Below, piece after piece: positions 1-64,000 of a stretch of DNA of 64,000 nt. The position numbers and the translations under genes were made by a program. Source of the stretch: Peptococcaceae bacterium UBA5752. GTDB lineage: Bacteria > Bacillota > Dehalobacteriia > UBA4068. The DNA lies in assembly GCA_002419055.1 (NCBI GenBank), contig DIFI01000021.1, positions 24,102 to 88,101 of the forward strand. The letters are read 5' to 3'. How positions within the stretch are numbered: position 1 is the first letter of the stretch; every line of letters begins with the position of its first letter. The notes beneath the pieces were generated by a model. It was given only the letters and a program-made list of their open reading frames with translations, had not been told where the DNA came from and did not search any database.

Positions 1-142
1 TGTTCATATAATGGCAGAATGGTGATTTCTTTTACATCACCTTTCCGCGATACAAATATCCAAAAGACATTTTTTACGATGCTTTCTAAACAGGGAATAG
101 AGATTGAAATTACGTCTAATTTCTAAAAGAGAGGAGAGTACA

Positions 143-811
143 ATGCAATATTGCAAGCACTGTCATGTGCATATTCGGGGAGAAAATGATCAATGTATTT
201 TATGTGGAAATACCCTTTCCGCCGGCGATACTGTTTATGAACATGAAAAAATATTTCCCCGTATACCGCCTTCCTATGAAGGGCATTTGGCAATGCGGAT
301 GGCGGTATTTATTTCTTTTACATCTGTGATAGCCAGTTTTGCGGTTCGTATCATGTTTCCTACAGATATTAATTGGCCCATATTTGTGGTATTTGGGCTT
401 TTGAGCATGTGGTTAAGTTTAATTATCATTTTACGTAAAAGAAAAGATATACCTAAGACCATCATGTGGCAAGTATCCATTGTGTCCTTGCTTTCTGTTT
501 TATGGGATTGGCTATTCGGCTGGAGAGGCTGGTCGTTGGAATATGTTATTCCGATTATTTATATCGGAGCAATGTGTATAATGTATTTAACAGCGAGAAT
601 TATGAAACTCAGTATCAGGGATTATCTTATCTATGCAGTATTAGATAGTATGTTCGGAATAGTGCCGATTCTGTTTATTATATTTAATTGGGTAAATAGA
701 CCTTATGCTTCCATCTTATGTGTAGCAATCAGTATCATATTTTTAGCAGCAATATTCATTTTCCAGGGTGATAATATCAGAAATGAATTAAGCAAAAAGA
801 TGCACTTATAA
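143..811 (+). CDS. Membrane protein with N-terminal zinc-ribbon (CKHC...CILC) and 4-5 TM helices; function unknown
   Basis: ORF 104..811. The internal ATG at 143 is preceded by GAGAGGAGAG (RBS). Two CxxC pairs are followed by hydrophobic helices. Confidence 0.55.
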   Translation: MQYCKHCHVHIRGENDQCILCGNTLSAGDTVYEHEKIFPRIPPSYEGHLAMRMAVFISFTSVIASFAVRIMFPTDINWPIFVVFGLLSMWLSLIIILRKRKDIPKTIMWQVSIVSLLSVLWDWLFGWRGWSLEYVIPIIYIGAMCIMYLTARIMKLSIRDYLIYAVLDSMFGIVPILFIIFNWVNRPYASILCVAISIIFLAAIFIFQGDNIRNELSKKMHL

Positions 812-918
812 ACAGTTGTTATCAGCTTTGTCTGCATTTTTTTGTAGAGATTAACCGGGTAGCAATTTAATTAATAATCGAATGTTAATAATACTATAAG
901 AGATAAGGAGAAAATATT

Positions 919-1053
919 ATGGGCGATAAGAATATAAAAAAAGAAGCAAAGAAGAAGAAGAAAACAGATGTAAAAACTTCTATATCCTCAATATCACAAA
1001 AACCGGTTATGACGCAACCCGAATTAATCAAAAAAAAGAAAACTCCTATGTAA
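919..1053 (+). CDS. Small lysine-rich peptide (44 aa), hypothetical
   Basis: ATG at 919 is preceded by AAGGAG. It translates to MGDKNIKKEAKKKKKTDVKTSISSISQKPVMTQPELIKKKKTPM and is followed by a hairpin terminator. Not in the ORF track (<60 aa). Confidence 0.25.
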   Translation: MGDKNIKKEAKKKKKTDVKTSISSISQKPVMTQPELIKKKKTPM

Positions 1054-1132
1054 AAATAGCGTATTAGTTGCAGTCATCAATAGCATAACAGTAGCAGTTA
1101 TTTCAGGTATGCTCCTTTGCTATTGCATAAAA

Positions 1133-1173
1133 CAAAGACCTGCCATCATTTTTAGATATCAGGTCTTTTTGGT
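1133..1173 (+). terminator. Rho-independent terminator-like hairpin (AGACCTG...CAGGTCT + T-run)
   Basis: Inverted repeat AAGACCTG / CAGGTCTT followed by TTTTT. Confidence 0.4.
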
Positions 1174-1425
1174 GTGTCTAACTAAAGCACAGCGGTAATC
1201 TCTTGTATCATTGTTGTTACATAACAAAAATCCTTTTTATAGCTAATAATATATATTGTATCCGGCAAAGAATAATCTATAGTGTAAATAATTTTATAGA
1301 GGCCATTTACAATTATTTACAAGAATGGTATAATTAAACCGTTATATTTATTAATGTATAACGAATTGACGTGTGTCAATTTTCGCCATAACGGCTGATA
1401 AAAAATAGATATTGGGTGGGTGAAA

Positions 1426-2496
1426 ATGCATTTAAAAAACTGTTTGATACTGGCTTGTATTATATTTGGCATAGTATTTCTTCTTGGTTGTGATGCCAAA
1501 ACTGATGAAAATACTATTGCCGACTACTCTAATGAAGAGATAACTGTTTCCGGCCTTGCGGATGAGGATTTTACTGTCACTGTTGCGGACTTGGCCGCAC
1601 TGGACAGCGTTGAGCGCAGCGCTTCCGCCCAGCGCTCAAATGGAGAGGAAGTTTCTATTGACGCGGTCGGCCCCCTGTTGGATACTTTTTTAGCACAGTA
1701 TGGCAAAAGTCAGAGCGATTTTACCAGCATCCGCTTTACAGCTTTCGACAAATATTCCATTACTGTTGACAGTCAAGTGCTGGATAACAGGGAAATTGTG
1801 CTGGCGGTTGCGGATGGAGGCGATGCGCTTTCCAAAGATGACCAGCCGCTGCGGGTGGTGATACCGGGGGAGAGGGCGATGTACTGGGTTCGTCATCTTT
1901 GCCGCATTGATTTTGAAAGCGGCGAGACAACCAGTCAGTGCCGGAAGATGGTCTTTCTTTCCGCGGCAGTACAGACGCTCAAAAGCAGTGATTATGATTA
2001 TAACGGCGTAACGGATCAGGTGATTGCTGTCGGCGATTTGCTTGATGCTTATGCGGACAGTGAAAATGCCGATACGGTATCTCTGATTGCCGCCGACGGT
2101 CTGACAAAATCGGAAACCGCCGCCAACTTCCGTTCCGGGTTGCTTAAATACACGGGTGCGGATGCTCCGCGCTTTGTTGCCGATGAGCTTCCGGAAGGGA
2201 TGCAAATTTATGACTTGTTGATGATCGGTTATGGGCAGATGGAATTTCTAACGTTGGATAAACTGATTTCACTCTATGGAAACGAGGATGGTATTTTATT
2301 CTTTGATGTTACCCAAAAGGCTAACGGAGTAAGCGCGGAAAGTTATGTCTTCACTTGTCAGGATGGCAGCAGCGTTACGCTTCCCGTAGACGAGCTGCAG
2401 GATGCGACACTTTCTTTGGACGAAGAAGGCCGAGTTATTTTGCAACCTGCTAGCGGTGAGAAGGTAATTGACCTGCTGCAAATTGAGGCGAAATAA
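1426..2496 (+). CDS. Secreted lipoprotein with two tandem sulfite-oxidase/YedY-like (Oxidored_molyb-like) domains
   Basis: Lipobox FLLGC after a hydrophobic N-terminus. ATG 1426 is preferred over GTG 1420 given the upstream GGGTGGG. The motif QPLRVVIPGERAMYWVRHLCRIDF resembles the YedY/SO C-terminal strand. No Cys at the Moco-ligand position. Confidence 0.65.
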   Translation: MHLKNCLILACIIFGIVFLLGCDAKTDENTIADYSNEEITVSGLADEDFTVTVADLAALDSVERSASAQRSNGEEVSIDAVGPLLDTFLAQYGKSQSDFTSIRFTAFDKYSITVDSQVLDNREIVLAVADGGDALSKDDQPLRVVIPGERAMYWVRHLCRIDFESGETTSQCRKMVFLSAAVQTLKSSDYDYNGVTDQVIAVGDLLDAYADSENADTVSLIAADGLTKSETAANFRSGLLKYTGADAPRFVADELPEGMQIYDLLMIGYGQMEFLTLDKLISLYGNEDGILFFDVTQKANGVSAESYVFTCQDGSSVTLPVDELQDATLSLDEEGRVILQPASGEKVIDLLQIEAK

Positions 2497-3275
2497 TGAT
2501 AAAAAAACGCTGGCCATGGCTGTTAATAATAATACTGGCAGCGGTAGCAGCATATATCTCAGGCAGGCTGATGCAGCCAGCCTATACCCCTGTAATATAC
2601 ATTGTTGGCGATGTTGAGAAATGTTTAGAAACAAATGATATAGACAAGCTGGGGGATTTGCAACAGGTTGATTTTGATAGCGATACATATCAAGCGGTAA
2701 CACTTGCGGATGTTGTTGCCGCAGCGCAGCCCGCTGCACAAACCAAGAGGGTTCTGATGATTGCGGACGATGGGTTTTCGGTGGAGATAGCAGGGGATAC
2801 GCTGGATGATTGCTGGCTGACCTTTACCCCTAAAGATGGTTGGCGCGTTTTGGCTCCGCTGCATCCGCTCTCCGCCAACGGCACGCATATTTGGCGCATT
2901 GTGGTAGTTGCTGACAGTAGCAGCCAAACTGCTCTTACGGTAACTGCCGGCGGCGAAACGAGCAGCTTTACAATTGGACAATTGTATGCAGGAACAACAA
3001 TCAGCTTCCCTTATCCGGAAGGAACGGCGGAAAAGGCAACGGATGACGTTGTTTATTCCTCTACTGTCTATACCCGTCGTGATTGCCTGACATTGGCGCA
3101 GCTTGGCTGTGATGAGGCCGCTGAAATACAGATAAACGCGGCAAATGGTCAAAGTCTGACTGTGAACTCGTCCGAAACAGGGCTGTTCCAGCTGAACGGT
3201 AATAGTTTGAGTTATATCAATGCAATACAGCGCAAACAAATGGAAGATGTTGATGAAATTGTGGTACTGAAGTAA
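2496..3275 (+). CDS. N-terminally membrane-anchored protein with an SO/YedY-like half domain
   Basis: TAATG overlap with the upstream gene (translational coupling). N-terminal TM WPWLLIIILAAVAAYI. Motifs VTLADVV...VLMIADDGFSVEIAGD...THIWRIVVV. Confidence 0.55.
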   Translation: MIKKRWPWLLIIILAAVAAYISGRLMQPAYTPVIYIVGDVEKCLETNDIDKLGDLQQVDFDSDTYQAVTLADVVAAAQPAAQTKRVLMIADDGFSVEIAGDTLDDCWLTFTPKDGWRVLAPLHPLSANGTHIWRIVVVADSSSQTALTVTAGGETSSFTIGQLYAGTTISFPYPEGTAEKATDDVVYSSTVYTRRDCLTLAQLGCDEAAEIQINAANGQSLTVNSSETGLFQLNGNSLSYINAIQRKQMEDVDEIVVLK

Positions 3276-3351
3276 TTTTTTTACCGTTGTATATTCTTTT
3301 GTGAGAATAGTTTTGTACGCAAATAATAAAAAATAGTTTTTAGGAAAGATA

Positions 3352-5274
3352 ATGAACAAATTTAATTTCAAATCACAATGTTTATATAGTTCTAACATAA
3401 AATTGGTGACAATTGCCTTGCTAATGATTGCATTAATTGTTTTTGCTTGGCCTGCACAGCCAGCTTCGGCGGCTAATGCTTTGACCGTGCAGGTGAGCAA
3501 AGGCGGTGAAATCGCAAAAGTTGCAAGCTACAGCAAAGAAGATCTGGAAGCGCTGGGTACGGTGCAGCAGTATTATTCTTCGGTGGATGCTAACAGTGCA
3601 CCGGTAGTAGTTGTGGCGCGCGGCGTGGCCATATCTACCCTGATGGCCGATTTGGGTATTAATATCGCGGATGCTGAAACTTTGCGCTTTGCTTCCTCTG
3701 ACGGCGGCAACCGCAGCTATAGCGTAGCGACTTATGTTTCCGCAGCACGTTATTATTATCCGCAGATTGTAGACGGTTACGATGCGGATGCCGATGAAAT
3801 TCCGGCATTCGTAGCCGGTGCTGATCAAGAAAAAGTTAAAGTCAGCGCTATGTTGGCATTAGCCAGCTATGAAGGACGCTATCAATCGAAGCCAGACGCT
3901 TCACAAATGAGCTCTGCCAATGGTTTACGATTTTGCTATGGGCAAAGCGCTATTAACGAAGCGGTTTCCCTTAATTACAACAAATATATAAACAGCCTGA
4001 CTATTGTCCTCAAAAGCAGCAGTAGCTATCAACTGCCCGAAGAAGATGAGAGCAGTGGAGAAAGCAGCGGTGATACTGCCATACCCAGTACCGGTATTCC
4101 GGAAGTTCTGGATAGGGAAGGATTGATGGCGGATACGCTGACCATCACTGTGGGCTATTACGGCGGTACATATTATACAAAAAAGGTTTTTACCTTGGAA
4201 GAACTGCAGGCCATGGCCAATGTGCAGCAGGTATATAGCTGTATCGATAATATGCCGGCGGTATGTCTGGATGCAGCGGTTGGCGTGAGGCTAACGGATA
4301 TATTGGCGGCGGCTGGTATAGATGTCAATTCAGTGCAGAGCTTCCACTTTTATTGTGCGGATGTCTCCCGAACTTGGTATACGTCCATGAGTAAAACATA
4401 TTTGCTCGATACGCCGCGTTATTATTATCCTAATTTGCCGAAAAGCTGGGATTATGATGAAGCTAAGGCTATTTCCGGCGCGACTGCCGGTGCGCGGGAG
4501 GTTGATGTTATCTTAGCACTGCAGGATAAATGGCGGCGTTTTGCTATGGAAACGGATTATAGTGATCTTACCGATACAACCCGCTTTCGCTTGCTGTTCG
4601 GCCAAAGTGACGTCTATACCGTGGAGGGCTCCCGTTCCGCCAAATGGGTACATACCATAGCCGTCACGCTGGGCGGATCACCACCCAAGGGTGTTACTCT
4701 TAACGCCTCTGCTTTGGATCTGACAGTTGGCAGTGATTATCAGCTTTCCGCTACAGTGGAAAAGACAGATCAAACCACCGATACCCGCGTCATCTGGAGC
4801 AGCAGTGACGAAGATATTGTTTCCGTAGATAAATCAGGCAATATTACGGTTAAGGGCGACGGTCAAGCTACCGTTACCGCTACTACTGTTTTCGGTGGAT
4901 TGACTGCCACTGTGGTGATAAACGGCAGCACCGATGCGGCTGACAGTACCGCCACCGGCAGCAGTACCAATACCAATGGCAGTAACACAACCGGCGGCAG
5001 TAATTCTACGGAGGGCAAGGAGGATACCGATTCTGCTGATGCGGCGCAGACCGAAACCGGCGGCGTATATCGTATTTCGGTAGGTGGCTCGGATACAGCG
5101 AATAGTGAGGCAGGTGTTCAAAGGTGGCGGGACAGTGAAATGGCTGCCAACGCGGTAGCGCTTCCGGATATAGAAACGGATAGTCCTTTGATGAGGATTA
5201 CATTAATTGCAATACTGGCTTTATTTATAGTCGGTATTCTTGGCAGAATAATTATTTATCGTTTGGAGGTATGA
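3352..5274 (+). CDS. Secreted 640-aa surface protein: two RYYYP-type domains, Big_2 domain, S/T/G/N-rich linker, C-terminal TM anchor
   Basis: Signal peptide ending ASA/AN. Motifs ARYYYPQ and PRYYYPNL. Big_2-like VTLNASALDLTVGSDYQLSA...VTATTVFGGLTATVVI. C-terminal LIAILALFIVGILGRIIIYRLEV. Confidence 0.75.
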   Translation: MNKFNFKSQCLYSSNIKLVTIALLMIALIVFAWPAQPASAANALTVQVSKGGEIAKVASYSKEDLEALGTVQQYYSSVDANSAPVVVVARGVAISTLMADLGINIADAETLRFASSDGGNRSYSVATYVSAARYYYPQIVDGYDADADEIPAFVAGADQEKVKVSAMLALASYEGRYQSKPDASQMSSANGLRFCYGQSAINEAVSLNYNKYINSLTIVLKSSSSYQLPEEDESSGESSGDTAIPSTGIPEVLDREGLMADTLTITVGYYGGTYYTKKVFTLEELQAMANVQQVYSCIDNMPAVCLDAAVGVRLTDILAAAGIDVNSVQSFHFYCADVSRTWYTSMSKTYLLDTPRYYYPNLPKSWDYDEAKAISGATAGAREVDVILALQDKWRRFAMETDYSDLTDTTRFRLLFGQSDVYTVEGSRSAKWVHTIAVTLGGSPPKGVTLNASALDLTVGSDYQLSATVEKTDQTTDTRVIWSSSDEDIVSVDKSGNITVKGDGQATVTATTVFGGLTATVVINGSTDAADSTATGSSTNTNGSNTTGGSNSTEGKEDTDSADAAQTETGGVYRISVGGSDTANSEAGVQRWRDSEMAANAVALPDIETDSPLMRITLIAILALFIVGILGRIIIYRLEV

Positions 5275-5275
5275 C

Positions 5276-5908
5276 ATGTTTGCGGAAAATTTAAGTGTTG
5301 CCCTACGGGCAGTGGCAGAAAACCTGCGTAGTCCGGTGATGTGTATTCTGCTGCTGTTGATCATAATAGCGGTAGTAATGTTTGGCTCCATGATAGCGGA
5401 GATTTTTACCGAAAGAATGCGGCTCAAGGCAAAGATGCCCCGATTGGTGGATGATATTAAAGACGAAGATAAAGAGTTGGCGGATACTATCGAAAAAAGC
5501 GGATTGCTCAAGCGTCAGAAGAATGCCTTATTGGAATTGATAATTCATCCGGAATTGACACCTGTGATGCGTGAAGCTTTAGCCAGACGTCTGATTTTTG
5601 AGGAGCAGAACCATTATGACCGGATCGTTAAAATCACTGATTTGATTTCGCGGCTTGGCCCGATGCTGGGTCTGCTTGGTACGCTGATCCCCTTGGGGCC
5701 GGGGCTGATTGCCTTAGGACAGGGAGATACATATTCTTTATCTCAATCCCTGCTTACTGCCTTTGATACAACCATTGCAGGTTTGGCCTCAGCCGTACTG
5801 GCTTTTGTGATATCCGCTATCCGTAGGAGCTGGTACGAAAACTATATGACGATGCTCGAAGCTTTGATGGAATGTATATTGGATAGGGAGGCCGGCCATG
5901 CAAAATAG
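5276..5908 (+). CDS. MotA/TolQ/ExbB-family proton-channel protein (3 TM)
   Basis: GGAGGT RBS. The start lies 1 nt after the upstream stop. Family signature LGPMLGLLGTLIPLGPGLIALGQGD...LLTAFDTTIAGLASAV. Topology is TM1, cytoplasmic loop, TM2-TM3. Confidence 0.75.
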   Translation: MFAENLSVALRAVAENLRSPVMCILLLLIIIAVVMFGSMIAEIFTERMRLKAKMPRLVDDIKDEDKELADTIEKSGLLKRQKNALLELIIHPELTPVMREALARRLIFEEQNHYDRIVKITDLISRLGPMLGLLGTLIPLGPGLIALGQGDTYSLSQSLLTAFDTTIAGLASAVLAFVISAIRRSWYENYMTMLEALMECILDREAGHAK

Positions 5909-6221
5909 TTTAAGAGGCGGCGGCTTGCGAAGCGGCCGTACGCAAAGTGATTTTAATCCTATGGATGGTTTGGCTAATTTGGCCGACTGTATGCTGGTTT
6001 TGGCCTGTGGCCTGCTGCTTTCGTTGATTGTCAGCTGGAATCTGGATATCGCGGTGGACGAAACCGTGGCAAGTCCCAACGAAAGCGCTGTTAGCGAGGT
6101 AGATGGCGTGGAGAATAGCGATCTAAATTCCATAGATGAGAACAGCGGTTATAAGGAAATGGGAAAGGTTTATAAAGACCCAAAGACCGGGCAGCTTTAT
6201 ATGGTAATAGATGATAAATGA
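5898..6221 (+). CDS. ExbD/TolR-like single-pass protein with short acidic C-terminal domain
   Basis: Overlaps the exbB-like stop (ATGCAAAAT at 5898, with GGGAGG upstream). FNPMDGLANLADCMLVLACGLLLSLIV resembles the ExbD N-terminus/TM. The periplasmic part is only ~55 aa and D/E-rich. Confidence 0.55.
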   Translation: MQNSLRGGGLRSGRTQSDFNPMDGLANLADCMLVLACGLLLSLIVSWNLDIAVDETVASPNESAVSEVDGVENSDLNSIDENSGYKEMGKVYKDPKTGQLYMVIDDK

Positions 6222-6240
6222 TAAAGGGGGAAGGGATATT

Positions 6241-8229
6241 ATGAAAAAGATCAAGGGTATATTACTGGTATTATTGACATTGTCGCTGGTGCTTTTTGTA
6301 GCTCTGCCGGCTATGGCAATTGACCCGGTGGAGCCCAGCGACACTCTGGAAGTCTGCCTTAAAACGGCGGACGGTACAGTAACGCTGCATACTTACACAT
6401 TGGCCGAGATGGAGGCCCTAGCAGACGGGGAGGATATCTGCTATTCCGGTATTGATGCCATGCCATGCACGGTAAAAACCGTGGCCAGCGGCGTTTATAT
6501 CGAGGATCTTTTGGATGATGTAGCGCAGTATACCACTATGGACGTATGGGATTTTTCTAAGCTGCGTTTCACATCTACCGATGGCGCGACAGGCATCTTT
6601 ACCGAAGACGATCTCTTCTGCGACCGCTATTATTTTGCTGCACTTCACGAAGAAAGCGGCGGGCTAAATGAAGATGGTTTAGTAGATTACGATTATGGAG
6701 AGGGCGAATTGGTTCAGCCAATGCTTTCCATCAGTGCCGAGCAGGGTCGCCGTCCGATGCCGTCAGAATTCCGCGATGATTATAACCCGGAGCGCTATAC
6801 CATTCTTTTTGGTATAACTGAGGATGAAGTAGAAAACGCTACCCAGCGCGTTTCTCAGTACAAGCGCGGCGTATATAAAATGGTTATTGATCTGGGCAAT
6901 GTATCCGCGCCTCAAGTGGCTGTAACGGGCATTGCTCTTGATAGAACCAGCGACAAGGTTTATACCGGCAAATCGATCCAGCTTACAGCTATCATTAGTC
7001 CGAGTGATGCGACTAATACGGGGGTTACCTGGAGCAGCAGTGATCAGTCGGTAGCGAAGGTATCTTCCACAGGGGTTGTCACAGGGGTTGCCACAGGAAC
7101 AGTTACTATCATCGCTACAGCTGCCGGAAATACCGCATTTAGTGCATCCTGTAACGTAACCGTATCCAACCGGAGCGTATCGGTTTCGGGCGTTTCTTTA
7201 AGCCAAAGCAGCCTGTCATTGGGAGTAGGCGGTAAAAAAGAGCTGACCGCCACCGTACTGCCCGGCAATGCCGACGAGCGCGACGTGACTTGGTTAAGCA
7301 GCAATGAAAAAGTTGCAACTGTCGATGACGGTATGATCACTGCCGTTGCCGTGGGTCAGGCTACTATAACCGTCGAGACCTCTGACGGCGGTTACACCGC
7401 TGTATGCACGGTTACCGTCACAAATGAGGCGATTGCCGTCACCGGAGTGACGCTGAACCGTACTGCCGTATCACTAGCCAAAGGCAGCAGCTTCCAGCTT
7501 GTTGCCAATTTCAGTCCGGAGGGCGCTTCCAATATGGCTGTTGTTTGGAGCAGCAGCGCACCGGGCGTTGTTGCAGTGGATACCAATGGCCTACTTACTG
7601 CAAAGAATATCGGAACCTCGACTATTACCGTTCTGACAAGTGAAGGCAGCTTTACCGCGCAATGTCTGGTAAAGGTTGCGGATTCGGTCGAAGCTTTCAG
7701 TGATATATCGGGTAATTGGGCGAAGACGTATATTGAAAGCATGGTGGATGCAGGATTTATTAGCGGCTATACTGACGGCAGCTTCCGTCCTATGGCTAAC
7801 ATTACCCGTGCTGAATTCATAAGCATACTCATCCGCATCCTTCAAAGCGCCAAGGGTGAAACATTGCAAACAGGGCATGTATTTAACGATACGTCAGCAC
7901 ATTGGGCTAAGGACTATATTTCCACCGCGGTAGCACTTTCGATTACTTCCGGCTACGGCAACGGTAATTTTGGCCCCAATGACCCAATCACCCGCGAGCA
8001 GATAGCAGTAATGCTGACCAAGGCTGCGGATTCAAGCGGCAGCACCACCGCCACCAGCTTCACCGATGTAGCTAAGATTTCCTCCTGGGCGGTTTCTTCT
8101 GTTGCTTATGCTGCGGAACAGGGATGGATCAGTGGCTACAGCAATGGCAGCTTTGGTCCGCAAAGACAAGCCACCAGAGCAGAAGTATGTGCGTTACTCT
8201 GGCGTTTTTATCAACAGATCAATGGTTAA
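6241..8229 (+). CDS. SLH-anchored surface protein: RYYYP-type domain, 4x Big_2, 3x SLH
   Basis: ATG 6241 after GGGGGAAGGG. Signal peptide ...ALPAMA. Four repeats of the type VTGIALDRTS...VTWSSSD...ATGTVTI. Three C-terminal SLH motifs (FSDISGNWAKTYIE.., FNDTSAHWAKDYI.., FTDVAKISSWAV..). Confidence 0.85.
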   Translation: MKKIKGILLVLLTLSLVLFVALPAMAIDPVEPSDTLEVCLKTADGTVTLHTYTLAEMEALADGEDICYSGIDAMPCTVKTVASGVYIEDLLDDVAQYTTMDVWDFSKLRFTSTDGATGIFTEDDLFCDRYYFAALHEESGGLNEDGLVDYDYGEGELVQPMLSISAEQGRRPMPSEFRDDYNPERYTILFGITEDEVENATQRVSQYKRGVYKMVIDLGNVSAPQVAVTGIALDRTSDKVYTGKSIQLTAIISPSDATNTGVTWSSSDQSVAKVSSTGVVTGVATGTVTIIATAAGNTAFSASCNVTVSNRSVSVSGVSLSQSSLSLGVGGKKELTATVLPGNADERDVTWLSSNEKVATVDDGMITAVAVGQATITVETSDGGYTAVCTVTVTNEAIAVTGVTLNRTAVSLAKGSSFQLVANFSPEGASNMAVVWSSSAPGVVAVDTNGLLTAKNIGTSTITVLTSEGSFTAQCLVKVADSVEAFSDISGNWAKTYIESMVDAGFISGYTDGSFRPMANITRAEFISILIRILQSAKGETLQTGHVFNDTSAHWAKDYISTAVALSITSGYGNGNFGPNDPITREQIAVMLTKAADSSGSTTATSFTDVAKISSWAVSSVAYAAEQGWISGYSNGSFGPQRQATRAEVCALLWRFYQQING

Positions 8230-8259
8230 CGGGTAAATGTTTACCGGAAAGGAGCAGAT

Positions 8260-9687
8260 ATGAAGAAGTTAAAAAAGACGGGCCTGTTTTTCTGCGTCTT
8301 GGTGGCAATTTTGATCCCTACTATGTCCTGGGCGGGAGCAACAAGTAGTCTCGATATTACCGGCCCCTGTTACGAGATGCTTTCACCCACCAACAGCGCT
8401 ACTGAGATGGCAGTTACCTGGTGGGATGCGCTGGAGGTAAACACAGCCTCTGTGCAATACAGCACCAGTTCGAACTTTAGCAGTGGTGTTTTCAGTGTTG
8501 CAGCTACCTTATCCAAAAACGATACCACTAACGGATATAGCGCTTTTGCGGCAACGATGACCAATCTTACCGCTGATACTACTTATTATTACCGCGTTGG
8601 TAATGTCACCGCTTGGAGCGATACCAATAGTTTTACAACCGGTGATGCAGCCTCGGCCAGCAGCCTTTCCATCATGTATCTGGGCGATGCCCAGTATGCA
8701 AGCTATAATGCCGCAGTAGAGGAGTATGCTACCTGGGGTAGTTTGATCAATGGCGCATATACAAAATTTCCCAATCTTGATTTTGCGTTAATGGGCGGTG
8801 ATTTAGTTAGTCTAGGTCAGTCGGCTGTCGATTGGCAGCGTTTCTACAATAATGCTAGTCCGGTATTTTCCAAATTGCCTGTATTAGCAGTGCCCGGCAA
8901 CCATGAAAGCAATGCAACTTCCGGCAAGCCGGAGCTGTTCCTGAAACTGTTCGATTTGCCGACCAACGGCCCCACAGGTTTTGAAGAGGAATTCTATTCC
9001 TATGATTACGGAAACTGTCATATCGTTTGTTTGAGCAGCAGCATATTCCTCGATGAGCAATTAGCAGCCGGCACTATGACCGAAGCTGACTTCGACACGA
9101 TTAAGCAGTGGATTGCCAGTGATTTGGCTGATTCCGATGCAACCTGGAAGATTGTGGTCATGCACCATCCTGCTTATGCGGTAGTCAGCGACGACACTGC
9201 TGTTGATGTATTGGCGAACTGGGCGCCGGTTTTTGTCAATGCACAGGTAGACTTGGTCTTATGTGGTCATCAGCATGTTTATATGCGTACCGAAGCGATT
9301 AAGGGCGTTACCTATGTGATGGGCGTATCCGGCAGCAAGTTTTATGCGCCGGCTACTGTGTCCTATTCTGAGTGTATGATCGGCTATACCAGCAATTATG
9401 AAATCATTAACGCTGATAGCAACAGTTTGACGGTAACGGCTTATGATTCTACTGGTACCAGTTTGGATACAGTGACGATTAAACCAAAAAATAGGACCAT
9501 CACGCCGACTTGGCCTGAGGATATTGTCGGTGACCTCAACGGCGACGGGTCTATTACCTCTGCCGATGTAACACTACTGATTAGCGCGATTTTAACCAAT
9601 GCTGCTTATTCCACTGTCATGGATGTAAATGATGATGGAAAAGTAAACATCTGTGACGCTCATCAGCTTAGCTTAAGCTTACTATAA
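8260..9687 (+). CDS. Purple-acid-phosphatase-like metallophosphoesterase with C-terminal dockerin
   Basis: AAGGAG RBS and a signal peptide. Fn3-like PAP N-domain (TTYYYRVGN). Metallophos motifs GDAQY, GGDLVS, GNHE, MHHPAY, CGHQH. C-terminal DLNGDGSITSADVTLL and DVNDDGKVNICDAHQL dockerin repeats. Confidence 0.85.
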   Translation: MKKLKKTGLFFCVLVAILIPTMSWAGATSSLDITGPCYEMLSPTNSATEMAVTWWDALEVNTASVQYSTSSNFSSGVFSVAATLSKNDTTNGYSAFAATMTNLTADTTYYYRVGNVTAWSDTNSFTTGDAASASSLSIMYLGDAQYASYNAAVEEYATWGSLINGAYTKFPNLDFALMGGDLVSLGQSAVDWQRFYNNASPVFSKLPVLAVPGNHESNATSGKPELFLKLFDLPTNGPTGFEEEFYSYDYGNCHIVCLSSSIFLDEQLAAGTMTEADFDTIKQWIASDLADSDATWKIVVMHHPAYAVVSDDTAVDVLANWAPVFVNAQVDLVLCGHQHVYMRTEAIKGVTYVMGVSGSKFYAPATVSYSECMIGYTSNYEIINADSNSLTVTAYDSTGTSLDTVTIKPKNRTITPTWPEDIVGDLNGDGSITSADVTLLISAILTNAAYSTVMDVNDDGKVNICDAHQLSLSLL

Positions 9688-9704
9688 GGAAGGGGGATCA
9701 GCAA

Positions 9705-11402
9705 ATGCGAGTGAGTGATAAACTAAAAATCTTCGTTTTACTGTCTGTAATCTTTTGTTTGATATTGCTGCCGACTGTATGCTTGGCCGCCGGCACCAAA
9801 GTGTCGGATGCCGTCAATAATATATTCGTCTATGCTGACGATGCCACCGGCGCTCAGGTTTTACTTAAAGTCATTCCATTATCTACCCTTAAGTCAATGT
9901 CACATGGTAGTGATGGTACAGCCAATACCGACTATTACGGTTCTTTTCTTGACGCCTATAAAACGCCGACTTACTTAGAAGGGCAGGGCGTTACCATACC
10001 TGAGCTGCTTACCTATGTCAAAAAGAACTCTTTGGTGGCAGATGTTGGTTCGCTGACTTATGCCGGATCGGATATACTATATTTTACTTGCTGCGACGGC
10101 GCTTCCGTTAATTTTACCTATGATGCGCTGTATGGTACTGAATTAAACCCGGTGAACCGCTATTATTATCCAGCCTTATATGATTACTGGGACAGTGAAA
10201 ACGTTGAAGTGCCGGATGCTGATGAGGCTACAGTTTTGGCAAGCGGCATTTCGGCACCGGTTTATCTTGCAACCGTATCCAAGGGCGGACGGGTATTTGC
10301 CAGCGCCGGCGGCACAAATATTTCCTCTTATGTTACAGCTAACGATGGCGTGGTCAGCGGTTGCCTGGCCGGTCAACTTACGGATGAAGATGCGCTGCGT
10401 TTAATCTTTCCGCAGACTGCCAGCGATATTCAAAGTAGTACCGATACATTAAGTTTTATCAAAAAATGGGTGTATAAGGTCCGGCTGAAAACAGCTGAGA
10501 CTTCACCGATTGCCTCGCTTGGTACGATCAGCAATCCCACATGTACCTATACCCTGGACGGCACCACACTCACTATCACCATGAGTTGTGAGGATGCAAA
10601 TGCTTCTCTCTATTATTCAACCATCGGTGGTTATACCGCCACGCCGGTAAACCTCTATACCGAGCCGATAACCGTGGAAAATTACGATACCAGCAAGCCA
10701 TTCACCATCAGCGTGATGGCGGTACGGGAAGGTTATGTGAACAGTACTGCTATATCCGCAAGCTCCGCCAATTATACCGATGGCGAGGGCGCGCCCAGTT
10801 TCACCTATGCTTTAACTTCATCCGATGCTACGCCCACGGTTGGCACCGCTTTTGATCTTTCGGTGACCCTTGCTGCCGATAAAGATTATACGCTTTACGG
10901 TGCCGAATACCGCGTTTCGGTACCGGCAGCTTATACAGTCAACAGCGTTACTCTCGGCACCGGCTGGCAATATGGTACAGCCACTTACGCTAATGAAGCG
11001 ACAATTGTCACATTTACCTATCTGAATACTACAGGGACTGCTGAAACCGCAACTACTGCCGTGCCGGTGGGGTCAATTAATTTGATTCCGGTTACGGCAG
11101 GTGATACTTCCGTTACGGTCAGTGAAGCGATTGTAACCAAAAGCGATGCTACCGCTTACACCAATATTACAGCCGCAGATTCAAGTTTCACGGTTGAGAG
11201 CAATATCACGCTCGGCGATGTGGATAGTGACAGTTATATCACTATGGGCGATGCCCTGCAAGTATGTAAGACTGTGGCTAAGGTAGTGACTCTAAACGAT
11301 GATCAGAAAAAAGCGGCTGATGTAGACAAAGACGGCTATATCACCATGAGCGACGCACTACTCATCTGCAAATATGTAGCCAAAGTTATCAGCGAATTTT
11401 AG
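9705..11402 (+). CDS. Secreted adaptor-like protein: RYYYP-type domain, Fn3/CHB_HEX_C-like, cohesin-like domain, C-terminal dockerin
   Basis: RBS GGAAGGGGGA and a signal peptide. NRYYYPALYD. Cohesin-like FDLSVTLAADKDYTLYGAEYRVSVPAAY...VTFTYLNTTGTAE. Dockerin-like DVDSDSYITMGDALQVCK and DVDKDGYITMSDALLICK. Confidence 0.8.
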   Translation: MRVSDKLKIFVLLSVIFCLILLPTVCLAAGTKVSDAVNNIFVYADDATGAQVLLKVIPLSTLKSMSHGSDGTANTDYYGSFLDAYKTPTYLEGQGVTIPELLTYVKKNSLVADVGSLTYAGSDILYFTCCDGASVNFTYDALYGTELNPVNRYYYPALYDYWDSENVEVPDADEATVLASGISAPVYLATVSKGGRVFASAGGTNISSYVTANDGVVSGCLAGQLTDEDALRLIFPQTASDIQSSTDTLSFIKKWVYKVRLKTAETSPIASLGTISNPTCTYTLDGTTLTITMSCEDANASLYYSTIGGYTATPVNLYTEPITVENYDTSKPFTISVMAVREGYVNSTAISASSANYTDGEGAPSFTYALTSSDATPTVGTAFDLSVTLAADKDYTLYGAEYRVSVPAAYTVNSVTLGTGWQYGTATYANEATIVTFTYLNTTGTAETATTAVPVGSINLIPVTAGDTSVTVSEAIVTKSDATAYTNITAADSSFTVESNITLGDVDSDSYITMGDALQVCKTVAKVVTLNDDQKKAADVDKDGYITMSDALLICKYVAKVISEF

Positions 11403-11463
11403 CTTAGTTGATTATACTCTGCCTTAATATAGATCAAAAAAAAAATTTAAGGAGTGATAGAAA

Positions 11464-14400
11464 GTGTTACAAAAGTTGAAGAAAAAGAACCTGACGGTGT
11501 TAGTAATCTTCATAATGGTTCTAGCCCTTTGCGTTGCTTTACCGATTCTGGCGACAGCGGAAGGCACTGCGACCGTTACAGTGGGCAGTACGACTACAGC
11601 AGCAGCTCCCGGAGATAGTATAACCATCCCCGTTGTCATTACCAGTAACCCCGGTATTACTGCATATGGATTTGCGATTTCGTATGATAGCTCAAATTTG
11701 ACATTGGATAGTATTTCGAAAACGGATAATGATTCGAATACGACCGATCTTTGCACTTCCGGTAGTTTTACCCCCAATACAGCATCTGCAGGCACTGGCT
11801 ATGTTAGCTGGCTGGATGGCGGTGCGGATATTACCGGCACCGGAAATTTGTTCTATTTAACTTTCACCGTCAAGAATACTGCGATGGGTGGCAATTATGC
11901 TGTTTCCTGCACTTTAACCGACGGTAGTGCTGCTAACTGCAAAAACTATGCCGGGTCAAATGTTGGCGTATCCTTCACTGACGGCATTATTGAGGTAGTA
12001 GCACCCGACACAACCGCTCCGACAATGACGAGCGTTGCTCCTGGCGAGGGCTTAGTAGCGCTGGGCGCTAGCGATAACCTCGTGCTTACCGTAACGGCAG
12101 ATGACGACGCGGCGCTTTCCGAGCTGGAGATCGACCACAGCATGGAGGGCACGCTGCCGGAATTCAGCGTCTACGCCGACATTGCGAACCCCTACGGCAC
12201 GGCAGATGATAAAGCTCAGTTTGAATCTGCCGGTGTTTCCGTAACCTACGCTGATGGCGTTTGGACGATTGATTTTGGCAGCACGATAACGAATACTATA
12301 GTGAATAACGGCGGCATCACCTTTTACATGGTGCTCAAGGATACGTCCGGCAACAGCTGGGGCAGCATGAGCCCGACTACTGCCGAGAATACCTATGCCT
12401 ATACCATAGCGCGGGACACAACCGCTCCGACTATGACAAGCGTTGAACCGGCTGAAGGCGCGGTGGAGCTGGACGCCAGCGAGGACTTTGTACTGACCGT
12501 GACGGCGCATGACGATATTGAGCTGTATGAGCTTGAGATCGACCACAGCATGTCAAGCACATTGCCGGAATTCAGCGTCTACGCCAACAGCGAAAACCCC
12601 TATGGCACAGCTGAGGATAAAGCTGAATTTGAAGCCGCCGGTGTTTCCGTGACCTACGGCGGCGGCGTCTGGACGATCGATTTTGGCGATACAGCAACGG
12701 ATGCTTTCGTGGCAAACGGCGGCATAACCTTATACATAGTAGTCAAGGATATGGCCGGCAACAGCTGGGGCAGCATGAGCCCGACTACTGTCGAGAATAC
12801 ATATGCATACACGATTACCCGCAAATACATTGCGGCGGCTAATTTCACTGACGGAGTCTATGCAATTACATCGGGCGGCGAATATAAGCTCGCTACTGAT
12901 GCGGCAGGGACGATTCAGATCAGCACCACCGATCCGGTGACTATTAGCGGCAATGGCACGACCGGCACCGCTAACAGTGGCCTTAGCATTGATAATACCG
13001 TAGCTGGTGCGGACCTGACCATAGAAGACCTCTATATCACCGGCGCAGTTACCGGTTCCGGTATGGTTGAATTTACCGGCAAAGACAATAAACTGTCGCT
13101 TTCCGGTGTCAGCACCCTTCAACGTATCGGAGGATCAGTTTGGGGCAATGCACTGATCCATGTGCCTGCGACTGCTGATCTGACCATTGACGGCGACGGT
13201 ACAGTCTATCTGGCCCAAGATGGCGACGGTGCTGCCATCGGCGGCAATCCTTCCGAGATCAACGGTAATATCACTATTAACGGAGGCGAAATCTTCTGCC
13301 GCAGTAATAAAACAGGCTCCAGCATCGGCGGCGGCCAGAGCGCTAACGGTGGTAATATTACCATCAACGGCGGTGAACTCAATATATTCCACAACGCGCG
13401 CGGCGCCATTTTGGGCGGCGGCGGCTATAGTGGCAGTTTAGTAGGCAACGGCGGTACTGTAACCATGACCGGCGGCAATGTCTCCCTGTTTGTAAATTTC
13501 ACAGGCGCGGCCATTGGCGGCGGCGGCGGGAGCAATTCTGCTCTGGAGCAGGACGGAGGAGACCTTTATATCACCGGCGGCTCGCTCAAAACCTATATCA
13601 ACAGCAATGCACTCAGTTTCTGGGGACTCACAACCGAAGGCGTCACGCCTGTTATCATCACCGCGGATAAATCAACCGGCGTGGGCGGAAATGCAGTCCA
13701 TCTGCTTACTATGGATGTGAGCGGTGTTACGGCCAATGACACCGGCGCCGCTTATGTGGCTTATCTGGATAATGAAACCACCGATCCCATTTATTCCGGT
13801 GGGTTGCACAGCTATGCTTATACCGGTACCAGCACCAACGCTATGACATATTGGCAGAAGTCTACCACGGATAACAACCTCTACCTCTATGTCACCGGTG
13901 AGAATCATACTGTCACCGTTAATGATCAAAAATTCAATGTCACTTGGGATTCCGGCACTTCCGGCTTCAGTGTTGCGGCGGCTCCTAAAATCTGGGATGG
14001 CACTGCGAATACAGGTTGGTATAATACCACTGATACGGAATTCCATCTCACCATGGGTAACCAACTGGCCGGACTTGCGCAGATCGTCAACGGTACGGCA
14101 ACCGGCATCACTCAAGACAGTTTCAGCGGCAAGACCGTCAATATTGATAACGATATCTATCTTAACGACGGTACAACCAGTAATAATTGGACGCCTATCG
14201 GTGATATTACACACCATTTTGACGGTGTGTTTAACGGCGGCGGCTACAATATATACGGTATGAAAATTATTGCAACAAAGGGCTATGCCGGTTTATTCGG
14301 CAACGTATCCGGTACAGTTAAGAACTTTAAACTTTACGGATCTGTTACTATTAATTCGGCGATTGACGGCGATATTGCAAAAGGTAGTAAAACTAATACC

Positions 14401-17400
14401 GATAACGACTTTGTCGGTGCGGCAGTTGGTAAACTCAATGCGGGCGGTACGATCAGTAACGTCATCAACTATGCTCCCATTGAAGCCAAGGAATGCATGA
14501 ACGTCGGCGGTATCGTCGGTTTTGTCGGCACGCCCGTCACGTATGGGACGAAATCAGACGCTTATGCCGAATATAACTCCAACCCCTCCGGCAGTAACAC
14601 CTATGTGCTCAACTGCGGCAATAACGCCACTGTACATGGTTTTTACAAGCTGGGCGGTATCGCCGGTGAAAGCGCGGGTATTGTTATGTACTGCTACAAT
14701 ACCGGCTACATCCTCCCGCACATGCACGGTTCCGGCGGCGGCTGGGGCGGCATTGTCGGACGCAACGGCAACAACAACACAGCGACCGAGGTCGGCACCA
14801 TTGCCTATTGCTGGAACAGCGGTACAGTTACCGACAACGGCATGAACGATGACCACAACGAGACGATCAAGTGGTATGGCGGTATCACTGCCTTTTGCAA
14901 CAGTAAGTCTTCTGTACACAACTGTTACAACATCGGCGCAATTCCTGCCGGACGCAACACTTTTTCGTCCATCATTGGTAACTGCGAAAGCACTATGGTT
15001 TACAACAACTGTTCGCTGATTTCCACCAGCATCAATAGCGACAGCACATATGAGAAAAACTTGGGCATACAGTTTGAGGAATCTGATTTCAAGAGCGCTG
15101 CCAATACGGATACCTCTATATTGACTGTGCTGGGCCCTGTTTTTGTCGCTGATACCGGAAATATTAACAACGGATATCCTGTCCTGCGCTGGCAGGCGGG
15201 CAGCAGCGCCGAACCGACGCTAACCTCTGTTTCGTTATTCTCGGTGCCGACAAAAATCGCTTATTATGAGCTGGAGACCTTTAATCCTGCAGGTATGAAG
15301 CTTAAAGCAACATACAGTGACGGAACTTATGCAATATTATCGGGCGGCTTCACTTATCCCACCGATCCGTTGTCTGACAGCACTAACAGCGTTACCGTTA
15401 GCTATGGCGGTTTTGATATTACTCAAGCCATCACGGTCTACAATCTCGATTCTATCGCTGTTACCACACAGCCTACCAAAACGGTTTACAATGCCACCGA
15501 TTTATTTAACAGATCCGGTATGGTAGTTACCGTTTACTACAGCGATAATACTTCGAAGGTGATTTATTCATATACTTATCCTACAACTCCTTTAACTGAT
15601 GACATGACCAGCGTTACTATCGGCTATGGCGACAAGACCACTACCCAGCCGATCACGGTCAATGCTTTAGGCTTGACCGTGATCGCGGTAACAACTGTGC
15701 CGACCAAGACTTTCTATCTCCCCGACGAATCATTTGATAATACCGGTATGGTAGTTAATGCAACATATAACAGTGCAGTGGTACAGCCTTTGGCTGCGGA
15801 AGACTACGTCGTCACTCCCGCCTCACTGACCATTGGTACAACTGCGGTCACCATCAGCTTTACCTATCTTGGCGTAACTCAGACCGCGTCTACTCCGGTG
15901 ACAGTGATATCTGCAACACCTGCCTTGGTTGACGGGTATTATCAGATAGTGAGCGCAGATGATCTTCGCTGGTTCGCCGATTATGTGAGCGTCCAGGGCA
16001 ATACAACTGCCTGCGCCAAGTTGGTCAATGATATTACCCTCACCTCTGATTGGACGCAGCCGATCGGTAACAGTACCAATAAGTTTGCCGGTACTTTTGA
16101 CGGTAACGGCAAGACGATCAGCGGCCTAGATAATGCTGCGGTGACCACACAGAATTTTGGTCTTATTGGCTATGGCTTAGGGGCTACTGTCAAAGACCTT
16201 ACAGTCGGCGGCGAAATCAGCACGACCGCCTCTAATACCGGTTTGGTTGCCGGTTGGGCCGACGGTTGCACTTTTACCAATATCACAGCCAACGGTTCGC
16301 TGACCAGAGCCAGCGGTACCCTAAACAATACTGCCGGTATCACAGGTTACGCCTGCAATGCCAGCGTATTAACTAACTGCGTGAACAATGCCGCTATTAC
16401 CTCCGGCGGTCAGTATACAGGCGGTATCGCCGGCAGCGCAGACGGCGCGACCAGCTTCTCCGGCTGTATCAATAACGGTGTGATCAATACTACCCATCGG
16501 TATATAGGTGGCATCGTCGGTTCGTTCGGCGGTACGGGCAACATCACATCCTGTATCAATAAAGGTGCAGTTACTGCCACCTATAACGTTGGTGGTATCG
16601 CCGGTAGATATAACTCAACCGGCAGCATGGAGAATTGCTATAACAGCGGTGCCATCGTCGCTACCTTATCATCAACATCTACTGCTTACGCTGCAGGCGG
16701 CGTGATCGGTTATTTCGGCGGCGCCGGTACTATAGACACCTGCTACAACAGCGGTGATGTCACCGGCGCTATCGGTAATGTCGGCGGTGTGGTCGGCTGT
16801 ATGTATGCGGCCAATAGCATACTGACCAACAGTTATAATACCGGCGACGTCTGTTACACCGGCAATGCCACTACTCCTTGCGTGGGCGGCGTTGTTGGCG
16901 CGACCAATGATGTTAGCTGCACGATCCAGAACTGTTACAACCGCGGCGCGGTAACCTTTGCTACAACCAAACCTTTGATCGGCTCCGTCGTCGGTACACC
17001 CAAGATCGGATATACCGCCATCAGCAATAACTATTATCTCAACACCACTTCTGCTGATGCGACATCTACAGCCAAAACTGCCGCTGAACTGAAGAATCTT
17101 GCTGCCACTTTGGGCGCAAGCTACAAGGCAGGCGGCATTTCACCTATCTTCACCTGGCAGCCGGATGAAGTATTTACCTCCGCAGCACCGGTAGTGAACG
17201 TAGATACTGTTACCGCCGATGTTCCGGATACGATCGTCATTGGCGCTAATGCCAATGTGGAAATCAACGCTTCGGCGGTGACTGTGGAAGATATCAACAC
17301 ATCAAATGTTTCAATTCCCGCAGCTTTGGTTGAGAATCTGGACAATGCCCAATCAGTCACCATTGTGACCAACATGGGTAATATCACATTTGACAACGCT

Positions 17401-19356
17401 GCTCTTGCTGATATTGTGGATAACGCTACCACGTCCCTGACCTTAGGCCTCGATCGAACCAGCGATGCGGACGGTGTTACGGTATATGAGCTGACGCTCA
17501 AAGACAGCGGCGGCAATAATGTCTTTACCGAAGGCTCCGCTACAGTCACATTGCCTTATACCCTGGCCGAAGCAAAAAGCCCTGATAGCGTCAAGGTTTT
17601 CTATGTGGCGAGCAACGGTACCAAGACAGAAGTGACCAATTGTACCTATGCCAACGGTTACGTCACTTTCACAGTTGAGCACTTCTCCACATACAGCATC
17701 GAGGCAGACAGCACCACAATCTCCGCAATTACCGCTGCCACTAATGCCAACGCCGGTGAAACCTTTACCGTCGATGTCAAGGTCAGCGGCGATGCAGCTC
17801 AGCAGTTTGCTTCCATGTCCGCCAATCTCAATTATGATAAGACCAAAGTAGCATTTGTAAGCTTTGCTGCGGGGGCCGGTACAACTGAAGCCAGCGCCTA
17901 TGATAATACAACTACCGCCAAGGTAAATATCCTCGAAAGCGGTGCGGATAAGACCATCGGCGCCGACGGCTTTGTGATCGGCACAATCACTTTCCGTGCC
18001 TTGACTGCCATCAGTACCGGCAATAGTGTTGCAGCTTTCTCTATCAGTGACGGTATGGTTGGTGATTCCGGTACACCGACTCCTGCGGTAAGCGCTTTGA
18101 GCGGTGCCAATATTTCCGTCAATTTGCATAATCTGGCGGTTATCTTCCAACAAGGCACGGGCAACACGCTGGCCGCTTCTACCGCATATGCCAAGTACAA
18201 TGCGGCGGGTCTCTTCGCCAGCAATGCCTATACCGATACTTTCACTATTCCTACTCCGGCAGCCTCTGATGGCTACCGCCTGGCGGATATCCTCTGGAAT
18301 AACGGTACCAACAATTACACTTCCGAACAGGTTGCGGCATTGGCTATAACCGCCAATGCGACCATGACTGCGCAATCAGTCAAAACCTACGCTGTAAGTT
18401 TCTATAATAGCGACGCCGCCCAGATAGGCAGCACCCAGAATATAGATACCGGCCTGACTGCCACTGCTCCGGCTGATCCTACTGCCCCGGCGGGCACTGC
18501 TTTTGTCGGTTGGTTTATAGCAGCCTCCAGCGACGCCACCTATGACGGCATTGCCACTCTCTACAGTAAAGCCCAGATTGACTTAGCTGCGGTGACTGCC
18601 GATACCATTTACAAAGCCTATTATTCAGATAATGAGTATGCGATCACCGTTCCTGTCGATGTGACCGTCGTCAGCGGCGTTACCGACAGTAAAGCCAAGC
18701 ACAACACTGACGTAGTCTTCACTGTCAGCACCACCACTGTGGATCAAGGTTATACCATCACTGTTTCCTATAAGGTAGGTACGGCTGATGCAGTAATCAT
18801 CACGAAGGATGCAGAGAACAAGTACACCATCCCCGGCTCTGCTATAACTGATGCGACAGTGATCACAGTCCAGAAAACGATCAACGGCACAATCAGCTAT
18901 ATCAACTATGACAATTACAAAGGCGCACCGGCCAATTATAAAGTGGCTCTGCTGACACTTAGCGACAGCGCTCCTGCGGATAGCAAATACCAGTATGACG
19001 GACAGGATATGTTTTTGGCTCAACCGGTCAATACTACTGCCGCATATGGTACCGGCGCCTACGTATTCTTCGTCGCCTCTGATGAGGATGCGGTGACTAC
19101 GTTATCCAAGATTGCGATTGTCAGCGGCACACAGCTGACTGTCGACTATGACGGAAACGTCAACGGTCTGAGTGAGGTAGAAATCAATGACGCGCAGTTG
19201 GTCTATGATTTGTATAATAATAACACCAATTATTCGTCCGACTTCAATCTCGCCACGATGCTGATGCGCTTTGAAGCCGATGTCAACGGCGACGGCACAA
19301 TCGGCGTCAACGACATCAGAATGATCTACAGCACTATCCGCGGTATCACTGAGTAA
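11464..19356 (+). CDS. Giant 2630-aa secreted multidomain protein: cohesin-like, 2x137-aa tandem repeats, Gly-rich beta-helix, 2 GLUG modules, Ig-like repeats, second cohesin-like, dockerin
   Basis: GTG start 9 nt after AAGGAG. Signal peptide. N-terminal cohesin-like GDSITIPVVITSNPGITAYGFAISYDSSNLTLDSI...NLFYLTFTVKNTA. Repeated GG[IV][AV]G...C[YI]N.GA[IV] GLUG periodicity. C-terminal DYDGNVNGLSEVEINDAQL / DVNGDGTIGVNDIRMI dockerin. A single uninterrupted ORF. Confidence 0.85.
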   Translation: MLQKLKKKNLTVLVIFIMVLALCVALPILATAEGTATVTVGSTTTAAAPGDSITIPVVITSNPGITAYGFAISYDSSNLTLDSISKTDNDSNTTDLCTSGSFTPNTASAGTGYVSWLDGGADITGTGNLFYLTFTVKNTAMGGNYAVSCTLTDGSAANCKNYAGSNVGVSFTDGIIEVVAPDTTAPTMTSVAPGEGLVALGASDNLVLTVTADDDAALSELEIDHSMEGTLPEFSVYADIANPYGTADDKAQFESAGVSVTYADGVWTIDFGSTITNTIVNNGGITFYMVLKDTSGNSWGSMSPTTAENTYAYTIARDTTAPTMTSVEPAEGAVELDASEDFVLTVTAHDDIELYELEIDHSMSSTLPEFSVYANSENPYGTAEDKAEFEAAGVSVTYGGGVWTIDFGDTATDAFVANGGITLYIVVKDMAGNSWGSMSPTTVENTYAYTITRKYIAAANFTDGVYAITSGGEYKLATDAAGTIQISTTDPVTISGNGTTGTANSGLSIDNTVAGADLTIEDLYITGAVTGSGMVEFTGKDNKLSLSGVSTLQRIGGSVWGNALIHVPATADLTIDGDGTVYLAQDGDGAAIGGNPSEINGNITINGGEIFCRSNKTGSSIGGGQSANGGNITINGGELNIFHNARGAILGGGGYSGSLVGNGGTVTMTGGNVSLFVNFTGAAIGGGGGSNSALEQDGGDLYITGGSLKTYINSNALSFWGLTTEGVTPVIITADKSTGVGGNAVHLLTMDVSGVTANDTGAAYVAYLDNETTDPIYSGGLHSYAYTGTSTNAMTYWQKSTTDNNLYLYVTGENHTVTVNDQKFNVTWDSGTSGFSVAAAPKIWDGTANTGWYNTTDTEFHLTMGNQLAGLAQIVNGTATGITQDSFSGKTVNIDNDIYLNDGTTSNNWTPIGDITHHFDGVFNGGGYNIYGMKIIATKGYAGLFGNVSGTVKNFKLYGSVTINSAIDGDIAKGSKTNTDNDFVGAAVGKLNAGGTISNVINYAPIEAKECMNVGGIVGFVGTPVTYGTKSDAYAEYNSNPSGSNTYVLNCGNNATVHGFYKLGGIAGESAGIVMYCYNTGYILPHMHGSGGGWGGIVGRNGNNNTATEVGTIAYCWNSGTVTDNGMNDDHNETIKWYGGITAFCNSKSSVHNCYNIGAIPAGRNTFSSIIGNCESTMVYNNCSLISTSINSDSTYEKNLGIQFEESDFKSAANTDTSILTVLGPVFVADTGNINNGYPVLRWQAGSSAEPTLTSVSLFSVPTKIAYYELETFNPAGMKLKATYSDGTYAILSGGFTYPTDPLSDSTNSVTVSYGGFDITQAITVYNLDSIAVTTQPTKTVYNATDLFNRSGMVVTVYYSDNTSKVIYSYTYPTTPLTDDMTSVTIGYGDKTTTQPITVNALGLTVIAVTTVPTKTFYLPDESFDNTGMVVNATYNSAVVQPLAAEDYVVTPASLTIGTTAVTISFTYLGVTQTASTPVTVISATPALVDGYYQIVSADDLRWFADYVSVQGNTTACAKLVNDITLTSDWTQPIGNSTNKFAGTFDGNGKTISGLDNAAVTTQNFGLIGYGLGATVKDLTVGGEISTTASNTGLVAGWADGCTFTNITANGSLTRASGTLNNTAGITGYACNASVLTNCVNNAAITSGGQYTGGIAGSADGATSFSGCINNGVINTTHRYIGGIVGSFGGTGNITSCINKGAVTATYNVGGIAGRYNSTGSMENCYNSGAIVATLSSTSTAYAAGGVIGYFGGAGTIDTCYNSGDVTGAIGNVGGVVGCMYAANSILTNSYNTGDVCYTGNATTPCVGGVVGATNDVSCTIQNCYNRGAVTFATTKPLIGSVVGTPKIGYTAISNNYYLNTTSADATSTAKTAAELKNLAATLGASYKAGGISPIFTWQPDEVFTSAAPVVNVDTVTADVPDTIVIGANANVEINASAVTVEDINTSNVSIPAALVENLDNAQSVTIVTNMGNITFDNAALADIVDNATTSLTLGLDRTSDADGVTVYELTLKDSGGNNVFTEGSATVTLPYTLAEAKSPDSVKVFYVASNGTKTEVTNCTYANGYVTFTVEHFSTYSIEADSTTISAITAATNANAGETFTVDVKVSGDAAQQFASMSANLNYDKTKVAFVSFAAGAGTTEASAYDNTTTAKVNILESGADKTIGADGFVIGTITFRALTAISTGNSVAAFSISDGMVGDSGTPTPAVSALSGANISVNLHNLAVIFQQGTGNTLAASTAYAKYNAAGLFASNAYTDTFTIPTPAASDGYRLADILWNNGTNNYTSEQVAALAITANATMTAQSVKTYAVSFYNSDAAQIGSTQNIDTGLTATAPADPTAPAGTAFVGWFIAASSDATYDGIATLYSKAQIDLAAVTADTIYKAYYSDNEYAITVPVDVTVVSGVTDSKAKHNTDVVFTVSTTTVDQGYTITVSYKVGTADAVIITKDAENKYTIPGSAITDATVITVQKTINGTISYINYDNYKGAPANYKVALLTLSDSAPADSKYQYDGQDMFLAQPVNTTAAYGTGAYVFFVASDEDAVTTLSKIAIVSGTQLTVDYDGNVNGLSEVEINDAQLVYDLYNNNTNYSSDFNLATMLMRFEADVNGDGTIGVNDIRMIYSTIRGITE
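12004..12825 (+). repeat. Two tandem ~411-nt (137-aa) near-identical coding repeats inside the giant gene
   Basis: PDTTAPTMTSVAPGEG...NTYAYTIA and RDTTAPTMTSVEPAEG...NTYAYTIT. High amino-acid identity; the nt-level similarity is visible by eye. Confidence 0.7.
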
Positions 19357-19384
19357 ATGCAGTAAGTAAGTTAGGAGAATACAA

Positions 19385-20722
19385 ATGAAACGATTTACAA
19401 TTACTATTATCGTTTGCATATTGATCTTTGCTTTGAGTATCTCCACCGCTTTGGCTGTTGATAACAGCAGAACATATTCTTTTCAACTCACCTCCAATGG
19501 CAGCAGTACTGCTGCCATTGGAGTGGGGGATATGATTACGGTGAAGTTTACTCTGGCGGCAGACAACAGCTATGCTTTGTATGCGATGCAGAATGAGATT
19601 AAGTATGACAGCCGCTATTTGCAATATGTTGATGGAAGCCTTAGTATGACCTCCGGTTTTAATTCCGGCTTTCGGGATATGGAGGATGGCATCAATAAAC
19701 TGGTGCTGATGAATTATGTTTCCGATACAGCAGAGGGAGAAACCATAAACTCCAGTGTCGTGGTGGGAACCTTCCAGTTGAAGGCCATCGCTAATGGAAC
19801 TTCGACTGTCAGCAACGAGGATTATTATTGCACAACCAAAACCGGTGCAAATAATTACACTGCTACCGCCAGTGATCTTATTGTCAACATTAAATCTTCC
19901 GGCGGCGGTGGCGGCGGTAGTAGTGTCACTTATTACACCATCAACGCCAGCGCCGGCGAGGGTGGCAGCATATCGCCTTCCGGCAGCGTCAGCGTAGCTC
20001 AGGACGGTTCACAAACTTTCACTATAAACCCCAACTATAGATATATTATAGAAGACGTACAGGTAGATGGCAAAAGCGTCGGCGACGTCAGCACATATGC
20101 CTTCTCCGCTGTCACTGCCAACCACACCATAAAAGCAACGTTCATTGCGGGAGAAGAGGAGCCAAACCTCACCGATCAATTCACCGACCTTGTCCCCGGC
20201 GCCTGGTATATAAACGGCATCAATTATGTTTTGCAGGCTGGACTGTTTAACGGTACCTCGGCAACCAGATTTAGTCCTGATGCCAATATGACGAGATCTA
20301 TGCTGGTAACGGTATTGTGGCGTTTAGACGGCACGCCTGACGCAACAGTAGACACCATCTTTAATGATGTGGCAGACGGTCTCTGGTACAGCGACGCTAT
20401 CGAATGGGCTGCGGCCAATAATATCGTCAACGGCTATGGCAACGGTAGGTTCGGTACCAATGACAGCATCACGCGCGAACAGATGGCGGTAATCTTATAT
20501 AACTATGCCAAAATTAAAGGTTACGATGTCAGCCAAACCACTTCACTCAGCAAATACACCGACACCGGCGATATTTCCGATTGGGCCAGCACAGCTATGG
20601 CCTGGGCCAATGCTACCGGCCTTGTCAACGGACGCACCGCTACAACTCTCGCTCCCGGCGGTACTGCCACAAGAGCTGAAGTTGCTACGATCTTAATGCG
20701 CTTTATCGAATATTACGTTTAA
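19385..20722 (+). CDS. Anchoring scaffoldin-like protein: cohesin-like domain + InlB-B-repeat-like middle domain + 3x SLH
   Basis: AGGAG RBS and a signal peptide. Cohesin-like MITVKFTLAADNSYALYAMQNEIKYDSRYLQYVDGS. Gly8 linker. Three SLH motifs (FTDLVPGAWYING.., FNDVADGLWYSDA.., YTDTGDISDWAST..). Confidence 0.85.
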   Translation: MKRFTITIIVCILIFALSISTALAVDNSRTYSFQLTSNGSSTAAIGVGDMITVKFTLAADNSYALYAMQNEIKYDSRYLQYVDGSLSMTSGFNSGFRDMEDGINKLVLMNYVSDTAEGETINSSVVVGTFQLKAIANGTSTVSNEDYYCTTKTGANNYTATASDLIVNIKSSGGGGGGSSVTYYTINASAGEGGSISPSGSVSVAQDGSQTFTINPNYRYIIEDVQVDGKSVGDVSTYAFSAVTANHTIKATFIAGEEEPNLTDQFTDLVPGAWYINGINYVLQAGLFNGTSATRFSPDANMTRSMLVTVLWRLDGTPDATVDTIFNDVADGLWYSDAIEWAAANNIVNGYGNGRFGTNDSITREQMAVILYNYAKIKGYDVSQTTSLSKYTDTGDISDWASTAMAWANATGLVNGRTATTLAPGGTATRAEVATILMRFIEYYV

Positions 20723-20874
20723 GTAACCAGTAAATTGACATTTAGCATAAAATTATAAGACCTTCCAATATATTGCAGTGCCCCCTAAGAAGACACAGGA
20801 AAAAGCGTGCAAAATCTACTTAGGGGGTATTATTATGGGTGAACATAGGAATTATGGTTTGGAAATTTAAACAA

Positions 20875-20907
20875 AAGGCCTGATATCTTTAAAATATCAG
20901 GCCTTTT
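20875..20907 (+). terminator. Rho-independent terminator (AGGCCTGATAT...ATATCAGGCCT TTTTT)
   Basis: Perfect 11-bp inverted repeat plus a T-run, downstream of 19385..20722. Confidence 0.55.
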
Positions 20908-20950
20908 TGGTGGGGCTATACAAAAGTCAACCAGTGACCTTGCATGTCAA
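20906..20950 (-). pseudogene. Degenerate copy of the 3' half of tRNA-Val (anticodon loop to CCA end)
   Basis: TGGTGGGGCTA...CCAGTGACCT...TGACATG here, versus TGGTGGGGCTAACTGGGCTCGAACCAGTGACCTCTACGATGTCAA in the intact gene at 22385. Same orientation. Confidence 0.4.
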
Positions 20951-21011
20951 ACAAGTATCTAAACAGCTGGGCTATAAGTTCGCAACAAATTTCAGACAAA
21001 GCCGCGCTTTT

Positions 21012-21515
21012 TTAGCGCCGGCGAATGATTCCACAAGCAATTTTAGGGCCTGATTTACCCGCGGGCTGTGTTGTAAAATCGTCGGGAGATCTGTGTAGCA
21101 CTACGGTTCGTCCGATTACTTCGGCAACGGTAAAGCGGTTGGTTAATACCGACATTAGTGCAAACCCGTTATTTCCAAACAGTGGAGGAAGATCGCCGGC
21201 ATGGTGAGGATGGTCGCAGTTGCCGGGATTATAGTGCATGCCGGTATTGGCAAACGGATCCTCGGCGTTTCCTGTACAGGCCGTTCCCTCATGGATATGG
21301 AAACCGAAAACATTGCTGTTGCATGGACCCGGCTCATTCGGTAGTCCGGTGACTCTGGCTGCCAGTATTACGCCTTTTTTTGTTTGATATAAATACACAA
21401 TTCCGTTTATATCTGGAAAATCGCTGCTGCCAGACAATTTCGCCATTGCTTCAGGCGACTTTTTAAGCAGTGTCCCCATATCGATAATTCGTGGCAATGA
21501 AATCATTTTTACCAC
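21012..21515 (-). CDS. Cu/Zn superoxide dismutase family protein (SodC/YojM-like)
   Basis: Motifs GFHIHE..C..., HYNP, HPHHAGDLP, ACGII. No obvious signal peptide. Confidence 0.75.
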   Translation of the reverse strand: MVKMISLPRIIDMGTLLKKSPEAMAKLSGSSDFPDINGIVYLYQTKKGVILAARVTGLPNEPGPCNSNVFGFHIHEGTACTGNAEDPFANTGMHYNPGNCDHPHHAGDLPPLFGNNGFALMSVLTNRFTVAEVIGRTVVLHRSPDDFTTQPAGKSGPKIACGIIRRR

Positions 21516-21660
21516 CTCCTGATAAAAATGTATGCCAAACTAATAAAAAAAATTTTAATATTTTATTTACTTTCCTTCCTGTAGCTTAGCATCTTTATTG
21601 GCGCGGATGTATTTGCAACATCATTGCGGTGTCTTCATATACTGTATCGAGGTGGTCAAT

Positions 21661-22341
21661 ATGCAGGCATCAGATTTAATTGAAGCGATGGAGTTATCGG
21701 CTGTCGCATACCGTAAGGTTCAGCCAGATTCCTTTGGCGGCTCTCTTATCACGATAGATGATCCAAAAACCGATATTCAATGCTACCTGCGCAAAAGAGA
21801 CGGCTGCCTTAGCATCACATTTAGGGGATCAAACTCCGGTAAGGACTGGAAAACGAACCTTGCTTTCGGACAAAAAACTATACCATATGGAAACAGCGCA
21901 TCAAAAATAAGAGTACATTACGGATTCATCGAGGCTTATAAATCTCATGCCGTGAGAGATGTCATCAACGATATAATATCCGACGACATTCATCAAGTAA
22001 AGATAACCGGTCATTCACAAGGCGCGGCGCTGGCCGTTTTGTGCGCAGTGGATCTGGAATATCACTACCCCGACAGGGACTTTGAGGTAATACTGTTCGG
22101 CGCACCGCGCGTGGGAAACCGTGCTTTCCAGAAATCCTATAACAAGAGATTATTCAAAACCATGCGCATCGAAAACGGCAACGATATCGTAACCAAGATT
22201 CCGTTTGCCTGCATGGGATATCGCCATGTCGGCATGGGTGTACATATCGGCAAACCGAAGATTCTGGGCGTCATCTCATTTAATGACCACTATCCTCAAG
22301 CCTATTACAAAAATCTTTTTAAACGAATTGAACTAAGATAA
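21661..22341 (+). CDS. Lipase class 3 / alpha-beta hydrolase
   Basis: ITGHSQGAALAVL nucleophile elbow. ATG 21661 (MQASDL) inside the longer ORF 21598. Confidence 0.7.
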   Translation: MQASDLIEAMELSAVAYRKVQPDSFGGSLITIDDPKTDIQCYLRKRDGCLSITFRGSNSGKDWKTNLAFGQKTIPYGNSASKIRVHYGFIEAYKSHAVRDVINDIISDDIHQVKITGHSQGAALAVLCAVDLEYHYPDRDFEVILFGAPRVGNRAFQKSYNKRLFKTMRIENGNDIVTKIPFACMGYRHVGMGVHIGKPKILGVISFNDHYPQAYYKNLFKRIELR

Positions 22342-22354
22342 ATACAACAAAATA

Positions 22355-22384
22355 CCTGCTATCTTATGGATAGCAGGTATTTTT

Positions 22385-22385
<1 letters not shown>
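22355..22385 (+). terminator. Rho-independent terminator (ACCTGCTATC...GATAGCAGGT + T7)
   Basis: 10-bp inverted repeat followed by TTTTTT, abutting the tRNA 3' end. Confidence 0.55.
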
Positions 22386-22461
<76 letters not shown>

Positions 22462-22585
22462 GCGACAAACTATATTATGCCTGAAAAAAGACAATAAGTC
22501 AATAATATTTTCAATAAAAATGTAGTAAAAAAGAAAGAAAACTTAAATAAGCAGCCTTTTTAGATTAATTATTTAGTGGTTAGTA

Positions 22586-22846
22586 CTATTCATCTGTCTG
22601 ATCATCATCGGGGAAGATTGGTTTACTGTTGCGGATATCATTTAAAATTGCCAGTATCCGCTGTTTATCTTCGGCAAAGCCAAAAACGCGCCCCCAACAG
22701 CCTTCGGTTAGTTCAAAGAGGTTGCCGTAAGCGCTGTCATCATTGCTTTGGATACGGAAGCTAATGCCTTCGTCGGTTAAGCATTGCTCAAGCAGCGCCG
22801 CCTCAAAGTTGTTTCCAATATCGGCTATTTTTATCACTTTAGACAT
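22586..22846 (-). CDS. Hypothetical 86-aa acidic protein
   Basis: GAAGGAG RBS 8 nt upstream. Lies immediately downstream of ftcD on the same strand. Confidence 0.45.
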   Translation of the reverse strand: MSKVIKIADIGNNFEAALLEQCLTDEGISFRIQSNDDSAYGNLFELTEGCWGRVFGFAEDKQRILAILNDIRNSKPIFPDDDQTDE

Positions 22847-22850
22847 AATT

Positions 22851-23780
22851 TTACTCCTTCATTAATAAACCATGTTCAACAAGTTGGGATTCGAGTATTT
22901 GACGTGGTGAAAAGTTGGTCATTCTCATCAACTGCCAATCACACCCGGCAAGGGATGCTTGCGGCGGCAAGCCGATAATCTCCGTTTCGGCGACTGCCGT
23001 ATTATAAGCGGCAGCCAGTTGACTGACACGCTCGAATACCTGTACGGGGGAAGTAATGCGATAATCCAACAAATTGCAGGATACCTGTGCGATACCGCGG
23101 GAATGCAAATCGACGGCTATCGATTTTACCTCTGCCATGCCGTTAGAGGAAAAGCGGATGGCTTTAGCGATAGCGCGGGCTGCCTCCATATCGTAACGGT
23201 TGAGATTGAAGTTGATGGCAATCAGGAAGAAGCGGCTGCCGATTACCGCTGCACCAAACGTCGGATGGGGGTGTCGGCGGCCGAAATCGGGACGCCATTC
23301 TTGGGTCTGCAGTTTAGCGCTCAAGCCCTCAAAATTACCTCGCCGCAGTTCTGAAAGATTGTCACGGCCGCTAATCAGAGCAGCTTGGCCGTATAGATAA
23401 ACAGGTAGTTGCAGTTCCTTGGCTACATTTTCCCCAAAATTGCGGGCGACAATACCGCAATATTCCAGATCAGCACCGGCAACGGGTATAAAAGGTGTGA
23501 CATCAACGGCGCCGATCCGCGGATGTGCGCCTCGGTGTGTGTTGAGATCAAAATGTTCTAAAGCAAATACAAATCCGTTGAACAGCGCCTCCGTTATACT
23601 TTCCGGTTTGCCGGCCAACGTATAAACGCTGCGGTTGTGGTCATAATCGCTACTGTAATCAAGCAAGCCAACGCCGCTGATTTTGTCCATAGTTACCGCC
23701 AATTTTTCTAAGAGACGAAGATCGCGTCCTTCGCTGAAATTAGGGACCGATTCAATTAGTGGCGGTGTTTTAATCATCAT
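22851..23780 (-). CDS. ftcD: Glutamate formimidoyltransferase (formiminotransferase domain only)
   Basis: N-terminal IESVPNFSEGRD is the classic FtcD formiminotransferase start. Length 309 aa with no cyclodeaminase domain. Confidence 0.8.
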   Translation of the reverse strand: MMIKTPPLIESVPNFSEGRDLRLLEKLAVTMDKISGVGLLDYSSDYDHNRSVYTLAGKPESITEALFNGFVFALEHFDLNTHRGAHPRIGAVDVTPFIPVAGADLEYCGIVARNFGENVAKELQLPVYLYGQAALISGRDNLSELRRGNFEGLSAKLQTQEWRPDFGRRHPHPTFGAAVIGSRFFLIAINFNLNRYDMEAARAIAKAIRFSSNGMAEVKSIAVDLHSRGIAQVSCNLLDYRITSPVQVFERVSQLAAAYNTAVAETEIIGLPPQASLAGCDWQLMRMTNFSPRQILESQLVEHGLLMKE

Positions 23781-23913
23781 TTATCCTCTAAATAGAAATT
23801 CGATAACAATTTAAATATATTATATATATTATTTAATGTCAAATTAGCTTTATTAAATATAGGAAAATATGTTATAATTTACTGAAATTTAATTCAGAAA
23901 GCAGGGGAAAAAA

Positions 23914-25296
23914 TTGAAAATTTGCTTTCAAAAACTAATTGTTATAATGATAATTACATCATTGGTAATTGCGTGCGGCAGTGCAGTATTAGCAGCCGAT
24001 ATCACTGTTACCATCAGCGGCGACGGTGTTACTACGCAACAAAGCTTTACCGGTGAGCAATTGGCGGCAATGACTGATCAAATACAGCAGCATTATTATT
24101 CCTCAATTAATAACTGGCCCACCAATAAAAATGTTTATGCGAAAGGCATCTCGCTTTCATATTTGTTGCAGCTGTCGGGTATCAAGGATGAGGCTACCTT
24201 GATTAAGATCACCAGCACCGACGGATATTACAAAACTTTTACCGTCTCCGAGTTGCTAGATTCCGAGCGTTACAGCTACAGTGACGGTAGAGCTACAGAA
24301 GTGCCGGTAATTTTAGGCTTGCAAAGCAGCGATAGTTCTTTCGCATCTATGACGGACGATCAGGCCCCGGTATTGGTAATAGGACAGCGCGCGGCAACAG
24401 AACAAACATTTCCTTGGTTTATTAAAAACGTTAGTACTATAGAAGTCAGCGCTGATACGTTAGCGCGGTGGCCGCAAGCAACATATGAGATTAACGATGC
24501 TGCAAACGGTTATCAGCTGGAGCTGAATCATAGCAATTTTGATACGGTTAAGCTCTATTATACAACTGACAGCACTACCCCGTCTGTTGAGAGTAATATG
24601 TATAATATCAGCACTACCTATTGGCAACCGGATCTGATCGTGCCGCTGCAGCTTACCGCCGGTACGGTTGTCAAAGTTATCGCCATCGGCCCCGGCAAGC
24701 CGGACAGTGAAGTTGTGACCATCAACTTGCCGACAACATCTGCCGGAACAGACCTGTCGTTTAGCGATGTGGCAAAAAACAGCTGGTATTATGATGCAGT
24801 TGATTATGTTAGTAACAAGGGATTATTCCAAGGCACATCGATAACAACATTTTCGCCCATGGCTCCAATGACACGCGCCATGTTTGTAACGGTACTTTAT
24901 CGGCTTTCCGGTGAGATATATTCGTCTACTACGGCCAAATTTAGCGATGTAGAATCCGGCAGTTGGTATGCCGATGCCGTTACCTGGGCTTCCGAAAAGG
25001 GAATAGTCAACGGTTACGGTAATGGTACATTCAGACCGTTAAATGCGGTGACCAGGGAGCAGATGGCTTTGATAATGTTCAATTATCTTAAATGCATTGG
25101 CGAAGGACCGCAGGGAGCTTGGATGATCAACCTAAATTACCCGGACAAATCTGCTATCAGTGATTGGGCTTTTGAAGCGGTAACGTATTGTACAATGAGA
25201 GGTTTGCTCAGCGGACGCAGTAACGGCAATTTTGATCCGCAGGGAACGGCCAACAGAGCGGAAGTGGCGACAGTGATGATGCGCTTTGACAAATAA
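23914..25296 (+). CDS. SLH-anchored (3x SLH) surface protein with N-terminal RYYYP-type domain
   Basis: TTG start (ATG 23947 is an alternative). Signal-like N-terminus. HYYSSINNWP...GISLSYLLQLSGI...ITSTDGYY...ERYSYS. Three SLH motifs at the C-terminus. Confidence 0.75.
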   Translation: MKICFQKLIVIMIITSLVIACGSAVLAADITVTISGDGVTTQQSFTGEQLAAMTDQIQQHYYSSINNWPTNKNVYAKGISLSYLLQLSGIKDEATLIKITSTDGYYKTFTVSELLDSERYSYSDGRATEVPVILGLQSSDSSFASMTDDQAPVLVIGQRAATEQTFPWFIKNVSTIEVSADTLARWPQATYEINDAANGYQLELNHSNFDTVKLYYTTDSTTPSVESNMYNISTTYWQPDLIVPLQLTAGTVVKVIAIGPGKPDSEVVTINLPTTSAGTDLSFSDVAKNSWYYDAVDYVSNKGLFQGTSITTFSPMAPMTRAMFVTVLYRLSGEIYSSTTAKFSDVESGSWYADAVTWASEKGIVNGYGNGTFRPLNAVTREQMALIMFNYLKCIGEGPQGAWMINLNYPDKSAISDWAFEAVTYCTMRGLLSGRSNGNFDPQGTANRAEVATVMMRFDK

Positions 25297-25432
25297 AGAT
25301 AAATAAAAGCTAAGAAAGTATTTGCATTTTAATAAACAGCGTGCTATAATGTGTTATAGTTTGAAGTTGCTAGCAGGAAGTGGGTGTTTTTACCCACTTT
25401 TTGTTTTACGAATGGAGATTAAAGATAATATA

Positions 25433-25918
25433 ATGGCTAAAAAAAAGTCATTCACGGTTGATTATAATCGTATTGAAAAATTAATTTGGCAGTTGACCGA
25501 ACCTGTGATGGTTGAAGTCGGCTGCGAATTGGTAGATGTGCAATATGTTAAAGAAGGTCCTAACCGGTATTTGCGCCTGTTCATTGATCGCGAGCCGCCG
25601 GTTGACCATATTTGTTGTCAGTCAGTCAGCGAACGGATCAGCGATATAATAGACAAAGTAGACCCGATTGAACAAAGTTACTATCTTGAGGTATCTTCTC
25701 CGGGGGTTGAGCGTCCTTTGCGCAAAGCCGAGGATTTCGCCCGTTTTGCCGGTGAGCAGGTTATTGTTAATCTTTATGCACCTTTAAACGGCGTAAAACA
25801 ATATAAAGGTCTATTAATCGGACTTGAAGAAGAGCAGATCGTTATTGAGGCAGAGGGTAATCGCCTTGCATTCGCAAAAGAAACAGTTGCCAATGCTCAT
25901 ATAGCGGCTGATTTATAA
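25433..25918 (+). CDS. rimP: Ribosome maturation factor RimP
   Basis: ATG 25433 after GGAG. Contains the LEVSSPGVERPL motif. Confidence 0.85.
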   Translation: MAKKKSFTVDYNRIEKLIWQLTEPVMVEVGCELVDVQYVKEGPNRYLRLFIDREPPVDHICCQSVSERISDIIDKVDPIEQSYYLEVSSPGVERPLRKAEDFARFAGEQVIVNLYAPLNGVKQYKGLLIGLEEEQIVIEAEGNRLAFAKETVANAHIAADL

Positions 25919-25969
25919 AAAAATCAAGTTTATTTTTGTATTTGTTAGTTTTGATAAGGAGAGAAGAAC

Positions 25970-27079
25970 ATGGCAGTGAATTTAGAATTAATCGAGGCCC
26001 TAAAAAATCTGGAAAAAGAAAAGGGCATTGAAATGGATGTCTTAATCGAAGCGATTGAAGCAGCTTTGATTTCTGCGTATAAAAAACATTTTGGCTCTTC
26101 GCAAAATGTTCGGGTTGAGATTAACAAAAGCAATGGTGATATTCACGTATATTATCGAAAAACGGTAGTCGAGCAAGTTGAAGATTCGACTTTGGAAATG
26201 TCGATTGAGGAGGCCAAAAACTATGATCCCGATTTCGAAATAGGCGATATATTTGAATCAGAAGTAACACCCCGCTCTTTTGGCAGGATTGCTGCCCAAA
26301 CAGCCAAACATGTGGTAGTACAAAGAATTCGCGAGGCTGAACGCAGCATGGTTTACGATCAGTATGCTACAAGAATGGAAGATATAGTGATAGCCACTGT
26401 GCTTCGTTATGAAGGACGAAATGTAATCATCGATTTGGGACGCAGCGAGGCAGTCTTAATGCCTTCCGAGCAAATCCCGCGTGAAAATTATATTCAGGGA
26501 GAACGTATCAAGGTTTATATACTAGAGGTAAAAAAGACCACCAGAGGACCGCAAATTATGGTTTCGCGCACTCACCCCGGGATGCTCAAAAAACTTTTTG
26601 AACGCGAGGTGCCGGAGATTCACGACGGTACGGTTGAAATTAGATCGGTAGTCCGTGAGCCCGGTTATCGTTCAAAAATTGCCGTATTCAGTAAAAATGA
26701 AAACGTTGATCCGGTGGGCGCGTGTGTCGGCGCCAAAGGAATGCGTGTTCAGTCAATAGTCAACGAACTTGCCGGCGAAAAGATCGAAATTGTTCGCTAT
26801 GACGATGATCCGGCCGTATATGTAAGTAACGCATTGGCCCCTGCAAAAGTAATCAGCGTTTCTGTTAGTGTTCCAGATAAATTCACCCAAGTGGTTGTGC
26901 CTGATTATCAACTGTCGCTGGCTATTGGCAAGGAAGGTCAAAACGCACGTTTGGCCGCACGATTGACCGGCTGGAAGATCGATATTAAGAGCGAAAGCCA
27001 AATGGTGGAAATTATGGGCGAGCAAGATCCGAATGATGATAATGATATAGAAGACCTGGTTGAGGATACGGAGGCGTAA
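25970..27079 (+). CDS. nusA: Transcription termination/antitermination factor NusA
   Basis: S1 and two KH domains (GxxG). Conserved synteny. Confidence 0.95.
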   Translation: MAVNLELIEALKNLEKEKGIEMDVLIEAIEAALISAYKKHFGSSQNVRVEINKSNGDIHVYYRKTVVEQVEDSTLEMSIEEAKNYDPDFEIGDIFESEVTPRSFGRIAAQTAKHVVVQRIREAERSMVYDQYATRMEDIVIATVLRYEGRNVIIDLGRSEAVLMPSEQIPRENYIQGERIKVYILEVKKTTRGPQIMVSRTHPGMLKKLFEREVPEIHDGTVEIRSVVREPGYRSKIAVFSKNENVDPVGACVGAKGMRVQSIVNELAGEKIEIVRYDDDPAVYVSNALAPAKVISVSVSVPDKFTQVVVPDYQLSLAIGKEGQNARLAARLTGWKIDIKSESQMVEIMGEQDPNDDNDIEDLVEDTEA

Positions 27080-27367
27080 ATGGCCAAAAAAGTGCCTAAG
27101 AAAGAGCCGGAAAGAATGTGCGTGGCCTGCCGCCAGTTAAAGGACAAAAAGCAGCTACTGAGGGTTGTCAAATCACCGCAAGGAGAGATTGCTCTTGATG
27201 AAAGCGGCAAAAAACCGGGGCGCGGAGCTTATGTATGCCGTCAAAGTGAATGCTTAATTAAAGCACGAAAAACTAAAAGTTTTGATAAAATATTTAAAAT
27301 AAAATTACCCGAAGAAATGTGGCAGCAATTATCGGAAAAAATTACTGCCGGCGAGACAGATTTATGA
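27080..27367 (+). CDS. ylxR: YlxR/RnpM family RNA-binding protein (DUF448)
   Basis: Motif RMCVACRQLKDKKQLLRVV. Confidence 0.8.
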   Translation: MAKKVPKKEPERMCVACRQLKDKKQLLRVVKSPQGEIALDESGKKPGRGAYVCRQSECLIKARKTKSFDKIFKIKLPEEMWQQLSEKITAGETDL

Positions 27368-27699
27368 GTGAATGCAAACCGTTATCTGCGGAAATTGAGC
27401 AAAAAGTTGCCGGTTATCTGGGATTGGCACAAAAAGCTAGACGATTGGTAGCCGGAGATGCAGCAACAGTGACAGCCTTATCGGCAGGGAAAGCTTGTTT
27501 GGTTGTTTTGGCAATTGATGCTGCGGCAAAGGTACAAGAAGAAATAGGCGGACTTGCTACGGCTAAGCATGTACCGCTAATCTATTGGCGAGATAAGAAT
27601 TCTTTAGGCGCTGTGGTTGGCCGTTCACGGCGTGGCGCTATCGCAATAATAGATACAGGTTTTGCTGCTGCTATTGAAAAATGTTTATCGGAGTTTTAG
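27364..27699 (+). CDS. ylxQ: L7Ae/L30e-family ribosomal-protein-like protein (YlxQ)
   Basis: ATG 27364 overlaps the ylxR stop. Sits between nusA and infB as in Bacillus. Confidence 0.7.
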   Translation: MSECKPLSAEIEQKVAGYLGLAQKARRLVAGDAATVTALSAGKACLVVLAIDAAAKVQEEIGGLATAKHVPLIYWRDKNSLGAVVGRSRRGAIAIIDTGFAAAIEKCLSEF

Positions 27700-27724
27700 T
27701 AAACGGGAATAGGGAGTGATTTTT

Positions 27725-30574
27725 TTGGCGAGAGTCAAAATATATGAATTAGCTAAAGAGCTTTCAATCGAGAGCAAAGATATTATGCATAAACTACAAA
27801 AAATGGGAGTGGAAGCGAAAAGTCATATGAGCAGCATCAGCGAAAGCAATGCTGAAATGATTCGCCAAAGTGTAGTCAATAAGTCATCTAAGGATAAAAC
27901 CGTTATAGATAGCGGCTTTGTGCCCAAAATAACTCGTATTCCCAAAGCAGTAATTGAGCAGGAACAAATAAGTCTTATTAATACAGCGGATAAGGAAGAA
28001 CAAGGTAAGCCGGAAACAGAATCAGTTGTGTCAGCACCGCAAGAGGTTAGTGTTACTGAACCGATCGCAATTGCACAGACCAAACCTGAACCGACACCTG
28101 AACCTAAATCTGAACTTGAACCCAAGCCGGAGGCTAAACCAGAGCCCGAGCCTGAGGTTAAACCAGAGCCAAAGCCAGAGGCTAAACCAGAGCCCCAACC
28201 AGAACCCAAGCCAGAGGCTAAACCAGCGCCGAAACCTGAGCCTATGCTGGAGTCTCAAGCTGCGACCAAACCAATAACCGAGGCTAAACCAGAGGCTAAA
28301 CCTGAGTACAAACCACAACCTAAATCTGAGTTCAAACCACAACCCAGGTCTGATTTTAAGTCTCAATCTAAGCCGCATTCATTTACGCAAACGAGACAAT
28401 TTGCGGTCGGAGAAAATAAAACAGAAGGAAAGCCGCAGCCCAATCAGTCCAATCAGCTGAATCAGCCCAGGTATGCCAAGCCTTTACCAAAAGCCGAGGC
28501 AGGTCGTACTGATAATAAGAGTGGTACCTATAAAGACAAACCACATGATCAAAATCGTACGCCGTCAGCCAGACCGGATAATCGTCCGGCTAAGGATAAC
28601 AAGGGTGGTAAGGATAATAAAACAAACGGCAAGCCTGCGACTTTTGCTGCTCCGGTTGCCGCAAAACCTGCTGTCAATTACAGGCCTAGCCGTAATAAAC
28701 CTTCTGCCAAAGATTTGGCTGTCGAAAAAGATAACGAAGCAATCAGAAATAGAGGCTACCGGCCTAATAAAGGGCGTCGCGATAAGTTTAAAAAAGTACA
28801 AAAAGTGGTTATGCCACCTGTTGTGCCGAAAAAAATATTTATCGGTGAAACCGTCATCCTTGGTGAGTTAGCTAAAACTATGGGTAAATCTGCGGGAGAA
28901 ATAATCAAGAAACTTTTTGAGATGGGCACAATGGCGACCATTAATCAAGAATTAGATGCAGAATCCGCAATCTTACTAGCCGAGGAATTTGGCGTTACCG
29001 TTGAAGTCAAAACCGATAAAGCGGAAGAAATCATGGAAGACCTTGAAGACGATGAAGCTTTACTTAGCTTCCGTCCGCCGGTAGTGACAATTATGGGGCA
29101 TGTTGACCATGGTAAAACTTCCTTACTTGATGCCATCCGTCATACTAATGTTATTTCAACAGAAGCAGGAGGAATAACACAGCATATCGGTGCTTATCAG
29201 GTGGAAATTAATGGTAGAAAAATAACCTTCCTGGATACTCCGGGTCACGAAGCATTTACTGCAATGCGTGCCCGTGGTGCTCAGGTTACAGATATTGCAA
29301 TTATAGTTGTTGCCGCCGATGATGGAGTAATGCCTCAGACAATAGAGGCTATCAACCATTCCAAGGCAGCTAAAGTGCCTATTATAATTGCGATTAATAA
29401 AATTGACAAGCCCGGCGCCAATCCCGACCGTGTAAAACAGGAATTGATGGAATACGGTTTGGTTGCCGAAGAATGGGGCGGCGAAACGATAATGGTTCCG
29501 GTTTCCGCCAAAGCTCGTGAAAATATTGAGGGACTTTTGGAGATGATACTATTGGTAGCCGAAGTTGGCGAGTTAAAGGCCAATCCTAATCGCCAGGCGC
29601 GCGGTACCGTCATCGAAGCCAAACTTGACAAAAACAGAGGTCCTTTAGCAACGCTGTTGATTCAAAAAGGCACCCTTCATTTAGGGGACAGTATTTTAGC
29701 CGGGCCGGTATTTGGCAAGGTTAAAGCTATGAACGATGACAAAGGCCGCAAAGTTAAAGCTGCGCTGCCTTCAATGCCGGTGGAAGTATTGGGATTTTCC
29801 GAAACGCCGGCCGCCGGTGAGGTATTTATTGCTGTAAAAGATGATAAGGATGCACGTTTTGTAGCTTATAAACAGCAGATCAAGAAACGTGAAGAAGGCC
29901 TGACCAAAACGGCAAAAGTCAGTCTTGACGATTTATTTGAACAAATTGCTCAAGGCGAAATCAAAGAGTTGAATCTGGTTGTCAAGGGCGATGTCCAAGG
30001 ATCGGTGGAAGCTTTAAAGCAAAGTTTGGTTAAGCTCAATACCGATGAAGTCAAGGTTAATGTAATTCATGCCAGTGTTGGCGGTGTCAGCGAATCTGAT
30101 ATCATGCTGGCATCGGCCTCCAATGCAATCATCATAGGTTTCAATGTCCGTCCGGCCCCGGCTTCGCTTAAAGCAGCCGAGCACGAGAATGTTGACATTC
30201 GTCTTTATCGCGTTATCTATGATGCCATCGAAGATATCAAAAAGGCAATGACCGGTCTGTTAGCTCCTGAGTTTAAAGAGCAGGTAATCGGTCAGGCCGA
30301 AGTGCGTAGCATCTTTAGGGTACCCAAAGTTGGCGTTGTTGCCGGAGGCTACGTTATCTATGGTAAGATCACCAGAAATGCACTGGTGCGTGTAATTCGC
30401 GACAGTGTAGTTGTAGCAGAGGATAAGATAGATAGTCTACGCCGTTTCAAAGACGATGCCAAGGAAGTAATGTCCGGCTTTGAATGCGGTATCGGTTTGG
30501 AATCGTTTGCCGATATTAAAGAAGGGGACATCATCGAAGCCTATGTGATGGAAGAAATTAAGAGGGAGCTCTAA
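27725..30574 (+). CDS. infB: Translation initiation factor IF-2
   Basis: TTG 27725 lies 8 nt after AGGGAG, giving (M)[13 protein letters not shown]-domain [17 protein letters not shown]. Confidence 0.95.
28083..28260 (+). repeat. Low-complexity PEPKPEAK-type repeat tract in the IF2 N-terminal linker
   Basis: (P-E-[PA]-K)n at both nt and protein level. It generates spurious repetitive ORFs on both strands (28026..28378). Confidence 0.7.
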
Positions 30575-30575
30575 T

Positions 30576-30977
30576 ATGGCTCGTTATAGAAGCGGCCGTC
30601 TGGCCGGAGAAATCCAAAAACAAGTGGCGCAAATTATCAGCAGAGATCTCAAAAATCCGCAACTGGATCTGGTATCGATATTGGCTGTTGACGCTTCTCC
30701 CGATTTCAGCTCAGCGCGGATTTATATCAGCCCGCCGCTGGGACGAGAAGATGAGAGTGATTTAATTGCGGCAGCTTTAGAAAATTCCAAAGGTTATATC
30801 CGTCATTTGTTGGGGCAGCGGATGAAGATGCGGCAAATACCCGAACTGTATTTCCATATCGATAATTCGATTGCCTATGGTGTGAAAATGATCAGTATTA
30901 TAGATAAACAAATAGAGGACGATAAGGCAAAGGCTGCCTTGCGTCCGCCGGAAGAGGAAAATAAGTATGAAAAGTGA
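30576..30977 (+). CDS. rbfA: Ribosome-binding factor A
   Basis: Follows infB by 2 nt. RbfA-like sequence. Confidence 0.9.
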   Translation: MARYRSGRLAGEIQKQVAQIISRDLKNPQLDLVSILAVDASPDFSSARIYISPPLGREDESDLIAAALENSKGYIRHLLGQRMKMRQIPELYFHIDNSIAYGVKMISIIDKQIEDDKAKAALRPPEEENKYEK

Positions 30978-31941
30978 TTACGGAGTATTGATCGATAAAC
31001 TCCGTGACTGCCATGAGATAATTGTTTGTGGTCATGTAAACCCGGATCCGGATTGCATAGGCACTATGCTGGCGTTGGATCAAGCTTTTGCTGGGAAAAG
31101 CAAAGGTTGGCGATTGGTAATGGATGAACCGGTACCGTCATATCTTGACTATCTTGACGGTATCGATAGATTTATTACTTCGGATGCGTTGGATATTCGG
31201 CCGCAAAAGGTGTTGTTGGTGGATTGCAGTGAACCGGAACGTTGTGGCAGCTGGCTGCCGCCGTTGATTGAGCAATATCAGCCGCAGCTTTATTGCCTTG
31301 ACCATCATCTCAGCAATGAATTTGTCGGTGATGGCATGGTACTGGAGACCGACGCTGCCGCCAGCGGCGAAATTGCCGCCGTATTGTTGGAGAAAGCCGG
31401 TATCGAAATTGATACGGCTATAGCTACCCAACTTTATACTGCGATTGTCGGTGATACCGGTTGCTTCCGTTATACCAATACTACACCGCGAACGCTGCGT
31501 ATCGGCGCTGATTTGTTAGCCAAACATATCGATGTAGAACAGATCAGAATCAGGCTATTTGAAAGTCATTCATATACAAATATGCAAATGATCCGCGTGG
31601 CCTTCGAAAATATGCAGGTAGAACTCAACGGTCAGCTATGCTATATGATAATCGATCATCAATCGATGCTGGATGCGGGTGCAGCAAGCGGTGATTGTGA
31701 TAATATCGTCAGCAATACATTGACATTGAGCGGTGTTAAAATCGGTTTGCTGTTTGAAGAATATCCGGATATGGTCAAAGTCAGTATGCGTTGCCGCAAT
31801 GGTTATCGCGTTGATCATTTAGCACAGAGTTTCGGCGGCGGAGGCCATTTACTGGCTAGTGGCTGTCGTATCAAGGCCAGCCTGGAGCAGGCCAAGACAG
31901 AGGTTTTAGCGGCAGCGCGTCAGCTGTTGCAAGCGCAATAG
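30967..31941 (+). CDS. nrnA: DHH/DHHA1 phosphoesterase (NrnA-like oligoribonuclease/pAp phosphatase)
   Basis: Motifs DHH (LDHH), GGGH. Conserved position between rbfA and truB. Confidence 0.8.
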   Translation: MKSDYGVLIDKLRDCHEIIVCGHVNPDPDCIGTMLALDQAFAGKSKGWRLVMDEPVPSYLDYLDGIDRFITSDALDIRPQKVLLVDCSEPERCGSWLPPLIEQYQPQLYCLDHHLSNEFVGDGMVLETDAAASGEIAAVLLEKAGIEIDTAIATQLYTAIVGDTGCFRYTNTTPRTLRIGADLLAKHIDVEQIRIRLFESHSYTNMQMIRVAFENMQVELNGQLCYMIIDHQSMLDAGAASGDCDNIVSNTLTLSGVKIGLLFEEYPDMVKVSMRCRNGYRVDHLAQSFGGGGHLLASGCRIKASLEQAKTEVLAAARQLLQAQ

Positions 31942-31988
31942 CATTGCAGTAAATAATTATAGAGCCAAAAGATGTGGTGGTAGATATC

Positions 31989-33827
31989 ATGGACGGTTTC
32001 ATCAATATCAACAAAGAGCCTGGCATCTCTTCTCATGGTGTCGTGGCCGCCGTGAGGCGGCTTTTGCATTGTAAGGCTGGCCATTGCGGTACGCTTGATC
32101 CTGCGGCCGGCGGAGTGCTGCCGGTTTGCATCGGCAAAGCGACCAGACTGGCCGAATATATCAGCGGCGGCGTTAAACGTTATCGCGGCACGGTAGTTTT
32201 CGGCATAGAAACAGACAGTTACGATGCGATGGGTGCTGAGGTCGGTCGAGCCAGCGCCGCGCATTTAAACCGCCAGGATATTGAAGCATTGCTGCCGCAA
32301 TTCATAGGTGAAATCGACCAGATACCGCCTGTGGTATCGGCCCTAAAAAGCGGTGGCGTACCGCTTTATAAGCGCTTTCGCCGTGGAGAGGATATCGAAG
32401 TTGCTGCCCGCAAGGTGCGGATTTATGATATTGAGCTTAAAAATTTTCGGCCGGGCGTTGAAACAGCCGAGGCAGAAATTGAGGTCGAATGCGGGCAGGG
32501 GACATATATCCGTTCGATTGCCCACGATTTGGGACAGCTTTGCGGTTGTGGCGCTCACCTTGCTCATCTACAGCGTTTGCAAGTTGGCGATTTTAGGATT
32601 GAAACGGCGCTGACGCTTGAACGATTGGCGGAAATTATTGCTGCGGGTGAAGACGATTGGTTATTGCCGATGCAGTATCCATTGGCTAATTGGCCGCGAT
32701 TTGTGGTTACCGATCAGCAACTGCGTCAGGTTTTGCATGGCAACCCTTTATGCTTAGGGCCTGAAACAGAACCGGTGGAGTTGTGTTTAGTGGAAAACAG
32801 TGACGGAGTATTACTTGGCATAGCTAATATTCTTAACAATGATACTAAGGAAGGTGCAGTACTGAATATGACAAAGGTATTGGCTGATCCGCCTGCTGCC
32901 AAAAAATATGATGCGGTGGTAATAGGTAATTTTGACGGAGTGCATTTGGGACATCGTGCTTTATTTAGTGAGCTTTATCGGATTAAACAGCAAACAGGGG
33001 CTGTGACGGCGGCTGTGACGTTCGATCCTCATCCGATGGCATTGATCAAAGGCAAAATGCCGCCGTTACTCAATGCTGCGGAAGCAAAAATTGCGCTGAT
33101 CAAAAAATATTTTGCTGTTGATGAAGTAGTGGTGTTACCTTTTGATCAGCAACTGATGAACAGCACGCCGCAGCAATTTGTGGATAGGATAATTTGTTGC
33201 GTACTCAAAGCATCGCAGGTAATCGTTGGCTATAATTTTAGTTTCGGCGCCGGTGGACAAGGAAACGCCCAGATGCTCAAAGAACTGTGTGAACCCCGCG
33301 GCATCAAAGTGATGATCATAGATCAAGTGACGTCACCTTATGGCGATATCTCATCATCCAATATTCGTGAGCGTCTGTCGCGCGGCGATATGGAAGCGGC
33401 TAATTATATGCTTGGCTATTGGTATACATTGGCCGGTGAGGTTGTTCGCGGCAAAAGTATTGGCCGTACACTAGGTTTTCCAACGGCTAATTTTTATCCG
33501 GCGACTGATAGAGTTTATATACCCTGCGGCGTATATGCCGTTCGTGTAGAACATAATAGAATAACTTATGATGGTGTAGCCAATTACGGTTACAAACCGA
33601 CGGTTGGCAATTTCCTGCAGCCATCGATTGAGGTGCATATTTTCAATCAAGATATCACGCTCTACGGCGAAAATATCAAAGTTTGTTTTGGTGAATTTAT
33701 TCGTCCCGAACATAAATTTGACAATCTTGATCAACTGAGAGAGGAAATCGGCAGAAACAAGGAAACAGCCAAAGATTTTTTAATTACTCAAAATGCAGAT
33801 AAACACTTGCCAAAGCCGATCAAATAG
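31989..33827 (+). CDS. In-frame fusion of tRNA pseudouridine55 synthase TruB with bifunctional riboflavin kinase/FAD synthetase RibF
   Basis: The ORF is uninterrupted. TruB motifs GHCGTLDP through the PUA-like end run to about aa 295. RibF follows: VVIGNFDGVHLGH ... the riboflavin-kinase domain. A possible internal start (MTKV) sits at 32868. Confidence 0.75.
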   Translation: MDGFININKEPGISSHGVVAAVRRLLHCKAGHCGTLDPAAGGVLPVCIGKATRLAEYISGGVKRYRGTVVFGIETDSYDAMGAEVGRASAAHLNRQDIEALLPQFIGEIDQIPPVVSALKSGGVPLYKRFRRGEDIEVAARKVRIYDIELKNFRPGVETAEAEIEVECGQGTYIRSIAHDLGQLCGCGAHLAHLQRLQVGDFRIETALTLERLAEIIAAGEDDWLLPMQYPLANWPRFVVTDQQLRQVLHGNPLCLGPETEPVELCLVENSDGVLLGIANILNNDTKEGAVLNMTKVLADPPAAKKYDAVVIGNFDGVHLGHRALFSELYRIKQQTGAVTAAVTFDPHPMALIKGKMPPLLNAAEAKIALIKKYFAVDEVVVLPFDQQLMNSTPQQFVDRIICCVLKASQVIVGYNFSFGAGGQGNAQMLKELCEPRGIKVMIIDQVTSPYGDISSSNIRERLSRGDMEAANYMLGYWYTLAGEVVRGKSIGRTLGFPTANFYPATDRVYIPCGVYAVRVEHNRITYDGVANYGYKPTVGNFLQPSIEVHIFNQDITLYGENIKVCFGEFIRPEHKFDNLDQLREEIGRNKETAKDFLITQNADKHLPKPIK

Positions 33828-33829
33828 GT

Positions 33830-34013
33830 TATAATAGCTGCACAGCAGCTCGAAATCTATGATTTCGAGGCTGAGCGTCTATTTAAGCTCATGCTTTTCC
33901 CATAAGGGAAAAGACAGCTAGAATAGCTGCGCGTACTAAAAATCCCTATCTGGGTTTGACGATGCTCCGACGCTTTCTCGGATATGGGGGATAAAAATAA
34001 AGGAGGTGCCGTT
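33830..34013 (+). promoter_or_regulatory. Structured rpsO leader (three consecutive perfect hairpins)
   Basis: Stems AGCTG/CAGCT, CTCGAAATC/GATTTCGAG and TTTTCCC/GGGAAAA lie upstream of the AGGAGG RBS. Confidence 0.3.
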
Positions 34014-34277
34014 ATGGATTCGGCAGCAAAACAACAAATTATTGAAAAATATCGTGTTCATGAGACCGATACCGGTTCGCCGGAAGTACAAATCGCTATC
34101 CTCAGTTATCAAATTAATTATTTGACTGAGCATCTGAAGATCCACAAAAAGGATTTTCATAGCCGCCGCGGTCTTTTGAAGATGGTTGGCCAACGCCGTG
34201 GTCTTTTGAATTATCTTAAGGGCAAAGACATTGACCGTTATCGTAAGATAATTACTTCTCTTGGCCTGCGTCGTTAA
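34014..34277 (+). CDS. rpsO: 30S ribosomal protein S15
   Basis: ATG 34014 after AGGAGG. S15 sequence. Confidence 0.95.
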
Positions 34278-34296
34278 ATTAAAAGCAAAAGTAAAA

Positions 34297-34327
34297 CACC
34301 CTCTATTGACAGAGGGTGTTTTTTTAT
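34297..34327 (+). terminator. Rho-independent terminator (CACCCTCT...AGAGGGTG + T9)
   Basis: 8-bp perfect stem followed by TTTTTTTAT. Confidence 0.7.
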
Positions 34328-34468
34328 ATGTAAAATTATCTAAATATTTTTTAATGTTATTAAGTCAGATAATATGGCAAGCAGGAGATGAGATATATTT
34401 GTTGAATATTCATAAGTTAATAAAAAAGTGAAAAAGTGAAAGAATAAGTAGGTATGGAGGGTAATTTT

Positions 34469-36622
34469 ATGAATCAAATTTTAACAAAGAGTATTGAAGT
34501 CAGCGGACGGCAGCTGACGCTGGAAACGGGGCGGATGGCCAAGCAGGCCGGTGGTGCTGTTTTCGTATCCTATGGCGATACCATGGTATTGTCGGCCGCG
34601 ACTATGAGCGACGTGCCTCGTAACGGAGTTGACTTTTTTCCGTTATCTGTTGATTATGAAGAAAAAATGTATGCTGTCGGCAAGATTCCCGGCGGTTTTA
34701 TCAAAAGAGAAGGACGCCCCAGTGAGAAAGCAGTGCTTTCATCGCGGATTATCGATAGACCATTGCGTCCGCTGTTTCCCAAAGCGATGCGTAACGATGT
34801 GCAGGTAATTAATACCGTAATGTCGGTTGATAATGATAATGCTCCGGATATGACGGCGATGATCGGCGCTTCAGCGGCGCTGCATATTTCTAAAATACCT
34901 TTTGGCGGACCTATTGCCGGTGTTATTGTCGGTTATGTTGACGGTGAATTTATCTTAAATCCCACAGTTGACCAAGAGGAAAAAAGTTTGATGCATTTGG
35001 CGGTCGCGGGTACTGCTGATGCGGTTATGATGGTAGAGGCGGGGGCAAAAGAGGTGCCGGAGGAAATAATCCTTGAAGGTATTTTGTATGCTCATCAAAA
35101 TATCAGATTAATTGTTGAATTCATTGAAGAGTTCAGAGCCGAAGCCTTAACGATGGGATTGGCAAAAGAAAAATGGCTATATGTTGAAGAAGAGATAGAT
35201 GCCGCGTTGGTGGAAAAAATTAAAGAACTTGCCACTCAACCGATGAAAGATCTGATGTACCGTTGTTGCCAGGAGCATTTGGATAAAGCAACGCGGGAGA
35301 ATTTGATTAAAGAATTAAATGATAGTATTAAACAACAATTAGCAGAAGAATATCCCGATTCTTCCGCACAAATCGGCGGAGTCATTTATAAAATAGAAAA
35401 AGAAACTATGCGTTCGCTGATAGCCAAAGATAAAATCAGAATTGATGGCCGCGCGATCAACGAAGTACGTCCGATCTCCTGTGAAGTGGGCGTTTTGGCG
35501 CGGGCACACGGTTCTTCGCTGTTTACCAGAGGTCAAACACAGATATTAAATGCGCTGACTCTGGGCACTATCAGCCAGGAACAGATCTTGGATGGGCTTG
35601 GCGTAGAAGATTCAAAACGGTATATGCATCAATATAACTTCCCGCCTTACAGCGTCGGCGAGACGCGTCCGATGCGCAGCCCGGGCCGCAGAGAAATCGG
35701 TCATGGCGCTTTGGCGGAACGTGCACTGTTGCCGGTAATACCTTCCGAGGAGGCTTTCCCCTATGCGCTGAGGCTGGTTTCGGAGGCTATCGAATCTAAC
35801 GGTTCTACTTCGATGGGCAGCGTTTGTGCCAGCACTTTGTCGCTGATGGATGCCGGTGTTCCGATATCCTCGCCTGTCTCCGGTTGTGCAATGGGCCTGA
35901 TTAAAGAGGGCGAAGATATTACAATTCTTACCGATATTCAGGGTATGGAAGATTTTCTCGGCGATATGGACTTTAAAGTTGCCGGTACGGTGCATGGAGT
36001 GACTGCTATCCAAATGGATATCAAGATTGCCGGTATCGGTAAAGAAATTCTTACCCGTGCTTTAACACAGGCCAAAGAAGGCCGTGCCTTTATCCTTGGC
36101 AAGATGCTGGAAGCACTAGCCGAGCCGCGTCAAGAGCTTTCACCATATGCGCCGCGGATTATCACCATCCAGATTAATCCAGATAAAATAAGAGAAGTCA
36201 TCGGTTCCGGCGGTAAAGTAATCAAGAAGATTATTGAAGAAACAGGCGCTGCAATTGATATTGAAGATGACGGCAGAATATTTATTGCCAGCGTCGATGC
36301 GTTAGCCGGTGACAGAGCTCTGAAAATTATCAATAGTATTGTAGCGGAGCCGGAAGTCGGCAAAATTTATGAAGGCAAAGTAGTAAAAATTATGGATTTT
36401 GGCGCTTTTGTAGAGATTATTCCCGGCGTGCTGGGAGCCGGCGGTAAAGACGGTATGGTCCATATATCCCAATTGGCGAGCAAGCGCGTAGATAAAGTCA
36501 CTGATGTTTGCGCGGAAGGCGATACAATGTGGGTTAAGTGCATAGGCGTCGAAGCTGCAACAGGTAAAGTTAAGCTTTCGCATAAGGATGCGTTGAAGGA
36601 AATGGGCTTAAAAGAGGAATAA
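34469..36622 (+). CDS. pnp: Polyribonucleotide nucleotidyltransferase (PNPase)
   Basis: ATG 34469 lies 6 nt after GGAGGG. Two RNase PH domains, KH, S1. Confidence 0.95.
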
Positions 36623-36638
36623 TCAGGAGGCGTTGAAT

Positions 36639-37268
36639 ATGAAGGTTTTACTGATAAACGGTAGTCCCCATAAACAAGGCTGCACATTTACGGCATTAAC
36701 GGAAGTAGCGTCCGCGATCGCGGACGCTACTATCGATACAGAAATATTTCATATCGGTAGTCAGCCTCTTCGCGGTTGCTGCGGTTGTAAAGTTTGCCGC
36801 AAAGACAATATTAACCGCTGCGCCTTTGACGATGATTGCGTCAATATCGCATTGGCAAAAGCCAAGGAAGCAGACGGCTTTGTTTTCGGTTCTCCGGTAC
36901 ATTTTGCGGGAGCTTCCGGCAGCATCACCTCATTTTTAGACCGCTTATTTTATGCGGGAAGCGGCTTCTTTGCTTATAAACCGGGCGCTGCTATCGTAAC
37001 TTGCCGCCGTGGCGGTGCGACAGCAGCCGTGGAGCAACTGAATAAATATTTCATGTATGCCCAGATGCCGGTAGTATCATCTCAATATTGGAATATGGCT
37101 CATGGCAATACGCCCCAAGAGCTGGTTCAGGATGCCGAGGGTATGCAGATCATGCGGGTTTTAGGTAAAAACATGACCTGGTTACTTAAATCAATCGAAG
37201 CCGGACGTTTGGCAAATGTTGAATTACCAAAACAAGAAAAAAAGGTCGCAACGAACTTTATTCGATAA
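36639..37268 (+). CDS. Iron-sulfur flavoprotein (NADPH-dependent FMN reductase family, compact Cys motif)
   Basis: MKVLLINGSPH flavodoxin-like start. GCCGCKVCRKDNINRC cysteine cluster. AGGAGG RBS. Confidence 0.7.
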   Translation: MKVLLINGSPHKQGCTFTALTEVASAIADATIDTEIFHIGSQPLRGCCGCKVCRKDNINRCAFDDDCVNIALAKAKEADGFVFGSPVHFAGASGSITSFLDRLFYAGSGFFAYKPGAAIVTCRRGGATAAVEQLNKYFMYAQMPVVSSQYWNMAHGNTPQELVQDAEGMQIMRVLGKNMTWLLKSIEAGRLANVELPKQEKKVATNFIR

Positions 37269-37526
37269 AATGCTTGTATAATTTACAAAAAATGGTACTA
37301 TTAGTAAAGAATATAAATATATTTAATGACAAATGTATGAGAAAATAATGACGCTTCAAGTGTAACGCATAAGCTTTGTGAAGCAATTCCTATAGTATAT
37401 TGCGTAAAAGATTCTATCAGATGGCAACCTTTTAAACGGAGGCGTACGGTTTTATTCTGTTACGCTTCCTTTTTGTTATATTATCTTTGTTAATGGAAAT
37501 TATATTAGCGAGGAGGATTAAAGTCT

Positions 37527-38618
37527 ATGGAATCAAAAACTCCATTGTACGAATGTCACCTACGCGCCGGCGGTAAAATGGTGGCCTTTGCCGGTTATTT
37601 GTTGCCTGTGCAATATGCGGGAGGCGGAGTAATTGCCGAGCATAATGCTGTTCGCAAAGCAGCCGGACTATTTGATGTTTCCCATATGGGGGAATTCATT
37701 TTAAGCGGCAAAGACGGATTGGTCAATCTGCAATTGTTATTGACCAATGATTACAGCAATTTGGCGGATGGGTTTGTGCGGTACAGCCCAATGTGTTATG
37801 AAAACGGCGGCGTGGTTGACGACCTGCTGGTATATAAATTAAAAGATAATCAATATCTGATAGTTGTTAACGCTTCTAACAGAGCTAAGGATTATCAATG
37901 GATCAAAGACCATTTAAGCGGCGATGCCAAACTGAATGATGTTTCCGATCAGATAGCACAATTGGCCCTACAAGGGCCTATGTCTATTAGTATTATGCAA
38001 AAGTTGGTAGCTGCTGCAGATATTCCTCAAACAAATTATTCATTTAAGCCTAAGGTTAAGGTCGGTAATATAGAATGTTTGCTTTCCCGTACCGGCTATA
38101 CCGGCGAGGACGGCTTTGAATTATATTGTTCTGCCGCCGATGCGCCTTTTTTATGGGATATGTTATTGCAGGCAGGGGAGCAATTTGGTCTGCGTCCATG
38201 TGGTCTGGGTGCGCGTGATACACTGCGCCTGGAAGCGGCAATGCCACTGTATGGACATGAGATCGATGCCGATATCTCACCGCTGGAGGCCGGCCTTGGC
38301 TATTTTGTCAATCTTGACAAAGCAGATTTTATTGGCAAGCAGGCGCTGATAGAAGCAAATCCACCGCCGCGCTGTCGGGTCGGGCTGAAAATGATTGACA
38401 AAGGGATAGCCCGCGAAGGCTGTTTTGTTTATGCCCAAGACCGAACAATCGGTCATATCTGTTCCGGCACCATGTTTCCTTATTTAGGTTATGCGGGCGC
38501 AACCGCGCTGGTAGATAGAGCATATAAGCCAATCGGCAGTCTGGTTATTGTTGATGTGCGGGGGCGCAAATTGCAGGCGGAAGTTATAAAAACGCCCTTT
38601 TATAAACGGCAAAAATAA
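37527..38618 (+). CDS. gcvT: Glycine cleavage system T protein (aminomethyltransferase)
   Basis: GGAGG RBS. GcvT sequence. Confidence 0.9.
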   Translation: MESKTPLYECHLRAGGKMVAFAGYLLPVQYAGGGVIAEHNAVRKAAGLFDVSHMGEFILSGKDGLVNLQLLLTNDYSNLADGFVRYSPMCYENGGVVDDLLVYKLKDNQYLIVVNASNRAKDYQWIKDHLSGDAKLNDVSDQIAQLALQGPMSISIMQKLVAAADIPQTNYSFKPKVKVGNIECLLSRTGYTGEDGFELYCSAADAPFLWDMLLQAGEQFGLRPCGLGARDTLRLEAAMPLYGHEIDADISPLEAGLGYFVNLDKADFIGKQALIEANPPPRCRVGLKMIDKGIAREGCFVYAQDRTIGHICSGTMFPYLGYAGATALVDRAYKPIGSLVIVDVRGRKLQAEVIKTPFYKRQK

Positions 38619-38647
38619 AATTTTTATAGATTTAAGGAGGAATCACA

Positions 38648-39028
38648 ATGAGTAAAATTAAAGAAGGCATATTTTATACCGATAGCCATGAATGGGTAGA
38701 GTATATCGATGATATTGCCGTAATTGGGCTAAGCGATTATGCCCAGGAAGAATTAGGCGATGTTGTATTTGTCAATCTTCCTGAAATCGGCGATAAGATT
38801 AGCGCCGGGGAAGCTTTTTGTGACGTGGAAAGTGTTAAAGCAGTATCCGACATAATTGCTCCGATCTCCGGCGAAGTAACTGAAATCAATGATGAACTTG
38901 CCGATAATCCGGAAATGCTTAATAGCGATTGTTATAGCGCTTGGATATGCCGCGTTGGCAAAATCACCGGCGAGGGAAAGCTGATGGATGCCAAAGTATA
39001 TGGAAAGTTTTTGGTGGAGCAGGAATAA
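38648..39028 (+). CDS. gcvH: Glycine cleavage system H protein
   Basis: Lipoyl-lysine motif ESVKAVSD. Confidence 0.9.
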   Translation: MSKIKEGIFYTDSHEWVEYIDDIAVIGLSDYAQEELGDVVFVNLPEIGDKISAGEAFCDVESVKAVSDIIAPISGEVTEINDELADNPEMLNSDCYSAWICRVGKITGEGKLMDAKVYGKFLVEQE

Positions 39029-40350
39029 TGGGAAACTATATCGCCACTACCGCTTCCGAACAAGAGGATATGCTTGCCAAAATAGGCGTATCTTCTATTG
39101 ACGAGCTCTATGGCATGGTACCGCAGCAATTACTGGTAGACAAATTAGCTTTGCCGGAGGGCTTAAGTGAAATAGAAGTACGGGCAGCTATGGAGGATCT
39201 GGCAGCAAAAAATACGGTATTTAATATTATTTTTCGCGGCGCGGGCGCATACGATCATTATATTCCGGCGATAGTCAAGCAGATTGCCGCCAAAGAAGAA
39301 TTTGTCACTGCCTATACGCCATATCAGGCCGAGATCAGCCAAGGTATCTTACAGGCGATATTTGAATATCAAACAATGATTTGCGAATTAACCGGCATGG
39401 ATGTTGCCAATGCCTCCGCTTATGACGGCGCTTCGGCGGCGGCGGAAGCAGCTACGATGTGCCGTGATAAAAAACACAACCGCGTTTGTATTGCGGCTAC
39501 TTGTCATCCCGATACGATAGAAACAGTCAAAACATATTGTTTTGCCGCTGATTGCGAGTTTTTGATTATTGACGCAGTTGACGGTCTGACCGATGCAGCG
39601 GCATTAGAGACGATTGCTGAAGATACAGCTTGTTTGATCGTCCAGCAGCCTAATTTTTACGGATTAATAGAAGATGCGGCGGCATTGGCCGATAAAATTC
39701 ATCAAAAAGGCGGCAAATTAGTATTAAGCTGCAATCCAATTGCTCTGGGTTTATTATCTTCACCGGCGGAAGTCGGTGCCGATATTGCAGTTGGCGAAGG
39801 CCAGCCGCTGGGTTTACCTTTGTCATTCGGCGGGCCGTATTTGGGATATATGGCTTGTAAAAACTCTCTAATGCGCTCTTTGCCGGGACGGATAGTCGGT
39901 GAAACAACCGACGCTGATGAGCAGCGTGCATTTGTATTGACGCTGCAAGCACGCGAACAGCATATTAAAAGAGAAAAAGCCTTGAGTAGTATTTGTTCCA
40001 ATCAGGCTTTGTGTGCCTTGACTGCTGCCGTCTACTTGGCGGTGGTGGGCAGTAGCGGTTTGCGCGAGGTAGCAGAGCAGTCGGCAGCCAAGGCGCATTA
40101 TCTGGCCGCACGGCTGTGTGCTATTGATGGTTTTGAACTAGTATATAAAGGCGAATTCTTTAATGAATTTGTGGCGACTACACCGATTAGCGCCGAAAAA
40201 TTGTTATTGGAATTAGAAAAAGCAGGCATACTGGGCGGCTATCCGCTCAGCAATAATACAATTCTGTGGTGCGCTACCGAAAAGAACAGCAAGGCCGATA
40301 TCGACCATTTGATTGCTTTGACCGAAAGGGCGGTGAGCCAATGCGATTAA
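39028..40350 (+). CDS. gcvPA: Glycine dehydrogenase (decarboxylating) subunit 1
   Basis: TAATG overlap with gcvH. MGNYIATT start. Confidence 0.9.
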   Translation: MGNYIATTASEQEDMLAKIGVSSIDELYGMVPQQLLVDKLALPEGLSEIEVRAAMEDLAAKNTVFNIIFRGAGAYDHYIPAIVKQIAAKEEFVTAYTPYQAEISQGILQAIFEYQTMICELTGMDVANASAYDGASAAAEAATMCRDKKHNRVCIAATCHPDTIETVKTYCFAADCEFLIIDAVDGLTDAAALETIAEDTACLIVQQPNFYGLIEDAAALADKIHQKGGKLVLSCNPIALGLLSSPAEVGADIAVGEGQPLGLPLSFGGPYLGYMACKNSLMRSLPGRIVGETTDADEQRAFVLTLQAREQHIKREKALSSICSNQALCALTAAVYLAVVGSSGLREVAEQSAAKAHYLAARLCAIDGFELVYKGEFFNEFVATTPISAEKLLLELEKAGILGGYPLSNNTILWCATEKNSKADIDHLIALTERAVSQCD

Positions 40351-41771
40351 TATTCGAAAAAAGCCGTCAGGGCATTAGCCAAAGTATACTGCCGTCCTTA
40401 GACGTACCCAAATATAAATTTGCGCCGCAGCTGCAGCGCAAGACCGCGCCGCGCTTACCGCAAGTGACCGAAAACGACTTATCACGCCATTATTCGCAAT
40501 TGGCGCGGCGTTCCTATGGCGTCAACACCGGCTTTTATCCGCTTGGCTCTTGCACTATGAAATACAATCCGAAAATCGATGAAGAAATAGCCGCATTATC
40601 CGGTTTTGCAGCTATCCATCCGCTGCAACCGCCAAGAACTGTGCAAGGCTGTATGCAGGCATTAGAACAAACAAGCAGATTGCTTTGCGAAATCTGCGGC
40701 ATGGATGAAATGACCTTCCAGCCATCGGCCGGCGCTCATGGCGAATTTACCGGCATGATGCTAATCAAAGCCTATCACCGTTCCCGTGGAGATTTTGATC
40801 GCACCAAAATCATTGTGCCCGATTCAGCTCACGGTACAAATCCCGCATCTGCCGCCATGAACGGGTTTTCTATAGTCAATGTTCCGTCATCAGCCGACGG
40901 TTGTGTAGATATTGAGGCTTTAAAGTCTGTGCTCGGCGACGATGTGGCCGGATTGATGCTGACCAATCCCAATACGATGGGGTTGTTCGATAAAAATATT
41001 CTCCAGATTACTCAATTGGTGCATGATGCAGGCGGACTAAACTATTATGACGGTGCTAATCTCAACGCTATTATGGGTGTAGTTCGTCCCGGCGATATGG
41101 GTTTTGATGTGATCCATCTTAATCTGCATAAGACCTTTGCTACTCCTCACGGCGGCGGCGGCCCGGGCAGCGGACCTGTCGGTTGCAAAAAAATATTGGC
41201 GGACTTTTTGCCGTCGCCTGTTTTATACCATACTTGCTGTGCGCTTGATTTCGCGGCACCGCCGCAAAGCATTGGCAAAGTACGCGCCTTTTGGGGCAAC
41301 TTTTCGGTCATCATCAAGGCCTTAACTTATTTACTGACATTAGGCGGCGAAGGTATCAAGCAGGCAGCGCAAATTGCAGTGCTCAATGCTAATTATCTCA
41401 AGAGTCTGTTGGCCGATGATTATGATTTAGCCGTCCCCGGCATTTGTATGCATGAATTTGTGCTTAGTTTGGAGAGATTAAAGAAGGAAACAGGCATCTC
41501 GGCACTTGATATAGCAAAAGGCCTGCTTGATTGCGGTGTTCATCCACCTACCATCTATTTCCCGTTGATAGTTCATGAAGCTTTGATGATTGAGCCGACA
41601 GAAACGGAATCTAAGGAAACGTTAGATGAAGCCGCCGCGTGCTTTTTGAAGTTATATAGGTTAGCTTATGATGATGCTCAAATTCTGCATAATTCTCCTT
41701 TAACAACACCGATTCATCGTCCTGACGACGTTTCGGCGGCGCGTAATCCCCGGCTTAAATATCAGTTCTAA
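40341..41771 (+). CDS. gcvPB: Glycine dehydrogenase (decarboxylating) subunit 2
   Basis: ATG 40341 (MRLIFEKS) overlaps the gcvPA end. PLP-lysine region HLNLHKTF. Confidence 0.9.
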   Translation: MRLIFEKSRQGISQSILPSLDVPKYKFAPQLQRKTAPRLPQVTENDLSRHYSQLARRSYGVNTGFYPLGSCTMKYNPKIDEEIAALSGFAAIHPLQPPRTVQGCMQALEQTSRLLCEICGMDEMTFQPSAGAHGEFTGMMLIKAYHRSRGDFDRTKIIVPDSAHGTNPASAAMNGFSIVNVPSSADGCVDIEALKSVLGDDVAGLMLTNPNTMGLFDKNILQITQLVHDAGGLNYYDGANLNAIMGVVRPGDMGFDVIHLNLHKTFATPHGGGGPGSGPVGCKKILADFLPSPVLYHTCCALDFAAPPQSIGKVRAFWGNFSVIIKALTYLLTLGGEGIKQAAQIAVLNANYLKSLLADDYDLAVPGICMHEFVLSLERLKKETGISALDIAKGLLDCGVHPPTIYFPLIVHEALMIEPTETESKETLDEAAACFLKLYRLAYDDAQILHNSPLTTPIHRPDDVSAARNPRLKYQF

Positions 41772-41783
41772 TGGAGGATCAAT

Positions 41784-42854
41784 ATGATACCATTTTTTAT
41801 CGTTAGCGATAGCAGAAATGTTTATGATAATCAGGCTTTGGAAGAGTATTTATTTGATAACGTTGAAGATGATCAAGTTATACTCTATATGTGGCAAAAT
41901 GATAATACAGTGGTAATCGGCAAAAATCAAAATGCCTATAAAGAGTGTAATCTTGCGGCCATGGAAGAGCGTCAAATTAACTTAGCCAGGCGTATTTCCG
42001 GCGGCGGCGCGGTATTTCATGATAAAGGCAATCTCAACTTTACTTTTATTGCTCATAAGCGCAATTATGATACAAAAAGACAATTTGAAATTATTATTGC
42101 AGCGTTGTCACGTTTTGGTATTAATGCAGAGATGAGAGGACGTAACGATTTGTTGGTCGATGGTCGCAAAATTTCCGGCAGCGCCTTTTGCCGTCGCGGT
42201 GATCGCTGCCTTCATCACGGTACCATATTAATGTCCAGTGATTTGGATATCTTAACCGAAGTCCTCAATGTGGATAAACAAAAACTAATATTAAAAGGCG
42301 TCGATTCGGTGCGCTCACGGGTGGCAAACCTTAATGAATTTGATCCCTATATTACAGCCGTAAGAATAATTACCGATTTAATTGTGTTATTCGGCGCAAC
42401 TATCAAAGGTAGGGTAAGTGAGCTTGCAATGCCTTCCGACAATCAACTTAAACCTTATCGTGACAGATTCTCATCGGAAGAATGGATCATGGGTCGGAAT
42501 TTTGATAGCGACTTGGCCGCTTACAAACGTTTTCATTGGGGAGAGATCGATTGTCGGGTAAAATTAAACGAAGGTATTATCGCCGACGCGATTATATATT
42601 CCGATGCCCTGAACGAGCAGTTGATTGCCGCAGTAACGAAGTCGCTGATCGGCCGCAATTTTGAAACCTCCGAACCCTTGCTGCCGTTGCAAACAGATAC
42701 AGACAATTCCTTGCTCCATGATATCGGCGGGTTTTTATTGGCAGAGAATTTTACTGTTATTGAAAAGTCTGTTGAAAGCCTACCAGATGAAACAGAAGAA
42801 GCAGAAGAAATAGAGCAAATAGAGGAAATATCAGACCAAGGTGTCGGTGAGTAG
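41784..42854 (+). CDS. Lipoate-protein ligase A-type protein with acidic C-terminal tail
   Basis: GGAGG RBS. Contains RRISGGGAVFHDKGN. Confidence 0.8.
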   Translation: MIPFFIVSDSRNVYDNQALEEYLFDNVEDDQVILYMWQNDNTVVIGKNQNAYKECNLAAMEERQINLARRISGGGAVFHDKGNLNFTFIAHKRNYDTKRQFEIIIAALSRFGINAEMRGRNDLLVDGRKISGSAFCRRGDRCLHHGTILMSSDLDILTEVLNVDKQKLILKGVDSVRSRVANLNEFDPYITAVRIITDLIVLFGATIKGRVSELAMPSDNQLKPYRDRFSSEEWIMGRNFDSDLAAYKRFHWGEIDCRVKLNEGIIADAIIYSDALNEQLIAAVTKSLIGRNFETSEPLLPLQTDTDNSLLHDIGGFLLAENFTVIEKSVESLPDETEEAEEIEQIEEISDQGVGE

Positions 42855-42979
42855 AAAAGTATATTATCAATAAAGCAATTAACGAGGCTGCGGGGGCTGC
42901 TTTGAGGTGTAGTATCCATTCGTTGCCGCGAAAATTATACAATACTAGTTTATAAGATGCTTAAATAAGGAGTGATACT

Positions 42980-44737
42980 ATGCTGGATCCCCGGGAATTT
43001 GAGGATTGGCAGATTGCCGAAGAGGCAGAAAAGCATATGCCTACCCCCATGGAGTTTCAAAAGAGGCTATCTCTTGAAGATGGGGAATTAATTGCCTACG
43101 GAAAAGTAGCCAAACTCGACTTTATGTCGATAATGAACAGACTTAAAAATAAGAAAAATGGTAAATACATTGAAGTAACCGCAATCACACCCACTCCTTT
43201 GGGTGAAGGTAAGTCAACTACTTCCTTGGGTTTGATTGAAGGTATGGGAAAATTAGGTCTTAATGTAGGCGGCTGTCTGCGCCAACCGTCGGGCGGCCCG
43301 ACGATGAATATTAAAGGCACGGCTGCCGGCGGCGGCAATTCGCTGCTAATTCCCATGACAGAGTTTTCTTTAGGTCTGACCGGCGATATTAATGATATTT
43401 CCAACGCCCATAATCTGGCAATGCTGGCGCTCAATGCGCGGATGCAGCATGAGTACAATTATAGCGACGAGGTTTTATTCTCCAAAGGGTTGCGTCGTCT
43501 CGATATCGACTCTCGCAGGGTAGAATTCGGTTGGGTGATCGATTTTTCCGCTCAATGTTTGCGTAATATAATCATCGGCTTGGGCGGTAAAATGGATGGT
43601 TTCACAATGAGTTCTCAGTTTAATATTACCGTTAGCAGCGAATTGATGGCGATACTGTCCGTTGCCAGGGATTTAGCGGATTTACGCCAGCGTATCAGCG
43701 AGATTATACTTGCTTATGATAAGTATGGTAATCCGGTTACAACTGCCGATCTGGAAGTAGATGGAGCCATGGCGGCCTGGATGCGTAATACGATAAATCC
43801 AACGCTCTGCTCGACTATCGAATACCAGCCTTGTTTTATCCATGCCGGTCCTTTTGCCAATATTGCGATTGGCCAATCATCTATTATCGGCGACCGCCTC
43901 GGATTGAAGATGTTTGACTATCATGTTACAGAAAGCGGCTTTGCCGCGGATATCGGTTTTGAAAAATTTGCCGATGTCAAATGTCCGTTAAGCGGCCTGA
44001 AGCCGGATGTCAGCGTATTGGTAGCAACAATTCGTTCGTTAAAGATGCATGGCGGAGGACCGCAGGTTACACCGGGTCGCCCCATCTCCGATGAATATTA
44101 TAAAAATAATCCCAAGCTGGTTGAGGCAGGTATCGAAAATCTCCTTCATCATATCAATACTGTCAAAAAAACCGGCTTAACGCCGGTGATCTGTCTTAAT
44201 AGTTTTGATAGCGATACCAAAGAAGAGATCAGGATTGTCCGCGATGCGGTAGAAGCGGCAGGCGCCAAATTTGCATTATCCGAACATTGGCGTTACGGCG
44301 GTGAAGGTGCTATTGAACTGGCGGAGGTTGTTAAGGAAACCTGTGAGGAGCCTCACGATTTTCACCCGATTTATGATTTGTCGCTGCCTCTCAAGGATAA
44401 GGTTGAGATAATCGCCAGAGAAGTATACGGCGCTGACGGTGTTGACTGGCTGCCGTCATCTTTGCCGAAACTCAAAGAGTACAGCGAAAACCCGGCCTAT
44501 CAAGATTTTTCTGTGATCGTAGTTAAGTCTCACTTGAGTTTGAGTCATAATCCGAATCTTAAAGGCGTGCCAAAGAACTGGCGTTTACCTATTCGCGATA
44601 TTCTGGTTTACGGTGGTGCCCGCTTCCTCTGTCCTTGCGCCGGTGATATTACACTGATGCCCGGCACCGCTTCCGACCCGGCATATCGCCGCGTTGATAT
44701 TGATGTAAATACCGGCAAGGTCAAAGGCTTATTCTAA
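42980..44737 (+). CDS. fhs: Formate-tetrahydrofolate ligase
   Basis: AAGGAG RBS. Contains [14 protein letters not shown]. Confidence 0.9.
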
Positions 44738-44770
44738 TAAAAAAAAATATATCAGATATAAAAAACCAAA

Positions 44771-44793
44771 CCCCTCCGTAATGGAGGGGTTTT
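44771..44793 (+). terminator. Rho-independent terminator (CCCCTCC...GGAGGGG TTTT)
   Basis: 7-bp G/C stem plus a T-run after fhs. Confidence 0.65.
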
Positions 44794-44972
44794 GCACGTC
44801 TTAATATTTACAGCATATACTGAACAAGGGTGATGTATATGTTACGGTTGATTGGCTGCTGGCTGCTTTTACCTTTTTGGGTAATCCAATGCTATATCAA
44901 TAATATTACAGGCAAAGAAGATGATTACTGGCAGGAAAATCCCTGATTTGATTGGGGAGAAAGGACTTTACA

Positions 44973-45377
44973 ATGCAAAAGGGCATAGCCGAGCAGGTAT
45001 TGGAAGCGATGAATATTGAAAAGCGGGCGGTGCGTTCGCTGGCCATAATCGCGGCGGAGGCGGTACGGATATCCGATCGTGAACTGCTGACTGCTGTGCG
45101 GCGTGAGGATCGGCGCCACTATTATTTGCTTGAAGGTATTTACGAAGAATTGACCGGTAAACCTCGTCCCACGTATAAGGCTGCTGTGAGTCTGCCGAAA
45201 AACTATCACGATATGTTGAAAACGGCGATCTGTGACAAATTGACGGCAGTTGAATATTTTGAAGAATTGGAACAACAAATCCGCTGTGCGAAGCAAAAAG
45301 AATTAATTAGATTGATTGTAAACGATCAAAAGGAACATGCCCGTATTTTGGCAGGACTATACGATCGGGTAGTCTAA
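44973..45377 (+). CDS. Hypothetical helical protein (ferritin-like?)
   Basis: ATG 44973 after GGGGAGAAAGG. Preferred over the antisense ORF 44925..45296. Confidence 0.45.
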   Translation: MQKGIAEQVLEAMNIEKRAVRSLAIIAAEAVRISDRELLTAVRREDRRHYYLLEGIYEELTGKPRPTYKAAVSLPKNYHDMLKTAICDKLTAVEYFEELEQQIRCAKQKELIRLIVNDQKEHARILAGLYDRVV

Positions 45378-45381
45378 GTAA

Positions 45382-45921
45382 TTAAAAATCTTTGGGGAAT
45401 TGCGCATGCAGAGCACGGTGGACAGCATGGCCGCATGGCGTAAATATTGCGACCTTGGCCAGATCAATCGGTATAAACGGTACTACAGAGGTAGCAAATG
45501 ATACGCTAAGCGGTACCGAGCTGATATAAGCAAACCAGACGCCGCCACAAACCCAACAGATGACAGCGGCAGTAATTGTGGCGATATAGCAGTATTTAAG
45601 ACTTTGCCATTTTTTATTGCGCAGCAAGGCGGCGCCGATGGCGGCTGCCAAGATGAAGCCGATCATGAAGCCGCCGGTAGGTCCAAGCAGTACGGCCGGC
45701 CCGGCTTTGCCTGCGGCAAAGACGGGCAGTCCGATTGTACCCAAAAGTATATATACTGCAAAGCTCAGGGCGGCCCGGCGGCTGTCAAAGATGCAAACCG
45801 CAAAGAATAGCGCTGCTGTTTGCAGTGTTATAGGTATCGGTCCGATCGGGAAGGCTATCTGAGCCATTATCGCAATCAGTGCGGCCATCATCGCTACAGT
45901 GGTTAAGGTGCGGATTTTCAT
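45382..45921 (-). CDS. bioY: Biotin transporter BioY (ECF S component)
   Basis: BioY-like TM pattern. Overlaps the birA stop. Confidence 0.85.
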   Translation of the reverse strand: MKIRTLTTVAMMAALIAIMAQIAFPIGPIPITLQTAALFFAVCIFDSRRAALSFAVYILLGTIGLPVFAAGKAGPAVLLGPTGGFMIGFILAAAIGAALLRNKKWQSLKYCYIATITAAVICWVCGGVWFAYISSVPLSVSFATSVVPFIPIDLAKVAIFTPCGHAVHRALHAQFPKDF

Positions 45922-46886
45922 ATGCTGTCTCCTTCTATTAACATGTCTCCGGCCGCGATTGTCTGTATTTGTCCGTCAACCTCCAGCAACAGACAACCGT
46001 AGTTGTCAATACCGCGTGCAATGCCACTGATGCTGCGGCTACTGTCTTTGATTACGACTTGCTTATCAATATTAACCGCGAATTTTAACCATTGGTCGCG
46101 GATCGGCGCAAAACCTTGTTCAAGGTATAATTGATAATTTTTATTAAAACTTGTTAAACAGGCGGCGGCAACCTGCGGTGTGGAATACTTATTGCCTGTT
46201 TCCAGTAATAGGGACGAGGCGACCTCATCAAGAGGCGACGGGAAAAAGTTGTTTTTGATATTGATACCGAAGCCGATGATCAGCCATTTGATGTTGTCCA
46301 TATCGGCGCGCAGCTCGCATTTAATACCGCAAAGCTTACGATGTTGCGGGGTCAGTACGTCGTTTGGCCATTTGATGCGGCTGTCGCAGCCTAATTGGGA
46401 CAAGGCTTGTTGTACGGCAACGGCGGTCAGCAGCGTCATATGCGGGGCCTGCTGTGGCGCAAACGGTGGTTTAAGCAGCAGCGATAGATAAAGGCTGCAG
46501 CCCGGCGGCGAATACCAGCCGCGATCTAAACGTCCTTGACCGGCTGTTTGAGTTTCGGCGATTATGACGCTATAAGGCGGCGCGCTGTTCTCTGCGGCCA
46601 GACGCAGCTGTTTGTTGGTTGAATCAACCTCGTTAAGATAAGTGATCAGCCAAGGTGCATCCGGCGGTAAATAGGTAGTTGTTTCCGCAGCGTTGGCGAT
46701 ATCCGGCGCTGCTATCAATTTGTAACCGCGTTTGGGTGAAGCCTCAATGATATATCCCGCCTCGCGCAGTGCCTTAATGTGCTTGGCGATAGCGGTGCGG
46801 CTGATATTGAATTGACGGCTTAAATCTTCACCGGATACTAACTGTCCTTGATTTTGACGTAAAATGGTCAGTATTTGTTTACGCAT
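45918..46886 (-). CDS. birA: Bifunctional biotin-protein ligase / biotin operon repressor BirA
   Basis: N-terminal HTH, GRGRxGR-like loop (GQGRLDRGW), AAGGAGG RBS. Confidence 0.9.
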   Translation of the reverse strand: MRKQILTILRQNQGQLVSGEDLSRQFNISRTAIAKHIKALREAGYIIEASPKRGYKLIAAPDIANAAETTTYLPPDAPWLITYLNEVDSTNKQLRLAAENSAPPYSVIIAETQTAGQGRLDRGWYSPPGCSLYLSLLLKPPFAPQQAPHMTLLTAVAVQQALSQLGCDSRIKWPNDVLTPQHRKLCGIKCELRADMDNIKWLIIGFGINIKNNFFPSPLDEVASSLLLETGNKYSTPQVAAACLTSFNKNYQLYLEQGFAPIRDQWLKFAVNIDKQVVIKDSSRSISGIARGIDNYGCLLLEVDGQIQTIAAGDMLIEGDSI

Positions 46887-46900
46887 GTACGCCTCCTTAT

Positions 46901-46930
46901 TGTAAACCCAATAAATAATTCTGGTTTACA
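46901..46930 (-). promoter_or_regulatory. Putative BirA operator (bioO): TGTAAACC-N14-GGTTTACA, overlapping a TATAAT box
   Basis: Perfect 8-bp inverted repeat 15 nt upstream of the birA start. Confidence 0.6.
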
Positions 46931-47140
46931 TTATAATTAAGCGGATAGAACAAGTCAATAGAGAATTCAACGGAATTAATTAAAACGAAACAATAAATAA
47001 TAAATATTGGCATTTATGCAAATAAAAGATATAATAATAAGCAAAGTAAATAAATATAAAAAGCTGAGTACTGCTCGGTTTTTATTGCATAACGGTTGAT
47101 TGTTTTGATGATTTGAAGTGGTTTAAAGGAGGGGTTGACA

Positions 47141-47917
47141 ATGTTATTTGCTATCGATTGCGGCAATACCCATATTGTGGCCGGTATTTATGATGAAAGC
47201 AAGCTTGTTCGCTATTGGCGCTTGGGCAGTGATATCAAAAAAACAGAAGACGAATATATGGCAACATTCTGTGAGCTGTTCCGCTCAGAACAAATTGAGG
47301 CTGAAAGTATTGATGCGATGATCATCGCATCTGTAGTACCTGATATAACTTTTGTGATGAATAAATTGGCGCGTAAATATTTACAGCTTAAGCCAACGAT
47401 AGTTGGTAGCCGCACCGATACCGGCATTACTATTGATTACGACTATCCGGAAGAAGTAGGCGCCGACCGGATAGTTAATGCAGTTGCCGCGCACCGGATT
47501 TATGGCGGCTGTTTAATTGTGGTTGATTTTGGCACAGCCACTACGTTTGACTGTGTTTCCGAAGACGGCTGTTATTTGGGCGGAGCGATCGCGCCCGGCA
47601 TTGAAATATCGAAGCGGGCCTTGTTTGAGCATGCCGCCAAGCTGGCAAATATCCCGTTGGAGCGGCCGGAGCATGTGATTGGCAAAAATACTACCGAGAG
47701 CCTCCAATCCGGTATTCTCTGGGGCTTTGCCTCGCAGGTAGACGGAATAGTGGCGCGTATGAGCGAGGAATTAGCGCAAAAGCCGCGGGTGATTGCCACC
47801 GGCGGGCTGGCGCGGATCATTTCCGCATATAGCGAAAGTATTGACAGCGTTAATCCATTGCTGACGCTTGAGGGGTTGCGGTTTATCTATGAGCGTGGAA
47901 TGGCAGCGGTTGAATAG
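47141..47917 (+). CDS. coaX: Type III pantothenate kinase
   Basis: MLFAIDCGNTH; GADR; AGGAGGGG RBS. Confidence 0.9.
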   Translation: MLFAIDCGNTHIVAGIYDESKLVRYWRLGSDIKKTEDEYMATFCELFRSEQIEAESIDAMIIASVVPDITFVMNKLARKYLQLKPTIVGSRTDTGITIDYDYPEEVGADRIVNAVAAHRIYGGCLIVVDFGTATTFDCVSEDGCYLGGAIAPGIEISKRALFEHAAKLANIPLERPEHVIGKNTTESLQSGILWGFASQVDGIVARMSEELAQKPRVIATGGLARIISAYSESIDSVNPLLTLEGLRFIYERGMAAVE

Positions 47918-47931
47918 ATTACCATTATAAG

Positions 47932-47960
47932 ATAAAAACAAAAGCAAAGCTATATTGGCC
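47932..47960 (+). terminator. Terminator-like hairpin after coaX
   Basis: AAGCAAAGC...GCCTTGCTT + T6 (one mismatch). Confidence 0.4.
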
Positions 47961-48339
47961 TTGCTTTTTTACTTAATATACTTATTTGTACAATTAAAGC
48001 AAATGAATTATCATTTTGCTTAATAGGGAAAAATTTTAGATTTAATTAACCGGGAATTTAAAGCATCTGCTTACCCTTTTACTTTCTTAAATGTTAGACC
48101 TTGGAGAAATTATTTGGATGAAATTAAAAATGTGATACAATTAGATGCAAATAGAATAAGAACTTATATATTTTTGATGTTGATGATGATACCATGTAAA
48201 CCTGCTTGTCTAAAAGTAGTGTGATGAATGGTTGATTTTTTTTATTTCATGCCGATATACAAATAGGATAGGATGAGCTTTTTTTCATGGTAAATCCGGT
48301 AAATAGCATGAGGTTTATTACTAGGGAGGGTTAATATAT

Positions 48340-49197
48340 ATGAAAAATGTTGCTATCGTAGGCGCGGGGCATGGTGGTACGTCTATTCTTAAATCATTGC
48401 AGGGAATAGCAGCCATAAATGTGATGGGTATATGTGATTTAGATGATAATGCCCCGGGAATTGTCATGGCTCGCAGACTTGGCGTAGATACCTACTCTGA
48501 TATAAAGAAGATTGTGACGCTTCCGTTGCTGGATCTATTGATAGAAGTCACCGGTGTGCCAAAAGTACAAGAGCTGATCAACCAACATAAAAGTGAACAT
48601 GTTGCTATAATCGATTCTCATGGTGCCAACCTGATGATGAATATTGTTGAGGCCCGTGAAGAAATGATTGCCGGACTACATCATGAAGCGGAAAAGCTGG
48701 CAAATCTGTCTACCGAATTATCCAGCACTATGGAAACGGCAACCCAGCTGGTAAAAGAGGTAAGTGGCTATGCCCATGATGTTAACGCCAAAAGTATAGA
48801 ACTAATAGATTCTGCCGGTGAGGCTAACATACAATTAAAAGAAACCGGGGAAGTCTTAGTTATTATCAATAAAATTGCCCAACAAACCAAATTTTTGGGT
48901 CTAAATGCCGCCATTGAAGCAGCTCACAGCGGGGTACACGGTAAAGGTTTTGCGGTTGTGGCCGATGAGGTCAGAAAACTGGCAGAAGATAGCACCGTCT
49001 CGGTATCGAAAATTTCTACGATCTTGTCCAATATTCAAAAATCAGTTGTAGTTATTAACAACGGCGTAAATGAGGCCGCCGTGGTGATACAAAAACAAGA
49101 CCAGCTAACAGATTCGGTCTCCAATAGTATTTATTCGCTGAAATCAATGTCGCAGGAATTGAATACGCTGGCCCAACACCTAGCTCAATTAGCTTAA
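48340..49197 (+). CDS. Soluble MCP-signalling-domain protein with N-terminal Rossmann-like domain
   Basis: AGGGAGGG RBS. N-terminus [15 protein letters not shown]-terminus [37 protein letters not shown] (MCP signature). No TM segments. Confidence 0.75.
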
Positions 49198-49203
49198 ACC
49201 GAA

Positions 49204-49256
49204 GCTAAAAAGCAAGGAAAGCACGGAAGGCAAGGAAAGCAAGGAAAGCAAGGGAA
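49204..49256 (+). repeat. Short tandem repeat (GCAAGGAAA-like x4-5)
   Basis: aaaaagcaaggaaagcacggaaggcaaggaaagcaaggaaagcaaggg. Confidence 0.5.
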
Positions 49257-49260
49257 AAAT

Positions 49261-49370
49261 TGGCGCGGATCATTTCCGCTTATAGTGAGAGCATTGATAT
49301 CGTCAATCCTTTGCTGACGCTTGAGGGGTTGCGGTTTATCTATGAGCGGCCAAGGGCGACGGTTGAATAG
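49261..49370 (+). pseudogene. Duplicated 3'-terminal 110-nt fragment of coaX (about 85% identity to 47808..47917)
   Basis: TGGCGCGGATCATTTCCGC...CTGACGCTTGAGGGGTTGCGGTTTATCTATGAGCG...GGTTGAATAG is shared between the two sites. Confidence 0.7.
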
Positions 49371-49412
49371 GCAGCGGTTGAGATTGTTTCCCTTTAATAT
49401 GCAAGCAAAGAA

Positions 49413-49447
49413 AAAGCAAGGCTAATAAAATAGCCTTGCTTTTTGGC
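49413..49447 (+). terminator. Terminator hairpin, paralogous to the one after coaX
   Basis: AAGCAAGGCTA...TAGCCTTGCTT + T5. Confidence 0.5.
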
Positions 49448-49466
49448 TTAGAACAAAGATTGCTGA

Positions 49467-50777
49467 TTATCCCAGTTTGTTGATAGCCAGTCCGGCGATA
49501 ACTTTGGGAGAGAAAAACGTTGATTTTTGGGGCATCTTTTCGCCTTCGTCGGCGACTGCCAGCAATTCATCAACCGATGTACTGTTAAGCAGCAAGGCGA
49601 AATTATGCTCGCCGCTGTCGACCATGGCAATCGCTTCTTTGTCGTCGCGGCTGTAGGAGATAGCAGCGCCGGAAGCCAATTCTTCTTTTCCGATCGAGAA
49701 GATGTTTTCCAATATCAGCTTATGAGCGATACTGACATCCAGCTTGCGGGAGGCGTCAGACGTATTGGGCATCATTTTGGTCAGCAAGTGATGGCTGCGG
49801 TTGGTGGTCAGCAGATAGTAGCTGCCCTGCATATATAAACCAAAGGCTGCATTTTCTTTGTCGCTTTTTTCTTTCATAGCGTCTAATGTCATGTCTAATG
49901 GATCTTGCCCATTATCTGCAGTGATTTTATTAATAGCAAACCCTGTATTTGTTAATTGATCAAGAAAAAATTCGGGGCGAAAATCCGCTTGCTTCTTTAA
50001 CAATCTGTGGGTCGGCAGTACAATCAATCCCGGATCGAAAAGATTAACCAGGTCAATTAAGAGATAATCGCAGTTGCTCCAGCCATTTTTGGCAGCTTCT
50101 TTGGCAAAATTGGTTGCGGTTTCGTAACGGTGATGACCGTCTGCAATATATATTTTTTGGCTGGCCAGCTCTTTTTCGACTTGTGCTACTGTTTCCGCAT
50201 CATCGACGACCCAAATCTGGTGACGGACATTAAGCTCGTCGGTAAAATCGATAGCAGCTTCTTTATTTTGGGCAGCCGCCGCCAGCGCTTTGTCGCAGCT
50301 GCGGTCGGGTTGGGAATAGAGGCCGAAAATGGGGCTAAAATTTGCCAGGCAGGCATGCATCAGATTCAAACGGTCGCTTTTGTGATGCGGCAGCGTTTGT
50401 TCATGTGGCAGCACGTTGCCCGAGGAATAGCCTTCCGCCTTGATCGTCGCCAGAAAACCGCTGCGGCGGTAACGGTTGCCTTTGGCGGTAAATTCTTGAC
50501 AGTAAAGATAAAATGAGGGCTTTTGTTCCTGTAATAACACACCCGCTTGCTGCCATTCGCCAAAAAATTCGGCAGCGCGCGTATAGCGGTTATCGGTATC
50601 GCTGTCTTGCGGGTATTGTTTGCCCAATTCGAGGCGGATAATATTGTACGGGCTGCGATTATAATAATCATCTTGCTGCTTTTCATCTAACACGTCATAA
50701 GGTTGGGTAACTGCGTCAGCAATCTTGACCATTTGTTGATTATAGCGTAAAGCGCGAAAAGCTTTGATATCTGCCAT
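49467..50777 (-). CDS. DUF1015-family protein
   Basis: N-terminal MADIKAFRALRYN and an IADGHHR motif. AAGGAG RBS. Confidence 0.65.
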   Translation of the reverse strand: MADIKAFRALRYNQQMVKIADAVTQPYDVLDEKQQDDYYNRSPYNIIRLELGKQYPQDSDTDNRYTRAAEFFGEWQQAGVLLQEQKPSFYLYCQEFTAKGNRYRRSGFLATIKAEGYSSGNVLPHEQTLPHHKSDRLNLMHACLANFSPIFGLYSQPDRSCDKALAAAAQNKEAAIDFTDELNVRHQIWVVDDAETVAQVEKELASQKIYIADGHHRYETATNFAKEAAKNGWSNCDYLLIDLVNLFDPGLIVLPTHRLLKKQADFRPEFFLDQLTNTGFAINKITADNGQDPLDMTLDAMKEKSDKENAAFGLYMQGSYYLLTTNRSHHLLTKMMPNTSDASRKLDVSIAHKLILENIFSIGKEELASGAAISYSRDDKEAIAMVDSGEHNFALLLNSTSVDELLAVADEGEKMPQKSTFFSPKVIAGLAINKLG

Positions 50778-50927
50778 CTTTTATCATTCTCCTTATATTT
50801 AATACTCCAATATTATAAGATATCGGCGGCGAAATAGCAACCGTTTGCTGGTAGCAGGGATATTCTTTCTGTATGGCGAAATTATTACCGAATAAGTATT
50901 AATTTATGCGGAAAAGAGGTAATTGCT

Positions 50928-52466
50928 TTGCTGTATATGGTCAATAGCTGCGCTGTATTCGGTTTGAGCGGTTATAATCTGAGGGTCGAGGTGGACGTCG
51001 GTCGCGGTCTGCCGGCCTTTGATATTGTCGGTTTGCCCGATGCGACGGTGCGCGAGAGCAAGGAACGCGTCCGTTCCGCTTTGCGTAATGCCGGTTACGA
51101 ATTTCCCCTGCAAAGGATTACCGTAAATCTGGCGCCTGCTGATATCAAAAAAGCCGGAACTTTACTGGATCTGCCGATTGCGGTTGGTATTTTGGCGGCC
51201 AGCGGCCAGATCACAGACGGCTCGTTATTGCGCCGTTCGGCGATCGTCGGTGAGTTATCTCTCGATGGCACAGTGCGTGCTGTACCCGGCTGCCTCTCCA
51301 TGGCCGACTGCTTAATCAATAACGAAGATATCGATAATTTTATTGTGCCGGCGGCAAATTCGAAAGAAGCTGCTATCTACGGCAAAATCAATGTTTATGG
51401 TATAGAACATTTATCCGAGCTGGTAGCAGCTTCCAACGGCGAACAGCAATTGTCGCCGACGGTTATCGACGCCCATACTTTGCTTAATAATAAACCGCAG
51501 CACCCGATATTGGATATGGCCGAGGTCAAGGGACAACTACAGGCGCGGCAGGGGTTGGAAATTGCCGCAGCAGGCGGTCATAATCTGCTGATGGTCGGCC
51601 CGCCCGGTACCGGCAAAACTATGCTGGCCAAAAGGCTGCCGGGGATAATGCCTGATATTTCGCTTGCAGAAAGTATCGAGATTACTAAAATATATAGTAT
51701 TGCCGGTATGCTGCCGCAGGGTACAGCTTTGATGTGCGAGCGGCCTTTTCGCTCACCGCATCACGGAGCATCGGCGGCGGCGATTATCGGCGGCGGCGGT
51801 AACCCCCGTCCCGGCGAGATCAGCCTTGCCGGTCACGGCGTTTTGTTTCTGGACGAAATGCCGGAATTCTCCCGTGATGTATTAGAGGCTCTGCGTCAGC
51901 CGTTGGAAGACGGCGTGGTTACGGTATCGCGCGTACAGGCGCATATTGATTATCCGGCCCGTTTTCAGTTGGTTGGCGCGCTCAATCCTTGCCCTTGCGG
52001 TTATTTTGGCGATAAGCAAAAGCAATGCACTTGTACGCCGCTGATGCGCCAGCGTTATCTGCATAAAATTTCCGGTCCCTTAATGGACAGGATAGACCTT
52101 CATGTTTTTGTGGCAAGAGTTGAATACGATGATATATCCGATAGAAATAATAGAGGAGAGAGCAGTGCGTTAATCAAGGCCAGAGTTGAAAAGGCCCGCG
52201 CTGCCCAATTGGTGCGCTTTGATGATCCGCTGATGGTTAATGCACGGATGACTCACAGTGATATTGACCAATATTGCCCGCTGGATGCCACCGGCCAGCA
52301 TTTATTGGCCGATGCCTTCCGTCGGCTCAATATGAGCGTGCGGGCACACGATAAAATAATCAAAGTGGCGCGGACAATCGCCGACCTGGCAGGCGAAGTT
52401 AACATTGAATTCGAGCATATTGCGCAGGCATTGCAGTTTAGAGGTTTGGATAGGCCGATAGTATGA
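50928..52466 (+). CDS. YifB/ComM-family Mg-chelatase-like AAA+ ATPase
   Basis: Walker A GPPGTGKT. Lon-like N-terminal and ChlI domains. Confidence 0.85.
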   Translation: MLYMVNSCAVFGLSGYNLRVEVDVGRGLPAFDIVGLPDATVRESKERVRSALRNAGYEFPLQRITVNLAPADIKKAGTLLDLPIAVGILAASGQITDGSLLRRSAIVGELSLDGTVRAVPGCLSMADCLINNEDIDNFIVPAANSKEAAIYGKINVYGIEHLSELVAASNGEQQLSPTVIDAHTLLNNKPQHPILDMAEVKGQLQARQGLEIAAAGGHNLLMVGPPGTGKTMLAKRLPGIMPDISLAESIEITKIYSIAGMLPQGTALMCERPFRSPHHGASAAAIIGGGGNPRPGEISLAGHGVLFLDEMPEFSRDVLEALRQPLEDGVVTVSRVQAHIDYPARFQLVGALNPCPCGYFGDKQKQCTCTPLMRQRYLHKISGPLMDRIDLHVFVARVEYDDISDRNNRGESSALIKARVEKARAAQLVRFDDPLMVNARMTHSDIDQYCPLDATGQHLLADAFRRLNMSVRAHDKIIKVARTIADLAGEVNIEFEHIAQALQFRGLDRPIV

Positions 52467-53473
52467 TGGATATTAACTGGCAAAATGCGGTATTTGCCGC
52501 ACCGATGGCCGGTATCAGCAGCCGTGCTTATCGGGAAATAGTGCGTGCCCATGGCGCTGCGGTTGCCTGCAGCGAGATGATCAGCGCGCAGGCGCTTTGT
52601 TATAATAACAAAAAGACACGTGAACTGATCGATATTGATGACGAACTCTCGCCGAAAATGGTGCAACTAAGCGGCAGCAGTACCGATTTTATCAAAGAGG
52701 CGTCGCTGATACTGCGTCAACTTGGCGCGGATATTATTGACCTCAATATGGGATGTCCCGTGCCGAAAGTGGTGCGTAACGGCGAGGGCGCGGCGTTGAT
52801 GCTGCAGCCGCAGCTGGCAGCAGATTTGGTGAAAGCGGCGCGTAGTGCCTATCTGCCGGTATCGGTGAAGTTCCGCTCCGGCTGGGATAATAACAGCATC
52901 AATTGCGTGGAGTTTGCCCGCTGTCTGGAGGATGCCGGCGCGGCGTTTATCACTATCCATGCCCGCAGTAGGGAGCAAATGTATCGCGGCAGCGCCGATT
53001 GGCAGCAGATTGCCGCAGTTAAAGAGGCGGTAAACGTGCCGGTAATCGGAAACGGCGATATCGTTTCTGCCGCTGATGCTGTGGCGATGCAGGAGATCAG
53101 CGGTTGTGACGCGGTAATGGTAGGGCGGGGTATGTTAGGCAATCCCTGGCTTTTTGCTGATATAGATTCTATATACAACGGGCGCAAACAGCCGGGGCGT
53201 CCCGACGCGGAGCAAATATTAACACAGGCGCTGGCGCATCTGCAGCGGGAGATGGAGCGGGCGCGATATTGGGCGAAAATGCGTGGTGGCGACAGCGTTG
53301 AAGAAGACACCGCCGCAACAGCGGCCTTGCGCAGCCTGCGCACCCATTTGGGTTTTTATCTTAAAGGTTTACGCGGCGCCGCTTTGATGCGAAATGAGCT
53401 TAATCATTTGTTGAGTTATAGCGAAATAGAGTTGTTGTTTAAAGAATATTTACAAAACAAAGCGGAGGATTAA
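52463..53473 (+). CDS. dusB: tRNA-dihydrouridine synthase
   Basis: ATGATG overlap with the yifB stop. TIM-barrel Dus motifs (NMGCP). Confidence 0.85.
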   Translation: MMDINWQNAVFAAPMAGISSRAYREIVRAHGAAVACSEMISAQALCYNNKKTRELIDIDDELSPKMVQLSGSSTDFIKEASLILRQLGADIIDLNMGCPVPKVVRNGEGAALMLQPQLAADLVKAARSAYLPVSVKFRSGWDNNSINCVEFARCLEDAGAAFITIHARSREQMYRGSADWQQIAAVKEAVNVPVIGNGDIVSAADAVAMQEISGCDAVMVGRGMLGNPWLFADIDSIYNGRKQPGRPDAEQILTQALAHLQREMERARYWAKMRGGDSVEEDTAATAALRSLRTHLGFYLKGLRGAALMRNELNHLLSYSEIELLFKEYLQNKAED

Positions 53474-53486
53474 ATCCTCCGCTTTA
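53462..53486 (+). terminator. Terminator hairpin (GCGGAGGAT...ATCCTCCGC TTT)
   Basis: 9-bp stem spanning the dusB stop codon. Confidence 0.55.
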
Positions 53487-53592
53487 TAATAAATAATTAT
53501 TATAGTTATCTGATTATATATAAACAAAATCTATTTTACGCAGGTGTTTTACCATGTTATAATTGACAAAGAAATTTTTAGGAGGAACACAT

Positions 53593-54177
53593 ATGCAAAA
53601 TGACAAAACATGGAAAACAAAAGAAGTAGTAGTAGCGGCAATGGTTTCGGTAGTAATCGGTATTTTATTTATATTATTAGATTTGGCTTATATGCCATTA
53701 GCTGCAGTATTAGGCGCTACATTTATGGAAGTTCTCTTTGGCGTTTATATGCTTTCGGCATTTTTGCCTGCTTATATTATGCAAAAACCGGGGTTCGCGC
53801 TCTTTGGCGCCGTAGTAGCAGCCGGTGTCAATATCTTAGGCGGCAGCGCATATGGCATTCAGGTGCTGCTGGCGGCATTGTTACAGGGGGTGGCTGCGGA
53901 AATAGTTTTTGCCGGCCGTAAATACAAATACTCGGATCTTACTATGTACCTGGCGGGTATATTGATGGCTGTCTTCGTATTTGTCCGTGATTACTTCGTA
54001 TTCGGTTATTCCGCGATGCCGGTTAGCGTTTTACTCGGCATGATGGCGGTAAGGCTGGTTAGCGCAATCTTTATCGGCACTTATCTGACTAAGGGCATCA
54101 GCTTAGCTTTAGTTAAAACCGGCGCTTTGAAGAATTATCAAGTTGCCAATGTGGCAAGGAAAGGTAAAGCGGCTTAA
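53593..54177 (+). CDS. ECF transporter substrate-specific (S) component (YkoE/HmpT-like)
   Basis: AGGAGG RBS. Six TM helices. Immediately followed by the A and T components. Confidence 0.65.
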   Translation: MQNDKTWKTKEVVVAAMVSVVIGILFILLDLAYMPLAAVLGATFMEVLFGVYMLSAFLPAYIMQKPGFALFGAVVAAGVNILGGSAYGIQVLLAALLQGVAAEIVFAGRKYKYSDLTMYLAGILMAVFVFVRDYFVFGYSAMPVSVLLGMMAVRLVSAIFIGTYLTKGISLALVKTGALKNYQVANVARKGKAA

Positions 54178-56016
54178 ATGTCTGAAAAACCGTATGGTGT
54201 TCAATTCCGGGATCTGGAATTCACTTATAGCGGAGAAACGTTGCCGGTTTTAAAATGTTTAAACTGCAATTTCCCCAAAAATAAGCTAAACCTGTTACTC
54301 GGCCCCTCGGGCTGCGGCAAAAGCACCGCTATGTATATGCTAAACGGCATTATCCCCCATGCCATACAAGGAGTCTATCAAGGAAGCATCTATCTGGATG
54401 GGGAAAATATTACGGGGAAGCGGCCGCAGGAATTGTCAGGTAAGGTTGGCTTTGTTTTTCAGGATCCCGAAAGCCAGTTTTGTACTTTTACAGTTGAGGA
54501 CGAGATTGCCTTCGGTCTGGAAAATATCAATACCCCTCCGCAAAAAATTAGCCAGAGAATCAGTGATTCTCTGGCTATGGTTGGCTTAAAGAACAGTGAA
54601 AAATTAATTATCAACAATCTCTCCGGTGGTGAAAAACAGAAAGTAGCACTGGCGGCTGTTCTGGCTATGGAGCCTGATACCATTATATTGGACGAACCAA
54701 CCGCTAACCTGGATCCGGCCAGCACCTGTGAGGTATTCCTCTTGCTGGAAAAGCTAGTTAAGGAACAGGGTAAAACACTAATAGTTATAGAACACAAACT
54801 GGACGGTTTTCTGGATAAAACCGATTATATCGTAGTTATGGATCAAAACGGAGTCGTGCGGCTGGAGGGCGGTCTCAATAGCGTGCTGCCACGGCTGCTC
54901 TTCGACCCTGATTTTGATTCACTGAAAGTGTTTTTGCCGGAACATCTGCTGATTATCAGAAATATATATTCCAAACTGTCAGAATGTCAAGCCATTCGTG
55001 ATTTACGTAAAGAAGAGCTTGCCGAAGTTGGCGGCGACAATCTTAATCATCACGGCTACGGTCTGGATTTTGGCGTAAAAACATTAAAGAGAACAGCTAC
55101 TGCATTAGGAATAGAACAACTCCCGGTTTTGGGGCACAGCCGCCGCACCGCAAAACCACTGCTGGTTTTGGAGAGTGTCGGATTTTCCTATCAGAAAGCC
55201 GGTGCGGGAAAATTGTTCGGCGGAGGCTTAAAAAAATCCGCCTCCCGAGACATTCTTGATGATATTGATCTGACTATCAATGAGGGCGATTTTGCCGCTA
55301 TTCTCGGACCAAACGGGGCAGGCAAATCCACGCTCTTAAATCTGATATTTCAGATCGAAACCTCTTACCGAGGCAAAATAACCCTCGGCGGCAAGGATAT
55401 TAGAACATTGAAACGGCAAAAGCTCTATCAGCACTTAGGACTGGTATTTCAAAATCCGGAATGGCAATTTGTAACCAACGATGTGGAGCAGGAATTACTC
55501 TATAGCCTCCGTAACTTAGAATTAAGCGATCAGCAAAAGAACAAAAAAGTACAAGAAATGCTTAGAACTTTTCATCTCGAAGACGAAAAGGGTCAAAGTC
55601 CCTTTCTGCTCAGCCAGGGACAAAAACGCCGCCTCAGTGTGGCGGCAATGCTGCTGACCGGACAGAAAATGTTGTTTTTGGATGAGCCTACTTATGGACA
55701 GGATTATCAAAATCAGTTGGAACTGATGGAATTGATGAAAAATCTCAATCAAAATGGCATTACGATCGTACTGGTCACTCATGATATGTCTTTGGTTGCG
55801 GATTATGTGGATACCGTGCATTTGCTGCTCGACGGCAAGATCGGGTTCAGCGGTACCCCGGAGCAATTGTTTGCTGATGACGACCTGGTAGAAGAAGGAA
55901 GGTTACTTAGACCGGTTACCTGGGAGCTTAGCCGAAAATTGGCAGAACATTTTCCCGGCTTTCGGCCGCTGATCAGCAAGGAAAAAATCATCAAGGTCTT
56001 CAGCGAACCGGCTTAA
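54178..56016 (+). CDS. ECF transporter fused duplicated ATPase (A-A') component
   Basis: Two Walker A sites (GPSGCGKST, GPNGAGKST) and two LSGG signatures. Confidence 0.9.
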   Translation: MSEKPYGVQFRDLEFTYSGETLPVLKCLNCNFPKNKLNLLLGPSGCGKSTAMYMLNGIIPHAIQGVYQGSIYLDGENITGKRPQELSGKVGFVFQDPESQFCTFTVEDEIAFGLENINTPPQKISQRISDSLAMVGLKNSEKLIINNLSGGEKQKVALAAVLAMEPDTIILDEPTANLDPASTCEVFLLLEKLVKEQGKTLIVIEHKLDGFLDKTDYIVVMDQNGVVRLEGGLNSVLPRLLFDPDFDSLKVFLPEHLLIIRNIYSKLSECQAIRDLRKEELAEVGGDNLNHHGYGLDFGVKTLKRTATALGIEQLPVLGHSRRTAKPLLVLESVGFSYQKAGAGKLFGGGLKKSASRDILDDIDLTINEGDFAAILGPNGAGKSTLLNLIFQIETSYRGKITLGGKDIRTLKRQKLYQHLGLVFQNPEWQFVTNDVEQELLYSLRNLELSDQQKNKKVQEMLRTFHLEDEKGQSPFLLSQGQKRRLSVAAMLLTGQKMLFLDEPTYGQDYQNQLELMELMKNLNQNGITIVLVTHDMSLVADYVDTVHLLLDGKIGFSGTPEQLFADDDLVEEGRLLRPVTWELSRKLAEHFPGFRPLISKEKIIKVFSEPA

Positions 56017-56033
56017 AAAATCAAGGAGCAATA

Positions 56034-56834
56034 ATGTTTACTTATGACGACAGGGATTCTTATTTGAAAGACACCAATCCTGTGATCAAGCTGTTTTTGA
56101 TTATAGGCATTACTATCCTTGTCAGTCTTTCCTTTTTCCCGGTTGTTCCTCTTGTCACGATCATCGTTATTGTTTTGGGTTTGATGATTTTAGGCCGTTT
56201 TCAGCTTAGCGAGATCATCTATCTGGCCAGATATTTTATATTTATCTGCTTAAGTTTTATGGTCTTTTTGTTAGTGACCAGAGGCTTAGTTGGCCCCGGC
56301 GCTTATAAACTTGCCTTTTTGCATTTTCAGTATAATGATTTTATATATGCTTTCTCTCTGGGGTTAAGGATCATGGTTTTGGCCTTACTATCCCTTGCTT
56401 TTGTACTGACCACAGATCCCAACGATCTGGTATTGAGCATGATGCTTCAGCTCAAGCTGCCGCATGTCCACGGTTATGCCGCCTTGGCCGCGTACCGCTT
56501 TATTCCGACCTTTAGCCGCGAAGTGCAGAAAATTCAATTGGCGCAAACAATCCGCGGCGTCAAAGATGAAAAGGGGATAGCAAATAAATTGAAAAGGCCG
56601 TTCAAGCTTTTTCTGCCTTTGTTATCAACTGCGATCCGGCGCGGTGAAAGGGTATCAATGGCTATGGAAAGCAGAGCCTTGGGTGCTTATCCGACAAGGA
56701 CTTTTTACCGCAAGACCTCGATCAAGAAAAAAGACCTGGTGTTTCTCATAGGTGCAGTAATCGTTTTTGCTGCAATTGTGATTATCCTCATAAAATTTAA
56801 TCTGTTCCGTTTTAATTTCGGTTTTACTTCATAA
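56034..56834 (+). CDS. ECF transporter transmembrane (T) component
   Basis: CbiQ-like TM protein; AAGGAG RBS. Confidence 0.8.
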   Translation: MFTYDDRDSYLKDTNPVIKLFLIIGITILVSLSFFPVVPLVTIIVIVLGLMILGRFQLSEIIYLARYFIFICLSFMVFLLVTRGLVGPGAYKLAFLHFQYNDFIYAFSLGLRIMVLALLSLAFVLTTDPNDLVLSMMLQLKLPHVHGYAALAAYRFIPTFSREVQKIQLAQTIRGVKDEKGIANKLKRPFKLFLPLLSTAIRRGERVSMAMESRALGAYPTRTFYRKTSIKKKDLVFLIGAVIVFAAIVIILIKFNLFRFNFGFTS

Positions 56835-56853
56835 ACAATTTGAGGAGAAAAAT

Positions 56854-57696
56854 ATGCCTTATAAACATCCTAAGATCAGCTACGGCCTACCCGCCGATAG
56901 CCATAATAGCGAGCTTACTTCGGAGTATATCGAAGATCTGCAAATGGCTATTGGTATCAAAGAAAACCGCCGGATTGTTGGCGTACGGTTCTTCTTTAAT
57001 AAAGAAGATTACGACGCTTGCCCTGATCCGCAGGTATCGGGAAAACTGGCCTATTGCGTAATGGTAAAAAAAGCCTGTGAAGGTAAAAGCTATAAGAGCC
57101 GCCTGCAAAATCATAACTGTGATGGCGGCACCACCGCGTTGGGACTGGAAAAAAGCAACAACAGTATCGAAAGCGGCGAAGAATATTTCTCCTATAACCT
57201 CTACGGCAACAGAGGCGCTGCCCGGCGCATGCGCCAAAGTGTTGACAGCCTGCACCGGCTGGAAGCCGATACCTACGGCATACTTGTCAAACCTTTAAAT
57301 GAATTTATTTCTGCACCGGATGTGGTTATTTGCCTGGTAAATCCTTATCAGGCGATGCGTATTGTCCAAGGATACGTCTATCACGACGGACGAAAACCTA
57401 ATTTTAATATTGGCGGTATGCAGGCCTTATGCTCTGAGATCACTGCAACTCCCTACATTACCGGCGAACTCAATCTCAGTGTGCTATGCCCCAGCACCAG
57501 AATGCTTTGCCGTTGGGACGACGATATAATGGCTGCAGGGCTGCCTTTTGATAAATTTTTTCCGACAGTGGAAGGTGTGATCGCCACAATTAATACCACG
57601 GATCTAAAAAAATACAAAGAAGAGATTATCAAACGTTTTGCTGCCCGCGGTAAAGAACTATCGCTTACCCTCAATGAAGATTACTCAGCTGATTGA
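56854..57696 (+). CDS. DUF169-like (COG2043) protein
   Basis: GAGGAG RBS. Soluble, Cys-containing. The family assignment is from memory of COG2043 features. Confidence 0.5.
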   Translation: MPYKHPKISYGLPADSHNSELTSEYIEDLQMAIGIKENRRIVGVRFFFNKEDYDACPDPQVSGKLAYCVMVKKACEGKSYKSRLQNHNCDGGTTALGLEKSNNSIESGEEYFSYNLYGNRGAARRMRQSVDSLHRLEADTYGILVKPLNEFISAPDVVICLVNPYQAMRIVQGYVYHDGRKPNFNIGGMQALCSEITATPYITGELNLSVLCPSTRMLCRWDDDIMAAGLPFDKFFPTVEGVIATINTTDLKKYKEEIIKRFAARGKELSLTLNEDYSAD

Positions 57697-57706
57697 TAAA
57701 AATATG

Positions 57707-58090
57707 TTATTGATTACAGGCGTTTTCGATTGCTTTTAAATAGGCTTTGCTGGTTACCGTAGCGCCCGAAACGGCGTCAACAGTGGTGTTATGCTCGGCA
57801 ATTACGCGGTCGAAAAGCTCATCTGACACGTCCTTCTGGGCAAAGGTAATATCGTCGGTGATTTCGATAGCGGTGATTCGGTGATTTTCTACCGTTACAT
57901 TCAGTTGGTTGCTCCATCTACCGCCTTGATATTGGCCGCTATAAACGCCGTCAGCCAACGTAGCTGTATCAATGCTATTGATGGCGACATTTTCGCCATC
58001 TTTTAGGCCCTGTAGTAAATACAAAAACACAAAAAGAAAAATAATGACTATAATTGTCAGGATAATCATGATGACTTTTAATATTTTCAA
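57707..58090 (-). CDS. Membrane-anchored FMN-binding-domain protein
   Basis: N-terminal TM plus the C-terminal FMN_bind motif DAVSGATVTSKAYLKAIENA. Start TTG 58090 (GTG 58099 is possible). Confidence 0.65.
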   Translation of the reverse strand: MKILKVIMIILTIIVIIFLFVFLYLLQGLKDGENVAINSIDTATLADGVYSGQYQGGRWSNQLNVTVENHRITAIEITDDITFAQKDVSDELFDRVIAEHNTTVDAVSGATVTSKAYLKAIENACNQ

Positions 58091-58144
58091 ACAACACACC
58101 CCTTTCCCTTATTATAAATGCACTGTTACATAACAATTATACAA

Positions 58145-58176
58145 AAATGCGGCCCTTTTTGATGGGCCGCATTTTT
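58145..58176 (-). terminator. Terminator hairpin (AAAATGCGGCCC...GGGCCGCATTTT)
   Basis: 12-bp perfect stem flanked by A/T runs (bidirectional). Confidence 0.6.
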
Positions 58177-58234
58177 GTATTAATAGCATATGTTGTTTGC
58201 TGCCGCGGCTTTCTTCTATATGACTATACCACGG

Positions 58235-58831
58235 TTATTTATTTATCAGTAATTTTTCATTTTTAGTTGCTTCATCGCCGCATTTTTTACGAAGTACTTT
58301 AATTTCGGCTCCGTATTTGTTTTCGGGATTGTTTTGGAAATTAAACATCGGTACATTATAAGCGATGATGGTGTTTAGTAGTTGATCTGTTACTTCCGAT
58401 TCGGATTGGTAAAATGCGCCGGTGAAATTGTCTTTCATCCAGGCTGTCAGCTTTTCTTCACCTTGTTCGTCGAGCGTATAATTGATATAACGGTCGGCAT
58501 CATTGGTGTCGAGGGTACGCGGCACAGGTACCAATTCTAGTTGCGATTGCATAAGTGCTGCCAGCGACCGGCGCAGTGTCGAAAAGCCGGTATTGCCGCT
58601 GATAAAATGGCGAGAGCTGTTAGATTTGGATTTGCCCACATATACAATGCGGGGTTCATCGTTGCGCCAGAGGTGGTAGCCGAGTTCGTTACCGTTGTAG
58701 GCAATAACATAGATGCCATTTTGACTGTCAAAGCTGTCTAAGAGCGCTTGATCGAGTTGGCAGAGGCGGGACAGCAGCTCTTTGGTCACCGCCTCTGAAT
58801 CCTGCCAGGTGATAGTATCCTCTTTGTTCAT
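58235..58831 (-). CDS. GIY-YIG-like domain protein, function unknown
   Basis: GIYVIAYNGNELGYHLWRNDEPRIVYVGKS. ATG 58831 lies 9 nt after GGAG. Confidence 0.55.
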   Translation of the reverse strand: MNKEDTITWQDSEAVTKELLSRLCQLDQALLDSFDSQNGIYVIAYNGNELGYHLWRNDEPRIVYVGKSKSNSSRHFISGNTGFSTLRRSLAALMQSQLELVPVPRTLDTNDADRYINYTLDEQGEEKLTAWMKDNFTGAFYQSESEVTDQLLNTIIAYNVPMFNFQNNPENKYGAEIKVLRKKCGDEATKNEKLLINK

Positions 58832-58857
58832 AAAAATCAACTCCGTTCTGCTATTTA

Positions 58858-59430
58858 TTACTCGTTGGCATAAGTCTCCGGATTTAAGATCGCTACATAG
58901 GGCAGATGGCGGTAACGTCCGGCATAATCAAGGCCGTAACCGACCAGAAACTCGTCAGGAACCTCAAAGCCGCGAAAATCGACTTCGATCTTTGTCTGTC
59001 TGCGGGCGGGTTTATCAAGCAATGAGCAGAGGCTCAGTGATCGGGGGTTACGCGCCCAGAGCATATCCTTGAGGCAGCGCAGTGTAATACCTGTATCAAT
59101 AATATCTTCGATTACCAATACGTGTTTTTGGGCTATCGGTTCGGATACGTCCTTAATGATTCGCAAAGTGCCGGAAGATTGTGTTTTGTCCTCATAGCTG
59201 CTCACGGCCATAAAGTCTATTGATATAGGCATTTTGAGCTCACGAATCAGATCGCTTAAAAATACCACCGAACCACGAAGTATACCGATCACTATTAGTT
59301 GATCAGCATTAAGAGAGGCATAATGAGCTGTAATTTGTCTTCCTAATTCTTCAACCTTCTTTTTGATATCTGTTTCGGAAATGATAATACCGGCAATATT
59401 TTTTTCAAGATCCTGCTGCCAATCTTTCAT
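58858..59430 (-). CDS. hpt: Hypoxanthine phosphoribosyltransferase
   Basis: PRPP motif VLVIEDIIDTGIT. ATG 59430 lies 7 nt after GGAGGTG. Confidence 0.9.
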   Translation of the reverse strand: MKDWQQDLEKNIAGIIISETDIKKKVEELGRQITAHYASLNADQLIVIGILRGSVVFLSDLIRELKMPISIDFMAVSSYEDKTQSSGTLRIIKDVSEPIAQKHVLVIEDIIDTGITLRCLKDMLWARNPRSLSLCSLLDKPARRQTKIEVDFRGFEVPDEFLVGYGLDYAGRYRHLPYVAILNPETYANE

Positions 59431-59570
59431 GCTAAACACCTCCATATGGATAGTAATTCTTGATTGCGACTCCAACACCTTCTTATAGAGACTTATTAAT
59501 CAATATTTTCCAGACATTTTTATCTACATTCTTCCATAGATATGTGATATAGCAAAGGAGGAGCAATATT

Positions 59571-60302
59571 ATGAAATTCATCGAAAATTGTCGTCAGTGG
59601 ATTAAAGATCATATTCTACTACATATACCGCAGCTACCGGACAGATACCGCAATCTAATTGTCGGCTTGCTGGTGGCAGCAGCGCTGTTTGGTTGTTATT
59701 ATTTGGTTTCGGATACAGGCAGTATGGACACAGCCTCGGTAGAACAGGCAATTGTAAATACCTTTACAGCCGAAAGCTATACTTTCAAAAGCCGCTCCGT
59801 TGTTTATATTAATGAGGAAGAGCGTGTTTTCGCGGTAATAAGCGGCGAAAAGTCAGGTGAAAACCGCCATGTTTCCGGTAGCGTGCTTGGCACCGCGCTT
59901 AATATTTATTATGTCGACGGACAGCTTTATCAGCAGGACGCCATCGACGGCGATTGGCTGCGAATCAGCGGTGATTGGGGCAATGTCACCATGCTGTTGG
60001 CGGAGACCGACCCCCAAACGAATTTTAATTTTGAACAGTTGGGAGAAGTCGTAATCCAGGGCCATGAGCAGGTAGAAGGGCAGAGAACAGTCAAAGTCTC
60101 CTGTTCTCCTGTATTATCCGACGTCTGGATCGAGGAATATTTTTCCGATATCAATTATACGCTTTGGATTTCTACACGCAGCAATTATTTGATTAAGGCC
60201 GAGATTACCGCTGTCTTGCGCGAAGATCCCAATGCCTCACTGATGATTGAAAACTACTTCGCCGATTTCGGCGATAAAATCACTATCAATGCACCTATTT
60301 AA
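59571..60302 (+). CDS. Hypothetical membrane-anchored or secreted protein
   Basis: AAGGAGG RBS. One N-terminal TM. Confidence 0.55.
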   Translation: MKFIENCRQWIKDHILLHIPQLPDRYRNLIVGLLVAAALFGCYYLVSDTGSMDTASVEQAIVNTFTAESYTFKSRSVVYINEEERVFAVISGEKSGENRHVSGSVLGTALNIYYVDGQLYQQDAIDGDWLRISGDWGNVTMLLAETDPQTNFNFEQLGEVVIQGHEQVEGQRTVKVSCSPVLSDVWIEEYFSDINYTLWISTRSNYLIKAEITAVLREDPNASLMIENYFADFGDKITINAPI

Positions 60303-60483
60303 TTAATATTTAAAATAAAATATGTTATACATATTGATCCACAGTGTAAAAGTGATAGAGAGTTATCTTGAAATGGGACTCGCTATTACTTTTTCGTAAA
60401 AATAAGAAGGTAAAGCAATGTTTATGGATAAATATTAGACTAGATAATTACCTGTTTAATTGCATATAAAAAAGAGGATTTTT

Positions 60484-60897
60484 ATGAAAAAGAGAAATAA
60501 GATATTATTGACTATCCTAATAATAATTATCGCAGTTGTATGTATTGGGTCTATAGTATATTATAATATTGAAGCAAAATTAAATAACCTTGCCGATTTG
60601 CCTATATCGGATGTCGATTTAACAAAGTTAGATGACGGTGTTTATAGCGGCAGTTATAGTACATTTCCCATTACCGCTGAGGTGAAAGTGATAATTAAAG
60701 ACCATCAAATAACAAAAATAGATCTTGTCAAGCATACCAATGGCCAGGGGCAGGCAGCTGAAGTATTGCCGGGGAGAGTTGTTGAAGCTCAGTCATTGGA
60801 TGTGGATGCGATAACAGGAGCTACATATAGCAGCAAAGTAATCTTAAAAGCAATAGAAAATGCATTGAATAGTGACGTAGTGACGGCAAATAGATAG
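60484..60897 (+). CDS. Membrane-anchored FMN-binding-domain protein
   Basis: ATG 60484 after AGAGGA. N-terminal TM. DAITGATYSSKVILKAIENAL. Confidence 0.65.
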   Translation: MKKRNKILLTILIIIIAVVCIGSIVYYNIEAKLNNLADLPISDVDLTKLDDGVYSGSYSTFPITAEVKVIIKDHQITKIDLVKHTNGQGQAAEVLPGRVVEAQSLDVDAITGATYSSKVILKAIENALNSDVVTANR

Positions 60898-60899
60898 GA

Positions 60900-61385
60900 T
60901 TGAGGAGGTCGCTTATGAAAATAGGTATAATTATTCATTCCGCAACAGGCAATACGTATGCTGTAGCGCAAAAACTTCAGCAAAAACTAATAGCGGCAGG
61001 TTATGAGGCAGAGATCGAAAAATTAGAATCTAGCGGCGGCGAGCAAACGGATAAAAATAAAATCCGCCTTGAAAAAATACCGGAAATCGAAAAGTATGAT
61101 GCTTTTGTATTCGGCGGTCCGGTCAGAGGATTTTCGATTTCTCCGGTATTGTCAGCTTTTTTGAATGAGGTTAAAAATTTTCATGGTAAAAAGGCCGCTT
61201 GCATGGTTACTCAATCTTTTTCAAGCCCCCGTTTAGGTGGAAACCGTACAATTAAACAGATCCAAGAGCTTTGTGAATCCAAAGGAGCAAAGATCATAGA
61301 AACCGGTATTGTTAATTGGAACAATCCCCGGCGCGAAAGTATGATTTACGATGTAGTAGAAAAGATAAGCAAATCATTCAAATAA
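60900..61385 (+). CDS. Flavodoxin-like protein
   Basis: MKIGIIIHSATGNTYAVAQ flavodoxin P-loop. GGAGG RBS. Confidence 0.7.
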   Translation: MRRSLMKIGIIIHSATGNTYAVAQKLQQKLIAAGYEAEIEKLESSGGEQTDKNKIRLEKIPEIEKYDAFVFGGPVRGFSISPVLSAFLNEVKNFHGKKAACMVTQSFSSPRLGGNRTIKQIQELCESKGAKIIETGIVNWNNPRRESMIYDVVEKISKSFK

Positions 61386-61391
61386 TATTAA

Positions 61392-61994
61392 TTAGTTAGC
61401 CTTGTTTACTAAAAAGCTATAAACTTTTATTTCATCAGATGAATTGACAGTTAGTACTACATCAATAACATTTATTTTATCTGAATCGTACATTGTAACT
61501 AAGTATTTGTTCTCTTCTATTTTTTGTGGTGCTTTGATAAAGAAAGGCTTTTTATCTTTACTTAATTCCGCTAATTTAACAACCTGATTCCCTCCATAGT
61601 TATAAGATGCCTCGTTAGTGTCCGATAGAGCCTGCTCTATTTCCGCCATAAGTTTGGTGTCTGAATATGCTTTTACATATTCGAGGTCATCTATGTATGC
61701 TTCTATGTAGAAGCGAACAGCTATTGCCATTAACCTTTCAGATAAATTGGATGAGATTTCTTGATAGCTTTCTCCTAAAAAAGTCATTTTTTCGCCACTT
61801 ACTTCAACAAGGGGAAATTCAGCGCAATTAACAACTTCATAGGATTCAAATTCTTCAATTTTAGTTTTACTATCATCTAATGCCGGTTTGTTTTCATCTT
61901 GAGGGGTAACATTCTCCGAGCTTGTATTATTGGTACAACCGTTAAGCAACAAGAGCATAATTATAATCAATAGCCCAAACAAAAATTTTCTCAT
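61392..61994 (-). CDS. Hypothetical lipoprotein
   Basis: Lipobox LLLLNGC. Confidence 0.55.
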   Translation of the reverse strand: MRKFLFGLLIIIMLLLLNGCTNNTSSENVTPQDENKPALDDSKTKIEEFESYEVVNCAEFPLVEVSGEKMTFLGESYQEISSNLSERLMAIAVRFYIEAYIDDLEYVKAYSDTKLMAEIEQALSDTNEASYNYGGNQVVKLAELSKDKKPFFIKAPQKIEENKYLVTMYDSDKINVIDVVLTVNSSDEIKVYSFLVNKAN

Positions 61995-62111
61995 AATCCC
62001 TCCGGTATGATATTTATCTAAGTTACTTACTCATTGATATAAATATGACAACTCGCTCATTAAAAAAGTTTCACAAATTGCTTTGCCAAGCGGATTAAAG
62101 CTTAATTAAAA

Positions 62112-62139
62112 AGGGGAGCGGATAAATATACCCGCTCCC
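62112..62139 (-). terminator. Terminator hairpin (GGGAGCGG...CCGCTCCC)
   Basis: 8-bp G/C stem immediately 3' of the acyl-CoA synthetase stop. Confidence 0.5.
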
Positions 62140-62153
62140 TTAAATATTGATTT

Positions 62154-63716
62154 TTAAAAAGCAACAACGCAACCGTGGCAATACTGCTGGCGCAGCCGCG
62201 GTTTTTCTATTTTGCCGGTGGCATTGCGCGGCACATCGGCAAAGATGATTTGGCGCGGCCGTTTGTAGCGAGGCAGCTGCTGACAAAATTCTTTGATATC
62301 GGCTTCGCTGCAAGATGCGTTATTTTTTAGCTCAATGATCGCGGCCACGATCTCGCCGAGTCTTTGGTCAGGCAGGCCGATTACCGCCACGTCTTTGATC
62401 GCCGGATGACTGTGGAGGAAATCTTCTATCTGCACCGGGAAGATATTTTCGCCGCCGCAGATCACCACGTCTTTTTTACGGTCGACCAGATAGATAAAAC
62501 CGTCATTGTCAATACGCGCCATATCGCCTGTATAGAGCCAGCCGTTTTTGATTGCAGCGGCAGTAGCCTTTGCGTCTTTGTAGTAGCCTTTCATAACGCC
62601 GGGGCCTTTAATCAGCAGCTCGCCGACGTTACCGTCGGGTACGGGTTTGCCTTCCTTATCCGCCACGATGGCCTGCCAGCTGTAGCCGGGTTTACCGATA
62701 GCGCCGACTTTATGAATATTCTCGATGCCCAGATGTACGCAGCCGGGGCCGGTCGATTCGCTTAGTCCGTAATTGGTATCATAGAGATGATGCGGAAAGA
62801 CCTCTTTCCAGCGCAGTATCAGGCTCGGCGGTACCGGTTGAGCGCCGATATGCATCAAGCGCCATTGGTCGAGTTGGTAATTTTTAAGGTTAACTTCGCC
62901 GCATTCGATCGCGTCCAGTATATCCTGCGCCCAGGGAACCAGCAGCCAAACAACGGTGATTTTTTCCGCTGAGACAGCCTCAAGTATCCATTGCGGCCGT
63001 ACGCCGCGCAGCAGCACCGCGCGACTGCCGGAGATGAGGCTACCGAACCAGTGCATTTTGGCGCCGGTATGATAAAGCGGCGGTATGCAGAGGAAGTTGT
63101 CTTTGCGCGTCTGGCCATGATGCTTCTGCTCGGTGACGCAGGCCGACATCAGGCTGGCATGAGTATGTAAAATCGCTTTGGGAAAGCCGGTAGTTCCGGA
63201 GGTGAAATAGAGCGCGGCATTATCGTCGTCGGTCAGTTTCATATCAACCGGTGCGGAGGAGGCCTTTTCCATCAGCTTGCTGTAACTTTCGCAAAAGTCG
63301 GGCGTATTGGCTCCGACAAAAATAAATTTTTTCACTTTCGGTATCTGCTTTTTGACCGCTGTCACCCGTTCCACAAATTCCGGCCCGAAGACCAGTATCT
63401 TGGCATCGCAGATATTGAGGCAGTCGCGAATCTCATCCGAGATGTAGCGGAAATTGAAAGGCGAGGCCAACGCTCCTGTTTTAATGACGCCAAAGTAGAT
63501 CGGCAGCCATTCAAGGCAGTTGGTCATTAAGATAGCCACTTTATCGCCCTTTTTGATGCCTTTGGAAATCAGTACGTTGGCGAAACGGTTGGCGTCATCT
63601 TCAAATTGGCGCCATGTTATAGTACGGCGGCTGCCAACCGCCGGATCTCTTTCGATCAGGCTGATTTCCTCGCCGTATAGCTCGGCGTTACGAGTCAAAA
63701 AATTAGTAATAGGCAT
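62154..63716 (-). CDS. AMP-dependent acyl-CoA synthetase/ligase
   Basis: AMP-binding motif FTSGTTGFPKA, GELLIKG, GDMARID. ATG 63716 after GGAGG. Confidence 0.85.
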   Translation of the reverse strand: MPITNFLTRNAELYGEEISLIERDPAVGSRRTITWRQFEDDANRFANVLISKGIKKGDKVAILMTNCLEWLPIYFGVIKTGALASPFNFRYISDEIRDCLNICDAKILVFGPEFVERVTAVKKQIPKVKKFIFVGANTPDFCESYSKLMEKASSAPVDMKLTDDDNAALYFTSGTTGFPKAILHTHASLMSACVTEQKHHGQTRKDNFLCIPPLYHTGAKMHWFGSLISGSRAVLLRGVRPQWILEAVSAEKITVVWLLVPWAQDILDAIECGEVNLKNYQLDQWRLMHIGAQPVPPSLILRWKEVFPHHLYDTNYGLSESTGPGCVHLGIENIHKVGAIGKPGYSWQAIVADKEGKPVPDGNVGELLIKGPGVMKGYYKDAKATAAAIKNGWLYTGDMARIDNDGFIYLVDRKKDVVICGGENIFPVQIEDFLHSHPAIKDVAVIGLPDQRLGEIVAAIIELKNNASCSEADIKEFCQQLPRYKRPRQIIFADVPRNATGKIEKPRLRQQYCHGCVVAF

Positions 63717-64000
63717 TTTCTGTTTCCTCCTTGAATACGGCAGCGCTCTAATAAAAAACAGCTTTCGTGAAGGAAAGCTGCACAAATTAGACTATTGCAC
63801 CTACCGCTTTGCCATCCTTCGTTTTATTAGATGATTTCAAATCTCTGTTTTACTTTTCGGCGAATGCCGAAACCTACGGCTGATATTATATCAGATAATA
63901 TCAAATTTGTGAAGAGGTTTGCTAAATTTTTGTCTATTTGCCAATATCTACTAATATTATATGATCAAATTCTCTAATATACCATTTAATCTTGTTCATT

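Follow-up and report, generated by a model that had tools for sequence, protein, structure and literature searches.

Gene g07 of this locus joins a phosphoesterase-like enzyme to a dockerin, which raises the question of what such an enzyme is docked to and what it does there. The gene (8260..9687) is the seventh of ten in an operon of about 19 kb (1420-20722), all ten of which lie on the forward strand, and we examined it within the whole 64-kb stretch of DNA that was analysed (the window), together with 120 cluster representatives of the enzyme family (35-78% identity) and, for synteny, 49 independent loci, each 15 kb or longer. The source of the window is a metagenome, and its relatives are Peptococcaceae, Syntrophomonadaceae, and similar anaerobes.

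The reading frame begins with an ATG, with AGGAG 7 nt upstream, and encodes a protein of 475 aa that carries a Sec-type signal peptide (8260-8334) and is probably secreted. Pfam recognises the N-terminal domain of purple acid phosphatases (PAPs; Pur_ac_phosph_N, PF16656; 8377-8640, aa 40-127; 60.6 bits, cut-off 30), a Metallophos domain (PF00149; 8680-9282, aa 141-341; 61.2 bits, cut-off 21.5), and a C-terminal dockerin (Dockerin_1, PF00404; 9529-9672, aa 424-471; 41.0 bits, cut-off 22.9). The motifs are GDAQY (aa 142-146, 8683-8697), GGDLVS (aa 179-184, 8794-8811), GNHE (aa 213-216, 8896-8907), MHHPAY (aa 301-306, 9160-9177), and CGHQH (aa 335-339, 9262-9276). A preliminary description of this DNA had reported the open reading frame with these five motifs, an Fn3-like PAP N-domain before a dinuclear-metal phosphoesterase, and a two-repeat dockerin, and all of this held: the coordinates are exact, the five motifs are present, both enzyme domains score above their Pfam cut-offs, and the dockerin, for which a profile check had been proposed, is genuine. 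In a Foldseek search of the PDB with an AlphaFold2 model (mean pLDDT 91.8), the top 23 matches were all plant PAPs (best matches E 6e-24 to 1e-19, TM about 0.72 relative to the target), with lupin diphosphonucleotide phosphatase PPD1 among the top folds. An NCBIfam scan assigned no named family, the matches to nucleotidases and phosphodiesterases being weak and all far below cut-off.

Pfam and Foldseek thus agree on the two-domain arrangement of PAPs, an Fn3-like N-terminal domain followed by a metallophosphoesterase. The five motifs of the calcineurin-like metallophosphoesterase superfamily (D-x-[H] / GD / GNH[DE] / H / GH-x-H, with a dinuclear metal site) are all conserved, with Gln145 in place of the motif-I His, and the predicted ligands D143, Q145, D181, N214, H302, H337, and H339, plus H215, make up a complete metallophosphoesterase set. 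Across the 120 representatives, D143, D181, N214, H215, H302, and H337 are invariant or nearly so (H215 of GNHE in 120/120), the position of H339 holds His in 118, and that of Q145, the canonical motif-I ligand position, holds Gln in 115 and His in five. The Gln variant of motif I presumably also occurs in ADPRibase-Mn, and 2nxf is among the fold matches of g07. Measured against PAPs in the strict sense (GDxG / GDxxY / GNH(D/E) / VxxH / GHxH; ligands D, D, Y, N, H, H, H), g07 has six of the seven ligands (D143, D181, N214, H302, H337, and H339), and its motif I reads GDAQ. Because a profile alignment to kidney-bean PAP places the family's GDlVn on GDLSY, and its GDvQ on GDLG, the seventh PAP ligand, the Tyr, is missing; its position is Ser184 in g07, is filled by N, E, Q, D, S, H, or G in the family, and is Tyr in none of the 120 representatives. 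As the Tyr is absent, the protein is predicted to lack the purple colour, and by its predicted ligands g07 is a PAP-fold but non-purple metallophosphoesterase. The earlier label of a purple-acid-phosphatase-like enzyme therefore stands for the fold and fails for the PAP-defining Tyr, and the alignment of catalytic metal ligands proposed with it returned a set that is complete for a metallophosphoesterase and lacks the PAP-specific Tyr.

The plant enzymes themselves (kidney-bean PAP, 2qfp/4dhl; sweet-potato PAP, 1xzw; lupin PPD1, 3zk4; wheat purple acid phytase, 6giz) share the two-domain fold, match the profile with E values of 1e-17 to 1e-20, and agree with g07 at six of seven metal-ligand positions and at the GNHE His, all at a sequence identity of only 15-18%. 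They differ from it in having an Fe(III)-tyrosinate ligand (GDLSY) where g07 has Ser and its family N, E, Q, or D, and in reading GDxG rather than the family's GDxQ at motif I. Unlike them, g07 is bacterial, dockerin-tagged, and part of an operon that appears to be under Mo/W-type control.

The dockerin contains two Ca-loops of 12 residues, DLNGDGSITSAD (aa 425-436, 9532-9567) and DVNDDGKVNICD (aa 455-466, 9622-9657), both with D/N/D/D at positions 1/3/5/12, and the AlphaFold2 model places helices at 434-445 and 464-474. Two repeats of about 22 residues, each a Ca-loop followed by a helix, together with the profile match, are the organisation of a type I dockerin, and PDB matches by phmmer include the dockerins 2ccl_B and 2y3n_B and the dockerin region of 2yik_A. 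The three genes that follow encode cohesins. The adaptor g08 (9705..11402) consists of a SUOX/PruR-like N-domain, an Ig-like domain, a cohesin (about 10797-11204), and a dockerin (11211-11378); Pfam calls no cohesin in g08, and this one is supported by a BLAST match to g10 and by structure. The 2,630-aa scaffold g09 (11464..19356) has two Pfam cohesins (11572-11907 and 17728-18072; 44.6 and 44.5 bits) and a degenerate C-terminal dockerin-like module (19159-19326) that scores just 11.7 bits with Dockerin_1, and the anchor g10 (19385..20722) combines a cohesin (19514-19885; 26.8 bits, cut-off 24.1) with three SLH repeats (113.8 bits). In all, the operon holds three Pfam cohesins and one structural cohesin (g08), two Pfam dockerins and a degenerate one, and SLH anchors, so that the cohesins reported earlier in g09 and g10 are real. 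The cohesins are 28-31% identical to one another over full-length alignments and the dockerins 31-33%, a divergence that suggests distinct specificities. The Ca-binding dockerin of g07 would plug non-covalently into a cohesin of this wall-anchored, same-operon complex, for which the g08 cohesin or either g09 cohesin is a candidate socket, and the g09 scaffold would in turn be held by the cohesin-SLH anchor g10. In Ca. Formimonas, the scaffold orthologue ends in SLH repeats rather than in a dockerin-like module.

A cohesin scaffold held by SLH repeats is found in cellulosomes and is found here, in g09 with its two cohesins and g10 with its cohesin and three SLH repeats, whereas dockerin-bearing glycoside hydrolases and a CBM scaffoldin acting on plant polysaccharide are not: none of the 42 ORFs scanned in the 64-kb window has a GH, CE, PL, or CBM domain. 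Thus g07 is not a cellulosomal enzyme, and the earlier framing of its targeting as cellulosome-style is not supported, the partners in the operon being SUOX/PruR-like proteins and a MotA/ExbB-DUF2149 pair. The operon nevertheless shares Ca-loop dockerin pairs, cohesin beta-sandwiches, an SLH-bearing cohesin anchor, and a hierarchical adaptor/scaffold/anchor layout with the anchoring scaffoldins of cellulosomes (e.g. C. thermocellum OlpA/OlpC, 3ul4 and 4dh2) and with non-cellulosomal cohesin-dockerin systems (C. perfringens glycosidase/toxin complexes, 2vo8 and 2jh2; the Archaeoglobus fulgidus cohesin, 2xdh). It differs from these in its cargo, a phosphoesterase and SUOX-like binding proteins in place of glycoside hydrolases, in having no CBM, in its Peptococcaceae-type anaerobic host, and in what appears to be a small assembly of fixed stoichiometry built from one operon. 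Literature searches with metallophosphoesterase, calcineurin-like, and purple acid phosphatase found no paper describing a dockerin-bearing phosphoesterase; the combination, which had been called unusual, is so in print, but it is common within the family.

Of the 120 relatives, 46 end in a dockerin, 37 in SLH repeats, and one in both, as counted with jackhmmer profiles made from the window's own SLH and dockerin modules, and the remaining C-termini are a TM helix, a hydrophobic tail, or basic repeats. As far as sequence can tell, the C-terminal modules of the enzyme family are interchangeable surface anchors. The gene neighbourhood is likewise conserved across Bacillota: at least one other cluster gene lies beside the enzyme in 39 of the 49 long loci, g03 is present in 28, the g08 N-domain in 27, making g08 one of the enzyme's commonest neighbours across genomes, and g01 in 23. 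MotA and DUF2149 occur together in 25/49, and of the 26 loci with a MotA gene, 25 encode it on the same strand as the enzyme. In some genomes the cluster also has a dedicated ECF importer, and two cultured organisms, Sporotomaculum syntrophicum FB and Ca. Formimonas warabiya DCMF, carry the cluster.

Within the window, the ten genes overlap or are separated by gaps of 17-77 nt, and they are served by one strong promoter and one terminal hairpin. The promoter-like site (TTTACA-17-TATAAT, TG-extended; 1306..1334, forward strand) matches at 11/12 positions, is the best of 38 such sites in 1-20000, and keeps its -35/-10 region in the closest relative (L009); a perfect 16-bp hairpin with flanking T/A tracts (20873..20907) ends the operon as a bidirectional terminator. 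An origin from a phage or mobile element was considered and rejected, as chromosomal housekeeping genes lie on the flanks and the GC profile shows nothing unusual.

The first gene of the operon, g01 (1420..2496), encodes a lipoprotein (lipobox FLLGC, twin-arginine motif absent) with a sulfite-oxidase-family domain (Oxidored_molyb, PF00174; 39.2 bits, cut-off 24) that lacks the Mo-ligating Cys: its PLRVVIPG..YWVRHL segment matches SorA, and there is no Cys from the lipobox to that segment. It is followed by g02 (2496..3275), a protein of 259 aa with an N-terminal TM helix and no known domain that is conserved in the cluster, and by g03 (3352..5274), which is secreted and has two SUOX-like repeats, a Big_2 domain called by Pfam, and a C-terminal TM anchor, its Oxidored_molyb score of 22.2 bits being slightly under the cut-off. 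The next pair comprises a MotA/TolQ/ExbB-family proton-channel protein (g04, 5276..5908; PF01618, 43.6 bits) and a DUF2149 protein (g05, 5961..6221; PF09919, called in L001), and g06 (6211..8229) is a wall-anchored protein in which Pfam finds three Big_2 and three SLH domains behind an N-domain homologous to g03. One domain is common to g03, g06, and g08, and Oxidored_molyb/SUOX-like domains, above cut-off in g01, are also found in relatives of g03 and g08.

A structural match among the partner proteins leads to PruR, a Cys-less protein of the SUOX fold that is secreted, binds pterins outside the cell, and has a role in biofilm control (PMC11194511). Like PruR (PDB 7kp2, 7kos), g01, g03, g06, and g08 are secreted proteins with a SUOX-like domain that lacks the Mo-ligating Cys. 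PruR, however, is a small, single-domain periplasmic protein of proteobacteria that is paired with a c-di-GMP enzyme, whereas here, in monoderm Bacillota, the SUOX-like domains form part of larger proteins with Ig, cohesin, dockerin, SLH, or TM modules. The resemblance is weak, a phmmer search of the PDB with the Oxidored_molyb protein of locus L050 gave no match, and pterin binding by the partner proteins is putative. The g04-g05 pair also has a counterpart in the hmu haem-uptake operon of Porphyromonas gingivalis, in which HmuU is the MotA/ExbB and HmuV the DUF2149 protein, beside surface binding proteins (PMC11681262), and some cluster proteins have Shr-like haem-binding-protein domains, a further likeness. 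The Hmu system differs from the cluster in belonging to a diderm and in including a TonB-dependent receptor and a CobN-like chelatase, and it has no phosphoesterase, SUOX-like proteins, or Mo/W regulation.

The evidence for Mo/W regulation of the cluster begins at the head of the operon, where a predicted ModE-type operator (1340-1363, forward strand), CGTTATAT-N8-GTATAACG, follows the -10 box at a distance of 6 nt, precedes the first gene by 57 nt, and occurs nowhere else in the window. Its arms and spacing are those of the ModE operator at the E. coli K-12 modA promoter (L089:1547-1570), CGTTATAT-N8-ACATAACG, the arms and spacer being equally long and 14 of the 16 arm bases the same, and it has the inverted repeat by which a ModE regulon is recognised, CGTTATAT-N8-(A/G)(C/T)ATAACG overlapping the promoter. 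Exact or near-exact copies adjoin cluster genes in L003, L017, L039, L078, L044, and L057, and ModE-type operator matches number 12 against a mean of 1.3 in shuffles. In an alignment of the leader with four relatives, just the promoter is kept, with L009, and the operator is not conserved. Searches by tblastn with E. coli ModE and ModA found neither in the window and gave one ModE-like match, in L031, where a gene with a ModE repressor domain (TIGR00637, E 2e-14) stands immediately upstream of the enzyme gene.

The second line of evidence is a riboswitch. The window's own operon has no riboswitch of any kind at the Rfam gathering score or at Rfam E<=1, and none with a covariance model (R1) built from six Moco matches, and thus no RF01055 element in its 5' leader, but homologues do: 11 related loci contain 16 Moco riboswitches (RF01055; 58-77 bits, cut-off 36), every new match with R1 having been re-validated with Rfam. 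All 16 lie on the cluster strand, each directly 5' of a cluster gene, in five loci (L074, L084, L049, L068, and L050) directly before the enzyme gene and in six further loci upstream of other cluster genes. An intrinsic terminator stands between aptamer and start codon in all three loci examined for it (L074, L049, and L084), so that the canonical order of the Moco/Tuco regulon, aptamer then terminator, is also seen upstream of g07 homologues; in L006, the scaffold gene is preceded by a c-di-GMP-I riboswitch and a Moco riboswitch in tandem. In E. coli, the Moco RNA acts as an OFF switch, and the known regulon of this RNA comprises Mo/W transport, Moco biosynthesis, and Moco-using enzymes (PMC2408646); in the literature searched, surface phosphoesterases, cohesin scaffolds, and MotA/ExbB-DUF2149 pairs were not reported as members of the Moco/Tuco regulon, and a broad search for Moco scavenging gave nothing relevant. 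A further link to Mo/W comes from the partner proteins, through the Oxidored_molyb/SUOX-like domains of g01 and of relatives of g03 and g08 and through the structural match to PruR. The cluster appears to be switched by Mo/W supply, and the direction of the switch we infer.

Together with the observed architecture, fold, ligand pattern, operon, synteny, and regulatory elements, this leads us to favour, with slightly better than even confidence, a reading of g07 as a phosphoesterase that is tethered to the wall and belongs to a surface system for acquisition, induced when Mo/W or cofactor is limiting. Exported through Sec, the protein would be a phosphoesterase with a variant dimetal site (Gln for the motif-I His/Gly, no tyrosinate ligand) and one subunit of a conserved cell-surface system of Bacillota, the other recurring parts of which would be several secreted SUOX/PruR-like (pterin-binding-type, Cys-less) domains and the MotA/ExbB-DUF2149 membrane pair. 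Expression of the system would be tied to Mo/W status, through the ModE-type operator here and through OFF-type Moco/Tuco riboswitches in other lineages, and for this reason g07 is most likely active extracellularly during limitation of Mo/W or Mo/W cofactors, where it may hydrolyse the phosphate ester or pyrophosphate of an extracellular substrate handled by the neighbouring binding proteins. The cluster may represent a novel type of system for scavenging trace metals or cofactors.

A more specific form of this reading, which we put forward as a tentative and rather unlikely one, makes g07 the hydrolytic subunit of an undescribed, Mo/W-starvation-induced scavenger of molybdopterin-type cofactor, or of its pterin or metal moiety, in strictly anaerobic Bacillota. 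Displayed on the wall, apo, Cys-less SUOX/PruR-like domains would bind exogenous Moco, Tuco, or molybdopterin derivatives that nearby cells have released, and g07 would trim the captured cofactor, for instance at the dinucleotide pyrophosphate of MGD/MCD or at a terminal phosphate, much as other phosphorylated cofactors are hydrolysed at the surface before they are taken up; MotA/ExbB-DUF2149, with the dedicated ECF transporter where present, would then move the product inward.

Among the alternatives, the one that survives best develops the function given in the preliminary description into a general phosphate- or nucleotide-scavenging phosphatase on a cellulosome-like scaffold that would free Pi from environmental organic phosphates. 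We regard it as doubtful: the PAP fold, which plant PAPs and wheat purple acid phytase use for P scavenging, the predicted extracellular location and surface tethering, and the sub-threshold NCBIfam similarities all speak for it, but the regulatory elements found are of Mo/W type and not of phosphate type, the conserved partners are SUOX/PruR-like proteins and MotA/ExbB-DUF2149 with no phosphate transporters, and the window ORFs scanned include no Pst/Pho genes or CAZymes.

It is improbable that the cluster is a pterin-sensing and adhesion apparatus like PruR-DcpA, with the scaffold as an adhesin, the SUOX-like domains as sensors of excreted pterins, g07 as an accessory modifying a signal or a matrix component, and the Mo/W link as secondary. 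Such an apparatus would accommodate the PruR-like fold match and the biofilm role of PruR, the riboswitch tandem in L006, and the adhesin-like repeats (Glug, Flg_new) of the scaffold; the cluster, however, contains no GGDEF/EAL or other signalling protein, in many lineages the enzyme gene and the head of the operon have a Moco riboswitch or ModE operator directly beside them, and the ECF importer and MotA/ExbB suggest transport.

The dimetal site of PAPs binds tungstate and molybdate, which are phosphate analogues and classical tight-binding inhibitors of these enzymes. A PAP-like domain could in this way act mainly as an oxyanion trap whose dimetal centre concentrates molybdate or tungstate for uptake, with catalysis secondary or absent, a role that would fit the Mo/W-type operator and riboswitches, the full conservation of the dimetal ligands, and the presence of the kidney-bean PAP entries 1kbp/3kbp/4kbp among the matches of g07. 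We think it very improbable, since the invariant His215 is catalytic and not metal-binding in the superfamily, the cluster has no ModA/TupA/WtpA-type binding protein or oxyanion ABC transporter, and the importer that co-occurs in some genomes is of the ECF type, which typically serves vitamins and cofactors rather than oxyanions. That g07 is a catalytically dead module kept as a structural component of the scaffold, as the loss of the PAP Tyr might imply, is hardly credible when six ligand positions and the catalytic His vary little or not at all among 120 divergent relatives and Gln145 is exchanged solely for His, the canonical ligand.

If g07 is indeed a wall-tethered phosphoesterase of a Mo/W-responsive acquisition system, the cohesin-dockerin 'Lego' of cellulosomes would here build a small, operon-encoded surface machine unrelated to polysaccharide breakdown, and evolution would have exchanged dockerin, SLH repeats, and membrane anchors for one another on one and the same enzyme. 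In anaerobic Bacillota, a whole class of extracellular proteins that is missing from current descriptions of Mo/W homeostasis would then belong to the Moco/Tuco riboswitch and ModE regulons: a phosphoesterase, binding proteins of SUOX/PruR-like type, and, in monoderm cells, a pair resembling ExbB/ExbD. The salvage of cofactor, were it true, would be the first bacterial Moco/pterin salvage pathway. Bacterial uptake of Mo/W cofactors or their precursors, beyond the oxyanions alone, would become directly testable, which would be especially relevant to syntrophic, W/Mo-dependent anaerobes that metabolise formate and aldehydes where sulfide limits free Mo/W.

Ten closely packed genes that all read in one direction (g01 to g10; 1420-20722) form an operon, the seventh of which encodes the enzyme g07. 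Its ORF at 8260-9687 (+) starts with ATG, 7 nt after the ribosome-binding site AGGAG, and specifies 475 aa. The N-terminus of g07 (MKKLKKTGLFFCVLVAILIPTMSWA followed by G) is a predicted Sec-type signal with no twin-arginine motif, and three Pfam models matched above their curated cut-offs: Pur_ac_phosph_N (aa 40-127, 60.6 bits), Metallophos (aa 141-341, 61.2 bits), and Dockerin_1 (aa 424-471, 41.0 bits). The five motifs listed in the preliminary description (GDAQY, GGDLVS, GNHE, MHHPAY, and CGHQH) were located at aa 142-146, 179-184, 213-216, 301-306, and 335-339, and the two-repeat dockerin that it reported was likewise confirmed; both of its Ca-loops (DLNGDGSITSAD and DVNDDGKVNICD) are canonical, and each leads into a predicted helix. 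The AlphaFold2 model, computed with 27 homologues as input, had a mean pLDDT of 91.8, and its top matches among solved structures were exclusively plant purple acid phosphatases (PAPs), namely lupin PPD1, wheat purple acid phytase, and the kidney-bean and sweet-potato enzymes (E 6e-24 to 1e-19; target-relative TM of about 0.72), with mammalian PAPs, PhoD, GpdQ, and Mre11 ranking next. The family comprises 267 representatives (50% identity, E<=1e-30, among 1.84 billion proteins). Public names were assigned automatically (‘fibronectin type III domain-containing protein’, ‘metallophosphoesterase’, ‘CpdA’), and none of the curated NCBIfam models claims g07.

The earlier domain reading was correct overall except that the PAP tyrosine is missing. 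A tyrosinate ligand is the defining feature of PAPs; in a profile-to-PDB alignment, GDLG of kidney-bean PAP fell on GDvQ of the g07 family and GDLSY on GDlVn, and thus the tyrosinate ligand is replaced, in g07 by Ser184. Among 120 cluster representatives of 35-78% identity, none had Tyr at this position, which was occupied instead by N, E, Q, D, S, H, or G, so that g07 is PAP-like but not a PAP sensu stricto. At position 145, 115 of these 120 carry Gln and the other 5 carry His, the canonical motif-I ligand in other metallophosphoesterases; D181, N214, H215, H302, and H337 were invariant and D143 and H339 were kept in 119 and 118, respectively. Given this conservation, the dinuclear site looks complete and strongly selected, as a D-x-Q variant, and its metal ligands do not appear to be incomplete in a sense that would kill catalysis.

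To take a census of surface anchors, the 120 closest representatives were searched with HMMs made from the window's own modules. A C-terminal dockerin was found in 46, wall-anchoring SLH repeats in 37, and both in 1, with the remainder mostly ending in a TM helix, a hydrophobic tail, or basic Fn3-like repeats; in Sporotomaculum, neighbouring proteins carry Cu_amine_oxidN1 domains in place of other anchors. The secreted catalytic core is constant and the mode of holding it on the cell is variable. The dockerin of g07 is one among several interchangeable surface anchors, which argues that it serves surface retention and assembly; such interchangeability offers no argument for recruitment to a polysaccharide-degrading machine. 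With no glycoside hydrolase or CBM in any of the 42 window ORFs scanned, the proposal of a phosphatase recruited to a cellulosome was not borne out, and we reframe g07 as a conserved surface phosphoesterase. No paper found in our literature searches describes a dockerin-bearing phosphoesterase.

The operon has a single, strong promoter-like site at its head (1306-1334) and a perfect 16-bp hairpin at its end (20873-20907). Its genes encode a lipoprotein whose Oxidored_molyb domain (39.2 bits) belongs to the sulfite-oxidase family (g01), the product of g02, which lies between g01 and g03, a protein with two sulfite-oxidase-like (SUOX-like) repeats, Big_2, and a C-terminal TM helix (g03), MotA/ExbB (g04), DUF2149 (g05), a SUOX-like N-domain with three Big_2 and three SLH modules (g06), the enzyme, a 565-aa protein with a C-terminal dockerin (g08, 41.8 bits) that gave no direct match to g01, a 2,630-aa scaffold that has two cohesins (aa 37-148, aa 2089-2203) and a C-terminus resembling a degenerate dockerin (g09, 11.7 bits), and a cohesin with three SLH repeats (g10). 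Over full-length alignments, the four operon cohesins share 28-31% identity and the three dockerins 31-33%, and this low mutual identity suggests specific one-to-one pairings. The chain would run from the wall through the SLH-cohesin g10 and the dockerin-scaffold g09 to the dockerin-bearing g07 and g08, an arrangement supported by the g09 orthologue of Ca. Formimonas warabiya, which ends in SLH repeats and needs no separate anchor. Scaffold g09 (11464-19356 (+)) also contains long Gly/Asn/Thr-rich repeat regions, with faint Glug/Flg_new matches in orthologues, and its central domain (~aa 830-1250) recurs in Oscillibacter (L039, L078), where it forms separate SLH proteins preceded by ModE-type operators.

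The operon is flanked by housekeeping genes (nusA-infB, pnp, the glycine cleavage system, and formate-THF ligase). The contig comes from a JGI metagenome; among named relatives, Peptococcaceae bacterium UBA4068 is the nearest. Just past the operon terminator lies a Cu/Zn superoxide dismutase (Sod_Cu) gene (21012-21515 (-)), a notable presence in an apparent strict anaerobe of metagenomic origin, and 3 kb past the operon an SLH-anchored surface protein with Fn3_assoc / CHB_HEX_C and three SLH modules (23914-25296 (+)). An extremely basic 44-aa ORF (MGDKNIKKEAKKKKKTDVK...; 920-1052 (+)), which the JGI contig annotation likewise lists as a gene, sits between a DUF6320 gene and the operon promoter.

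Eighty genome loci were retrieved, all except one Bacillota-labelled or unassigned, including Peptococcaceae, Pelotomaculum, Syntrophomonas, Desulfoscipio, Sporotomaculum, Dethiobacter, Oscillospiraceae, and Anaerovoracaceae. The neighbourhood recurs well outside this lineage: of the 49 independent loci that span 15 kb or more, 39 have one or more further cluster genes beside the enzyme gene, with g03 in 28, the N-domain of g08 in 27, MotA in 26 (on the enzyme's strand in 25 of these), the MotA/ExbB-DUF2149 pair in 25, g01 in 23, and the giant scaffold in only 8. By these counts the recurring companions are the SUOX-like surface proteins and MotA/ExbB-DUF2149, and cohesin-dockerin scaffolding is a lineage-specific means of joining them. 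In the haem-acquisition operon of P. gingivalis, HmuV is DUF2149 and HmuU is MotA/ExbB (PMC11681262); this affinity is echoed by large cluster proteins (L050:11575-15579 and L007:11449-15900) with a Shr-like haem-binding-protein (Hb-interacting) domain, which also carry Oxidored_molyb-like, Fn3_assoc, and Cu_amine_oxidN1 or Flg_new modules. A dedicated ECF-type transporter, a candidate importer, lies within or adjoining the cluster in at least eight loci (L003 from Formimonas, at 1590-4359, and L014, L033, L048, L066, L071, L082, L087). It comprises a PF09819 ‘ABC_cobalt’ S-component, two ATPases, and CbiQ/EcfT, and the gene for the S-component repeatedly has as its partner one for a small SUOX-like (Oxidored_molyb-like) membrane-anchored protein.

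A ModE-type operator, CGTTATAT-N8-GTATAACG, was found at 1340-1363, 6 nt past the window's -10 box. The E. coli K-12 modA promoter, read directly, contains CGTTATAT-N8-ACATAACG, the established ModE-molybdate operator. The exact pattern also adjoins cluster genes in L017 and L039/L078. With up to two mismatches allowed, 12 sites occurred in the window and 82 independent loci taken together, whereas ten block-shuffles gave 1.3 on average. One of the 12 heads the Formimonas gene string, and in L044 and L057 sites lie 165-350 nt 5' of the enzyme gene. In L017, a perfect 34-nt ModE-type palindrome (19849-19872; ACAACCGTTATATTTTAATATATATAACGGTTGT) stands directly after a 1,710-aa scaffold-like SLH protein and 5' of a CobW/HypB/UreG-family GTPase gene (19955-20644). 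The window has no ModE gene; in L031, an Oscillospiraceae MAG, a ModE repressor domain gene (TIGR00637, E 2e-14) lies directly 5' of the enzyme gene. The L031 homologue (1736-3250) is split into ORFs 1736-2227 and 2255-3250, by either a frameshift/pseudogene or an assembly error.

The Moco/Tuco riboswitch RF01055 is absent from the window and was found at 16 sites in 11 related loci (58-77 bits, cut-off 36), every one of them on the cluster strand, with a gene for a secreted cluster protein directly after it. Five directly precede an enzyme homologue, in Syntrophomonas-type L074 and L084, Desulfoscipio L049 and L068, and the isolate Sporotomaculum syntrophicum FB (L050), with an intrinsic terminator between aptamer and start codon in L074, L049, and L084; in L006 and L013 the riboswitch lies upstream of the scaffold homologue. 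The aptamers are mostly 116-126 nt, and this length and alignment A5 indicate that most are probably of the P3-less form, which by the criterion of Regulski et al. 2008 (PMC2408646) tracks tungsten-cofactor use; that study also shows the E. coli Moco element to be an OFF switch. Some of these genomes are rich in Moco RNAs (S. wolfei has at least 15), which are also found ahead of Moco-using enzyme genes, and the closest relative, L009, has neither RF01055 nor a ModE-type operator. In the Sporobacter MAG L006, a c-di-GMP-I riboswitch (RF01051, 44 bits; 13153-13244) stands in tandem with the Moco riboswitch (13315-13450) just 5' of the giant cohesin-scaffold homologue, where the two could place a surface protein under both c-di-GMP and Mo cofactor. 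Desulfoscipio and Sporotomaculum conserve a pan RNA motif (RF01749; L049:2440-2557, L068:2432-2549, L050:2509-2628) ~7 kb 5' of the enzyme gene; it is apparently unrelated to the cluster. No paper found in the literature searches describes this cluster as a member of a Moco or ModE regulon.

Together, riboswitches, operator, and regulator gene link the enzyme, as far as sequence can indicate, to molybdenum/tungsten. General phosphate scavenging, close to the role first proposed, is the main rival and seems unlikely beside this regulation. We somewhat favour extracellular phosphoester/pyrophosphate hydrolysis within the acquisition of Mo/W or of a Mo/W cofactor. Cohesin-dockerin pairs would assemble g07, a predicted conserved surface phosphoesterase, into what in this lineage would be an S-layer-anchored complex of a Mo/W-responsive operon.

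Follow-up and report, generated by a model that had tools for sequence, protein, structure and literature searches.

The gene under study occupies nt 9705..11402 (+ strand) of a 64,000-nt stretch of Peptococcaceae bacterium UBA5752 (GCA_002419055.1 DIFI01000021.1:24102-88101), referred to here as the window. ORF listing and translation give a complete reading frame of 565 amino acids plus stop, with a Shine-Dalgarno-like GGAAGGGGG 7-8 nt 5' of the ATG. The gene begins 17 nt past a phosphatase gene and ends 61 nt before an ORF of 2630 amino acids, all on the same strand. By Pfam, the upstream phosphatase (8260..9687, +) combines purple-acid-phosphatase/metallophosphoesterase domains (Pur_ac_phosph_N, Metallophos) with a C-terminal dockerin, D1 (nt ~9529-9672; Dockerin_1, 41 bits). 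The 2630-aa ORF (11464..19356, +; ORF11464) encodes a giant surface protein in which Pfam Cohesin covers two stretches (E 9e-17), the N-terminal cohesin C2 (nt ~11554-12015) and the internal cohesin C3 (nt ~17704-18138), both assigned to a local class-B cohesin HMM. Its tail, D3 (nt ~19120-19353), has one canonical loop (DVNGDGTIGVND) and an atypical, longer first segment (DYDGNVNGLSEVEIND); with no Pfam match and marginal similarity to PDB dockerins (E 0.046 to 2ccl_B), it is best described as dockerin-like, a putative and as yet unconfirmed dockerin. The next gene (19385..20722, +; ORF19385) encodes an anchor that joins a cohesin, C4 (nt ~19457-19915; Pfam Cohesin, 26.8 bits, cutoff 24.1), to three SLH repeats (113.8 bits). 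Together with the modules of the target protein described below, the window holds four cohesins and three dockerin-like modules.

Upstream of the phosphatase, the rest of the conserved operon (3352..8229, +), delineated by Pfam, a SUOX-like HMM and synteny, encodes a membrane-anchored protein with two SUOX-like domains (ORF3352; 3352-5274, +), a 210-aa MotA/TolQ/ExbB-family protein (MotA/ExbB; 5276-5908, +), a 107-aa DUF2149 protein (5898-6221, +), and a protein in which a SUOX-like domain is followed by three Big_2 domains and SLH (ORF6211; 6211-8229, +). An NCBIfam 'diheme GEGP' match to ORF3352 fell far under cutoff and was discarded. The MotA/ExbB and DUF2149 genes, which overlap by 11 nt, are kept as a pair wherever related contigs cover this part of the operon; the pair lies mid-operon among SLH- and cohesin-tethered surface proteins, in what is presumably a monoderm member of the Bacillota. 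A MotA/ExbB-family gene, hmuU, and the adjoining DUF2149 gene, hmuV, belong to the haem-uptake operon of P. gingivalis (PMC11681262), and our literature search returned passing mentions only of DUF2149, hmuV being one. A consensus scan of nt 1-20000 found no intergenic terminator between 8260 and 19385; shuffled sequence gave promoter and terminator counts at least as high, so that the scan provides no positive evidence for a single operon. The best promoter-like site before the operon (1306-1334, 11/12 matches) lies just 3' of a 235-aa ORF (104..811, TTG start) whose N-terminal CxxC...CxxC motif resembles a zinc ribbon and precedes several hydrophobic segments.

Past ~21 kb the window, scanned to ~37 kb, consists mostly of housekeeping genes (rimP-nusA-infB, truB/ribF, pnp). 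NusA shares 73% identity with the Ca. Formimonas warabiya protein, further named relatives being Peptococcaceae, Desulfitobacteriaceae and Dehalobacterium MAGs. Adjoining rimP, outside the main operon, is a gene (23914..25296) for a protein with three SLH repeats and Fn3_assoc/CHB_HEX_C_1, the N-terminus of which scores weakly (26 bits) on the SUOX-like HMM. A single 617-aa ORF (31974..33827, GTG start) contains TruB_N/TruB_C_2 followed by FAD_syn and Flavokinase: this looks like a truB-ribF fusion, unless a stop was missed, or a frameshift lies, between the two genes, which are neighbours as a rule.

The target protein is made up, in order, of a signal peptide, a SUOX-fold head, an Ig-like spacer, a cohesin (C1) and a dockerin (D2). 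Eighteen clear homologs were found, Formimonas and a Dehalobacter MAG among them, and full-length orthologs are 43-63% identical. The signal peptide (aa 1-29; 9705..9791, +), read from the sequence, is of Sec type, beginning MRVSDKLKIFVLL... and lacking, by eye, an RR motif; it is probably cleaved at ...CLAA-GT, and the structure model has a hydrophobic helix at aa 5-21. Between head and cohesin, the spacer (aa ~276-354; 10530..10766, +) is an all-beta sandwich (pLDDT >90) with weak similarity to CHB_HEX_C_1 and Fn3_assoc (CHB_HEX_C_1: 20.2 bits against a cutoff of 22, E 5.7e-4); its orthologs carry PF13290.

The head (aa ~38-262; 9816..10490, +), at 235 aa, makes up 40% of the protein. A reading made from the DNA alone (the sequence-only reading) had proposed an N-terminal RYYYP-type domain; the domain is real, with RYYYP at nt 10158-10172, and fold search identifies it as the fold of the SUOX Moco domain. 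Fold search was required because sequence methods were silent: the head gave no Pfam match, Oxidored_molyb (PF00174) failing to reach threshold, and a PDB sequence search with a head-domain profile (A3) returned no match. One of 15 aligned head copies reaches E 1.2e-4 on Oxidored_molyb, still under cutoff. The head is homologous to the two domains of ORF3352 and the one of ORF6211; one of these three gives a weak Oxidored_molyb match, and the recurring SUOX-like ('RYYYP') domains (1420..5274 and 6211..8229) constitute a family of surface-displayed SUOX-fold domains; ORF1420 gives weak SorA/SoxC-type matches, and ORF2496 resembles the family by eye, with no match.

Extracytoplasmic Moco enzymes are exported via Tat, folded and loaded with cofactor. 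The target, with its Sec rather than Tat signal, is therefore more likely to use its head for PruR-like small-molecule binding than for Moco catalysis, and PruR likewise presents a SUOX-like fold in a secreted protein. No cysteine column is invariant or near-invariant in the paralog alignment A3 of head copies, and C220, common to the target orthologs, lies in an insertion that is specific to them and modelled with low confidence. In SUOX enzymes a conserved cysteine coordinates Mo; PruR has a PW motif in its place, and holds the pterin in a Tyr/Trp/Asn sandwich (PMC11194511).

The cohesin C1 (aa ~365-499; 10797..11201, +) had been proposed as a cohesin-like domain at about 10797..11199, an assignment borne out through intermediate sequences, profiles and fold. 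Direct searches were negative. Pfam Cohesin (PF00963) does not match at E<=10 over aa 358-499, or at E<=0.1 over the whole target; a PDB search with a profile of 12 orthologs (A2) returned no cohesin and one chance Fab match; and a word-indexed search with the same profile yielded a single fragment. Within the window, however, C1 aligns over 132 residues with C4, the N-terminal module of ORF19385 and its nearest relative there (27% identity, E 2e-7), and profile A2 scores 40 bits on C4, itself Pfam-positive. The link to cohesins emerged only when the family was widened by HMMER, run exhaustively against 1.84 billion representatives, which found 51 relatives. Among 32 excised domains of the C1 family, 13 individually match Pfam Cohesin (best 1.8e-11), and a 32-domain profile (A4) retrieves 28 chains from the PDB, every one a cohesin, headed by 3l8q (A. 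cellulolyticus ScaB; 2.1e-6). The structure model of C1 agrees, showing the nine-stranded, flattened beta-sandwich (jelly-roll) of cohesins. We name the divergent subfamily to which C1 and C4 belong 'class A'; C2 and C3 are Pfam-typical, and the class-A HMM matches neither.

In cohesin-dockerin complexes of known structure, such as 1OHZ, the face that binds the dockerin is made of strands 8-3-6-5. Conservation in C1 is highest in strands b6 (0.73) and b3 (0.72), followed by b1, b8 and b5, and averages 0.68 in the 8-3-6-5 sheet as against 0.60 in the other, which hints, though weakly, at constraint on the canonical binding face. Elsewhere, a 1224-aa metagenomic protein (P0041; region aa 425-1082) combines Shr-like_HID and SLH repeats with two cohesins, one of class A (602-745) and one Pfam-typical (866-996), and with a dockerin (747-802) that lies between them, and Shr-like_HID is also combined with a class-A cohesin in P0027, P0032, P0033 and P0039. 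Class-A cohesins therefore have a place in surface systems beyond this one, where a dockerin often follows them immediately.

The C-terminal dockerin that the sequence-only reading had placed at about 11212..11385 is secure. D2 (aa 503-562; 11211..11390, +) matches Pfam Dockerin_1 (PF00404) at 41.8 bits (cutoff 22.9, E 1.3e-10; aa 503-558, profile positions 1-56 of 57) and, by phmmer, the dockerin of C. thermocellum Xyn10B (XynY) at 5e-9; an NCBIfam CelK match in this region was far under cutoff and was discarded. The module, which is type-I-like, consists of two near-identical repeats with Ca-binding loops of 12 residues each, D505-V-D-S-D-S-Y-I-T-M-G-D516 (nt 11217-11252) and D539-V-D-K-D-G-Y-I-T-M-S-D550 (nt 11319-11354), both with Asp at positions 1, 3, 5 and 12, and the model adopts the dockerin fold, with helices at 514-524 and 548-558. 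The strings quoted in the sequence-only reading (NRYYYP at aa 151-156, DVDSDSYITMGDAL and DVDKDGYITMSDAL) are all present in the translation. In known dockerins, near-identical repeats accompany a dual binding mode.

Just 3-4 residues separate C1 from D2, and this tight tandem of cohesin and dockerin recurs in the relatives P0033, P0041 and P0044, otherwise unrelated to the target. Such a linker could reflect a structural rather than a receptor role for C1: the module would receive no dockerin and would serve as a spacer or as a rigid support for D2, as X-modules do in XDoc dyads, leaving the target as an end-point of the network. The lack of a Pfam cohesin match for C1 fits this picture, as do phmmer alignments to the XDoc chains 4u3s_B and 4wi0_B, which run upstream of the dockerin into aa 431-500; an alignment to R. 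bromii Amy16 extends into the same residues. Because the fold and the profile matches are those of cohesins and not of X-modules, we keep this reading as a minority rival, with a modest chance of being right, and the comparison of related loci weighs further against it, as described below.

Cohesin and dockerin on one polypeptide had also suggested an adaptor scaffoldin that extends a cohesin-dockerin network. The adaptor architecture holds, and the related loci fit an adaptor-like place in a chain; the cellulosomal sense of the term does not hold. A classical adaptor scaffoldin is a non-catalytic linker that multiplies carbohydrate-active enzymes on a cellulosome, and the target resembles one in uniting both modules, as ScaB-type proteins do, and in adjoining genes for SLH-anchored cohesin proteins. 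The target, however, has a SUOX-fold N-terminus of its own and a single cohesin, so that it is not a non-catalytic structural integrator of CAZymes; the locus encodes no glycoside hydrolase or CBM, its sole dockerin-bearing enzyme being the purple acid phosphatase; and the named relatives, Ca. Formimonas warabiya and the Dehalobacter MAG, are not cellulolytic. Domain content thus contradicts a cellulosomal adaptor, which we consider very improbable, and we see no connection of the system with carbohydrate breakdown. On balance, and with a slight preference only, we see in the target a modular protein, exported through Sec, that serves as one subunit of a cohesin-dockerin assembly of non-cellulosomal type; the assembly would sit on the surface of an anaerobe, an uncultured member of the Bacillota.

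Conservation of the locus was followed through ten related loci, of which several come from short contigs, by running local HMMs for class-A cohesin, class-B cohesin, Pfam-type dockerin, D3 tail and SUOX-like domain on all their ORFs. A scan of genome contigs with a single protein query found no relatives, and synteny was obtained from contigs encoding homologs. The conserved order is SUOX-like protein(s), MotA/ExbB, DUF2149, SUOX-like protein with Big_2 and SLH, phosphatase with dockerin, target, giant and, optionally, anchor; it is kept in Formimonas (L001), in the Dehalobacter MAG (L007), where the contig ends inside the target-like gene, and, at times rearranged, in the metagenomic contigs L003-L006, L008 and L009. 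Genes for ECF-type transporters (ABC_cobalt, two ABC_tran, CbiQ) border the locus in L001 (134..2903), L007 (25..2791) and L003 (21281..21698); none lies within 1.4 kb upstream of the window's operon.

Three patterns of presence and absence run through these loci. A gene for a dockerin-bearing phosphatase stands directly upstream of the gene for the class-A-cohesin protein in 10/10 loci (the L006 contig holding only its C-terminal, dockerin-bearing part). L003 and L005 have D1, yet C3 could not be detected in either, which leaves C1 as the only cohesin that always accompanies D1. The window, L001, L003, L004 and L005 have D2 as well as C2. L006, L008 and L009 have neither; in these three, a giant-like protein with Glug, class-B cohesin, Flg_new and SLH (Pfam) is covalently joined to the target-like head and C1. 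D2 is absent too from the partial Dehalobacter fusion in L007. Where the giant bears the D3 tail (window, L003, L004), the tail motif being kept in the latter two, a separate class-A cohesin-SLH anchor comes next; in the Formimonas giant SLH repeats replace the motif, and tail and anchor are both missing.

These patterns suggest a wiring that we hold slightly more probable than its negation, with all pairings inferred from the comparison. D2 of the target would plug into C2, the N-terminal cohesin of the giant, as indicated by a Rosetta-stone pattern in which gene fusion replaces a non-covalent contact. The giant would in turn be held on the wall through insertion of its dockerin-like tail D3 into C4 of the cohesin-SLH anchor, as indicated by the joint presence of tail and anchor and their joint absence from Formimonas. 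C1 would receive D1 of the phosphatase encoded directly upstream, a pairing for which we count the unbroken adjacency of the two genes across the loci. With its single cohesin, the target would then act as an adaptor as well as a functional subunit, and the chain would run in the order of the genes, from phosphatase through target and giant to anchor. C1 is kept in the fusions that have lost D2, which argues against its merely supporting its own dockerin, as the network end-point reading would have it, and also against its binding D2 only. Counted against the chain are the failure of C1 on the Pfam cohesin model, its 27% identity to the nearest Pfam-positive cohesin, the short linker to D2, and one cohesin in the window left without a partner.

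The kinship of C1 with C4 rather than with C2 and C3 raises a further alternative, since C1 might bind D3-type tails instead. In such a wiring C1 would take up the tail of the giant, or D2 of another copy of the target, giving branched, cyclic or head-to-tail target-giant polymers, with C2 or C3 of the giant left to receive the phosphatase. The membership of C1 and C4 in one divergent subfamily, the excess of cohesins over dockerin-like modules in the window, and the two near-identical repeats of D2 are all compatible with this arrangement. Formimonas, however, has C1 and no D3, the fusion proteins have C1 and no D2, and identity between C1 and C4 is low enough to leave room for different specificities; we judge the arrangement unlikely, slightly more so than a C1 that receives no dockerin. 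The chain from D1 to C1, D2 to C2 and D3 to C4 stays our working model.

Beyond the chain itself, one may speculate that the operon encodes a hitherto undescribed cell-surface capture machine of monoderm anaerobes. SUOX-fold (PruR-like) binders on wall-, membrane- and cohesin-dockerin-tethered proteins, together with the docked phosphatase, would serve to scavenge a cofactor or nutrient of pterin type or of some other phosphorylated kind, the MotA/ExbB-DUF2149 (ExbB/ExbD-like) motor would energise the process, and the product would be handed to a transporter, for which the ECF-type genes adjoining the locus in three relatives may be cited. The target would be the adaptor joining phosphatase and binding head on the giant scaffold. 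We offer this proposal with considerable doubt.

To our knowledge, the understanding of cohesin-dockerin assembly derives almost wholly from the cellulosome. In the present case the same plug-and-socket principle seems to have produced a chain of four tiers, anchored in the wall, in anaerobes that are not cellulolytic and are related to Dehalobacter and to Ca. Formimonas warabiya, a dichloromethane fermenter. A phosphatase and several domains of sulfite-oxidase fold are mounted on the chain, next to an ExbB/ExbD-like pair. Class-A cohesins constitute a subfamily currently missed by Pfam, and the locus could define a new non-cellulosomal architecture; it is compact and conserved, and a complete genome exists for a relative, Ca. 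Formimonas warabiya strain DCMF. Our literature search found no relevant work linking cohesin, dockerin and Dehalobacter, nothing on dockerins of Formimonas, and no description of the target system.

The assembly principle is nonetheless familiar; it is the cohesin subfamily and the context of SUOX fold, phosphatase and ExbB-like proteins that are uncharacterised. Cohesin and dockerin on one protein are known, as are non-cellulosomal pairs, including toxin complexes of C. perfringens and archaeal cohesins, and Peer et al. (2009) reportedly survey non-cellulosomal cohesin-dockerin systems. Compared with the SUOX-fold proteins SoxC/SorA, YedY/MsrP and PruR, the head of the target shows sequence similarity at noise level and, unlike all of these, is joined to cohesin-dockerin modules; it is much larger than PruR, with its ortholog-specific insertion, and the DcpA-type partner of PruR operons is absent from the locus, where the neighbours are surface proteins, MotA/ExbB, DUF2149 and the phosphatase.

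ScaB of Acetivibrio cellulolyticus is a cellulosomal adaptor scaffoldin (PMC4217186). Like adaptors of this type, the target combines cohesin and dockerin in one secreted polypeptide, has two canonical Ca loops in its dockerin, and would have a dockerin-bearing enzyme on one side and, on the other, a cohesin-bearing protein leading on to an SLH anchor. Unlike ScaB, it has one cohesin rather than an array, a SUOX-fold head that makes it more than purely structural, no associated CAZymes or CBMs, a cohesin too divergent for Pfam and almost no cohesin-dockerin linker. It shares with XDoc dyads (a type II/III X-module and dockerin, e.g. 4u3s_B) a beta-sandwich directly N-terminal to the dockerin, again with almost no linker; this module, however, has the nine-stranded fold and the homology of a cohesin instead of the Ig fold of an X-module, and it survives loss of the dockerin. 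Among non-cellulosomal cohesin-dockerin systems, represented by the C. perfringens NanJ/NagJ cohesins (2vo8, 2jh2, 2w1n) and the Archaeoglobus fulgidus cohesin (2xdh), the present one differs in its partners (SUOX-fold domains, a purple acid phosphatase, MotA/ExbB-DUF2149 and a giant Glug/Flg_new protein) and in what appears to be a multi-tier, wall-anchored chain encoded by one operon.

Follow-up and report, generated by a model that had tools for sequence, protein, structure and literature searches.

Why should a single secreted bacterial protein carry both cohesins and a dockerin, the two halves of a binding pair? The question is raised by a giant gene in the stretch of DNA analyzed here (the window, 64,000 nucleotides), whose 2630-residue product was read in a preliminary description of the sequence as a scaffold able in turn to dock onto a further cohesin. 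We analyzed its modules, its operon and its relatives, and compared them with known cohesin-dockerin systems. The features are collected in Table 1.

Table 1. Features of the giant gene and its operon, with positions in the window and the basis of each assignment
Feature	Position	Strand	Basis or remark
MotA/ExbB-family channel protein	5276..5908	+	Pfam MotA_ExbB E 3e-11
Small membrane protein at the position of DUF2149	5898..6221	+	DUF2149 called at the equivalent place in L001 and L002
N-terminal domain without family, 3x Big_2, 3x SLH	6211..8229	+	Pfam; syntenic in seven loci
Purple-acid-phosphatase-like metallophosphoesterase with type-I dockerin	8260..9687	+	Pur_ac_phosph_N E 2e-16, Metallophos E 2e-16, Dockerin_1 E 2e-10
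565-aa protein: N-terminal domain, cohesin-like module (aa ~366-500), type-I dockerin	9705..11402	+	Pfam Dockerin_1 E 1e-10
Shine-Dalgarno sequence AAGGAG	11449..11454	+	9 nt ahead of GTG start; read off the sequence
Giant gene	11464..19356	+	2630 aa, GTG start, no frame breaks
Signal-peptide-like N-terminus, aa 1-32	11464..11559	+	Lys-rich start, hydrophobic core aa 12-26, ATA/EG; sequence inspection
Cohesin 1, aa 34-180	11563..12003	+	Pfam Cohesin E 1e-11 at aa 37-148
Tandem pair of unnamed 137-aa modules, aa 181-317 and 318-454	12004..12825	+	Self-alignment
Predicted beta-solenoid-type module, ~375 aa (aa 455-838)	12826..13977	+	AF2 and fold matches
Module A, aa 839-1250	13978..15213	+	IgA1-protease N-terminal-domain-type beta-helix, degenerate GLUG repeats
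Three Big_3 Ig-like repeats, aa 1251-1488	15214..15927	+	Pfam Big_3 E 9e-8
Module B, aa 1488-1905, GLUG beta-helix	15925..17178	+	Pfam Glug x6, aa 1485-1910, E 3e-13 to 9e-13
Conserved unnamed linker domain, aa 1906-2086	17179..17721	+	Kept in all relatives; absent from the preliminary description
Cohesin 2, aa 2087-2225, divergent class	17722..18138	+	Pfam Cohesin E 2e-11 at aa 2089-2203
X1, aa 2226-2400, probable Listeria-Bacteroides (Flg_new) repeats	18139..18663	+	Pfam Flg_new E 3e-3, sub-threshold
X2, aa 2401-2560, beta-rich, directly ahead of the dockerin	18664..19143	+	Conserved module
Divergent dockerin, aa 2561-2630, and stop codon	19144..19356	+	Family profile, hhalign
Anchor gene: signal peptide, divergent cohesin, ~70-aa beta domain, 3x SLH	19385..20722	+	Pfam
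Palindromic hairpin, 16-bp stem	20873..20907		Consensus terminator scan; pattern match alone

Integrity of the giant gene

The giant gene is a single open reading frame, as first proposed, with a plausible start codon and ribosome-binding site, and its product is identical to a protein already on record (P0001, from the 161.6-kb JGI contig SCADCLC_10011851). Its N-terminus looks like the signal peptide that had been claimed, and on inspection the hydrophobic core at aa 12-26 is the sole hydrophobic stretch of at least 14 residues in the whole protein. Neither an LPxTG-like motif nor a second hydrophobic stretch was found in the giant protein, which thus lacks the marks of a sortase-anchored protein.

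The DNA comes from a metagenome contig, and the preliminary description had itself raised the concern that assembly errors such as collapsed repeats might have produced an artificial ORF; a chimera would be another such error. Since the orthologues do not carry the 137-aa repeat, they offer no cross-check on its copy number. Yet the gene contains a single long internal DNA repeat, whose copies are just 76-78% identical, the order of the modules recurs across independent assemblies (one of them a complete genome), and the reading frame is unbroken throughout. An assembly artefact is an unlikely, indeed barely credible, source of this ORF.

Cohesins and dockerin of the giant protein

A scan of the whole chain was too insensitive for domain assignment: cohesin alone was matched in Pfam, nothing in NCBIfam, and phmmer returned zero matches against the PDB. 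We thus ran Pfam segment by segment. Both cohesin-like domains read from the sequence, the second near 17722..18125, were recovered in this way (Table 1). For cohesin 2, the comparison of an AF2 model with cohesins by Foldseek also gave a probability of 1.0 (5nrm_A, E 6e-8; 2vo8, TM 0.82). The two domains are not close copies, since hhalign relates them with a probability of only 82%. Cohesin 1 resembles type I cohesins, its family profile matching 4ums_A (E 2e-11), 4uyp_A and 1aoh. It lies at the N-terminal tip of the protein, and cohesin 2 lies about 400 residues ahead of the C-terminus, with some 1900 residues between them. Both are kept across the giant family while other parts vary. In addition, UBA4068 encodes a further SLH protein whose cohesin shares 54% identity with cohesin 1, which suggests that cohesin 1 is a functional docking site.

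The dockerin placed at the C-terminus by the preliminary description stands, in a qualified form. It falls below the Pfam threshold (Dockerin_1, PF00404: E 1.2, 9.9 bits against a cut-off of 22.9) and differs in this from type I dockerins. Its second calcium loop is canonical (DVNGDGTIGVND), and the first is atypical, running two residues beyond the canonical length (DGNVNGLSEVEIND). AF2 returned three helices with low pLDDT (34-54) and no confident dockerin. However, when a profile of five orthologous C-termini was compared with the PDB, dockerins ranked first (5m2o_B, E 9e-5; 4uyp_B, E 2e-4), each match spanning both dockerin repeats, and hhalign relates the domain to the dockerins of the neighboring genes with a probability of 95.4% (E 2e-8). 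It is only 26-27% identical to these cargo dockerins and hence belongs to a different class.

The middle of the protein

The section between the two cohesins consists of two 137-aa modules, the predicted ~375-aa beta-solenoid, two GLUG beta-helices, three Big_3 repeats and the linker domain. The 137-aa tandem repeats had been correctly recognized: the copies (aa 182-317 against aa 318-453) share 74% amino-acid identity and ~78% DNA identity. A self-BLAST of the full protein returned the identity alignment only, and the repeat was seen by querying segments against a masked subject. Another 32 giant surface proteins share this module, at 45-72% identity, and the orthologues of the giant lack it. 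The module has no relative in Pfam, nor in the PDB when searched with a profile of 21 sequences.

Conservation within the family is highest in the ~375-aa module (83% identity with P0002, 41-46% with the remaining members). AF2 models it with a pLDDT of 80-90 over aa 455-655, and the fold matches are right-handed beta-helices. It is matched as a single unit in 978 cluster representatives at E<=1e-3, and elsewhere it is joined with SLH, dockerin, choline-binding repeats or cohesin. A profile of aa 455-838 found nothing in the PDB at E 1 or E 10, and 14 family members gave no significant match to the Cthe_2159 or beta-helix families of Pfam. Two modules of the giant protein, the 137-aa repeat and the predicted 375-aa beta-solenoid, are widespread in surface proteins and have no family model.

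Modules A and B had been described as IgA1-protease-like and followed by GLUG repeats. The GLUG repeats are clear in module B, whereas module A is itself below the Pfam Glug threshold, and a mini-HMM built from the six repeats of module B gave only weak per-repeat scores on it; 13 of the 15 members of the A/B family match Pfam Glug. The likeness to IgA1 proteases is real in the beta-helix: the profile of module B matches 3n6z_A (E 1e-15) and IgA1 protease (6xja/7jgj, E 2e-4). This match spans only the beta-helix part of the protease, whose residues 781-1070 form a non-catalytic gate (PMC7695701). Compared with M26 IgA1 metalloproteases and BACOVA_03286 (3n6z), the giant lacks the catalytic middle or C-terminal domains, G5 and LPxTG. 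It shares with the M26 proteases the GLUG beta-helix, but no HExxH motif occurs anywhere in it and no segment matches Pfam Peptidase_M26.

Could the giant be a surface-displayed enzyme, a polysaccharide lyase or hydrolase, or a protease, whose catalytic part would be the predicted 375-aa beta-solenoid, the GLUG modules or both, with cohesins and dockerin serving for display only? Across 15 members, the invariant residues of modules A and B are Gly, Asn, Cys, Ile, Phe, Tyr, Pro, Trp and Ala only, with no invariant acidic, basic or His residue. Together with the missing HExxH and the likeness to the gating beta-helix, this residue set points to modules A and B being non-catalytic. The 375-aa module does have invariant Glu, His, Ser and Asn, and its predicted fold is common to polysaccharide lyases, which leaves room for a catalytic role there. 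No enzyme family of Pfam or the PDB was matched by sequence, however, even at E 10. A model of two modules finds a fold match in the Cthe_2159 family (PF14262) of C. thermocellum beta-helix carbohydrate-binding proteins, and no family member of the giant's module matches PF14262 or 4phb at the sequence level. According to its published description (10.1101/401869), Cthe_2159 binds cellulose and polygalacturonate. We thus regard the enzyme reading as rather improbable.

The three Ig-like repeats of about 80 residues are indeed Big_3 domains (PF07523; score 32.8 bits, cut-off 21.2; three stretches within aa 1245-1490). The linker domain has no Pfam match and is predicted to be mostly beta (AF2 pLDDT ~75-85). 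In comparison with X1, the orthologues carry PF09479 or PF18998. The region of X2 is modeled with a pLDDT of 76-91 (aa 2385-2475), and X2 is kept only in the relatives that bear a dockerin.

An operon with cohesins and dockerins

The gene downstream of the giant, 28 nt away, encodes a protein with the architecture of an anchoring scaffoldin, a cohesin and three SLH repeats (Pfam SLH x3, E 3e-33). Its cohesin barely passes the Pfam cut-off (E 6e-6, 26.8 bits against 24.1), has no significant relative among PDB sequences, and differs in class from the cohesins of the giant. Beyond this anchor gene, between it and a convergent Cu/Zn SOD gene, lies a hairpin that is probably the end of the operon.

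On the other side, beyond a gap of 61 nt, the two genes directly upstream of the giant each encode a clear type-I dockerin at the C-terminus, so that two cohesins on the giant face two dockerin-bearing neighbors. One encodes the metallophosphoesterase and the other the 565-aa protein, which also contains a cohesin-like module of the anchor type (hmmsearch E 2e-6; a probability of 97.2%, E 3e-11, in hhalign with the anchor cohesin). At its N-terminus, the 565-aa protein shares a homologous domain with the Big_2-SLH protein; an Oxidored_molyb-like nature of this domain found no support (1.2% in hhalign with the product of gene 1420..2496). The operon thus holds four cohesin-like modules and three dockerins. 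Neither glycoside hydrolases nor CBMs were found with Pfam in the giant protein, the operon or the 40 ORFs of the window that were scanned.

Conservation and the exchange of dockerin for SLH

The order of the operon is kept in at least seven loci from different genera (L001-L007: Peptococcaceae MAGs, Ca. Formimonas warabiya, a Sporobacter MAG and a Clostridiales MAG), even where the giants are only 35-45% identical. The MotA/ExbB-type channel, the DUF2149 protein and secreted proteins of the Oxidored_molyb type always stand at the start of the operon, and the two dockerin genes always adjoin the giant gene. The main variation lies at the C-terminus. In Ca. Formimonas warabiya and the Clostridiales MAG, the orthologue of the giant has no dockerin and ends in three SLH repeats. 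In these two giants, those of L007 and L005, a linker and three SLH repeats (Pfam E 2e-29 and 4e-35) replace X2 and the dockerin, and no separate cohesin-SLH gene follows. The giant-type dockerin and the anchor-type cohesin are both present in five loci (the window, L001, L002/L004, L006 and L010) and both missing in L005 and L007, a co-occurrence counted over seven loci that are phylogenetically non-independent.

This exchange bears on two other readings of the locus. With cohesins and dockerin on one chain, the dockerin of one giant might bind cohesin 1 or 2 of the next to build fibres or a sheath. But the lost dockerin is replaced by repeats that bind the wall and by no other polymerisation device, the anchor gene disappears with it, and the dockerin of the giant is of a class unlike the dockerins adjoining type-I-like cohesins. 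Self-assembly of this kind is very unlikely. A less radical alternative is that the giant is only an anchored adhesin, tethered by its dockerin to the SLH anchor, and that its cohesins bind dockerins encoded elsewhere or act as Ig-like spacers. Such a role would leave several observations unaccounted for, i.e., the conservation of both cohesins while other regions vary, the constant adjacency of the pair of dockerin genes, and the ratio of two cohesins to two cargo dockerins, which holds even in the SLH-fused orthologues. We consider the adhesin-only reading unlikely, but not negligible.

A model of the complex

We favor, with some confidence, the reading in which the giant is a secreted surface protein that combines an adaptor scaffoldin with an adhesin-like stalk, docked on the anchor and holding its two neighbors. 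The idea that it docks onto another cohesin finds support in the cohesin-SLH gene downstream, the dockerin genes upstream, the conserved order and the exchange of dockerin for SLH repeats. After export, the divergent dockerin of the giant would most likely bind the divergent cohesin of the downstream protein, which presumably attaches non-covalently to the cell wall through three SLH repeats. The two cohesins of the giant, which are of different classes, would most likely recruit the two upstream proteins with type-I dockerins, so that the cargo would be the purple-acid-phosphatase-like metallophosphoesterase and the 565-aa protein. The middle section of about 1900 residues may act as a rigid, non-catalytic region for binding or spacing that projects the complex off the wall, its beta-helix modules probably binding a ligand rather than catalyzing a reaction.

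The pairings could be more intricate. The 565-aa protein has a cohesin-like module that shares homology with the anchor cohesin, so the dockerin of the giant could bind there too, or instead. The cargo dockerins could also have partners elsewhere in the genome.

Comparison with known systems

The proposed assembly resembles that of classical cellulosomes. In Acetivibrio cellulolyticus, the dockerin of ScaB binds the SLH-anchored ScaC, and CipA of C. thermocellum works with SdbA/OlpB. Like the giant, cellulosome scaffoldins carry cohesins and a C-terminal dockerin on one secreted chain, have a separate anchor gene with cohesin and SLH in the same cluster, and use distinct cohesin-dockerin classes for cargo and for anchoring. 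The top PDB matches include the ScaB dockerin (4uyp_B) for the dockerin profile of the giant and ScaC (4uyp_A) for the profile of cohesin 1. Yet this is not a cellulosome in the strict sense, as the giant has no CBM and the operon no glycoside hydrolase. Furthermore, there are only two cohesins, spaced some 1900 residues apart by modules of beta-helix and Ig type, the cargo consists of a phosphatase-like protein and the 565-aa protein, and the X-module of type II systems was not recognized. The lineage of the host contains dichloromethane fermenters (PMC8163858) rather than cellulolytic bacteria.

Use of the pair beyond cellulose degradation has precedents in the glycosidase/toxin complexes of C. 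perfringens, the amylosome of Ruminococcus bromii and the cohesins of Archaeoglobus fulgidus. Structures of such systems (2vo8, 2jh2 and 2xdh, all three among the Foldseek matches of cohesin 2, and 9qf9_A) are among the fold and sequence matches found here. What these systems assemble are glycoside hydrolases or amylases. The present one differs in a scaffold with GLUG and beta-solenoid modules and in an operon with MotA/ExbB and Oxidored_molyb-type proteins. We found no literature tying cohesins or dockerins to the biology of Peptococcaceae, and the publications on Formimonas that we consulted, with supplements of the proteomics study, make no mention of S-layer, cohesin or dockerin.

Significance

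Cohesin-dockerin assembly is best understood through cellulosomes. Here, a compact and conserved operon appears to follow the same logic of anchor, adaptor and cargo in bacteria without signs of fibre degradation. Its probable cargo includes a phosphatase-like enzyme, and most of the scaffold consists of beta-helix modules with the look of binding domains. The exchange of a dockerin and a cohesin-SLH gene for fused SLH repeats gives a testable prediction for one cohesin-dockerin pair, and as there are just three dockerins and four cohesin-like modules, few binding tests would suffice to work out all the pairings.

A bolder and quite speculative reading is that of a surface organelle in Peptococcaceae-like anaerobes, in which a wall-anchored cohesin-dockerin device for capture or adhesion, with beta-helix heads, a phosphatase and the proteins without assigned function, would be functionally coupled to the MotA/ExbB-type proton channel, to the DUF2149 protein and to secreted proteins of the Oxidored_molyb type. 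The hosts of such an organelle would include bacteria that ferment dichloromethane and others from methanogenic consortia that degrade alkanes. If this were true, the complex would be no passive scaffold, but an energised machine for capturing nutrients or partners in a single-membrane bacterium. More generally, should the complex serve to attach the cells to substrates or syntrophic partners, it would be relevant to how these slow-growing anaerobes organize their surface.

Integrity and domain content of the giant protein

The gene of the giant protein is an uninterrupted frame of 2630 codons, which starts with GTG and has an AAGGAG motif 9 nt upstream. The identical protein sequence is recorded on a 161.6-kb JGI metagenome contig (3300002219, SCADCLC_10011851), tied by its record name alone to SCADC, as a methanogenic culture that degrades short-chain alkanes is called (PMC4161757). 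An assembly artefact is very unlikely as the source of this 7.9-kb ORF, since the DNA identity between repeat copies is merely 76-78% and the architecture is seen again in independent assemblies. Inspection of the sequence revealed signal-peptide features at the N-terminus, where the sole long hydrophobic stretch of the protein is located. While a Pfam scan of the whole protein gave Cohesin as its sole match, rescanning it in segments resulted in four calls above the Pfam thresholds. Hence, the single large ORF, the two cohesin-like domains, and the three Ig-like repeats of the preliminary description were recovered, as were its two tandem 137-aa repeats (74% identity between copies).

Features of the giant protein and its surroundings
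Feature	Window position	Giant protein (aa)	Remarks
Oxidored_molyb-type, MotA/ExbB-family and DUF2149-position genes	1420..6221		operon start
Big_2-SLH protein	6211..8229
Purple-acid-phosphatase-like metallophosphoesterase	8260..9687		C-terminal type-I dockerin; upstream of giant gene
565-aa protein	9705..11402		C-terminal type-I dockerin; upstream of giant gene
Giant protein	11464..19356 (+)	1-2630
Cohesin 1		37-148	Pfam Cohesin above threshold, segment scan
137-aa module, two copies	12004..12825
Module of ~375 aa	12826..13977	455-838
Module A		839-1250
Three Big_3 repeats		within 1245-1490	Pfam above threshold, segment scan
Six Glug repeats		within 1485-1910	Pfam above threshold, segment scan
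Module B		1488-1905
Cohesin 2		2089-2203	Pfam Cohesin above threshold, segment scan
X2		2401-2560	just before dockerin
Anchor (cohesin + 3xSLH)	19385..20722		28 nt downstream of giant gene
Palindromic hairpin	20873..20907
Cu/Zn superoxide dismutase	21012..21515 (-)		convergent
SLH protein with Fn3_assoc/CHB_HEX_C domains	23914..25296		just beyond operon

The dockerin described at the C-terminus did not hold as a plain Pfam match (E 1.2), but it did as a divergent one. The final 70 residues are kept in 5/5 full-length relatives. Searched against the PDB, a profile of these five C-termini had as top match a group I dockerin of R. flavefaciens (E 9e-5) and also matched the ScaB dockerin of A. cellulolyticus (E 2e-4), both over the two repeats; calmodulins ranked after them, with the second loop alone aligned. 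Aligned to a profile of six bona fide dockerins of neighbour genes, the profile of the C-termini gave a probability of 95.4% (E 2e-8). Of the two Ca loops, the second is canonical and the first has two extra residues; AF2 predicts three helices here with low confidence. On this evidence, we take the C-terminus to be a divergent dockerin.

Operon neighbours and proposed cell-wall anchoring

Most of the weight of our interpretation is borne by the surrounding genes, which the preliminary description had not used. Two cargo genes with type-I dockerins precede the giant gene and a cohesin-SLH anchor gene follows it. Farther upstream are a Big_2-SLH protein, MotA/ExbB, a small DUF2149-position protein, and Oxidored_molyb-type proteins. 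This entire gene order is kept in seven loci, including Peptococcaceae UBA4068, the complete genome of Ca. Formimonas warabiya DCMF, a Sporobacter MAG, and a Clostridiales MAG.

The giant orthologues of Formimonas (L007) and of the Clostridiales MAG (L005) are without X2 and without dockerin. Their C-termini consist of a linker rich in Gly, Ser, and Glu plus three SLH repeats (Pfam E 2e-29 and 4e-35), and the next genes are of Oxidored_molyb or cobalt-transport types, the anchor being absent. We searched all loci with one HMM per module class: giant-type dockerin and anchor-type cohesin gene are both present in the window, L001, L002/L004 (UBA4068), L006, and the distant L010 (an Oscillospiraceae MAG), and both missing in L005 and L007. 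This exchange and co-occurrence suggest that a dockerin with a separate cohesin-SLH protein and a directly fused SLH are interchangeable solutions, as expected if the giant dockerin binds the anchor cohesin and so fixes the protein to the wall. The earlier reading of a scaffold that itself docks onto another cohesin thus gains a candidate partner in the adjacent gene, and we consider this anchoring step likely. A second, weaker case of exchange concerns the 565-aa cargo protein, of which one distant relative has SLH in place of the dockerin.

In UBA4068 (L002 7058..8227 = L004 9998..11173), two SLH anchors precede the giant gene. The cohesin of one is anchor-type; that of the other shares 54% identity with cohesin 1 and would allow one cargo protein to attach directly to the wall. 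L010 (3..8603) has the same parts in another arrangement: an ORF with a terminal giant-type dockerin, immediately after it an anchor-type cohesin ORF, and next a giant ORF beginning with a cohesin-2-type cohesin.

The operon cohesins belong to distinct classes. Cohesin 1 is type-I-like (4ums_A, E 2e-11), cohesin 2 is divergent, with a clear cohesin fold in its predicted model, and the anchor cohesin diverges further. The 565-aa protein has, directly before its dockerin (aa about 366-500), a cohesin-like module that Pfam missed and that is homologous to the anchor cohesin (hhalign 97.2%). This unexpected module brings the operon to four cohesin-like modules and three dockerins. That the giant protein forms a self-polymer seems very improbable to us. 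Cohesins 1 and 2 would hold the two cargo dockerins, an assignment with slightly better than even chances; the alternative, an anchored adhesin with cohesins for partners other than these, is unlikely. The N-terminal domain (~240 aa) of the 565-aa protein, whose family has 17 members only, and the N-terminus of the Big_2-SLH protein are homologous (hhalign 97%).

In the window and in L001-L009, L013, and L014, the operon always starts with Oxidored_molyb-type secreted proteins, a MotA/ExbB-family channel, and a small DUF2149-position membrane protein, an odd set for a presumably single-membrane Firmicute. MotA/ExbB is also found near beta-solenoid/GLUG giant proteins in Eubacterium oxidoreducens and an Eggerthellaceae MAG, and ECF/cobalt-type transporter genes lie 3' of the operon in L001 and L005. 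The hairpin between the anchor and superoxide dismutase genes has a perfect 16-bp stem, with A and T runs on its flanks, and is likely a bidirectional terminator. The SLH protein beyond it adjoins a rimP-nusA-infB housekeeping block.

Beta-helix modules and unnamed domains

Modules A and B are paralogous (E 1e-10). Their joint profile, built with sequences from seven genomes, matched PDB 3n6z, a 'putative IgA1 protease' (BACOVA_03286; E 1e-15), and, in the chains of pneumococcal IgA1 protease, a stretch from about residue 225 to 385 (E 2e-4). As that construct begins at residue 665, the matched stretch falls in the N-terminal beta-helix (residues 781-1070), a non-catalytic gate, the catalytic residues being H1604, E1605, and H1608 (PMC7695701). 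A motif search found no HExxH in the whole giant protein, and across 15 module A/B sequences no residue types other than Gly, Asn, Cys, Ile, Phe, Tyr, Pro, Trp, and Ala are invariant. Hence, the label 'IgA1-protease-like' was right for the fold but would be wrong if taken to mean a protease. These residues also argue against a displayed enzyme, which would be compatible with our main explanation but is rather improbable. As for the GLUG repeats assigned to both modules, module B has six, whereas the window's own module A falls below the Pfam Glug threshold that 13/15 family members pass.

The segment at aa 455-838, which contains the Gly/Asn-rich region read as a beta-helix in the preliminary description, is the best-conserved stretch of the family (83% identity with the family member P0002, 41-46% with the others) and has no sequence relative in Pfam or PDB. 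A total of 978 cluster representatives match it at E<=1e-3 (151 at E<=1e-30), nearly all over the full ~375 residues as one unit. In some chains it is combined with SLH, type-I dockerin, choline-binding repeats, or cohesin+GLUG, and in some it is almost the entire chain. This distribution points to a discrete, autonomous, and widespread domain, a candidate new family.

The 137-aa module (motifs ELEIDHS, LPEFSVYA, WTIDFG, and GN.WGSM) is not present in the giant orthologues and has no relative in Pfam or PDB. It occurs in 32 unrelated giant surface proteins (45-72% identity), among them cadherin-like/VCBS, NosD-type, and dockerin proteins, and looks like an unnamed, recently shuffled surface module.

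Comparison with cellulosomes

This system would work like the adaptor/anchoring tier of cellulosomes (ScaB-ScaC, CipA-SdbA). In contrast to a strict cellulosome, it lacks CBM and glycoside hydrolase: Pfam detected neither in the giant protein, the operon, or the 40 window ORFs scanned, and the remaining window content is housekeeping and C1 metabolism. Since cohesin-dockerin systems outside cellulosomes have been described before, there is no new principle here; our search of publications about these organisms turned up nothing on such a system. Particular to this case are a small unnamed family, in which the source names only the cargo, as 'dockerin type I domain-containing protein', a scaffold predicted to consist mostly of GLUG and beta-solenoid modules, a putative phosphatase-like cargo, and a conserved linkage with MotA/ExbB and Oxidored_molyb genes. 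With moderate confidence, we propose that the giant protein is a wall-anchored adaptor scaffoldin and adhesin-like stalk, in which the beta-helix and Ig modules, the former being the least certain part of the mechanism, would provide binding and spacing without catalysing a reaction.

Follow-up and report, generated by a model that had tools for sequence, protein, structure and literature searches.

The truB::ribF locus and its domain content

The window, the whole 64,000-nucleotide stretch of DNA analysed here, carries a plus-strand open reading frame (ORF) in which truB passes into ribF without any stop codon in the DNA as read. The ORF listing gives 31974..33827, 617 aa from a GTG, and an in-frame ATG at 31989 yields 612 aa; listing, sequence and domain hits bear out the earlier note, which had placed truB and ribF in one ORF of 612 or 617 aa. 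The ATG at 31989 appears the likelier start over GTG 31974, because an SD-like element precedes it with a 6-nt spacer and homologues of the fused protein open with MDGFININK. Upstream lies a gene for a DHH/DHHA1 phosphoesterase, with infB and rbfA called further upstream, and downstream lie rpsO and, beyond a terminator-like hairpin, pnp. Rfam gave no match anywhere near the locus, the rpsO leader included. The features are:

30967..31941, + strand: DHH/DHHA1 phosphoesterase (NrnA-like), upstream operon neighbour
31975..31982, + strand: SD-like TGGTGGTA, dG -6.2, spacer 6 nt to ATG 31989
31989..33827, + strand: truB::ribF fused ORF, 612 aa plus TAG stop (617 aa from the alternative GTG 31974)
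31989..32681, + strand: TruB catalytic module, residues 1-231, TruB_N plus TruB_C_2
32097-32099, + strand: codon GAT of catalytic Asp37, in the motif GHCGTLDP
32682..32882, + strand: TruB PUA domain, residues 232-298, final beta-strand 290-297, motif M294-T-K-V-L298
32847..32856, + strand: purine-rich SD-like run AAGGAAGGTG, 11 nt before ATG 32868, encoding K-E-G of the PUA hairpin turn
32868..32870, + strand: internal in-frame ATG (Met294), a residue of the last PUA strand; possible but unfavoured start
32883..32912, + strand: interdomain linker, residues 299-308 (ADPPAAKKYD), predicted coil
32913..33374, + strand: RibF FMN adenylyltransferase (FMNAT) module, N-terminal, residues 309-462
32943-32954, + strand: HxGH motif, H319-L-G-H322, within GNFDGVHLGH
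33411..33782, + strand: RibF riboflavin kinase module, C-terminal, residues 475-598
33480-33491, + strand: PTAN motif, within GFPTAN (residues 496-501)
33807..33835, + strand: promoter-like TTGCCA-17-TATAAT, a candidate promoter of rpsO lying across the 3' end of the fused ORF (11 of 12 positions, by consensus match only)
34014..34277, + strand: rpsO (S15, 87 aa), downstream neighbour
34293-34322: terminator-like hairpin after rpsO
34454-36622: pnp, beyond the terminator-like hairpin

Pfam assigns TruB_N (residues 27-174), TruB_C_2 (175-231), FAD_syn (306-457) and Flavokinase (475-598) to the fused protein, and PF01509, PF06574 and PF01687 score 162.2, 139.1 and 127.9 bits, respectively, the last with full-length profile coverage. 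The NCBIfam equivalog cut-offs are exceeded for both TruB (TIGR00431, 219.9 bits over residues 1-213, cut-off 151.45 bits) and RibF (TIGR00083, 254 bits over residues 310-598, cut-off 184.35), and NF004162 reaches 255.2 (cut-off 241). Residues 2-281 match E. coli TruB 1k8w (E 1.4e-44) and residues 307-607 match C. ammoniagenes RibF 2x0k (E 4.7e-49). The motifs GHCGTLDP with D37, HLGH (319-322), SSSNIR and GFPTAN are all intact; D37 is unchanged in 61/61 aligned sequences, H319, G321 and H322 show no substitution in that alignment either, and 100 of 120 homologues contain all four catalytic motifs.

The PUA region of relatives matches PF09157, and in the AF2 model this domain is beta-rich over residues 237-297 with high pLDDT (strands 263-269, 275-283 and 290-297), followed by coil at 298-308 and an FMNAT strand at 309-312. 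The mean pLDDT of the model is 93, falling to 81 for residues 301-310, and the pTM is 0.60, so that the relative placement of the modules is undefined. By its sequence, the protein is a complete TruB (tRNA pseudouridine-55 synthase with its RNA-binding PUA domain, residues 1-298) and a complete type-I RibF (309-612) joined by a short, flexible linker of 10 residues. The term bifunctional in the earlier note therefore falls short, since the domain content predicts a trifunctional product of about 68 kDa with psi55 synthase, FMN adenylyltransferase and riboflavin kinase activities.

As in bacterial TruB (E. coli 1k8w/1r3f; T. maritima 1r3e/1ze1), a catalytic Asp and a PUA domain are present, but the chain of the window protein runs past the PUA into RibF without a stop. 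Residues 307-607 align end to end with residues 16-326 of 2x0k, and the HxGH, SSxxxR and PTAN motifs are common to this part and type-I RibF (C. ammoniagenes 2x0k; Thermotoga maritima 1mrz); unlike type-I RibF, the window protein has a 298-residue N-terminal TruB and a RibF leader cut to a few residues. Gene order, domains and neighbours are the same as in the nusA-infB-rbfA-truB-ribF-rpsO-pnp region with separate, adjacent truB and ribF/ribC genes, for example, truB-ribC of B. subtilis. Where the genes are unfused they are parted by a stop and a ribosome-binding site (RBS) or by an overlapping start, whereas the window has a continuous frame with a 10-aa linker. In B. subtilis, a ribC promoter is located between truB and ribC, and a 'truB-ribF operon' is known from the gut (PMC4630832).

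The junction and its conservation in relatives

The earlier note took MTKV.. for the N-terminus of RibF. This was wrong, as M294-T-K-V-L belongs to the beta-strand that closes the PUA domain of TruB; in L006, the stand-alone TruB has FMDKVLAAE just before its stop, sharing the xKVL end with the window TruB, and B. subtilis TruB likewise has the xKVL strand at its C-terminus, KPAKVLMQKSEQ. The boundary had been drawn approximately 5-15 residues too far upstream, and RibF starts at about K305/A309.

The DNA of the locus is identical in the JGI contig and in the Logan re-assembly, with the same gene coordinates and an identical protein; the two assemblies may share one read set. Compared with L001, a different species with 84% identity, codons 290-312 contain eight synonymous changes and one conservative amino-acid change with the frame kept, and the divergence along the linker is synonymous only. 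The junction is under purifying selection, given this ratio of eight synonymous to one non-synonymous codon change.

Comparison of orthologous loci, which the earlier note had proposed, revealed a single ORF in relatives and no junction stop within the fused clade. At least 64 protein clusters of this clade (clade A), from 85% down to approximately 44% identity, keep the single ORF. At the DNA level it was found in L001, L002, L003, L004, L005, L007 and L163-L169, all in the context rbfA-DHH-fusion-rpsO, and more than 100 clusters (90% identity) of approximately 600-630 aa share the architecture. The linkers of the clade range from 11 to 36 aa and vary in sequence, with invariant flanking motifs. 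In the neighbour-joining (NJ) tree, clade A is monophyletic and its sister group consists of the unfused L006 and L101; one origin for the fusion within clade A is not proven, since no support values are attached to this tree. The possibility that L006 (49% identity, split) is a frameshifted fusion was considered and rejected, as its truB closes with a proper stop codon, a GGGGGT SD lies in the 14-nt spacer and ribF begins at an ATG of its own. On inspection, the window junction contained no remnant stop and no RBS-plus-start arrangement of the L006/L101 type.

The earlier note had left the choice between a genuine fusion and a truB stop lost to a single-base error. Orthologues, the L001 junction and the two assemblies all speak for the former, and the TruB-RibF join can with high confidence be regarded as a real fusion of neighbouring operon genes that has become fixed in evolution. 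The fusion in the window is old, conserved and common to many uncultured relatives, real and fairly ordinary.

The internal ATG at 32868

The in-frame ATG at 32868-32870 is present as stated in the earlier note, which suggested that a separate RibF could initiate there. The locus would then have a dual output, the full-length fusion plus a free 319-aa RibF. The strong SD-like element makes such a start possible: the energy of pairing between AAGGAAGGTG and the anti-SD is -6.8 to -7.3 kcal/mol, close to the median of -7.7 for real starts, and pairing of this kind precedes just 1.1-2.3% of the internal ATGs in long ORFs of the window. Purine-rich runs also lie 9-12 nt upstream in L002, L163, L164, L167 and L168, and the resulting 15-residue N-terminal extension would be normal for RibF, given that the C. 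ammoniagenes enzyme has 15 residues ahead of its first strand.

Against this start, the 11-nt spacer lies outside the 0-10 nt (mostly 5-6 nt) seen in 37 of the 38 SD-bearing gene starts in the window, the purine run consists of codons for conserved (E/Q/G)-G residues of the hairpin turn, and a usable SD is absent in L165 and L166. Met294 itself falls midway along a PUA beta-strand that the AF2 model predicts with confidence. Although Met occupies position 294 in 50 of the 65 clade members, the remaining 15 carry L, P, I, T or V, and 14 of these have no Met anywhere between the modules. Conservation of Met294 as the mark of a family-wide internal start was therefore rejected, both on account of these 15 fused members and because Met is also found at this position in the stand-alone TruB of L006, which explains the conservation structurally. 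A separate RibF start at 32868 is thus not favoured, and a dual output seems unlikely, with a small but appreciable chance of being true.

Recurrent fusion and its meaning

The fusion is not confined to clade A. At least 75 TruB-RibF fusions occur among the top 150 representatives at 50% identity, always in the order TruB to RibF and with unrelated junctions, so the fusion has arisen repeatedly. Module order and the four Pfam domains of the window protein are shared by clade B (P0065-P0098, e.g., Ca. Cryptoclostridium obscurum L007), by PUA-less forms of 546-579 aa (P0099-P0117) and by 'WRPxKVV' forms (P0103/P0112/P0115), but the junctions of other fusion lineages, with an RKRK-rich linker of approximately 28-33 aa, no PUA, or long Pro/Ala-rich linkers, are unrelated to that of the window. 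These lineages are probably independent fusions, because they are placed among unfused lineages in the tree.

Recurrence is to be expected, since unfused truB and ribF are often parted by only a stop codon or a stop/start overlap. The unfused junctions include a single in-frame stop, a 1-nt overlap (TAGTG in L101, TGATG in L059 and L065) and the 14-nt spacer of L006. Most likely, loss of the truB stop codon, together with the tiny spacer or overlap ahead of a translationally coupled ribF, gave rise to the fusion, and the C-terminal tail of TruB and the N-terminal residues of RibF would have turned into the linker. The three intact active sites would be expected to work independently and the fusion to lack a special function, its main consequence presumably being obligatory 1:1 co-expression from the infB-rbfA-nrnA-truB::ribF operon.

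It may instead be asked whether the fusion was selected because TruB and RibF cooperate, physically or within a pathway, for example, by tethering flavin synthesis to tRNA or ribosome maturation. TrmFO (m5U54, next to psi55), MnmG and the Dus enzymes use FAD or FMN, truB-ribF adjacency is very widely conserved, and the repeated appearance of one module order across many lineages whose junctions are unrelated is a 'Rosetta-stone' signal. Yet the order TruB to RibF is also what trivial loss of a stop codon between coupled neighbours predicts, the linkers are short, variable and of low complexity, the AF2 model, at a pTM of 0.60, shows no interface between the modules with confidence, and the genes remain separate in most lineages. 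Furthermore, the kinase module has decayed in one subclade while the fusion was kept. No report of a TruB-RibF interaction was found in the literature searched, and we consider selection for cooperation improbable. The broader 'Rosetta-stone' proposition, that TruB and RibF interact physically or functionally in bacteria generally, seems an equally long shot; if true, the window protein would be a natural covalently locked version of a TruB-RibF complex, and one example of the link could be flavin cofactor supply coupled to flavin-dependent tRNA modification or ribosome maturation.

A related precedent is RibR of B. subtilis, a riboflavin kinase fused to an RNA-binding domain, the RNA-binding part of which targets the FMN riboswitch. 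The likeness lies in having a flavokinase and an RNA-binding module in one polypeptide, but the RNA-binding part of RibR is unrelated to TruB/PUA, and nothing in the window data points to regulation of flavin genes by the TruB part.

It is very improbable that either module of the fusion is a decaying relic, leaving the protein effectively monofunctional: modules can decay inside a fusion, as in the subclade P0053-P0064, which has lost the PTAN motif and the Flavokinase Pfam hit with the fusion retained, but every motif of the window protein is intact and both equivalog models score over their cut-offs. The chance that a sequencing or assembly error erased the truB stop or shifted the frame between two genes that are separate in reality is negligible: many unfused pairs are one stop codon away from fusion, so an error could mimic one, separate genes are the majority among adjacent truB-ribF pairs, and none of 38 distant metagenome loci was fused among the matches listed (contigs scanned with the very general patterns GTLDP and FDGxHxGH), but the same DNA was obtained in both assemblies, the 84%-identical species is fused with only synonymous drift along its linker, and the 64 or more further clusters come from many samples and assemblers.

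A genuine fusion of this kind has consequences for annotation. JGI names some of the fusions 'riboflavin kinase/FMN adenylyltransferase/tRNA pseudouridine(55) synthase', covering all three activities, whereas the NCBI label for several related fusions is only 'bifunctional riboflavin kinase/FAD synthetase'; the latter omits the TruB activity, and a fusion-bearing genome can therefore look truB-less. Gene callers or curators might also split the fused ORF as a supposed error. Literature searches returned no paper describing a TruB-RibF fusion, only papers on operon adjacency.

The evidence does not suggest a new mechanism. The fusion is rather a clean example of translationally coupled neighbours merging into a single gene, a step taken repeatedly and always in one direction, and the covalently linked TruB-RibF could offer a cheap natural handle on whether the long-noticed adjacency of truB and ribF reflects a real interaction.

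Domains and predicted activities of the fused protein

On the plus strand, the frame from GTG 31974 to 33827 encodes 617 aa and that from the in-frame ATG 31989 encodes 612 aa, and the raw sequence confirmed that the TruB-like part continues into the RibF-like part with no stop codon between them. Translation more likely begins at ATG 31989, since the Shine–Dalgarno (SD)-like TGGTGGTA lies 6 nt upstream of it, an SD is all but missing at GTG 31974 (−2.1 kcal/mol), and homologue N-termini read MDGFININK; residues are numbered from ATG 31989. Four Pfam matches, each covering nearly its whole profile, were found in the fused protein (TruB_N 27–174, TruB_C_2 175–231, FAD_syn 306–457 and Flavokinase 475–598), and both NCBIfam equivalogs passed their cut-offs (TruB, 219.9 bits vs. 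151.45; RibF, 254 bits vs. 184.35). In all the diagnostic sequence features amenable to testing, the N-terminal half is an ordinary TruB and the C-terminal half an ordinary type-I RibF.

The catalytic Asp D37 (GHCGTLDP), the nucleotidyltransferase residues H319/G321/H322 and S455 (SSSNIR) were invariant in a 61-sequence alignment, with P498 (PTAN) nearly so, and all four motifs were found in 100 of 120 homologues. The protein aligned without gaps to C. ammoniagenes FADS through HxGH, NF(T/S)FG, SS(T/S)xxR, PTAN and the Glu of (V/I)E, which are the established catalytic residues of that enzyme. Given these intact motifs and this alignment, three activities would be expected: psi55 synthase, FMN adenylyltransferase and riboflavin kinase. 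A subclade of homologues (P0053–P0064, e.g., L002 3241–5151; ~570–605 aa) kept TruB and the FMN adenylyltransferase (FMNAT) module and lost the PTAN motif; ~120–150 residues are still present after FAD_syn, with no Flavokinase Pfam match even at E ≤ 0.1. Their riboflavin kinase module looks decayed, which would imply that a separate kinase is encoded elsewhere or that flavin is salvaged as FMN.

The TruB/RibF boundary and the internal methionine codon

The earlier note had RibF begin at the internal ATG 32868–32870 (Met294, 'MTKV..'); the codon is present in the raw sequence, and the assignment is wrong, as x-K-V-L is the final strand of the TruB PUA domain, judging from the C-termini of stand-alone TruBs. 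In L006, the closest unfused relative (49% identity), TruB ends in GRIKDSLLFMDKVLAAE, followed by a 14-nt spacer with a GGGGGT SD and the RibF N-terminus MSLDEKKPYKAAAIGNFDG; in the unfused L101, it ends in LLVDKVLVDIQVAE, and the ribF GTG start overlaps the truB stop (TAGTG); the B. subtilis product ends in GLLKPAKVLMQKSEQ, as read off the sequence printed in PMC9820800. The AlphaFold2 model (61-sequence alignment, mean pLDDT 93, pTM 0.60) agrees with this PUA end, predicting a strand at 290–297 (mean pLDDT 95 for residues 291–300), coil at 298–308 (mean 81 for residues 301–310) and the first FMNAT strand at 309–312. PDB alignments bracket the same boundary, with E. coli TruB reaching residue 281 and the RibFs of C. 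ammoniagenes and T. maritima beginning at residues 307 (its residue 16) and 310 (its residue 3), respectively. The TruB end at this strand and the RibF onset by model and PDB alignments leave a linker of about 10 residues, ADPPAAKKYD, probably derived from the TruB C-terminal tail and the first RibF residues of unfused relatives (onset KKYDAVVIGN in the window vs. KKPYKAAAIGN in L006).

Ribosomes might also start at Met294, giving the separate RibF that had been suggested, which we consider rather unlikely. Pairing of the upstream AAGGAAGGTG (32847–32856) with a generic anti-SD comes to −6.8 to −7.3 kcal/mol; among ATGs internal to the window's long ORFs, only 1.1–2.3% reach this value, which is similar to real starts (median −7.7). 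Purine runs lie 9–12 nt 5′ of the equivalent Met codon in several relatives. However, the spacer from AAGGAAGGTG to ATG 32868 is 11 nt, beyond the 0–10 nt, most often 5–6, of 37 of the window's 38 SD-bearing starts; the purine run comprises codons for the PUA hairpin turn, whose (E/Q/G)-Gly residues are conserved, Met294 lies within a modelled β-strand, and Met also occupies this position in the stand-alone TruB of L006. Moreover, L, P, I, T or V replaces it in 15 of 65 clade members, 14 of them without any inter-module Met, and the homologous loci L165 and L166 have no usable SD before the position. Internal initiation is thus possible in this species, but the family as a whole does not conserve it; if true, it would leave TruB obtainable only as the fusion.

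Recurrence and conservation of the fusion

In an NJ tree of TruB plus RibF without support values, with unfused loci entered as concatenated proteins, the window clade (clade A, P0001–P0064) was monophyletic with the unfused L006 and L101 as sister; the next branch was a second fused clade (clade B, P0065–P0098), including Ca. Cryptoclostridium obscurum and gut 'Peptococcaceae' MAGs, and the remaining fused forms were dispersed among unfused lineages. The junction reads xKVL and then 11–36 residues up to the G of GNFDG in clade A, and KPxKIL and then an RKRK-rich stretch of ~28–33 aa in clade B; one fused group (546–579 aa) entirely lacks the PUA domain, and another has WRPxKVV followed by Pro/Ala-rich linkers. 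Among the best 150 HMMER matches (1.84 billion 50%-identity representatives searched exhaustively), 75 carry both the TruB GTLD and RibF HxGH motifs, 197–438 residues apart and always in the order TruB→RibF. The fusion is a minority state, as none of the 38 adjacent truB–ribF pairs sampled from distant metagenome loci was fused. Many unfused pairs are parted by one in-frame stop alone, with the ribF frame opening at the very next base (L083, L087–L089, L092–L095, L100 and L102), or by stop/start overlaps (GTGA in L015, TGATG in L059/L065, besides TAGTG in L101), so that one point mutation or 1-nt indel suffices to join the two genes, which could explain the recurrence.

The clade B linker (L003, L004, L007 and P0065–P0098) carries a conserved basic stretch, RKRK/RRRK, and most members have a Met ~14 residues past the PUA strand (...KILY.KRKRKQQM...). 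Since its Lys/Arg codons in L003 are AAAAGGAAGCG, this linker may be what is left, in translated form, of the ribosome-binding site and start codon that ribF once had.

The repeated fusions and the very widespread truB–ribF adjacency are Rosetta-stone-type hints that TruB might be functionally linked to flavin cofactor synthesis. However, loss of a stop codon predicts just this invariable TruB→RibF order, and such a link is very improbable; no report of a TruB–RibF interaction was found in the literature.

Loss of the truB stop through sequencing or assembly error, also raised in the earlier note, is refuted by identical DNA in other assemblies and by the frame kept in relatives. The 1,839-nt gene is identical, inside a 7.8 kb identical flank, on a 161-kb JGI contig (3300002219, 'SCADCLC') and also in an independent Logan re-assembly of SRR636559, names that tie the window to SCADC, a short-chain-alkane-degrading methanogenic enrichment known for an uncultivated Peptococcaceae (PMC4161757). 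The fusion is genuine: the single ORF recurs in Peptococcaceae bacterium UBA4068 (L001, nearest species representative, 84% amino-acid identity) and is unbroken at DNA level throughout L001–L005, L007 and seven further loci (L163–L169). The four-domain architecture is common to >100 90%-identity clusters (~600–630 aa, 85% to ~32% identity to the query), and the order rbfA–DHH phosphoesterase–fusion–rpsO is kept wherever flanks were available. Compared with L001, eight of the differences in junction codons 290–312 are purely synonymous and the one replacement is a conservative V→I, so the junction is under purifying selection in the fused frame. Synonymous and amino-acid changes number 92 and 52 in the TruB part and 95 and 44 in the RibF part.

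Genomic surroundings and meaning of the fusion

In the region 33807–34013 (plus strand), a promoter-like TTGCCA-17-TATAAT (11/12 matches) extends over the final codons of the fused ORF and its stop. From it to the rpsO ATG 34014 runs a strongly structured 178-nt leader (MFE −60.9 kcal/mol, z = −3.68; equal folding in 0 of 200 shuffles). This leader matches no Rfam family, even with E ≤ 1 allowed, and is a candidate for S15 autoregulation by a leader type absent from Rfam. The sole Rfam match at gathering threshold in the whole window is a tRNA gene (22388–22461, minus strand, 72.9 bits). An FMN_red (NADPH-dependent FMN reductase) gene (36633–37268, plus strand) lies directly 3′ of pnp, itself two genes past the fusion; the proximity of this flavoprotein gene is possibly a coincidence. 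A further cluster spans 9705–25296 (plus strand):

Cohesin/dockerin/SLH genes
9705–11402, plus: 565-aa protein with C-terminal type-I dockerin
11464–19356, plus: 2630-aa ORF, most of its length unannotated; sole Pfam matches two cohesin stretches, best at residues 2089–2203
19385–20722, plus: 445-aa cohesin and 3×SLH anchor protein
23914–25296, plus: 460-aa SLH protein with Fn3_assoc/CHB_HEX_C domains

This cluster encodes cellulosome-like scaffolding, in a bacterium of an alkane-degrading methanogenic enrichment.

On the evidence, the fusion of the neighbouring truB and ribF is best read as neutral or mildly advantageous; it would enforce 1:1 co-expression in the infB-rbfA-nrnA-truB::ribF operon. 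Linkers that are short, variable and Pro/Ala/charged, together with the moderate pTM, favour modules that act independently on a flexible tether. The architecture is already catalogued: several homologues carry the JGI label 'riboflavin kinase/FMN adenylyltransferase/tRNA pseudouridine(55) synthase', and NCBI labels others only 'bifunctional riboflavin kinase/FAD synthetase', dropping TruB; no paper describing the fusion was found in the searchable literature. It is a variant architecture of known enzymes, real, conserved and unsurprising, useful above all in annotation and as a natural means of probing the truB–ribF association.
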